Source of the DNA: Thermodesulfobacteriota bacterium
GTDB lineage: Bacteria; Desulfobacterota; Desulfobulbia; Desulfobulbales; SURF-16
Length of the DNA stretch: 21,418 nucleotides
Direction: 5' to 3'
Assembly (NCBI GenBank): GCA_039715015.1
Contig: JBDLIE010000046.1
Span: 1-21,418, forward strand
Shown: in pieces, positions 1-21,418 of the stretch
Numbering within the stretch: position 1 is the first letter of the stretch
Layout: every line of letters begins with the position of its first letter
Made by a program: the position numbers and the translations under genes
The notes under the pieces: model-generated
The model's input: the letters and a program-made list of their open reading frames with translations, nothing else
Database searches by the model: none
Told to the model about the DNA's origin: nothing

Positions 1-2
1 AA

Positions 3-83
3 GCACAAGTTGCAGAGGTTTTAGGGCGGCGGGTTGACCCGGGTGCTCCGGGAAGGCCATCCAAAAATTCTGCAAAATCATAA
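3..83 (+). CDS. C-terminal end of a RAYT/IS200-like Y1 transposase (partial, runs off window)
   Basis: Frame 3 reads AQVAEVLGRRVDPGAPGRPSKNSAKS*, paralleling the tail ELETLTGRRLKPRKSGRP of the transposase at 20358-21059; not in the ORF track because it has no start in the window. Confidence 0.65.
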   Translation, partial: AQVAEVLGRRVDPGAPGRPSKNSAKS

Positions 84-117
84 AAACGTGGTCTGTCCCC
101 ATTTCTGCATTTCTGGT
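84..117 (+). repeat. Transposase-flanking motif AAACGTGGTCTGTCCCC followed by tandem ATTTCTG duplication
   Basis: Begins immediately after the stop at 81-83; ATTTCTG at 101-107 and 109-115. Motif recognised from memory as flanking RAYT-like genes. Confidence 0.5.
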
Positions 118-179
118 CCCATGTGGGGTGTGGCTTCGCTGCTGCGGCTCTCAGCCTCATGCGGGTTACTGAGGGTGGC

Positions 180-503
180 TTAAGTTCTTAAAAGGCGGCG
201 CTGCAAAAGATCATTGAGATCGCGACGACCATCCAATACACAGTGTACAAAAACATCAGTTTTGATGATTTGATATATGATGCGATAAGGCTTGTAATGG
301 ATTTCCAAAAATTCCAGGACATCAATTCTTGCCAGTTCTGGTGGCACATGGCCCCTCGTAGGCTGATGATCTAGTGAAGATATGGTTTCCTGGAGATTTT
401 TAAAAAGGCTGGCGGCTTTGCCTGGAGAATCATGCGTTGCTACATATTGGTAAATATCAAAGATATCCTCTTCTGCTTCAGCGATAACAAAAACATCACA
501 CAT
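180..503 (-). CDS. Type II toxin, RelE/ParE family
   Basis: 107 aa; AEEDIFDIYQY, RGHVPPEL, PYRIIY, VLDGRRDL motifs; start overlaps the antitoxin stop. Confidence 0.9.
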   Translation of the reverse strand: MCDVFVIAEAEEDIFDIYQYVATHDSPGKAASLFKNLQETISSLDHQPTRGHVPPELARIDVLEFLEIHYKPYRIIYQIIKTDVFVHCVLDGRRDLNDLLQRRLLRT

Positions 504-784
504 TAACTCTGCTCCGTTTTTATCCTTTCAGCAAGGTCAGAAAATGTTTTGGACGCTGGTTTGAATTTGCCCTGTTGTAAACTCTTTTTGCTTTGGGCGA
601 GAAGCTTCAGCATGGCCAAGCTTTCTTGAGTTTGCTCAAAGACATGGATATCTTGAACAACAACCTTAGCCTCACCGTGATGGGTAATAACCATGGTTCC
701 CTGATTTTCAGTAATACCACGGACAATCTCTGAGGCATGTGCTTTAAGGTAGCTTATGGGTTTTATTGCTTGCGAATATTTCAT
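503..784 (-). CDS. Type II antitoxin, Phd/YefM family
   Basis: MKYSQAIKPISYLKAHASEIV...VITHHGEAKVVVQD; GGAGG just before ATG at 784, so shorter than the ORF-track call. Confidence 0.9.
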   Translation of the reverse strand: MKYSQAIKPISYLKAHASEIVRGITENQGTMVITHHGEAKVVVQDIHVFEQTQESLAMLKLLAQSKKSLQQGKFKPASKTFSDLAERIKTEQS

Positions 785-799
785 GGTGCACCTCCTTTT

Positions 800-834
800 G
801 ACCAAACTATAGACTTTTTGTTGGTCGAAGGCAA
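800..834 (-). promoter_or_regulatory. Sigma70-type promoter with putative Phd operator
   Basis: Minus strand TTGCCT-N17-TATAGT; inverted repeat GACCAA (800-805)/TTGGTC (821-826) brackets the -10. Confidence 0.6.
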
Positions 835-917
835 GCTGGGGGATAATTAATTCTTTCCATCCCAAGAATGGCAAGCCGATTCTGAACACCAGCACTTGGT
901 GTTAGTTGGCTAGGTAA

Positions 918-957
918 TTGACAACCATCCTCCTGTGATGTACATTATGCTGTACAG
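918..957 (+). promoter_or_regulatory. yefM-yoeB promoter and operator
   Basis: TTGACA (918-923)-N17-TACATT (941-946); TGTACA palindromes at 939-944 and 951-956, 12 bp apart. Confidence 0.85.
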
Positions 958-971
958 ATGGAGGGTGCTAT

Positions 972-1223
972 ATGAACACTATCACATACACTTCAGCACG
1001 AGGCAATTTGGCCAAAACTATGGAGAAGGTTTGTGCAGACCACGAGCCAGTCATTATTACTCGAAAAAAAGAGAATGCGGTGGTAATGCTCTCGCTGGAT
1101 GATTACAAATCTTTGGAGGAAACTGCGTATCTGTTACGCAGCCCCAAGAGCGCCAAACGGCTTCTTGAATCAATTGCTGAACTTGCAAGCGGCCAAGGGC
1201 AAGAGAGGAAACTTAGCGAGTGA
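972..1223 (+). CDS. yefM: Antitoxin YefM
   Basis: MNTITYTSARGNLAKTMEKVCADHEPVIITRK...SLEETAYLLRSPKSAKRL; GGAGG RBS. Confidence 0.95.
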   Translation: MNTITYTSARGNLAKTMEKVCADHEPVIITRKKENAVVMLSLDDYKSLEETAYLLRSPKSAKRLLESIAELASGQGQERKLSE

Positions 1224-1474
1224 AGCTAATTTTCTCTGAGCATGGCTGGAACGATTACTTGTACTGGCAGCAAACTAACAAAAAAATCCTTAAGCGCATT
1301 AATTCCTTAGTCAAGGAGATCAAGCGTTCTCCCTTTGAGGGCACCGGCAAGCCGGAGCCACTCCGGCACGCATTATCAGGCTACTGGTCTCGTCGCATCA
1401 ATGATGAACATCGCCTCGTATACAAGGCCACCGATGATGCTATTTTGATAGCTCAGCTTCGGTATCATTATTAA
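1220..1474 (+). CDS. yoeB: Txe/YoeB family mRNA interferase toxin
   Basis: DYLYWQ, GTGKPEPLRHALSGYWSRRINDEHRLVY, C-terminal RYHY; GTGA overlap with yefM. Confidence 0.95.
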   Translation: MKLIFSEHGWNDYLYWQQTNKKILKRINSLVKEIKRSPFEGTGKPEPLRHALSGYWSRRINDEHRLVYKATDDAILIAQLRYHY

Positions 1475-1534
1475 AAAGGTCTGAGAAAGGGGGGCAGGCC
1501 AGATAACTGGGCATTCCGACGTTCGGGAAAACAA

Positions 1535-1827
1535 TCAGAACAGGGCATCAAGGTCACGGTAGCCGCTGAGCACTCTGACTACTTCCAGGCTGTTAGCCTT
1601 TTTCTGTAAAAAATGATGTAACGTTTTATCGGAAAGCTGCGCATGCCGGGAAGTAATTCTTCTCGCATCTGTCCTATGCCTGGGGATTCGGCGAGCAAAC
1701 AACATTTATGGTAAATGGTGTCAATGAGTTGGCCTGCGGCCTGGGGAGAATAATCAGCAATATAAAGCCAGATGTTGGTCAAATCTTCAGTGGCAAGGTC
1801 AGAAACTGTCAGTTTGAGCTTCTTCAT
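1535..1827 (-). pseudogene. parE: ParE-family toxin with a 1-nt frameshift
   Basis: Frame breaks at an A5 run (T5 at 1599-1603); one extra A restores RKKANSLEVVRVLSGYRDLDALF* ending at 1535, a typical ParE C-terminus. Confidence 0.85.
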
Positions 1828-2087
1828 GTTCCAAGTTTTTGTCTTCCTGAGGATTTTATTTTCTCAACAAGCTCGGTGTCAAATTCCTGAGATTTGCCGG
1901 CCTCCAGTTGCTTGGCCCCGATCATAAGCTCATGGCGTAGCTCTTCAAGCATTGCCAGGCGTTGGTTTTCCCTGTTTTGCAAGAGCCTCAGCCCATCACG
2001 GACAACCTCACTGGAGGATTTATATTGACCCGATTTGACCTTGGTTGAGATCCATTTTTCCATTTCTGGAGCCAAAGAAACATTCAT
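1824..2087 (-). CDS. parD: ParD-family (CC2985-like, RHH) antitoxin
   Basis: MNVSLAPEMEKWISTKVKSGQYKSSSEVVRDGLRLL; GGAGG RBS before ATG at 2087; ATGA overlap with toxin. Confidence 0.9.
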   Translation of the reverse strand: MNVSLAPEMEKWISTKVKSGQYKSSSEVVRDGLRLLQNRENQRLAMLEELRHELMIGAKQLEAGKSQEFDTELVEKIKSSGRQKLGT

Positions 2088-2318
2088 AATATCCCTCCCT
2101 GGGTAATATTTTTTACAGCAACAATTATTGGCCATTACTGCCATCGTGTAACGGCATTTTTTCTCGGCTTTTAAAAGTTTTTTAGGCGGTGGGTGCACAT
2201 GCATCTGCCTCTTTTTTTGTGTGAGAGGCGACGACAATTTTTCTAAACTTGTGGGGGAATAGTGTGGGGAGCGATATGTTGCTGAGTCGGCCTTGAGGTG
2301 ATAACATGTTGAAATCAT

Positions 2319-2395
2319 TGGCACGCCCGGCAGGATTCGAACCTGCGACTCTCGGCTTCGAAGGCCGATGCTCTATCCAGCTGAGCTACGGGCGC
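2319..2395 (-). tRNA. tRNA-Arg, anticodon UCG
   Basis: 77 nt GCGCCCGTAGCTCAGCTGGATAGAGCATCGGCCTTCGAAGCCGAGAGTCGCAGGTTCGAATCCTGCCGGGCGTGCCA; stem TCGGC/GCCGA, loop CT-TCG-AA, encoded CCA. Confidence 0.95.
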
Positions 2396-2471
2396 GTGGG
2401 GAGGTGTCTAGGATTTATAGAAGATTTAGGCGGAAGATGCAAAAAAAGAGAGGGGGTAGCAGGTTTCGTTG

Positions 2472-3791
2472 TTAGAAGGTATAGCCAACAATGAGGCTCG
2501 TGACGTTTCTTCTATATTCGTAGAGGTCTTCGTTGGAGATGTTAACGGTGTGGGTATAGCGCCCAGCAAGCCTCCATTTCTTTGACAGGGTATAGCCCAG
2601 CTGCAGGGAGGCCTCGTAGCGCTCCTCGCTTCGATCTGGGCTGCTGGTGAGATCATAGACGCTGTCGCGGTAGCTGGCGGCAAGGGTTATATAAAATTTG
2701 TCAACTGGGTACAGTTCGATTCTGGCCTTTATAAGATGGCGGCGTGGTGAGGAGTCTTTAGCGCGGCGATCATTTTCTTCAAAGCTGTAGCCGGCAACCA
2801 GGCTGTGGGCACCGTGCCTTGCTGAAAATTCTGTTGTTGCCTGGTGTTGCCAGCCCTGCAGGTAATCATACTGGGAATTAAGAATATCCTGGTATTTTGC
2901 CTCGTAACGCAGGCGGACGGACAAGGCATGGCCGAGAGGTCGCTTGACCTCCAGGTTGAAAATGGGGCTTTGGGAATAGCTCGCATCATCCCATAAAACA
3001 TAGTTGTATCCTGTGCCGCCCTCAAGGTGAAATGTCCCAGCTTTTTTTCGATATTTCCCTTCCAGCCTCAAACTGCCCACGTCATATTCATTAAGTTCGG
3101 TATAGTCACGAAAGGAGAGGCTTCCCTGCAGAAATGGGCCTTCACTAACAGAGTTTCCCAAGAAAGGGCTGCGAACAAAGGTGAATATGTCTGCAAAGCT
3201 ATCCTCCTCTTCGCTGTTTAACTCCAGGTCATCACCCTCGATCATTGAAACATTATCGTCATAGCCTGATTCCAAGGCGGAATAGGAAGTCCAGCTGTCA
3301 AGCAGCCCCTGTCTGCTCAGGATCCTACTGAGAGCGGTTTTGGAAAGAAGGAGGATTTTGCTATCCTTGCTGCCGGCAGTGGCAATGGATTTTTTTAGCC
3401 AGGAGATAGCTGACCCTGAGTCACCCTGTTTTTCTGCCAGCACGGCCAGGTTATAATAGGCCAGAGCCGCCATTTTGGGGAATGTTGCGGTCTGTAGAAA
3501 GGCCTCTTTGGCCTTCTCGTAGAGCCCTAATTTATAGGCGCACACCCCGATATTATAGAACAGGGCCGGCTTATTAAGTCCTTCAGCCTGGGCCTGTTTA
3601 AAAAGGGACAGGGCCTGGGCAAAGTCGCCTTTTTTAAAAGAGGTTTGGCCTTGCTGAAAGGATGATGATGGCGAAATATTTTCTGCTCGAACGGTATGGT
3701 GGTTGATGAGTTGACAAAAAAGGAGCAGGGCGCTCCCCAAGAAAATAGGGTGGTGCTTTAAGAGCTGTATTGATGTTGTGACAAGTTGCAA
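2472..3791 (-). CDS. TPR domain plus outer-membrane beta-barrel protein
   Basis: Signal-like N-terminus, TPR motifs (ALFYNIGVCAYKLG, LAYYNLAVL), GYDDNV barrel start, amphipathic strands, terminal GYTF. Start codon uncertain. Confidence 0.8.
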   Translation of the reverse strand: MQLVTTSIQLLKHHPIFLGSALLLFCQLINHHTVRAENISPSSSFQQGQTSFKKGDFAQALSLFKQAQAEGLNKPALFYNIGVCAYKLGLYEKAKEAFLQTATFPKMAALAYYNLAVLAEKQGDSGSAISWLKKSIATAGSKDSKILLLSKTALSRILSRQGLLDSWTSYSALESGYDDNVSMIEGDDLELNSEEEDSFADIFTFVRSPFLGNSVSEGPFLQGSLSFRDYTELNEYDVGSLRLEGKYRKKAGTFHLEGGTGYNYVLWDDASYSQSPIFNLEVKRPLGHALSVRLRYEAKYQDILNSQYDYLQGWQHQATTEFSARHGAHSLVAGYSFEENDRRAKDSSPRRHLIKARIELYPVDKFYITLAASYRDSVYDLTSSPDRSEERYEASLQLGYTLSKKWRLAGRYTHTVNISNEDLYEYRRNVTSLIVGYTF

Positions 3792-3891
3792 AATAGCTTT
3801 CTTCTCTATAAAGGCTGCTTGCTTGGCGCGGGAATCCTGAGAAGCTTACAGGTTAATGAGAACTTTGCAATATTTACAAGAGGGGTGCGAC

Positions 3892-3939
3892 AAAAAGCCA
3901 TCCAGCCACGCTTGAATTGGCCGTGGCTGGCTGGCTTTT
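3892..3939 (-). terminator. Intrinsic terminator-like hairpin upstream of the TPR/barrel gene
   Basis: CCAGCCACG/CGTGGCTGG stem extended by AAAAGCCA/TGGCTTTT. Confidence 0.6.
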
Positions 3940-3952
3940 GAGGGTGGTCGTC

Positions 3953-3982
3953 TGAGGTTTTCTCTCAGCAGAGAAAACCTCA
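3953..3982. repeat. Perfect 13-bp hairpin
   Basis: TGAGGTTTTCTCT-CAGC-AGAGAAAACCTCA. Confidence 0.7.
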
Positions 3983-4013
3983 AAACAGAGTGCTGGCAAG
4001 GGGTAAGTGGGGC

Positions 4014-4415
4014 TTAGCGGCCTTTCTTTTGCCCTATTTCATCATTGATGACACCGCGTTTGGCCTCTTCGGCCTCCTGTTGCGCTTCAATGATCTCGTT
4101 GATGATCTCATTTTGAACCGTGGCAGGAGAACCCTCCTCCTGGTGGAGAGGCGAGGCATCACCGCCTTGGCGGATTCGCCGTTCATTTCTGATCTGTTCC
4201 CTGTGCATTTCCCTGACCGGCAGCTTGATGACATTGGTAATGTCGGAGGAGGAGTCAGCATCTTCGTCAAGCATTTCCATGGTGACATCAAGCTCCAGGC
4301 TATTGGCCGCCATGATAATGACATCCCCATGTAGAAAAGGACCTGCCGCATGGGAGAAAGCAGGTGCTAAAGCGAGAGCAATAAGGGCTGAACAAAAATA
4401 AATAAATTTTCTCAT
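4014..4415 (-). CDS. Secreted acidic hypothetical protein
   Basis: MRKFIYFCSALIALALAPAFSHA signal peptide; follows anti-sigma gene on the same strand; GAGG upstream. Confidence 0.75.
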   Translation of the reverse strand: MRKFIYFCSALIALALAPAFSHAAGPFLHGDVIIMAANSLELDVTMEMLDEDADSSSDITNVIKLPVREMHREQIRNERRIRQGGDASPLHQEEGSPATVQNEIINEIIEAQQEAEEAKRGVINDEIGQKKGR

Positions 4416-4453
4416 AGGAGACCTCGTCAAACCGTGCAAGTGGTGCTAACTGC

Positions 4454-5134
4454 CTAGGCTGTGTGGGGCATATAATGCCCCTTTCGGGTTAACTCGTCAT
4501 TATAAACCGTCATGACAAGGGAGAGCATTTTACTTTTATTGTCATGGCTTATGTGGGTAATGAGTTCGGCTGTTCCCCGGCTTTTAGCAACGAGGGGGAG
4601 GTTGAGCAGATTTTTGCCTTTGCGGAGGTTGGTGTTCCAGCGTATTTCCCTTTGGCCGGGAAAACCTGCCATCTCAAGCTGGGTTGGAAGCTCAATAACA
4701 ACATCGGCCTGGAAGAGGTCACGGGGGGCGCGGACTACAACCTGGACAAGGCGCTCTTCGTGAATTTTGATATTGATGGCGTGGCTGCTGCTCGGTGGCT
4801 GGACAGCTGGCGTGGTCTGGTTAACCGGAGTTGCCACCATGAGCCAGAAAGCCAAACAGGCAGCAACAGCACCTCCCCAATAGGGCATGGCCTTTTTGAT
4901 TTGTTGCTTCTTGTGACGGGCCCTGGCCGTTGCAAAAGATCGTTTAACAAAGTCCGGGTTTGGCGGCGGCACAGGCAGGCGGCGCAGGGCTTTAAGCAGC
5001 TCTTCATCGCGTTGGAACTCATTACGGCACTCAGAGCAGCTGAACAGATGCTGCTGAAGCTCTAATGTTTCCCCGGCACTGAGGGTTCTGTCCAGATAGT
5101 CATCCTTATTAATGAGTGCTTGTTGGCAATCCAT
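4454..5134 (-). CDS. Membrane-bound anti-sigma factor, zf-HC2 type
   Basis: N-terminal Cys plus HLFSCSEC (HxxxCxxC), one TM segment, periplasmic domain; directly after ECF sigma. Confidence 0.9.
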   Translation of the reverse strand: MDCQQALINKDDYLDRTLSAGETLELQQHLFSCSECRNEFQRDEELLKALRRLPVPPPNPDFVKRSFATARARHKKQQIKKAMPYWGGAVAACLAFWLMVATPVNQTTPAVQPPSSSHAINIKIHEERLVQVVVRAPRDLFQADVVIELPTQLEMAGFPGQREIRWNTNLRKGKNLLNLPLVAKSRGTAELITHISHDNKSKMLSLVMTVYNDELTRKGHYMPHTA

Positions 5135-5156
5135 AGGTTTATACCTCTAAAATCAA

Positions 5157-5183
5157 TAACGCCTACTTATCAGGAACGGTTCC
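5157..5183 (-). promoter_or_regulatory. ECF-type promoter inside the sigma gene 3' end, facing the anti-sigma gene
   Basis: GGAACC-N16-CGTTA on minus strand. Confidence 0.7.
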
Positions 5184-5732
5184 TTGGTCCAGAAAATTTC
5201 GTAATTGAACTCGGGCCCGGTGAATTCTGGATTTGAGGGTGCCCACCGGAGTGTCGAGGATTTCCTCAAGCTCGGCCAGGGTATAGCCCTCGACATAGTA
5301 GAGCAGACATAGGTGCTGCTGGTCCTGGTTTAAAGAATGTATAGCCGCTTGCAGGCGTGCCCTGGTTTCATTCTCTTCTGTGCCCTCTTCCGGCCCTGCT
5401 TTTGGGCTGGGGATGAAGTCAACAATGTCAACCTCACTGTTTTTACCTTTAACTACCAGCTGGAGAGGTGAGCGCTTATTCTTCCGTTGCTGGTCCAGGA
5501 AGGTTCGATAGAGGACCTTGGCTAACCATGGCCCCAATTTTTCTATGTCAAGCAATGTCCTCTGTTTTGGATAGAGCTTTACCAAAACGTCTTGGACCAG
5601 ATCTTCGGCGTCGTCCACATTTCCGGTAAGGCGAAATGCCAGTCGATACAGGCGCTGCATATGGGGCCGTAGAACCGATTCAAAATTCGCAGTTCGGCTG
5701 TGTGAATGTATAAGGCTAATAACTTTTTCCAT
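5163..5732 (-). CDS. ECF RNA polymerase sigma-70 family factor
   Basis: DAEDLVQDVLVK, WLAKV, and region 4 TLAELEEILDTPVGTLKSRIHRAR; start placed at ATG 5732 (GAGGG upstream). Confidence 0.93.
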   Translation of the reverse strand: MEKVISLIHSHSRTANFESVLRPHMQRLYRLAFRLTGNVDDAEDLVQDVLVKLYPKQRTLLDIEKLGPWLAKVLYRTFLDQQRKNKRSPLQLVVKGKNSEVDIVDFIPSPKAGPEEGTEENETRARLQAAIHSLNQDQQHLCLLYYVEGYTLAELEEILDTPVGTLKSRIHRARVQLRNFLDQGTVPDK

Positions 5733-5746
5733 AAAACGTACCCTCA

Positions 5747-5773
5747 TAACGTCCAAACCTGTGAGATGGTTCC
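5747..5773 (-). promoter_or_regulatory. ECF autoregulatory promoter
   Basis: GGAACC-N16-CGTTA on minus strand, same boxes and spacing as at 5157-5183. Confidence 0.75.
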
Positions 5774-5853
5774 CTCCTGCCGAGAAAAGTTAAGATTATT
5801 CTTTTTTTACACCCTAACAACTAGAAGTATTTTTTTAAATAATGTAGAGATAA

Positions 5854-5880
5854 GGAACCTTTTATGGAAATTTGCCGTGT
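5854..5880 (+). promoter_or_regulatory. Divergent ECF-type promoter
   Basis: GGAACC-N16-CGTGT upstream of the 5948 ORF. Confidence 0.55.
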
Positions 5881-5947
5881 TGTTAAACAGAGCGCTGAAC
5901 TCAACCAGACGTTCTTAACGTATTAGCCTGGGGGGAGGGCCGTATAT

Positions 5948-6193
5948 ATGAGTTATTATGTATCATCACTGACCCTGCTGCAAAGCAGTAATTGCCCTTA
6001 TGCCTTTTCGTGCCTGAAAAGTGGAGAGTGTGCTTCTCCGGCTCGATGTGAAATGACAGAGGTGAACAGCTCAATGGTACTTCTCTCAAATACGAAATCA
6101 CTGGAAACATGTCCCTATCGCCTGGGTGTCGGTCTCAGGCAGTTTTGCGTATGTCCGACTTTTGTCGAACTAAGCCAACAAAAAAGGACATAA
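5948..6193 (+). CDS. Small Cys-rich hypothetical protein
   Basis: GGAGGG RBS; 81 aa with seven Cys (CPYAFSC..C..C..CPY..CVCP). Confidence 0.65.
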   Translation: MSYYVSSLTLLQSSNCPYAFSCLKSGECASPARCEMTEVNSSMVLLSNTKSLETCPYRLGVGLRQFCVCPTFVELSQQKRT

Positions 6194-6257
6194 AGGATGA
6201 AAACGTTTATCCGCTACGATGAAGGATAGACAGGTAAGATCACCGTGGAGAAAAAAT

Positions 6258-6560
6258 ATGAAAAAGCACAATATAGTCGCAGTGGCAATGGTTTGTTGTC
6301 TTACTCTGGCATCCTCTTTGGCCATGGCCCGCGGCGGTGGTGGCGGTAGAGGCGGCGGCGGAAATGCCGGCGGTGGACCTGGTGCTGGATATGGAGGGAG
6401 TGAAAACCACTATCAACATCGTTATGAACACCAGTACCAATATAGAAAAAATGGTGAGCAGCGCGGTGACATGGATCGTGACCGGCAACGCTACAGAGAT
6501 TCGGATATTGAAAAAGAGTCAGCCAAGCAAAAGGCCAAGGGCAAAATGGTTGACGAATAA
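6258..6560 (+). CDS. Secreted Gly-rich low-complexity protein
   Basis: GGAG RBS before MKKHNIV; signal peptide ending AMA; poly-Gly then HYQHRYEHQYQYR and DRDRQRYRD tracts; terminator follows. Confidence 0.8.
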   Translation: MKKHNIVAVAMVCCLTLASSLAMARGGGGGRGGGGNAGGGPGAGYGGSENHYQHRYEHQYQYRKNGEQRGDMDRDRQRYRDSDIEKESAKQKAKGKMVDE

Positions 6561-6609
6561 AATGAGAGTAATGAAAGATTGAAATTCCCCCCAATGGGAC
6601 TTTCTCTTT

Positions 6610-6647
6610 GGCCGCATCCTTTTTTTATTAAGGATGCGGCCTTTTTT
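6610..6647 (+). terminator. Intrinsic terminator
   Basis: GGCCGCATCCTT/AAGGATGCGGCC 12-bp stem plus T6. Confidence 0.85.
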
Positions 6648-6828
6648 ATGAATGAGGCAACCAAATCTGCCAGCCATCGTTAAAGAAGATATAACAGACA
6701 GCAGGGAACCTGCCGGGCCGCAATCTTAACTTGCGCAATGTCCTGGTGCTCTACATGCTGTTTTTCTGCCGCCCCGGAAAGTTGAGAAGCTCTCGCGAGG
6801 TGGCATTTCTTTAACAAGGAGAAGTATC

Positions 6829-7227
6829 ATGAAAAAGATCATCACCACCTTTTCCCTTTGCCTGGCCCTGGCTGCCGGCCCCGTTCTTGCCCACCATCCT
6901 GCAGCGGATATCGTGGATCAGGAAATCTACGAGATGATTGATTCCATGGTGGCCGAGACGCCCCATGCTGATCTGGTTTTTGATGAAGAGATGGGAAACA
7001 CAACCATCACCGCAGATTCTGTCAGTGCAGCAGAAGATCTCATTGATGATGGCTTGCTTGCAACCCTCTCTCTGCTTGATGAGGGGGTGACGGTTACCAT
7101 TACCTTTGGAGAGGATGTAGAGACAAAGAGCAGCAGCGCAGAAGAGTCTGTCAAAGATGGCTGGACAGAGATGAATGATTGGGGAGTGGAGGTGTTTTTT
7201 ACCGTTGATACCATTCTCAAGGAATAA
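6829..7227 (+). CDS. Secreted acidic hypothetical protein, predicted mature N-terminus His-His-Pro
   Basis: AGGAG RBS; signal peptide ...GPVLA|HHPAADIVD; terminator follows. Confidence 0.85.
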   Translation: MKKIITTFSLCLALAAGPVLAHHPAADIVDQEIYEMIDSMVAETPHADLVFDEEMGNTTITADSVSAAEDLIDDGLLATLSLLDEGVTVTITFGEDVETKSSSAEESVKDGWTEMNDWGVEVFFTVDTILKE

Positions 7228-7277
7228 AATGGGTAAAATGGAAGATATATCCTTGAAGATTTTTGAGGGGTTTGAGC

Positions 7278-7310
7278 AGGCGGCAGAGTTTTATCTCTGC
7301 CGCCTTTTTT
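7278..7310 (+). terminator. Intrinsic terminator
   Basis: AGGCGGCAGAG/CTCTGCCGCCT stem plus T run. Confidence 0.85.
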
Positions 7311-7393
7311 CTTGTAATGTCTATGGTGATACTTAGAATCTTAAGTAAGATAAAATAAACTATGATCAAAGCTTGTGAAACAAGGAGATAGCC

Positions 7394-7735
7394 ATGCAAT
7401 TTTTGACCCAGACAAGCTGTGAAGCATGTAAAATTGGAGCGCCTCTTGTTACGGATGAAGAAATTGAAGAGTTTTCCCCCCAGATTCCAGAGTGGCGCAT
7501 TGTTGAGGTGGATGGCATGCAGCGCCTTGTCCGCCGCTATAAATTTAAAAATTTTGTCCAGGCCTTGGATTTTACCAACAGGGTGGGCGAGATAGCCGAG
7601 GCTGCTGGCCACCATCCGGCCCTGCTCACTGAATGGGGCAGTGTCGAGGTCTCCTGGTGGTCCCATAAGATAAAGGGCTTACATAAAAACGATTTTATCA
7701 TGGCAGCCAAAAGCGATGAGTTGCTGGCCAGTTAA
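7394..7735 (+). CDS. phhB: Pterin-4-alpha-carbinolamine dehydratase
   Basis: CEAC N-terminus, [44 protein letters not shown]. Confidence 0.95.
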
Positions 7736-7857
7736 AGAACAACAGCCCTGGGAGCAACGGAAAAGAACCATTTTTTCTTTGACTCTTGCCAAGTGAGCAG
7801 GGCAACATAAGGGTATGGAAAGGCTATTTCAGCACATGCAAAGAAATGGTGAACAAC

Positions 7858-8199
7858 ATGCCCCTTAGACATTTTCCGCAAGGCGTGAAGGAGTTTGCCC
7901 TTCAGGCCTATTCAAGACCCAAGGATAAAAGTCAGTTGCGTGAAACCCACGTTGCCTTCACCGGCACGCCGCAAAAGCATTATTATGATGCGGACAAGGT
8001 CATCCTGGTCACTGATGCCTTCAGCAGCAATACCTTTTATTATGAATTTCTGGCCAAGGATATCTCCTTTGTCGAAGAGATGGGCACCACCGTCAATATG
8101 GAGGGTGAGGCCCTGCCCATTATGCGCCTCTGGGTGAAGAAGAAAAGTATTGGTGTCCGCTGCACGCCTTTTGTGGTGGCAGATACCTTCACCCGCTGA
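7858..8199 (+). CDS. Conserved hypothetical protein
   Basis: Globular-looking ORF (THVAFTGTPQKH, DAFSSNTFYYEF, RLWVKK, TPFVV); start at ATG 7858 after GGTGA; no catalytic motif recognised. Confidence 0.7.
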   Translation: MPLRHFPQGVKEFALQAYSRPKDKSQLRETHVAFTGTPQKHYYDADKVILVTDAFSSNTFYYEFLAKDISFVEEMGTTVNMEGEALPIMRLWVKKKSIGVRCTPFVVADTFTR

Positions 8200-8435
8200 T
8201 TTTTTGCTAAGCATCTTCCCTGCCTTGCAAGGTTGTTAACTCACCCCTTTCTCCCCATAGATATCTCAGTTCCCCAATTCATGGGGAAAGGGGGGCAATG
8301 CGCGCCCCTCCTTTTTGCTCACCAACTCCTTTGCTGAGCTTTCTATCCTCTTAGGAGCATGCATCTTCTTGCTGCATCATTATTCCCCCTTGGCTGTCCC
8401 CATAATTTTTTCAATGGAGCAAAAGATAGAATTGC

Positions 8436-8574
8436 TTGCAATTATGCAATCGTTTCCTCTTTGCATAATTGCAAGGGCGCAAGGCGTGCACCGTCTCGAC
8501 CGGAGATGCGATGCTGGTAACTGTTTGGAATTAAAGGTGAAGGGTGTGGGAAATGCCTGTGGCATACAAAGTGT
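8436..8574 (+). promoter_or_regulatory. Sigma54 promoter P1: paired UAS, IHF-like site, degenerate -24/-12
   Basis: TTGCA-ATTA-TGCAA 8436; TTGCA-AGGG-CGCAA 8469; extra site 8461; IHF-like 8518; TGGCAT with GG 8561-N10-GT. Confidence 0.7.
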
Positions 8575-8641
8575 ATATGGAGATATCAAAGGACAATGAA
8601 AGAAGAAGTTTAAGAGTAACCTTTGCCACAGGGGAAAGAGC

Positions 8642-9079
8642 ATGAGCCATTATCTGATTTTCTTAGCGATTATTCCTATTGCCTGTTTTCAACTTGCAAA
8701 AATGTACGCACCCTGTCGCCTGTGGCTTCTTACTGGTCTGTCAGCCGGACTGGTCATTGCTCCGGTGAGTCAGGGCCTGGTTGAATACACTCTAATTCCT
8801 GTCATCGGTGGCTGCATAGGGATTATCGGCACCATGTTTAACCTGGTCCACGGGTCGGTGGGCTATTTCTTTCTGGCTGCGCTGGGCACGTTTGAGTCGG
8901 GCACGGTCTTGAACGCCTCCGAGCTTGCCCTGATGAATGTGATCAATGCCGTTATCTGGACGACCTACTACGGTGTTGTTGGCTACAGGATGGATCTGAG
9001 GTTTTCCAGAAAGGCGGAGAGCAAATACATCGCCGCTGCCGGCGCAAAGCTCAAGCACAGCGAAGAATATTTACAATAA
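8642..9079 (+). CDS. Integral membrane hypothetical protein (paralog A)
   Basis: Several hydrophobic segments; gap-free alignment to 10209-10628. Confidence 0.85.
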   Translation: MSHYLIFLAIIPIACFQLAKMYAPCRLWLLTGLSAGLVIAPVSQGLVEYTLIPVIGGCIGIIGTMFNLVHGSVGYFFLAALGTFESGTVLNASELALMNVINAVIWTTYYGVVGYRMDLRFSRKAESKYIAAAGAKLKHSEEYLQ

Positions 9080-9170
9080 TAACAAAGGGGTGGGGCTGGT
9101 CATATTCCGACTAAATGCACAGGGTATTGGTCTGCCAGGGGGCCAGGTGCGCCCCACCTGATGACCTGGA

Positions 9171-9218
9171 AAAGCGGTTTTCTGCAGCCTGCAACAGGGT
9201 AGATAGCCGCTTTTTTTT
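9171..9218 (+). terminator. Intrinsic terminator-like hairpin
   Basis: AAAGCGGTT...AGCCGCTTT stem with T8. Confidence 0.6.
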
Positions 9219-9245
9219 GCTCACAATCTGGCTGCCGGTTCATTA

Positions 9246-9259
9246 TTGCAACTATGCAA
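9246..9259. promoter_or_regulatory. Single UAS-type palindrome upstream of the PAS-HTH gene
   Basis: TTGCA-ACTA-TGCAA; no partner site at 33 bp. Confidence 0.65.
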
Positions 9260-9364
9260 TTCAATGGCGCAGAGCGGATGACGGCTATAAAAGCGCGAGG
9301 CGCTTTGTCTATAACGCCTCTAAGCAGAACAGAATATCAAACAGGATGAGTGGGGCCACAGGTT

Positions 9365-9952
9365 ATGAACGATGAAGATTCTTATATTTCTCCTGAAGAT
9401 ATCCTGGAGAGTCTGGCTGATCCTGTATTCACAGTGGATAACACCTTAAAGATCACCTCCTTTAATAAAGGTGCTGAAAATATTTCAGGCTTATCCCGCC
9501 AGCAGGCATTGGGACAACCCTGCGATACGATCTTTCGTTCCACCCTCTGCCACCATAATTGCCCTTTAAAAAAGACCCTTGCAAAGGGCAATTCAACACT
9601 GGTGAGCGGTGTTTTTATTACCAACCACCATGGAGAGCAGGTGCCAGTGCATGTCTCGGCCGCATTGTTGCGAAATTGCAAAAACAAGGTGATTGGCGGT
9701 GTTGGCACCTTTCAGGACCTCCGCCTTCTTAATGGAGATGTGGACAGTATGGAGCAGGCTGTCCAGGCCTGTGAGGCCCAGACAATTCTAACGGCACTCC
9801 ATAAAAACAATAACAATCGGGCCGCTGCCGCCCGTGATCTGGGGATCCATAAGAGCACCTTCTTCAGGAAAATCAAAAACCTGGGCATTGACCTGCCCCA
9901 GGCCGCTGGTCGATTCCGGTCCGGCGCCTCCCCAGGTAATTCTTCCCCTTGA
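9365..9952 (+). CDS. PAS(CX8CX3C)-Fis HTH regulator lacking the AAA+ domain
   Basis: ILESLADPVFTVD...CDTIFRSTLCHHNC...GGVGTFQD joined by a short linker to EAQTILTALHKNNNNRAAAARDLGIHKSTFFRKIK. Confidence 0.88.
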   Translation: MNDEDSYISPEDILESLADPVFTVDNTLKITSFNKGAENISGLSRQQALGQPCDTIFRSTLCHHNCPLKKTLAKGNSTLVSGVFITNHHGEQVPVHVSAALLRNCKNKVIGGVGTFQDLRLLNGDVDSMEQAVQACEAQTILTALHKNNNNRAAAARDLGIHKSTFFRKIKNLGIDLPQAAGRFRSGASPGNSSP

Positions 9953-9958
9953 CCAGTG

Positions 9959-10098
9959 TTGCAATTGTGCAATTCAAGCCCTGGGGATGCATTGCAATGG
10001 CGCAACATATTCAAACCAGGGGGAGAGATGTCTTGCTGGCTAACATGATGATTTTATAGAAATTAATTGGAGAGTAAGGGTGCTGGCACACTAACTGC
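9959..10098 (+). promoter_or_regulatory. Sigma54 promoter P2: paired UAS, IHF-like site, -24/-12
   Basis: TTGCA-ATTG-TGCAA 9959; TTGCA-ATGG-CGCAA 9992; IHF-like 10041; TGGCACACTAACTGC (GG 10085). Confidence 0.85.
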
Positions 10099-10208
10099 AA
10101 ACTTATCCAGTTAACCTCTTAAGGCATAGTTTTTGTTGAAAGAGGCCCGATAACGAAAATCAATTTCGCGTTTTACGGCATAGTAACCATTTTTGAGGAG
10201 GTAAGATC

Positions 10209-10628
10209 ATGAGCCAATATTTAATCCTTTTAGCGATCATCCCGTTATCTGTTTTTAATCTGACCAAAATGTTTATGCCCGGCAGGAGGTGGCTGCTGTC
10301 AGGCCTTGCCGCCGGCTTAGTGATTGCCCCGGTGAGCATGGGGCTTATCGAATTTACCTATGTTCCCATCATCGGCAAGGCCTTGGGGCTTGTCGGTGTT
10401 GTCGGCAACCTGATCCACGGGTCTGTGGGCTATTTCTTTCTGGTCAGCTTCGGCGGCATGGAGCCTGGTGTTTTGCTGACAGCTTCCCAACTTGTCACCA
10501 TTAACCTGGTAAACGCCGCTATCTGGGGCTCTTACTATGGCATGGTTGGTCATAATATTGATGCAAAACTTGCCACAGAAGAGAAGCCGGTGGAGGTCCA
10601 CGAGGCCCTGAAGCAGAAGGCAGTTTGA
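10209..10628 (+). CDS. Integral membrane hypothetical protein (paralog B)
   Basis: GAGGAGGT RBS; shares AGLVIAPVS and HGSVGYFFL with paralog A. Confidence 0.88.
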   Translation: MSQYLILLAIIPLSVFNLTKMFMPGRRWLLSGLAAGLVIAPVSMGLIEFTYVPIIGKALGLVGVVGNLIHGSVGYFFLVSFGGMEPGVLLTASQLVTINLVNAAIWGSYYGMVGHNIDAKLATEEKPVEVHEALKQKAV

Positions 10629-10715
10629 AAAAAGACGCATTTCCCGGCCCAGCAGATGCTTGGAGCAGGAAACAGGGAAAAACAAATTTTATTCTTATAA
10701 GAAGGAGAGCGGCTC

Positions 10716-10946
10716 ATGGTGGATTTTTCAGGTAGCAAAGTGAGAAATGATCAAGCAGCCCTTGATGGCAATTCACATCGGGCGGAAATGGGCGACGACA
10801 TGGGTCTGGCAGGCATAACTGTCGTCATTGCCCTGGCCAGCTTGATAGGTTTATGGGGTCTTAGCTGTCTGGCATCTGGACTGATTAAGAGCGGTGGCAT
10901 CATCGGTCTTGGCACTTCCTGGATTTCAGCTGTCTTCGGTTTCTAG
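10716..10946 (+). CDS. Small membrane protein
   Basis: AGGAG RBS; polar N-terminus, Gly-rich TM helix (LIGLWGLSCLASGL) and amphipathic C-terminal helix. Confidence 0.75.
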   Translation: MVDFSGSKVRNDQAALDGNSHRAEMGDDMGLAGITVVIALASLIGLWGLSCLASGLIKSGGIIGLGTSWISAVFGF

Positions 10947-11169
10947 GCCTTTCGTTTTCCTAAAGTGGTTGGTGGCATACCTGGACGTGCCTGCCTACAT
11001 GGGTGATGTGGAAAGATGTCTTCCTTCCGCGTCACCCTTCGTACGTCTGGACTGGCGGCACTTTCTAAGGAGTTTCAGGAGGTGGTTTCTCTTTTCAGCC
11101 CCCTTCATATCTTCCCCTGGCAGATTGAATTTCGTAGTGCTCAAAAATGAAACACGTCAGCCATGTTGT

Positions 11170-11211
11170 GACCACGGACAGAGTTGCAGATCTGCAACTC
11201 TGTCCGTGGTC
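11170..11211. repeat. Perfect 42-bp palindrome centred on a UAS site
   Basis: GACCACGGACAGAGTTGCAGA|TCTGCAACTCTGTCCGTGGTC, no loop, no mismatch. Confidence 0.95.
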
Positions 11212-11322
11212 TATGGTTGCGCATATGCAACCCTGCTTGAGGGAGGCTGGGCCTGGTTTCGAGTTTAATTGTTTGATATTAAAGGGCTTTTGAGAAACAC
11301 ACGCAGGTGGCACACATGATGC
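11184..11322 (+). promoter_or_regulatory. Sigma54 promoter P3: paired UAS, consensus IHF site, -24/-12
   Basis: TTGCA-GATC-TGCAA 11184; TTGCG-CATA-TGCAA 11217; TATCAAACAATTA (minus, 11266-11278) fits WATCAAN4TTR; TGGCACACATGATGC (GG 11309). Confidence 0.88.
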
Positions 11323-11407
11323 AATTTATAGTCGGAGAAGACATTTTGCGACCTGTGAGAAATGAGGTTTATAACTTTTTAAAAGAGTCCGAGGAGATCA
11401 TGCAAAA

Positions 11408-12511
11408 ATGAAAAAACTCAAGAAATTGACAAGACCCATAGGCTTCTGTTTTCTTTTTGTTTTTTGGCTGTGGCCTGCAGTGGGACTGGCAGTTGATAAC
11501 TCAGAATGCCTCGACTGTCATAGCGATGAAGGGTTGACACGAGAGACACCTAACGGCGGCGATGTCCAGGAAAGTCTTTTTGTCGATGGCGACAAGTTTA
11601 ACCACTCTGTTCATCATCTCAATGATATAGGCTGTGTTGATTGCCACGCCGATATTGAAGAGTTGGACTACGATGCAGACCTCCCCCACAAAAAAGATCT
11701 GGAACAGGTGGAATGCTCATCATGCCACGGGGAAGAGGCCGAGGCCTTTGCCAACAGTGTCCACATGAAAATTCGCAGCAAGGGTATCACCATGACCTGC
11801 TACGCCTGTCACGATTATCATTATGTCAGTCACCTGGCAGCCGCCTCGGTTGCCGAGCGGGAAAATAATTTTTGCGCCAAATGCCACAACCCTTACCAGG
11901 GCCATGATTGGCTGCCCAAGAAAGCGGAACATTTTGCCTTTGTCGAATGTACGGTCTGCCATGCCCCTGAGGTGCCGCGCCACATCCATCTTAAGTTTTT
12001 CGACCTGGTCACTAATAAATATTATAAGGGCGACGAGATCCTTGAAATTTTAGGGATCAGCGATGATGAGTTTATGGCTGTCCTCGACCAAGATAAGGAC
12101 GGCACCATTGGCAGGAAAGAGTTTGAGATTCTTGAGTTCATGCTGCGCCAAAAAAATGTGCATGCCATTTTCCATGTCGAGTTGGTGGCGGAAACAGAAG
12201 CGGTGGCCCACCAGGTAAACCGGGGCGTGGCTGAACGCAGCTGTGAAAAATGCCATACTGCGGACTCCCCTTACTTTAACGCCGTGACCATAGTTCTGGC
12301 CAATGAGGATGGCAGTGTCGACCACCACCAGGTGGAGCTCTCAGTGCTTGAGAGCTACAGCCTCAGGCATTTTTACCTCTATGCCGGCACCAGGGTGAAG
12401 CTCCTTGACATGATAGGCATTGTCCTGCTTGGCGGCGCGGCCTGTGGCGTGCTGGGCCATCTCACCATCCGGATTTTGACCATGCGCCTGCGCCGTAAAA
12501 AAGACAACTAA
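11408..12511 (+). CDS. Membrane-anchored heptaheme cytochrome c with EF-hand loop (CbcA-like)
   Basis: Signal peptide; seven CxxCH (CLDCH, CVDCH, CSSCH, CYACH, CAKCH, CTVCH, CEKCH); DQDKDGTIGRKE; C-terminal His-containing TM helix. Confidence 0.92.
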   Translation: MKKLKKLTRPIGFCFLFVFWLWPAVGLAVDNSECLDCHSDEGLTRETPNGGDVQESLFVDGDKFNHSVHHLNDIGCVDCHADIEELDYDADLPHKKDLEQVECSSCHGEEAEAFANSVHMKIRSKGITMTCYACHDYHYVSHLAAASVAERENNFCAKCHNPYQGHDWLPKKAEHFAFVECTVCHAPEVPRHIHLKFFDLVTNKYYKGDEILEILGISDDEFMAVLDQDKDGTIGRKEFEILEFMLRQKNVHAIFHVELVAETEAVAHQVNRGVAERSCEKCHTADSPYFNAVTIVLANEDGSVDHHQVELSVLESYSLRHFYLYAGTRVKLLDMIGIVLLGGAACGVLGHLTIRILTMRLRRKKDN

Positions 12512-12513
12512 AC

Positions 12514-12620
12514 GTAACGGCCCAGCAGCGCCCCATCTGTGTTCGAGCCGCCTTGCTCAGCTAGAAAGCTATTGATCGCCAGCCTGCTTGAACAGATCCG
12601 GAGCACTGCAAAACCGTTAC
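12514..12620. repeat. Long imperfect intergenic hairpin (MITE/REP-like)
   Basis: GTAACGG/CCGTTAC ends; inner GCAG/CTGC and ATCTGT..TCGAGC/GCTTGAACAGAT arms. Confidence 0.55.
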
Positions 12621-12685
12621 AACTTGAGCTGTTCTTGCACCTGAATAGTTGCAACTAAATTTACATGAGAAGAGGAGGCTTAGTG

Positions 12686-13303
12686 ATGAGCGATAACATG
12701 ATATACATTCACCCGGCGCCTGTCCGGGTCTGGCACTGGATTCACGCCGCAGGTATTGTGGCGCTGGTTGTAACCGGCTTTCAAATCCGCTATGCTGAGA
12801 TGCTGGCTATTATGCCCTTAAAGGATGCGATAACTCTCCATAATTATGTGGGATTTGTGGTAATAGCCGATTATTTCGTCTGGCTGTCCTTCTATCTTGG
12901 CACGGGTAAGATCAGGATCTATTTTCCTGATCTGCGTACCTTTGTGGCCAATGCCATCGGCCAGGCAAAATATTATGGTTTTGGCATCTTCAAGGGAGAT
13001 CCCAACCCCCATGTGATGAGCCCTGAAAACAAATTCAATGCCCTCCAGCAAAAGGCCTATTTGGGGTTGATGTTTCTCCTCCTGCCGGCCCAGATGATCT
13101 CCGGCGTTTTTTTGTGGCGGGTCAAGGGCTATGCCGATTACGTCCACTTTCTGGGCGGTATCAAAATTATTGATACCATCCATGTCATCCTCTTTTTCTT
13201 TTTCGCATCGTTTCTCATTGCCCATTGCTATCTTGCCACCTTGGGCCATACGCCGCTGGCCCATTTCAAGGCCATGTTCACCGGCTATGAGGAGCACCAT
13301 TAA
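12686..13303 (+). CDS. Cytochrome b/b6-domain membrane protein (CbcB/PhsC-like)
   Basis: RVWHWIHA, LHNYVG, KFNALQQKAY, IHVIL...IAHCY heme-b His pattern; GAGGAGG RBS places start at 12686. Confidence 0.92.
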   Translation: MSDNMIYIHPAPVRVWHWIHAAGIVALVVTGFQIRYAEMLAIMPLKDAITLHNYVGFVVIADYFVWLSFYLGTGKIRIYFPDLRTFVANAIGQAKYYGFGIFKGDPNPHVMSPENKFNALQQKAYLGLMFLLLPAQMISGVFLWRVKGYADYVHFLGGIKIIDTIHVILFFFFASFLIAHCYLATLGHTPLAHFKAMFTGYEEHH

Positions 13304-13337
13304 CATCTTAATATAGGGTCGGGAGCAGAGATCCCAA

Positions 13338-13377
13338 GGGGGCATTGACCCGTATAAGTCAATGCCCCCCCTTTTTT
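13338..13377 (+). terminator. Intrinsic terminator between convergent genes
   Basis: GGGGGCATTGAC/GTCAATGCCCCC stem then T6. Confidence 0.85.
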
Positions 13378-13391
13378 AGGGTTAATTTCCC

Positions 13392-15863
13392 CTATTCTTT
13401 CTTCTTCTTTTTCCCCACCGGAAAATCGATCTGATACTTCTTCATCTTGCGCCACAGGGTGGTTTTCTCGACACCGAGATGGGCGGCGGTCTTGCCCCGG
13501 TTGCCATTAAATTTTTGGAGGGCGGCCAGGATGGTGCCGGCCTCGGCGTTGGAAAGGGGGGTGGCAGTTTCGCCGGCCATGCTGGTTAAGGGCTGCTCAT
13601 GCACTGGATCTCTGAGGCCCTCGGGCAGGCAGTCCACGTCAATCTGGCCGCCATGACAGAGGACAAAGGTGTATTCAATGATATTTTCCAGCTCCCTGAT
13701 ATTGCCGGGAAAATCATGGCGCATGAGGATATTGATCACCTCGGCTGAGGCGGATTCAATATTTTTTTGCTTGAGAGTGTTGAATTTGTGGATGAAGTGG
13801 TCAACAAGGATAGGGATATCCTCCCTTCTTGCTGACAGGGGGGGGAGAGCGATTTTGATAACGTTGAGACGAAAGAAGAGGTCCTCGCGAAAGAGTCCCT
13901 CGTCGGCCAGCTCTTTAAGGTTTTTATTGGTGGCGGCAACCACCCGCACATCAGCCTTCACGGTTGTTGTGCCGCCCAGGGGTTCATACTCTTTCTCCTG
14001 GAGAACGCGGAGAAGTTTGAGCTGCAGGGCCGGCGAAATATCACCTATCTCATCAAGAAAGATAGTCCCTCCCTCGGCCAAGGCAAAACGTCCGGGTTTG
14101 TCCGCCTTGGCCCCGGTAAAAGCCCCTTTTTTGTAGCCGAAGAGTTCGGATTCAAGCAAGGTGTCGGGCAGGGCCGCACAGTTTAAGGCAACATACGTGC
14201 CCGGCCTTTCGGTCAGGTTGTGAATGGCCTTGGCAAAAAGCTCCTTACCGGAACCGCTTGGGCCCTCGATGAGAACGGTGCTGTCGCTTTTGGCGATATT
14301 GGGCAGGATGGCGAAGATATTCTTTATCTTATGGTTCTTGCTGATGATGTCCTGGAAGCTGTAGTTGTCGGTAATCTCCTTGCGTAACTCCTCCATGGCC
14401 GAGCAGTCACGGAAGGTTTCAACGCCGCCGATGGCAACGCCATCATCGTCACGCAAGGCTGAAGTTGTGACATTAATGGGGACCAGTTGGCCGTCCTTAT
14501 TGGTGATGGTAACCTTGAGGTTGGTCACCTCTTCACCGGTCTCCATGGATTGCTTGAGGACGCAGGAGTCTTTACAGATATTGGCCTTAAAAACGTCATA
14601 ACATTTTTTGCCGATGGCATGGCGCCTCTTGAAGCCGGTGATATGTTCGGCGGCCCTGTTAAAGGAGGTGATGAGCCAGTTCTTGTCCACGGTAAAGGCG
14701 CCGTCACCGATGGAATCAAGGATGCAGTCACTCAAGGAAAGCTCCTTGCGAAGCCCCTCAATGGCCGAGGTGTCACGGAAGGTCTCCACGCCGCCGATAA
14801 TCTCCCCCTCCTCATTACGCAGCACGCAGGTGTTAACCCGGATAGGAACCTTGTCGCCTTCGATATCCTTAATGGTGACCTTGAGATCATGAACGTCAAG
14901 GCCTGTTTCCATGGATTTTTTCAGGGCGCAGGATGATTTGCAGATATCGGCCTTAAAGACCTCATGGCATTTCATGCCAATGGCCTCAGAACGGTGGACG
15001 CCGGTGATGTCTTCGGCCGCCTTGTTGAAAGAGGTAATGACCCAGTCATGGTCCACGGAAAAGGCGCCGTCTGCTATGGAGTCGAGGACGCTGTCGCTCA
15101 GAGAAATATTCTGGCGCATTTTCTCAAGGGTCGAAATATCGCGGAAGGTCTCAACGCCGCCGATAACCTCAAAGTTTTCATTCCTGAGCACAGAGGTGGT
15201 GACCATGATGGGGATCTTGTCACCCTCGATATCCTGAATAGTAACCTTGAGATTGGTAACGTCGCGTCCGGTTTCAATGGACTGCTTGAGGGCGCATGAG
15301 GACATGCAGATATCGGCCTTAAAGACCTCGTAGCATTTTTTGCCAAGGGCATCGGAGCGATGGATGCCGGTGATCTCCTCCGCCGACTTATTAAAGGAGG
15401 TGATGCGCCAGTTCTTGTCCACGGAAAAGGCGCCATCGGCAATGGACTCCAGGATGCTGTCGCTCAGGTTATTCCGGCATTGTTCAGCGCTGCCTGAATT
15501 TTCCCGGAAGGTTTCCGCCCCGCCCTTGAACTCCCCTTCTTCATCATAAAGAGCCGTGCTGTAGGCAATGACCGGGACCTCTACCTCATGGGCTATTATG
15601 GCAATATTGTGACTGACGATCTTTTCGCCAAGCTTCAACGATTGCTTGAGGGCGCATGATGATTTGCAGATATTGCTTTGAAAAACGTCATAACATTTTT
15701 GGCCCACCACATCCCAACGCTTGATGCCGGTTATCTTTTCCGCAGCCCTGTTAAAGGAGGTGATATTGAAATCTTTGTCCACCGTAAAGGCAGGGTCAAC
15801 AATGGAATTGAGGGAGCTGATCGTGAACCGGGTGTCCGGCTTCGGGAGGCTGGTGTTGTCCAT
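13392..15863 (-). CDS. Sigma54-dependent activator, 4xPAS-AAA+-HTH (OrpR-like)
   Basis: Four PAS repeats each with CX8CX3C; GPSGSGKE, ESELFGYKKGAFTGA, FLDEIGD, FPGNIREL, Fis HTH; divergent from the ORP-like operon. Confidence 0.95.
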   Translation of the reverse strand: MDNTSLPKPDTRFTISSLNSIVDPAFTVDKDFNITSFNRAAEKITGIKRWDVVGQKCYDVFQSNICKSSCALKQSLKLGEKIVSHNIAIIAHEVEVPVIAYSTALYDEEGEFKGGAETFRENSGSAEQCRNNLSDSILESIADGAFSVDKNWRITSFNKSAEEITGIHRSDALGKKCYEVFKADICMSSCALKQSIETGRDVTNLKVTIQDIEGDKIPIMVTTSVLRNENFEVIGGVETFRDISTLEKMRQNISLSDSVLDSIADGAFSVDHDWVITSFNKAAEDITGVHRSEAIGMKCHEVFKADICKSSCALKKSMETGLDVHDLKVTIKDIEGDKVPIRVNTCVLRNEEGEIIGGVETFRDTSAIEGLRKELSLSDCILDSIGDGAFTVDKNWLITSFNRAAEHITGFKRRHAIGKKCYDVFKANICKDSCVLKQSMETGEEVTNLKVTITNKDGQLVPINVTTSALRDDDGVAIGGVETFRDCSAMEELRKEITDNYSFQDIISKNHKIKNIFAILPNIAKSDSTVLIEGPSGSGKELFAKAIHNLTERPGTYVALNCAALPDTLLESELFGYKKGAFTGAKADKPGRFALAEGGTIFLDEIGDISPALQLKLLRVLQEKEYEPLGGTTTVKADVRVVAATNKNLKELADEGLFREDLFFRLNVIKIALPPLSARREDIPILVDHFIHKFNTLKQKNIESASAEVINILMRHDFPGNIRELENIIEYTFVLCHGGQIDVDCLPEGLRDPVHEQPLTSMAGETATPLSNAEAGTILAALQKFNGNRGKTAAHLGVEKTTLWRKMKKYQIDFPVGKKKKKE

Positions 15864-15973
15864 GGCGTGCGTCCTTGAGGAAAAGGTCGAAACTTGCCGG
15901 CGGAAAGACAGTGTTTGAATAAAAACCGTCGTTTCGGGCGGAGAGCAGGCAGGTAATATTCACTGACGACACC

Positions 15974-16109
15974 TTGCAACATTGCAATTAAGGGTACTGT
16001 AATGAATTGCAGGTGCGCAAGCTTAGGTTTATAGGACTCAGCCGTTGCCCGTCTAACTATCTGTAATTAAAGGAGATAATAATTGGCCCGCCGCTGGCGC
16101 ATAATGTGC
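15974..16109 (+). promoter_or_regulatory. Sigma54 promoter P4: paired UAS, IHF-like site, -24/-12
   Basis: TTGCA-ACAT-TGCAA 15974; TTGCA-GGTG-CGCAA 16007; IHF-like 16054; TGGCGCATAATGTGC (GG 16096). Confidence 0.85.
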
Positions 16110-16153
16110 AAGATAGAAAGTAGCTATTTATAAACGTTATGAGGTGAACAGAG

Positions 16154-16624
16154 ATGAGAATTGTAATTTCCAGTACAGGAGCCAATCTTAAAGCAGATGT
16201 TGATCCCCGTTTTGGCAGAGCGGCCTTCCTGCTTCTTTATGACACGGACAAAAAAGAAGTGGTGGAGGTAATCGACAATGGCGAAGGACAGGATGCCGCG
16301 CAAGGAGCAGGGATCAGCGTTGCCAGCCTCTTGGCTCAAAAAGGCGTTGCCGTGATTATAACTGGTCGGGTTGGTCCCAAGGCCATGAAGGTAGTGAGAA
16401 AGGCGGGAATCAAGGTGGTCTCCAATGCCACAGGCACGGTGGAGGGTGCCGTTTCTGGGTTTAGCGGTCAAGGTGCTTCCGGCCAGGATAATGGAGCCCA
16501 GGATGAGAGGAAGGTGCCCGGCGCTGAGTGTCGCCGTCGAAACGTCTGGCAGAAAGGCGGCGGTCCCACCAGGATGGGCCGAGGTTATGGGGGCAGAGGA
16601 CGAGGACAGGTTTCCGGAAGGTAA
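16154..16624 (+). CDS. NifB/NifX-family metal-cluster-binding protein (Orange protein-like) with Gly/Arg tail
   Basis: VDPRFGRA, GAGI, IITGRVGPKA, AGIKV, GTVEGAV; GAGGTG RBS. Confidence 0.9.
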   Translation: MRIVISSTGANLKADVDPRFGRAAFLLLYDTDKKEVVEVIDNGEGQDAAQGAGISVASLLAQKGVAVIITGRVGPKAMKVVRKAGIKVVSNATGTVEGAVSGFSGQGASGQDNGAQDERKVPGAECRRRNVWQKGGGPTRMGRGYGGRGRGQVSGR

Positions 16625-16641
16625 AGGGCGGAGGTGGGCAA

Positions 16642-17469
16642 ATGCAGATAGCTGTTGCCAGTGGTAAGGGCGGGACGGGCAAGACCACGATTTCCACCAG
16701 TCTGGCCCTGTGCGCCCAAGGCGGGGTGCAGTTTCTCGACTGTGACGTGGAGGAGCCTAATGGCCATATTTTTCTTAAGCCTGAGCTGACCGAGAGCAGC
16801 AAACACAGCGTCGCCATTCCCCGTATCGTCACAGAACAATGCTCTTACTGCGGCAAATGCCGTAATATCTGCCGCTTTAATGCCATTACCATGTTTGGTC
16901 AGACCATTATGGCCTTTTCAGAACTCTGCCACTCCTGTCTCGGCTGCTTTTTGGTGTGCGAGGAGAATGCCATTGTTCATGATTCACGGGAGGTCGGTGT
17001 TCTGGAGCAGGGGCAGGCAGGTGAGATCGCCTTTGTCCATGGCAGAATTCGGGTGGGGGAGGCCATGGCAGTTCCGCTGATTAACGAGGTAAAGAAAAAG
17101 GCGAATAAGGCAGATCTGGTTATCATTGATGCGCCTCCCGGAACCTCCTGTCCCTTTGTGGAGGCGGTATCTGGGGCAGATTTTGTCCTCCTGGTCACAG
17201 AAGCCACCCCCTTTGGTCTCCATGATTTGAAACTGGCGGTGCAGGTGTTGAGAACTTTTGCCAAGCCATGCGGGGTGCTTGTTAACCGTTCCGACCTCGG
17301 TGATGACCGGCTGGAAAAATGGTGCCAGGTGGAAAATATACCGGTTCTGCTAAAAATTCCCTTTGATCGAACCATTGCCGAAGGCTATGCCCGCGGAGAT
17401 ACCCTGCTGCAAAGCAGGCCTGATCTACGTCAGCCACTGGAAAATCTACTCCAGGAGATTGTCCAATGA
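16642..17469 (+). CDS. MinD/CobQ-like P-loop ATPase with ferredoxin insert
   Basis: MQIAVASGKGGTGKTT, DCDVEEPN, CSYCGKC..IC, CHSCLGC..VC, DAPPGTSCP; GGAGGT RBS gives start 16642. Confidence 0.93.
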   Translation: MQIAVASGKGGTGKTTISTSLALCAQGGVQFLDCDVEEPNGHIFLKPELTESSKHSVAIPRIVTEQCSYCGKCRNICRFNAITMFGQTIMAFSELCHSCLGCFLVCEENAIVHDSREVGVLEQGQAGEIAFVHGRIRVGEAMAVPLINEVKKKANKADLVIIDAPPGTSCPFVEAVSGADFVLLVTEATPFGLHDLKLAVQVLRTFAKPCGVLVNRSDLGDDRLEKWCQVENIPVLLKIPFDRTIAEGYARGDTLLQSRPDLRQPLENLLQEIVQ

Positions 17470-18404
17470 AAGAAATAGTCGTTTTAAGCGGAAAAGGCGG
17501 CACCGGCAAGACCACCCTGTTGGGATCTCTGGCCTGCCTGGCTGAAAACAAGGTGCTGGCAGATTGTGATGTCGATGCGGCAGATCTTCACCTCCTCCTG
17601 GCCCCTGAACATCGGAGCGAAAATGAGTTCCGTTCCGGGGTCAAGGCCCGGGTGGCGTCAGATAAATGTACAGGATGCGGTACCTGCCAGGAGTTATGCC
17701 AGTTTGGGGCCATTGATGTGGTCTCATGCGCTGCGGTTGACACTCTGGCCTGTGAGGGTTGTGGAGTCTGCGCCTATTTCTGCCCAGAGCAGGCCATCCA
17801 TTTGGATAAGAATCATTGCGGCACCTGGTATATCTCTGATACTGACTATGGCCCCTTAGTCCATGCCCAACTCTTTGCCGGAGAGGAAAATTCCGGCAAA
17901 CTGGTCTCTTTTGTCAAGGGGCAGGCCCGCCAGCTGGCTGAAGATAGCGGCGCCGACTTCATATTGGTTGATGGCGCACCGGGTATTGGTTGTCCGGTGA
18001 TCGCCTCCCTGTCAGGGGCCGATGCCATGGTGGCGGTGACTGAGCCGACCCTGTCGGGCTGGCACGATCTGGTCAGGGTTCTTGATCTGGCCGATCATTT
18101 CCAGGTGCAGGCCTTTGTCTGCCTCAATAAATGGGATCTCAATCCGGAAATTGCTGCTGTTGTGACAGAGCGCTGTCTGCAGAGAGGTGTTGATATTTTA
18201 GGGCGCATTCCTTTTGATCCGGCCGTGATTACTGCTCAGTTAAAGGGCCGGCCTGTGGTGCTCACCGACTCTCTGGCGGCAACGGCTCTAAGGGCAGTGT
18301 GGCCGGTTTTGCATGGGAAAGTAATCAATACTTTTTCCGAGCTGTCAGGGCCCAAGGTTGCCTTTCCCGCCCCTTCTTATCAGGGTGAAATGCGCCTCGG
18401 TTGA
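17466..18404 (+). CDS. MinD/CobQ-like P-loop ATPase with ferredoxin insert (second paralog)
   Basis: SGKGGTGKTT, DCDVDAADLHL, CTGCGTC..LC, CEGCGVC..FCP, GEENSGKLV, DGAPGIGCPV; ATGA overlap. Confidence 0.93.
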   Translation: MKEIVVLSGKGGTGKTTLLGSLACLAENKVLADCDVDAADLHLLLAPEHRSENEFRSGVKARVASDKCTGCGTCQELCQFGAIDVVSCAAVDTLACEGCGVCAYFCPEQAIHLDKNHCGTWYISDTDYGPLVHAQLFAGEENSGKLVSFVKGQARQLAEDSGADFILVDGAPGIGCPVIASLSGADAMVAVTEPTLSGWHDLVRVLDLADHFQVQAFVCLNKWDLNPEIAAVVTERCLQRGVDILGRIPFDPAVITAQLKGRPVVLTDSLAATALRAVWPVLHGKVINTFSELSGPKVAFPAPSYQGEMRLG

Positions 18405-18461
18405 ACCAGTTTCTTTCTATGGGTAGGAGCTGGATAAACTTAAAACATTTTGTTGTTCTTT

Positions 18462-18609
18462 GGAGTCTCGCAGGCTCGCTTACCTGGCATGACGAACGAC
18501 CAATGCGTCGCGCCAAAATAAAAAGGCCCCCATCTGATTAACAGGCTGCGCTTTTTATATCGGCGCCGCCCCTTAGCTTCGAATCAGGTAAGCGAGCCTG
18601 TGCGACTCC
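18462..18609. repeat. Nested inverted-repeat element (MITE/REPIN-like)
   Basis: Perfect 16-bp arms CAGGCTCGCTTACCTG (18471-18486)/CAGGTAAGCGAGCCTG (18585-18600), extended by GGAGTC/GACTCC; inner GCGCC..ATAAAAAG/CTTTTTAT..GGCGC. Confidence 0.7.
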
Positions 18610-19061
18610 GGATGCCTAATTTTTAAGAATAGCCTTAAAAACCCATACCGTTTTTCTCAGTCAGTCAGGTCCTGATCCAGAACAAAATTATTGCCTCTAT
18701 TGGGGGGGGATCTCCATAGGTTAGAGGGCCTGATAGGTGAGGGCCATTAGGTCATTCATTGGACATCCAAGGATGTAGAGCTGAAGTCCCCTCCGGCCTG
18801 GCCTGCAACCGCATGTCCTGCCTGGTAATAGGTGGCGATCATGACAAATCGATGCCGGCTGTTTATCAAGTCCGCTAGAATCTGGGGCGCCGCAATCGCC
18901 ATCCCTAAATTTTATGAAAAGAAAGGAGTGCTGGTCAAGGGGACAACAGGATCAGAATGGGGTGGCATGGAAGGTCCAAGAAGCGTTAAATGCCGGGCGT
19001 GCCCGGATCTAACAGATCTCAAAATGTGCGCCTGCCCATGACATTTTGTTCAACAGGAAGG

Positions 19062-19096
19062 CCCCAAGAGGCTGATGCTAAAACAGCCTATTGGGG
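19062..19096 (-). terminator. Hairpin downstream of M48 gene
   Basis: CCCCAA-G-AGGCTG/CAGCCT-A-TTGGGG; weak U tail. Confidence 0.45.
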
Positions 19097-19112
19097 TGGA
19101 ATGTTTATGTGA

Positions 19113-20099
19113 TTATTGACCAAAAGATTCCAGTTTAAATTCAGAATCAGGCGTCATGGATTGACCCAGGCTTGGTGATGCCTGTTGCTGGGCTTTTTCC
19201 CGGTAGGCAGCAAATTGAGGGATAGCTATGGCGGCCATAATACCTATGATGGCAATAACAACAAGTATACCTCCAGCTCCTGCGCCAGCACCAATGCGTG
19301 GTATAAACATGGCGAACAGCCAGGCGAATAAATTTCTGCTTGGCATATCGGCAGTCTCCCCCTTTGCCATGGCAACAAGACGAGACATTCTTTTAACCAA
19401 CCAGGGGTAATCTGCGATCAATTCATTAAAAGACATCCAGAAGCCACCGGTTGCTTGTGCTTGAGCAATGTAGTTCGAAACTTGAAGGGTTTGCCAGCGA
19501 TTGGCACCGGCACTAAGAGCCGCAAGGCCGTATATGGCATCTTGGGGATTGGGGCAGCAAGAAAAACCGTAATTGTCGCAGGTATACTCGCGAGCTCTGC
19601 TGTATGCTGCCCCTAACAGTGGAAGGAGCAGGGCTGGAAATAATATAGGAGCCCATACAAGATGCTTCCGATGGATGTGACCAAGCTCGTGGCCAATGTA
19701 GAAATTCAATGCATGCTTGTTTTTTTCAAGGGCATCAACAACATCAGAAAATAATACTACAAAATTTCGCCCCAAAAACCGAGTCGCAAAAGCATTAAAA
19801 GCCCCATCACCGTGTAAGACATAGGTTTCTGGTATTTCTTGAATATCAAGCCTTTTGCAGCAGTTTGTAAGTTGCTCGTATAAATCAGGGAATTGCTTGT
19901 CGGAGATTTTTACAGCCGTCCCCTTCAGGTAAGAAATCAGAGCAGAGTGAGCAAATAGAAAACTTATATAGAATATACCGCCATACATAAGAGCAACACC
20001 TAATGTTCCGAATATTACCAATATCCAAAACAAAATAGAGATGATTGCCGAAACAACAAAAAGTGATTTTTCATTTTGATAAAGTAAACTTTGGGTCAT
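19113..20099 (-). CDS. M48-family (HtpX-like) zinc metallopeptidase with pilin-like C-terminal helix
   Basis: N-terminal TMs, FNAFAT, GHELGH (HExxH), YSRAREYTCD; tail ILVVIAIIGIMAAIAIPQFAAYREKAQ. Confidence 0.9.
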   Translation of the reverse strand: MTQSLLYQNEKSLFVVSAIISILFWILVIFGTLGVALMYGGIFYISFLFAHSALISYLKGTAVKISDKQFPDLYEQLTNCCKRLDIQEIPETYVLHGDGAFNAFATRFLGRNFVVLFSDVVDALEKNKHALNFYIGHELGHIHRKHLVWAPILFPALLLPLLGAAYSRAREYTCDNYGFSCCPNPQDAIYGLAALSAGANRWQTLQVSNYIAQAQATGGFWMSFNELIADYPWLVKRMSRLVAMAKGETADMPSRNLFAWLFAMFIPRIGAGAGAGGILVVIAIIGIMAAIAIPQFAAYREKAQQQASPSLGQSMTPDSEFKLESFGQ

Positions 20100-20357
20100 G
20101 TGGTGTCCTTTGTCGTAGTGGGAATGGTTTGTGGTGGGCTGGTCGGTGCTTAAAGGGGATAACAGTAAAAGATGGGCAATAAATTAGATCAGCTTCTCCG
20201 GGGAAGATCTTTGCATACCGTGTTGATTTTCAAGGGAATACAGACTTTTTTAACTAACTAAATATGCCAAAGACGGTCAACAATTTGTTGGGAAAGTTGG
20301 GCGAAAAAAAAGCCCATATTGATTGAGGGTAAAGATATAAAACGGAGAAGGGTAAAA

Positions 20358-21059
20358 TTAAACTTTAGTTTTCCGCCAGCCTACAGGCCGTCCACTTTTT
20401 CTGGGTTTGAGTCGTCTTCCGGTCAGTGTCTCTAGTTCTGCTTTAAATCGATCATTGCCAACGGCCATACTCTTGTGCGTGTTGGCCCTTATCTCCTCCA
20501 ACAATTCACCTTCGAGGTCATGACTAAATAACTCACGATATTTTTTCTGGCGGTCTGATAAATCTTTGCCCAATAACAGATACTCTTGGTGAGGGGTACA
20601 TAGCTCAGAAACCTTGCCCAGCGCATTTATTTGATAGCTAGACCAGCGATACTCTCCAGGGTCATCCACCATTGCTGCCCGAACAGGATTGAATTCAATA
20701 TATTTATAGAGTTCCAGGAGATAACGTTCAGCTTGAACCAGGCAAGATTTAAACCTACCCTCCCACAGGGTGCCGCTACGGCGATATTCATAGTTGAAAT
20801 ATTGCACATATCGCCGCCCTAATGACTGCATCATTTTACTAATGCCTCCCTCCTGCCGGGGAGTACACAGTAAGTGGACATGGTTGGTCATCATCACCCA
20901 GGCATGAATCTCTACCCTGTACTTTTGGGAATACTCTTTAAGCCATGCAGCATAGGCGCCGTGATCTTCGTCACAAACAAAGCAGGCTTGGCGATTGTTA
21001 CCACGCTGAATAACATGAACCGGGATGTCAGCCGGAGAAATTCTAGGAAGTCGTGCCAT
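20358..21059 (-). CDS. Y1 HUH transposase, RAYT/IS200-like
   Basis: MARLPR, HVIQRGNNRQ, MTNHVHLL (HUH), GTLWEGRFKS, YIEFNPVRA, YRWSSY. Confidence 0.92.
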   Translation of the reverse strand: MARLPRISPADIPVHVIQRGNNRQACFVCDEDHGAYAAWLKEYSQKYRVEIHAWVMMTNHVHLLCTPRQEGGISKMMQSLGRRYVQYFNYEYRRSGTLWEGRFKSCLVQAERYLLELYKYIEFNPVRAAMVDDPGEYRWSSYQINALGKVSELCTPHQEYLLLGKDLSDRQKKYRELFSHDLEGELLEEIRANTHKSMAVGNDRFKAELETLTGRRLKPRKSGRPVGWRKTKV

Positions 21060-21228
21060 TAGATTTGCAATGAGCGAGGGGAAATTTTTTGAAAGAAAGC
21101 CTACGCCTAACTCGGTGTTGGGTCAAGATTTCATTCCACTCTTACACCATTTATTTTCTTCTTTTCTGATTATGGCCATAATGGTCAATAATTGTTATTG
21201 TGAAGTGATGATTAATTAGGAGGTAGCT

Positions 21229-21322
21229 ATGAATGTTTCTTTGACTCCAGAAATGGATAAGTGGATTTCCGGCAAGGTCAAATCTGGGCAATATAAATCC
21301 TCCAGCGAGGTTGTCCGTGAAG
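21229..21322 (+). pseudogene. parD: Second ParD-family antitoxin, interrupted after codon 31
   Basis: AGGAGGT RBS; MNVSLTPEMDKWISGKVKSGQYKSSSEVVRE, 27/31 identical to the 1824-2087 product, then IS end. Confidence 0.88.
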
Positions 21323-21418
21323 TGATCTTTCCCCAATATGGTGGACACGGAGTTAAGCCACTTTTTGCATTTTCAACCATTCCATTTCGTAAAATGAAGG
21401 TGATTGGTAGCCGTTTGA
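21323..21418 (-). mobile_element. Right end of an IS3-family element (IRR plus transposase C-terminus), runs off window
   Basis: TGATCTTTCCCCAATATGGTGGACACGGAGTTAAG resembles IS3 terminal IRs; minus strand reads SNGYQSPSFYEMEWLKMQKVA* (21418-21353), like the IS3 OrfB GYxSP..E tail. Confidence 0.85.

Follow-up and report, generated by a model that had tools for sequence, protein, structure and literature searches.

Organization of the locus and its four promoters

The window, that is, the whole stretch of 21,418 nucleotides analysed here, encodes two related membrane proteins (M1 and M2), a small hydrophobic protein (S), a CbcBA-like cytochrome pair, a PAS-HTH mini regulator, a σ54 activator on the opposite strand and an ORP-like protein with two ATPases. 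Exact TTGCR-N4-YGCAA palindromes start at 8436/8469, 9959/9992, 11184/11217 and 15974/16007, spaced 33 bp apart in every pair, and form the putative tandem enhancers of P1 (8436..8482, with a third, overlapping site), P2 (9959..10005), P3 (11184..11230) and P4 (15974..16020, 111 bp ahead of the start of the divergently transcribed activator gene). Further lone sites begin at 8461, 9246 and 9668; the second of these (9246..9259) lies upstream of the mini regulator gene, and L003 and L006 have single sites in the corresponding intergenic region. The window thereby holds 11 of the 13 exact sites of the 3-Mb genome and all four of its 33-bp-spaced pairs. The rest-of-genome rate predicts 0.014 sites in the window, and 2267 Markov simulations yielded at most two sites and at most one pair. 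A relaxed scan of the genome added just two weak candidates (C65:10911 and C29:11541, 3–4 mismatches), which were excluded from the counts.

Each pair is followed by a σ54 −24/−12 box on the plus strand (P1, 8560..8575; P2, 10084..10099; P3, 11308..11323; P4, 16095..16110), with the −24 GG at 8561, 10085, 11309 and 16096, or +92, +93, +92 and +89 from the second-site start. The P1 box is non-canonical, reading GG-N10-GT instead of GC, and the same GTA recurs in five orthologous P1 promoters (L002, L003, L005, L006 and L169). IHF-like boxes on the minus strand (8518..8530, 10041..10053, 11266..11278 and 16054..16066) lie at +49, +49, +49 and +47, with 2, 1, 0 and 2 mismatches to WATCARNNNNTTR for P1 to P4, respectively; the P1 and P4 boxes are therefore individually weak. 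The first-pass annotation had reported the pairs, the σ54 spacing and the IHF-like positions, and all three hold, with the P1 deviation and the strand of the IHF-like boxes as refinements. Among 40 promoters of the pair type from the window and its relatives, selected by a pair plus a loose σ54 box, 34 have an IHF-like box with at most two mismatches at +45 to +51. The genome encodes RpoN and five HU/IHF-family genes, and IHF would likely bend the DNA lying between enhancer and promoter.

The arrangement is conserved. Pairs were found in 13 of the 41 genomes searched, versus 2 of 41 with a reversed-pattern control, and mostly cluster adjoining the activator orthologue; at P1, a spacing of 32–33 bp is kept. 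The full P1–P4 set is present in five genomes (G000, G002, G003, G004 and G010), and G005 retains the P4 pair though the orp unit and its σ54 box are absent. In a collection scan covering 15 of 64 parts, most of the 123 loci contain none of these genes and were set aside as chance matches or sites of other regulators; as duplicates of other loci, L062, L063, L089, L132 and L075 did not enter the counts a second time. A σ70 scan performed at chance level (10 found, 9.0 expected) and did not locate the activator's own promoter, and an Rfam search of the window returned nothing but a tRNA.

A four-PAS activator related to OrpR

The σ54 activator (13392..15863, minus strand) consists of four PAS domains, an AAA+ domain and an HTH with the recognition helix EKTTLWRK. 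All four PAS domains contain C-x-[DE]-x6-C-x3-C, with first cysteines C57, C177, C299 and C421, matching the C52/C61/C65 triad and acidic residue 54 given for OrpR in the passages concerned of PMC8359166, and the AAA+ motifs (Walker A, GAFTGA and Walker B) are intact. PAS domains, and not a receiver domain, occupy its N-terminus, and their number ranges from 1 to 4 among its orthologues. By analogy with OrpR, the triads probably carry [4Fe-4S] clusters that, when oxidised, inhibit the ATPase.

As a stand-in for OrpR (DVU2106) we used L164, which was chosen via the published OrpR site and has C52/E54/C61/C65, GAFTDA and orp neighbours; the window activator is 50% identical to it. In the tree, L164 groups with an activator encoded on another contig of the same genome (C7:59011-61428; support 99/95), and the AU test rejects a clade joining L164 to the window activator (p-AU 0.001, for a group defined after the tree was seen). 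By its sequence, the window activator is a paralogue of OrpR and not its orthologue. The OrpR-like redox sensor of the first-pass annotation thus stands with respect to its OrpR-type Cys-triad PAS domains, while the orthologue itself is the protein on C7.

Across relatives, the type of recognition helix and the type of site vary together. At loci retrieved by their similarity to the activator, pairs accompany the xKTTLWRK helix at 10 of 11 and the OrpR-type SKDTLRRK helix at 0 of 9 (L008, with a split activator gene, is excluded), and the window activator is the sole xKTTLWRK-helix protein among 15 activators located by motif in the genome. This covariation indicates that it very likely binds the tandem pairs. 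Control of P1–P4 by a different activator, for instance the OrpR orthologue on C7, would fit with the Cys-triad PAS domains of that protein and with the control of orp genes by OrpR in Desulfovibrio, but it is highly improbable, given that none of the nine loci with the orthologue's helix has pairs and that the surroundings of the orthologue on C7 contain OrpR-type TGGCGCA-N3-TGCGCCA sites and σ54 boxes, not pairs. The OrpR site itself, GGGCGYRTTTTGCGCCC, has no exact match in the genome and none within 2 mismatches on the window's contig.

A CbcBA-like cytochrome pair with unnamed membrane proteins

Downstream of P3 lie genes for a CbcA-like cytochrome c (11408..12511, plus strand) with seven CXXCH motifs and a C-terminal membrane anchor, whose His351 is invariant in 34 sequences, and for a CbcB-like b-type cytochrome (12686..13303, plus strand; PF01292), whose His17, His52, His166 and His180 are all invariant in 56 sequences. 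The latter matches NF011582 ('thiosulfate reductase-like') with E 1e-38, below cut-off. An intrinsic terminator (13338..13369, plus strand; z −5.1) separates cbcB from the convergent activator. Compared with loci of Geobacter layout, CbcB is 41–45% and CbcA 25–26% identical, the putative homology to GSU0593/GSU0594 being judged via these loci and PDB 28PB (titled 'Cytochrome c'); by architecture, the bc module is CbcBA-like. Homologues of CbcB include proteins named from Desulfogranum and Thiovibrio. The bc-type module of the first-pass annotation is therefore present, and σ54 control at low potential has already been published for its Geobacter counterpart. Specifically, the passages concerned of bioRxiv 10.1101/2021.04.15.440034 describe Geobacter cbcBA as σ54-dependent, induced at low potential together with two hypothetical proteins, and required below −0.21 V. 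The occurrence of CbcBA in Desulfobulbia has already been mapped (PMC10553843). According to passages of that paper, the complex may work towards quinone reduction in sulfate reducers, with reverse electron flow proposed for Seep-SRB2, and this makes the parallel with Geobacter less tight. Elsewhere in the order, 14 of 20 cbcBA loci have neither the pair nor a Cys-PAS activator.

P1 precedes M1 (8642..9079, plus strand), a membrane protein of an unnamed family that is 54% identical to its paralogue M2 and has dN well below dS. P2 precedes M2 (10209..10628, plus strand), a four-helix membrane protein with a near-invariant His70, and S (10716..10946, plus strand), a small hydrophobic protein of 76 residues from unnamed Thermodesulfobacteriota clusters. 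M2 matched no Pfam or NCBIfam family; its predicted fold has four helices (pLDDT 88.8) and no Foldseek match at E<=0.001 (best Z 4.9), and Pfam searches with 19 distant M homologues gave two matches, both below cut-off. Additionally, cbcB is present in 30 of 31 genomes with M versus 23 of 120 without it, counts in which kin are not independent. We tentatively suggest that M could serve CbcBA as an accessory membrane subunit. This unnamed, His-bearing family and its tie to cbcBA appear to be new, and the tie gives the family its first functional context.

The ORP unit, a lineage-restricted arm of the proposed regulon

P4 precedes an Orp8-type ORP-like protein with a NifB/NifX domain (PF02579) and a Gly/Arg-rich tail (16154..16624), an Orp3/Orp4-type MinD-like ATPase with two [4Fe-4S] motifs (16642..17469) and a second Orp3/Orp4-type ATPase (17466..18404), all on the plus strand; the ATPases are 43% and 50% identical, respectively, to the orp ATPase of L164. 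Orp9/MrpORP and Orp5 are absent from the operon, and the MrpORP family NF041136 stayed below cut-off in the whole genome. DUF5320, which we take to be the family of Orp5, was looked for and not found.

In six genomes, which belong to two genera, the ORP-ATPases and cbcBA have the same enhancer type, whereas 10 of the 21 orp units examined have another palindrome and no pair; five of these ten adjoin cbcBA. The predicted ORP co-regulation is thus lineage-restricted, the orp unit being an arm found in two genera only, and the conserved core of the regulon comprises M, S and cbcAB together with the AAA-less mini regulator. One regulon for all four units had been claimed at first pass; the same σ54 enhancer type does stand before each, but the claim does not extend to ORP outside this lineage.

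ORP and its ATPases might also act in one pathway with CbcBA, for example in metal-sulfur cluster supply, such that the regulon would reveal ORP's job. In line with this, the orp unit lies under the pair and adjoins activator and cbcB in G000, G002, G003, G004, G007 and G010, and in a second family it adjoins cbcBA, divergently in L182, L183, L212 and L213 and upstream in tandem in L189. However, the orp promoter of that second family has a different palindrome and no pair, G013, G015, G021, G022 and G024 carry an unlinked orp unit, and a search for the ATPase in G005 and G006 (86% and 93% complete) did not find it. In Ignavibacteria, Fibrobacterota and Desulfobacteraceae, the same pair also stands before orp-type operons whose fetched DNA contains no cbcBA, and CbcBA carries hemes without an Fe-S motif. 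A shared pathway is accordingly unlikely. The general functional context for ORP proposed at first pass is not established, with those ten orp units and the 14 cbcBA loci standing against it, and this regulon does not settle ORP's function.

An AAA-less PAS-HTH regulator within the proposed regulon

The mini regulator (9350..9952, plus strand; likely start 9365) combines a Cys-triad PAS domain with a Fis-type HTH (HKSTFFRK) and has no AAA+ domain. This gene inside the regulon had been left out of the first-pass annotation. In the window, its PAS domain is without the acidic +2 residue. Purifying selection acts on it (dN 0.24–0.30 versus dS 1.2–1.7, for the three unsaturated of five comparisons); M2 and cbcB evolve more slowly than it does. 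The protein stems from a sister clade and not from the window activator. A decay series begins with intact activators (L176), passes through forms lacking GAFTGA (L013, L171, L177, L193 and L215) and ends in AAA-deleted forms; triad and helix are retained throughout, and neither the helix nor a C-terminal motif varies among AAA-dead and AAA-deleted forms.

Such an AAA-less protein may compete for the enhancers and act as a feedback brake, a reading that we place just short of probable. In seven genomes (G005, G013, G015, G022, G024, G460 and G481), the mini regulator gene lies directly behind a pair and a σ54 box, and L184 has an intact sister activator with near-exact sites 33 bp apart. Intact sister activators (HKSTLFRK helix), on the other hand, mostly lie near variant sites and not exact pairs, and competition for the same sites therefore remains hypothetical. 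Moreover, a terminator-like hairpin with a U run (9168..9216, plus strand; z −3.2), conserved in L002 and L003, separates M1 from the mini regulator, and P1 may therefore not drive the gene in this genome. These observations, together with the origin in the sister clade and the faster rate of change, lend credence to an alternative in which the protein is an independent redox-sensing repressor or co-factor at other sites, or a slowly decaying relic, with no brake here. We regard this alternative as credible but somewhat improbable; dN far below dS, the invariant helix and C-terminal motif and the position behind pairs in seven genomes speak against it.

Proposed circuit and relation to known systems

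Promoter geometry and its conservation, Cys triads, intact AAA+ motifs, OrpR paralogy and CbcBA-type architecture are read directly from the DNA. On balance, we propose that the four pairs are likely enhancers of the adjacent activator, which would switch on the CbcBA-like pair, M, S and, in this lineage, the ORP-ATPases, probably at low potential. The four-PAS activator would occupy the tandem pairs, sense redox potential via Fe-S clusters in its PAS triads and induce these units across the IHF-bent DNA, and the mini regulator would compete at the enhancers. Induction at low potential, where Geobacter needs CbcBA, is slightly favoured by analogy; OrpR is active at −425 mV and inactive at −280 mV in the passages concerned of its description.

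The same activator and regulon might instead answer another signal, such as oxidative damage or the supply of Fe-S or sulfide, or be oxidation-activated, in which case the targets would serve repair or quinone reduction. The sign of the OrpR response is established in one organism only, as far as the relevant passages go (PMC8359166), electron flow through CbcBA has been proposed to be reversed in Seep-SRB2, and PAS copy number varies among the orthologues. Yet all four PAS domains keep triad and acidic residue, and low potential is the active condition in the two characterised models (OrpR-orp and BccR-cbcBA), so that we consider such a signal rather unlikely. More speculative still, and improbable as a whole, is a self-limiting switch in which four stacked Fe-S PAS domains set a sharp CbcBA threshold, a sister activator has decayed stepwise into a redox-sensing, circuit-induced dominant-negative, M is a heme-binding third subunit and the ORP-ATPases load or repair the sensor clusters.

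In the portions of PMC8359166 and PMC3897727 concerned, the OrpR system of Desulfovibrio vulgaris Hildenborough shares with the window an activator with C-x8-C-x3-C PAS plus acidic residue, AAA+ and HTH, tandem palindromes with an IHF box between enhancer and σ54 box, and ORP-type and Orp3/4-type targets. Unlike OrpR, the window activator belongs to a paralogous clade and has four PAS domains. Its helix (EKTTLWRK versus SKDTLRR), loop (GAFTGA versus GAFTDA) and site (14 bp versus 17 bp) differ from those described there, and the predicted regulon adds cbcBA, membrane proteins and the AAA-less regulator to the two orp operons that alone make up the OrpR ChIP regulon in these passages.

The BccR-cbcBA system of Geobacter sulfurreducens, as described in passages of bioRxiv 10.1101/2021.04.15.440034, shares with the window the seven-heme CbcA with a His-bearing C-terminal anchor, the 'thiosulfate-reductase-like' cytochrome b, a σ54 promoter, a neighbouring σ54 activator, and upstream genes for small hypothetical proteins and for part of a regulator; one promoter is given there, versus three here. 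BccR has a receiver domain (present in L022), with an input not named in the passages concerned, and falls outside the Cys-PAS group to which the window activator belongs. The small proteins at Geobacter-layout loci gave no BLAST match to M or S. Use of the same site by BccR was rejected, no pair being found at these loci. The presence of CbcBA in Desulfobulbia, the taxonomic class of the window, is already mapped, and no regulator, site or partner genes are given in the passages concerned of PMC10553843.

The locus bears on the question of how anaerobes perceive the redox potential that controls their low-energy respiration. Our literature search, with most subscription papers and RegPrecise outside its range, found no description of the regulon, the motif or CbcBA with OrpR, and three supplements of PMC12545173 gave no matches. 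An Fe-S-type PAS sensor in place of the receiver-type BccR at cbcBA appears to be new, as does a conserved AAA-less sister regulator ending a decay series. With the same cytochrome module placed under a putative one-component Fe-S-type sensor with a predicted site, the circuit is testable in vitro or with a heterologous reporter. The OrpR family divides into clades with a helix-to-site code, in which paralogues exchange targets, and offers a natural gradation that runs from full activators to pseudo-activators without AAA+.

Clustering and conservation of the paired promoter sites

The first-pass annotation had placed four TTGCR-N4-YGCAA pairs with 33-bp spacing at 8436/8469, 9959/9992, 11184/11217 and 15974/16007, and all four are confirmed; they belong to the promoters P1 (before M1), P2 (before M2-S), P3 (before cbcAB) and P4 (before the orp unit). 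Only 13 exact sites occur genome-wide (3.01 Mb), of which 11, including all four pairs, lie inside the window, against an expectation of 0.014 sites from the rest-of-genome rate, and Markov simulations (n = 2267) never yielded more than two sites there. The sigma54 boxes annotated after the pairs hold with GG at +92, +93, +92 and +89, but the -12 element of P1 reads GT. Similarly, the annotated IHF-like boxes are found in minus-strand orientation at +49, +49, +49 and +47 (P1–P4), albeit with 2, 1, 0 and 2 mismatches, respectively. Such a box lies at +45 to +51 in 34 of 40 promoters of P1–P4 type (manual count), and the genome encodes RpoN and HU/IHF-family proteins. A relaxed genome scan adds just two further candidate pairs, both weak. 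One of the two, at C65:10911 on another contig (3 mismatches, 32 bp), is followed by a sigma54-like box and a 473-aa unknown ORF.

Among 41 genomes, this one (G000) included, the paired pattern (≤2 mismatches) occurs in 13, compared with two for a reversed-pattern control. P1–P4 with their genes are all present in G000, G002, G003, G004 and G010 (split over two contigs in the last), and P4, orp and cbcB are visible on the short contig of G007. In seven more genomes (G005, G013, G015, G022, G024, G460 and G481), pairs precede the AAA-less "dead" regulator, M and cbcAB, and no orp unit is linked to them. In a partial collection scan, 7 of 123 loci have the pair ahead of orp-type genes, Ignavibacteria and Fibrobacterota among them; the site is therefore widespread within the window activator's branch of the OrpR family. 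At the window-like locus of G005 (L005:12386), the P4 pair persists despite loss of the orp genes and sigma54 box, hinting that the divergent activator is autoregulated. Elsewhere (L008, G033:C149), two near-exact pairs surround another respiratory-looking operon (multiheme c, 4Fe-4S, membrane subunit) adjoining a split activator gene. This operon may represent a third type of target.

The activator is a paralogue of OrpR

The sigma54 activator (13392-15863, minus strand) combines four PAS domains with a complete AAA+ domain and an HTH. Each PAS domain carries C-x-[DE]-x6-C-x3-C, sharing with OrpR the cysteine triad and acidic residue (C52/C61/C65 and residue 54; PMC8359166). Searching 401 genomes with the published OrpR site gave two matches, one of which, L164, is an orp cluster whose adjoining activator carries C52/E54/C61/C65 and GAFTDA, the latter also given for DVU2106 in PMC4641369. 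In a tree of 55 proteins built on the AAA+ domain only, this stand-in for Desulfovibrio OrpR clusters with C7:59011-61428 of the window's own genome (support 99/95), and the window activator falls in a distinct 16-member clade (100/95). Constraining L164 and the window activator together is rejected (p-AU 0.001, for a group picked post hoc from the tree).

The recognition helix separates the two clades, xKTTLWRK versus SKDTLRRK. Pairs occur at 10 of 11 xKTTLWRK loci and 0 of 9 SKDTLRRK loci, all fetched by activator similarity and including non-independent kin; OrpR-like palindromes occur at 8 of 9 SKDTLRRK loci, a looser motif also present in 9 of 40 other loci. This co-occurrence of helix and pair is the best evidence on which protein probably reads the pairs. 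Activator orthologues at L013:9014-11020 and L171:7057-9333 bear an additional receiver-like domain C-terminal to the HTH.

The OrpR orthologue of this genome, within the region C7:52000-66000, has three Cys-PAS domains, GAFTDA and SKDTLRRK, and its neighbours are presumably cytochrome c, 4Fe-4S, NrfD-like and MerR-like genes. The region contains TGGCGCA-N3-TGCGCCA sites at 56072, 56245 and 64000, together with sigma54 boxes at 55924 (-) and 64156 (+). OrpR itself appears to have been redirected here to targets other than orp genes.

The mini regulator

The mini regulator (9350-9952) fuses PAS to HTH and lacks the AAA+ domain. It derives from a sister clade marked by an HKST(L/F)FRK helix rather than from the window activator. 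That clade forms a series of intact activators, GAFTGA-less forms and forms without the whole AAA+ domain, with triad and helix kept throughout. dN is 0.24–0.30 and dS 1.2–1.7 (three unsaturated of five comparisons), and a dead form lies immediately downstream of a pair and sigma54 box in seven genomes. Most simply, the protein would be a circuit-induced brake, predicted to retain DNA binding and sensing but to be incapable of activation, a reading to which we give slightly less than an even chance; against it stand a conserved terminator-like hairpin between P1 and the mini regulator in the window, and intact sister activators near variant sites in most cases.

CbcBA-like cytochromes, M proteins and the orp unit

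The c-type cytochrome of the window carries seven CXXCH motifs, and an invariant His lies in its C-terminal membrane helix; the b-type cytochrome has four invariant His. Both fit CbcA/CbcB as described in bioRxiv 10.1101/2021.04.15.440034. There, the cbcBA operon is under sigma54 control and also includes two hypothetical genes and a response-regulator gene; BccR induces this operon with falling potential, and growth conditions below -0.21 V require it. Loci arranged in this way (L022-L026) show 41–45% (CbcB) and 25–26% (CbcA) identity to the window; their activator is receiver-type, unlike the PAS activator here, and no pairs were found at them. PDB 28PB matches L022 CbcA at 1e-150 versus 6e-8 for window CbcA. 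Because 14 of 20 further cbcB loci of the order have neither pair nor Cys-PAS activator, the regulator of cbcBA is exchangeable. CbcBA distribution across Desulfobulbia has been mapped, and reverse flow proposed in Seep-SRB2, according to PMC10553843.

M1 and M2 share 54% identity and match no Pfam or NCBIfam family; the M family comprises 145 representatives (50% clustering). Its predicted fold has four helices, for which no structural match was found. His70 is present in 53/53 close sequences and, in a wider set of 64, in at least 90%. cbcB occurs in 30 of 31 genomes with M versus 23 of 120 without (one set, 151 genomes), and cbc genes are found at 15 of 20 M loci. M may be an accessory, possibly heme-binding component. 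The unnamed S is conserved in relatives.

Behind P4, one NifX-domain protein and two ferredoxin-ATPases form a reduced orp unit predicted to be P4-driven; they correspond to Orp3, Orp4 and Orp8 as described in PMC6345978. MrpORP scored below cut-off, and no DUF5320 match was detected. Predicted common control of cbcBA and orp by pairs spans six genomes of two genera, and the co-regulation, as judged from promoter sites, is lineage-restricted. The orp unit adjoins cbcBA in five genomes of another family, a suggestive recurrence of physical linkage, and is unlinked in five genomes of the window's family. All ten of these units (of 21 examined) lack a pair and have a palindrome resembling TTATGAGCATATGCACAWAA instead. 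This palindrome is conserved directly upstream of the unit (L182, L183, L189, L212, L213, L200-L204), where a sigma70-like -35 frequently accompanies it, and suggests a second regulator.

Proposed mechanism

Most likely, the reduced, cluster-loaded activator would occupy each tandem pair, and IHF would loop it to sigma54 polymerase, so that cbcAB, M, S and orp would be expressed at low potential, in keeping with the behaviour of both characterised models, OrpR and BccR. Oxidation of the clusters would turn the system off; damping of the response would fall to the mini protein. Both halves, OrpR-type sensing and CbcBA, are already known; in the literature covered, chiefly papers outside subscription journals, neither their combination nor the site, the division into paralogues or the series leading to pseudo-activators was found described.

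Other genes in the window

Upstream of P1, a pterin-4a-carbinolamine dehydratase gene and an unnamed protein (7394-8199) maintain their linkage; the latter is 81–87% identical in relatives and has no Pfam match. Several small gene pairs, which we take to be toxin-antitoxin-like, and a REP-associated transposase-like ORF occupy 180-2395 and 20358-21059, with tRNA-Arg (2319-2395) beside them. An ECF sigma factor, a zinc-finger anti-sigma, a small exported protein and a TPR/beta-barrel gene (2472-5756) are kept in L002 and L005.

Follow-up and report, generated by a model that had tools for sequence, protein, structure and literature searches.

Among described systems, the closest to the protein considered here is OrpR (DVU2106) of Desulfovibrio vulgaris Hildenborough, a σ54 activator whose PAS domain carries a [4Fe-4S] cluster (PMC8359166, PMC3897727). 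In these papers, C52, C61, and C65 of OrpR are required for redox sensing, DNA binding is unchanged by oxidation, and the PAS domain acts negatively on activation (PMC8359166); the gene itself is transcribed by σ70 and autorepressed (PMC3897727). The window, by which we mean the whole 21,418-nucleotide stretch of DNA analyzed (Table 1), encodes a PAS-HTH protein, the mini-regulator, that shares with OrpR the PAS type, three equally spaced cysteines, and a neighborhood of orp-type genes; in both systems, sites are paired about 32 bp apart. It differs from OrpR in lacking an AAA+ domain, and whereas OrpR is the sole regulator of its operons and under σ70 control, the mini-regulator coexists with a paralogous activator and its gene is found mostly under a σ54 promoter. 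The D. vulgaris OrpR site, GGCGCA-N3-TGCGCC, has a three-base core, against four bases in the sites of the window.

A second precedent is the DVU2960/DVU2956 pair of D. vulgaris, in which a GAFTGA-defective EBP likewise lies inside a σ54 operon that is run by its intact neighbor. In DVU2960, however, the AAA+ domain is still in place, with a single substitution (GAFPGA), and EMSA showed no binding to the enhancer (PMC4641369); this absence of binding at the enhancer of its own operon counts against reading the mini-regulator as a competitor. The NtrC proteins of Caulobacter and Rhodobacter capsulatus and Vibrio VpsR resemble the full-length relatives described below in that the σ54-contact loop is lost, DNA binding is kept, and repression is possible, but they keep the AAA+ domain and act at σ70 promoters, and the source describes no competition with a paralog for one enhancer (PMC10274813).

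PAS domains joined to an HTH without an AAA+ domain are found in PpsR/CrtJ, EL222, and VqmA; nothing about these regulators points to an OrpR-type ancestry or to an opposing action on a σ54 activator. PpsR/CrtJ has several PAS domains with a redox cysteine, the sensor of EL222 is a flavin, and that of VqmA is an autoinducer. The PAS plus HTH_8 layout is itself not new, since the protein atlas holds such clusters at 200–320 residues; both GAFTGA-less bEBPs and PAS plus Fis-HTH layouts are already known. The anti-activators FleN, NifL, and PspA damp σ54 activators by binding the activator itself; they are unrelated proteins, not cut-down paralogs that would bind the activator's DNA sites. In the literature searched, which took in few subscription papers, no description was found of an AAA+-deleted OrpR or of a comparable paralog pair. 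If the interpretation favored below is right, σ54 transcription at the locus would be held in check by a naturally motor-less paralog, which the activator itself induces and which then competes with it for the enhancer, a mode of control that we did not find described in that literature.

Table 1. Positions of the mini-regulator gene, its neighbors, and associated sites in the window
Feature	Position	Strand	Remarks
memA enhancer pair	8436–8482		Sites 33 bp apart (8436, 8469); offset copy at 8461
Predicted σ54 promoter of memA	8560–8575	+	TGGCAT...TGTA; may read through into the mini-regulator gene
memA	8642–9079	+	145-aa hydrophobic protein, memB paralog
Terminator-like hairpin with U-tract	9168–9218	+	Between memA and the mini-regulator gene; z −3.4; similar in G003, G004, L098
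Lone enhancer-type site (9246–9259) with overlapping 8-bp-offset site at 9237	9237–9260		Candidate operator of the mini-regulator gene
Mini-regulator gene	9365–9952	+	195 aa; PAS ~9398–9721, short helical linker, Fis-type HTH ~9773–9877; no AAA+
CX8CX3C motif	9521–9562	+	Spacing as in the Fe-S-associated cysteines C52/C61/C65 of OrpR
Intragenic site copy	9668–9681		Codons L-R-N-C-K; also in G004, L098, L100
Enhancer pair (9959, 9992) and predicted σ54 promoter (10084)	9959–10099	+	memB and 76-aa gene
memB (10209–10628) and 76-aa small hydrophobic protein (10716–10946)	10209–10946	+	
Composite enhancer pair (11184, 11217) and predicted σ54 promoter (11308)	11183–11323	+	G-TTGCR-N4-YGCAA-C; cytochrome operon
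Multiheme cytochrome c (11408–12511) and PhsC-like cytochrome b (12665–13303)	11408–13303	+	
Replacement activator	13392–15863	−	Four CX8CX3C PAS domains, intact AAA+ (GAFTGA), HTH LGVEKTTLWRK
orp-side enhancer pair (15974, 16007) and predicted σ54 promoter (16095)	15974–16110	+	Without the OrpR-type outer G
orp-type genes	16154–18404	+	NifX-like protein and two MinD/4Fe-4S ATPases

Architecture of the Mini-Regulator

The open frame spans positions 9350–9952, and the ATG at 9365, which is kept in relatives, is the likely start. Pfam assigns to the 200-residue frame a PAS domain (residues 17–124) and an HTH_8 domain (residues 142–176; E 1e-6, above the cutoff) and finds no σ54-interaction domain. 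Of the features that define a bEBP, the C-terminal Fis-type HTH is present, and the AAA+ domain (PF00158) with its Walker A/B motifs and the GAFTGA loop for contact with σ54 are absent. Because the AAA+ domain is absent, the mini-regulator cannot activate σ54; judged by its sequence, it is neither a bEBP nor a functional OrpR but a descendant of OrpR.

The CX8CX3C cysteines correspond to C53, C62, and C66 in the numbering of the 195-residue protein. The proposed fourth ligand, an Asp or Glu two residues past the first cysteine, is replaced by Thr, with Asp at the +1 position. An AlphaFold model (mean pLDDT 82.7, pTM 0.58) predicts a PAS fold from which a single long helix, residues 119–147, runs to the HTH; the fold matches of this model include EL222 and VqmA, and the structure search found no solved structure of a close relative. 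Against the PpsR/CrtJ model TIGR02040 the protein scores 20.2 bits versus a cutoff of 275.4, with only the HTH part aligned.

The preliminary description of this DNA had proposed a clean PAS-HTH frame devoid of AAA+ with an intact CX8CX3C motif, and both points hold. It had also likened the HTH to that of the neighboring activator; the two strings that it quoted are correct, but the lineage of the HTH is that of OrpR, and only 22 of 55 residues are identical to the activator.

Descent from the OrpR Lineage

The HTH of the mini-regulator is of the HKST(F/L)FRK type, which groups with OrpR-type proteins and not with the neighboring activator. Identity across the HTH region falls from 42/55 with GAFTGA-dead full-length examples to 39/55 with intact examples, 31/55 with OrpR-type examples, and the value given above for the activator of the window. 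In trees built from PAS and HTH, the activator clade is separate (support 99–100). An origin by duplication of the neighboring activator is rejected by the HTH identity and the tree, and at the DNA level the two genes resemble each other over no more than about 66 bases (73%). By these sequence comparisons, the mini-regulator descends from the OrpR lineage and not from the neighboring 4-PAS activator; no second protein of its HTH type was found in this genome. The link to OrpR is also visible in L079:7733–9184, whose PAS matches that of the Desulfobulbus OrpR homologue in Fig. S2 of PMC8359166, a figure in which the PAS region is printed. This protein has the HTH type of the mini-regulator, to which it is 39% identical over the PAS and 57% over the HTH region; its gene, too, is flanked by the site TTGCAACTATGCAA, letter for letter.

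Upstream of memB and the cytochromes, at the place taken by the mini-regulator gene, G015, G033, G031, G024, and G013 (two copies) encode a PAS-AAA+-HTH protein of 470–500 residues with the same HTH. Together with database records, these genomes yield 11 distinct full-length relatives, and the GAFTGA loop is destroyed in all of them; the DE pair of Walker B remains in 5 of them, and only 1 has kept both arginine fingers. What the GAFTGA, Walker B, and arginine-finger motifs do is well established. Purifying selection persists in the AAA+ domains of these dead forms (dN/dS 0.20), a hint that they serve some other purpose. Intact proteins of the OrpR HTH type adjoin the same cytochrome cluster in seven genomes (G017, G048, G104, G050, G113, G142, G181), and many intact OrpR-type genes flank orp genes. 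Two tandem GAFTGA-dead copies, each with its own σ54 promoter and its own memB, are present at L066:6419–11156 (G013). The single database records P0147 and P0148 are related activators with partial internal AAA+ deletions, which may be assembly errors or separate events.

One tree places short and dead forms together on one side of a branch (support 94, not starred); in the second, three short forms fall within the dead clade, and the main short clade has no resolved position. Both are quick trees of 164 columns, G036 and G227 being absent from the second and five further rows (four outgroup rows and one duplicate) from the first. Several independent deletions are not claimed: the second tree separates the short forms from one another and their junctions are not all alike, yet in the AU test a single short-form clade is not rejected (p 0.60). 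Because the second tree does not put the clade of this genome within the dead clade, the dead intermediate is directly seen only for short forms of the G022 type.

Co-occurrence with the Replacement Activator

Sequence closely matching the C-terminal part of the window's activator is present in 12/12 genomes that have a dead or short form. The activator was not found in the seven genomes in which an intact OrpR-type gene lies beside the cytochromes, the search having matched 48 of 251 genomes; this sample is assumed to be the one used for the HTH-type survey, as the group sizes agree. The converse fails, since in at least 10 loci the activator accompanies the cluster with neither a dead nor a short form present. 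The PAS of the mini-regulator is about 40% identical to each PAS of the activator. A split activator, of which the mini-regulator would be one half, was rejected: there is no stand-alone AAA+ among the 25 σ54-type proteins of the genome, all of which have a C-terminal tail of their own (134–177 residues). Two activators of the genome have three or four tandem CX8CX3C PAS domains (window 13392–15863 and C7:59000–61400), and orthologues of the window's activator have between zero and four such motifs.

Conservation of the Short Form

Among 23 reported proteins (of 411 candidates), 18 are PAS-HTH short forms, the record of the mini-regulator itself included (48–83% identity); a profile search adds P0145, and a metagenome scan adds L099 and the frameshifted L100. 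To judge by how the homologues are named, the host is probably an anaerobe of Desulfobulbaceae type. There are 18 other intact short forms, at 48–83% identity, and 7 of 40 genomes of the family have a whole-length match to the short-form profile. Median dN/dS is 0.19 (9 unsaturated of 21 pairs among those seven genomes, dS 1.0–2.6), with 0.11 for the HTH and 0.21 for the PAS, and the activator domains range from 0.10 to 0.18. The recognition helix HKSTFFRK is invariant in 18/18 short forms, the in-frame PAS-HTH junction is identical in 16 of 18 short-form clusters, and CX8CX3C is kept in 17 of 19 short forms. An Asp or Glu at +2 from the first cysteine is present in 14 of the 17 short forms that bear the motif versus 2 of 10 dead forms. 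The metagenome copy L100 has two frameshifts, and L099 is missing the middle cysteine. In three incomplete genomes of the genus neither the short form nor memB was found; G006 and G007 have the activator but gave no memB, and their contigs stop at the locus.

Conservation of the layout under purifying selection, which the preliminary description had named as a check, is what these figures give. It had also considered that relatives might carry a full-length gene at this place, as expected of a recent deletion. A full-length gene does occupy the slot; a recent deletion is nevertheless excluded by the many diverged short forms, the low dN/dS, and the invariant recognition helix. Since the GAFTGA loop of the full-length genes in the slot is already destroyed, the idea of a competitor is strengthened.

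Enhancer Sites and Their Outer Bases

The pattern TTGCR-N4-YGCAA has 13 matches in the 3.0-Mb genome, 11 of which are within the window, and all 6 genome matches to the exact TTGCA-N4-TGCAA are there as well. The window sites comprise four pairs 33 bp apart, the lone site at 9246, one site inside the ORF, and one offset copy; the pairs sit about 90 and 125 bp above the predicted σ54 promoters of memA, memB, the cytochrome c/b operon, and the orp-type genes. The site at 9246 (TTGCAACTATGCAA) had been taken for a single UAS, and indeed no partner is present 33 bp on either side; a lone site is found in five of seven memA-linked loci. Together, 9237 and 9246 probably form the operator of the mini-regulator gene in this genome.

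An exact intragenic site occurs wherever the gene was seen to encode L-R-x-C-K (window 9668–9681, L027:8002, L098:3815, and L100:1813); codon use alone would give it in about 0.056 per case, and it is possibly a third site for memB or a roadblock. Overlapping sites that share a half-site at an 8-bp offset are frequent (window 8461/8469 and 9237/9245), with up to four in a row at L091:11644–11668. A lone site follows the 137-residue gene (window 7786–8199) in three relatives (L027:5180, L026:10436, L100:378). The site at 11184 is at the center of a longer inverted repeat, window 11160–11205 (GACCACGGACAGAG ... CTCTGTCCGTGGTC).

At loci with the replacement activator alone, the sites read A-TTGCA-N4-TGCAA-T, and the sites of the window therefore belong to this activator. 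A de novo search for palindromic motifs was made in 67 promoter regions from 66 loci with an intact OrpR-type activator only and was not seeded with window sequence. It returned GT(C/T/A)GC(A/G)-N4-(T/C)GC(G/A/T)AC, paired 32–33 bp apart. The top seven matches to this motif in the window (11183, 11216, 9958, 9237, 9245, 9667, and 9991) are all window sites, and 6 of the genome's 24 matches of at least 12 bits are on this contig versus 0.17 expected. The earlier proposal of a competitor at the same sites is supported in part, in that the motifs overlap, so that the HTH lineage would recognize the same family of sites, and in that the protein is conserved and non-activating; what is revised is its origin, which is the OrpR lineage and not the activator.

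The outermost base separates the two kinds of site. At intact-OrpR loci, it is G in 56/62 half-sites, with position 2 variable, the 33 promoters counted having been chosen after the motif search. At activator-only loci, it is G in 8/50 half-sites, with T at position 2 in 50/50. The cytochrome promoter of the 14 loci with both proteins has outer G in 46/50 half-sites together with the activator's position-2 T in 50/50, versus outer G in 9/56 half-sites at memB and 2/20 on the orp side; because the genomes are kin, these counts are not independent. Combining the signature bases of both proteins, the cytochrome enhancers look written for two readers, and the pair at 11184/11217 is the best predicted target of the mini-regulator. 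Activator affinity or ancestry may account for part of this composite signal, as activator-only cytochrome promoters already have outer G in 8/20 half-sites and 4/5 of those genomes have an OrpR-type HTH match elsewhere.

Transcription of the Mini-Regulator Gene

At all 10 loci at which the gene does not follow memA (G022, G015, G033, G031, G024, both G013 copies, L101, L103, and L099), a top-scoring σ54 promoter lies upstream of it; an enhancer site precedes this promoter by about 90 bp and is often accompanied by a weaker one another 33 bp upstream. The score is a simple weighting devised for this analysis and compared with the genome background. Such a promoter precedes intact copies at 3/41 metagenome loci and 1/7 genome loci, the background being 0.026 per 700 bp. 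L158, labeled dead by a pattern match but reading GAFTSA, was counted with neither the intact nor the dead metagenome loci. In G005, where memA is absent, a weaker memA-type promoter and an enhancer pair stand directly before the gene. Because OrpR itself is transcribed by σ70 and autorepressed, the dead forms appear to have been rewired into the regulon.

The gene follows memA in the window and in G002, G003, G004, G010, L098, and L100; in this genome a terminator-like hairpin lies between the two genes, and the promoter scan found no σ54 promoter directly upstream of the mini-regulator gene. Here its transcription probably comes from memA-promoter transcripts that leak through the hairpin or from a weak promoter of unmapped position. 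The preliminary description had suggested an autorepressed gene with a possible TTGCTC-N18-CATTAT promoter, of σ70 type, a view at odds with the σ54 promoters of most relatives. The letters are literally present at 9217–9246, but the element is not called by the promoter scan and is kept in only one of four relatives compared, the nearest, and it was rejected as the σ70 promoter of the gene on these grounds; its −35 begins within the U-tract of the hairpin, and the offset site at 9237 includes CATTAT as well. The −12 element of the memA promoter is TGTA, not TGCW, in the window as in G002, G003, G004, G005, G010, L098, and L100, a conserved weak or altered σ54 promoter.

Proposed Role and Alternatives

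From the comparisons above, we consider it moderately likely that the mini-regulator is a motor-less competitor of OrpR lineage, induced by the activator and acting at shared enhancers, with negative feedback mainly at the cytochrome c/b promoter. In the proposed course of events, a paralogous 4-PAS activator would have taken over the cytochrome cluster. The old activator, meanwhile becoming a target within the regulon, would first have been deprived of its σ54-contact loop and then of the entire AAA+ domain. The activator would switch on the cluster and the mini-regulator along with it; the latter would dimerize, fill both enhancer sites, and prevent assembly of the activator there, limiting the response chiefly at the cytochrome promoter. 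Weighing against this reading, besides DVU2960, are the hairpin that stands between memA and the gene in this genome with no σ54 promoter just before the gene, the loci that have the cluster with the activator alone, and the selection still acting on the AAA+ domains of the dead forms. The least certain element is a possible Fe-S cluster of the PAS, for which the case that it gates dimerization and makes the brake redox-responsive is evenly balanced; OrpR binds DNA equally when oxidized, so a sensor that has no AAA+ target has no known output. The full scheme, in which OrpR passed from intact through GAFTGA-dead to motor-deleted and ended as a redox-gated repressor that the activator induces and that selects one promoter via two outer enhancer bases, is possible but doubtful as a whole. 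If it were true, one signal, one kind of sensor, and one set of DNA sites would serve both activator and repressor, giving a redox switch that limits itself, and related genomes would still contain the intermediates of its evolution. With intact, dead, and deleted forms all extant, the conversion of an activator into a repressor is accessible to direct test, and the 195-residue protein is a small natural construct for the way in which an OrpR-type Fe-S PAS passes its signal, a question left open in the OrpR paper (PMC8359166).

That the mini-regulator binds its sites without antagonizing the activator, as an architectural helper, as a σ70-type regulator, or as a repressor of its own gene only, is in our view unlikely. 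Precedents are available, as the GAFTGA-less NtrC of Caulobacter both activates and represses σ70 promoters (PMC10274813) and OrpR represses its own σ70 promoter (PMC3897727), and the lone site above the gene in memA-linked loci and the conserved AAA+ domains of the dead forms are consistent with such roles. Against them stand the OrpR-type outer G on both cytochrome enhancer sites, where the activator must bind, and the proposed σ70 promoter, which is uncalled and poorly kept; and with all strict genome sites except two located in this cluster there is no separate σ70 regulon. Action off the DNA seems improbable: by pairing through PAS or HTH helices the mini-regulator would poison the activator oligomer, or it would soak up the Fe-S clusters destined for the activator's four PAS domains. 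The selection on the PAS, its likeness to every activator PAS, the widely kept cysteines, and the position of the gene within the activator's regulon in relatives would all suit this explanation, but the HTH is the most conserved part, with its invariant recognition helix, and the composite base pattern requires a second reader of the DNA.

It is highly improbable, and already largely refuted, that the gene is a functionless decaying remnant, a recent internal deletion, or half of a split activator. The frameshifts of L100, the cysteine missing from L099, and the three incomplete genomes in which the gene was not found point toward decay. They are outweighed by a dN/dS of 0.19 at dS of at least 1 and the shared in-frame junction; memB, too, was not found in those three genomes, the contigs of G006 and G007 end at the locus, and the C-terminal tails of the 25 σ54-type AAA+ proteins speak against a split.

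Other Features of the Window

The genes for memA, memB, and the 76-residue protein, for which no Pfam or NCBIfam family was found, accompany the cytochrome c/b pair in genomes across the order. The multiheme cytochrome c has a weak EF-hand match, and no catalytic subunit adjoins the pair. Upstream, positions 180–2400 hold several small gene pairs that we take to be toxin-antitoxin-like modules, beside which a tRNA-Arg is located at 2319–2395. They are followed at 2472–7227 by an ECF sigma factor, a zinc-finger anti-sigma factor, a TPR/beta-barrel protein, and small exported proteins, an arrangement that is syntenic within the genus. Near the opposite end, the 233-residue ORF at 20358–21059 presumably encodes a protein resembling a REP-associated tyrosine transposase.
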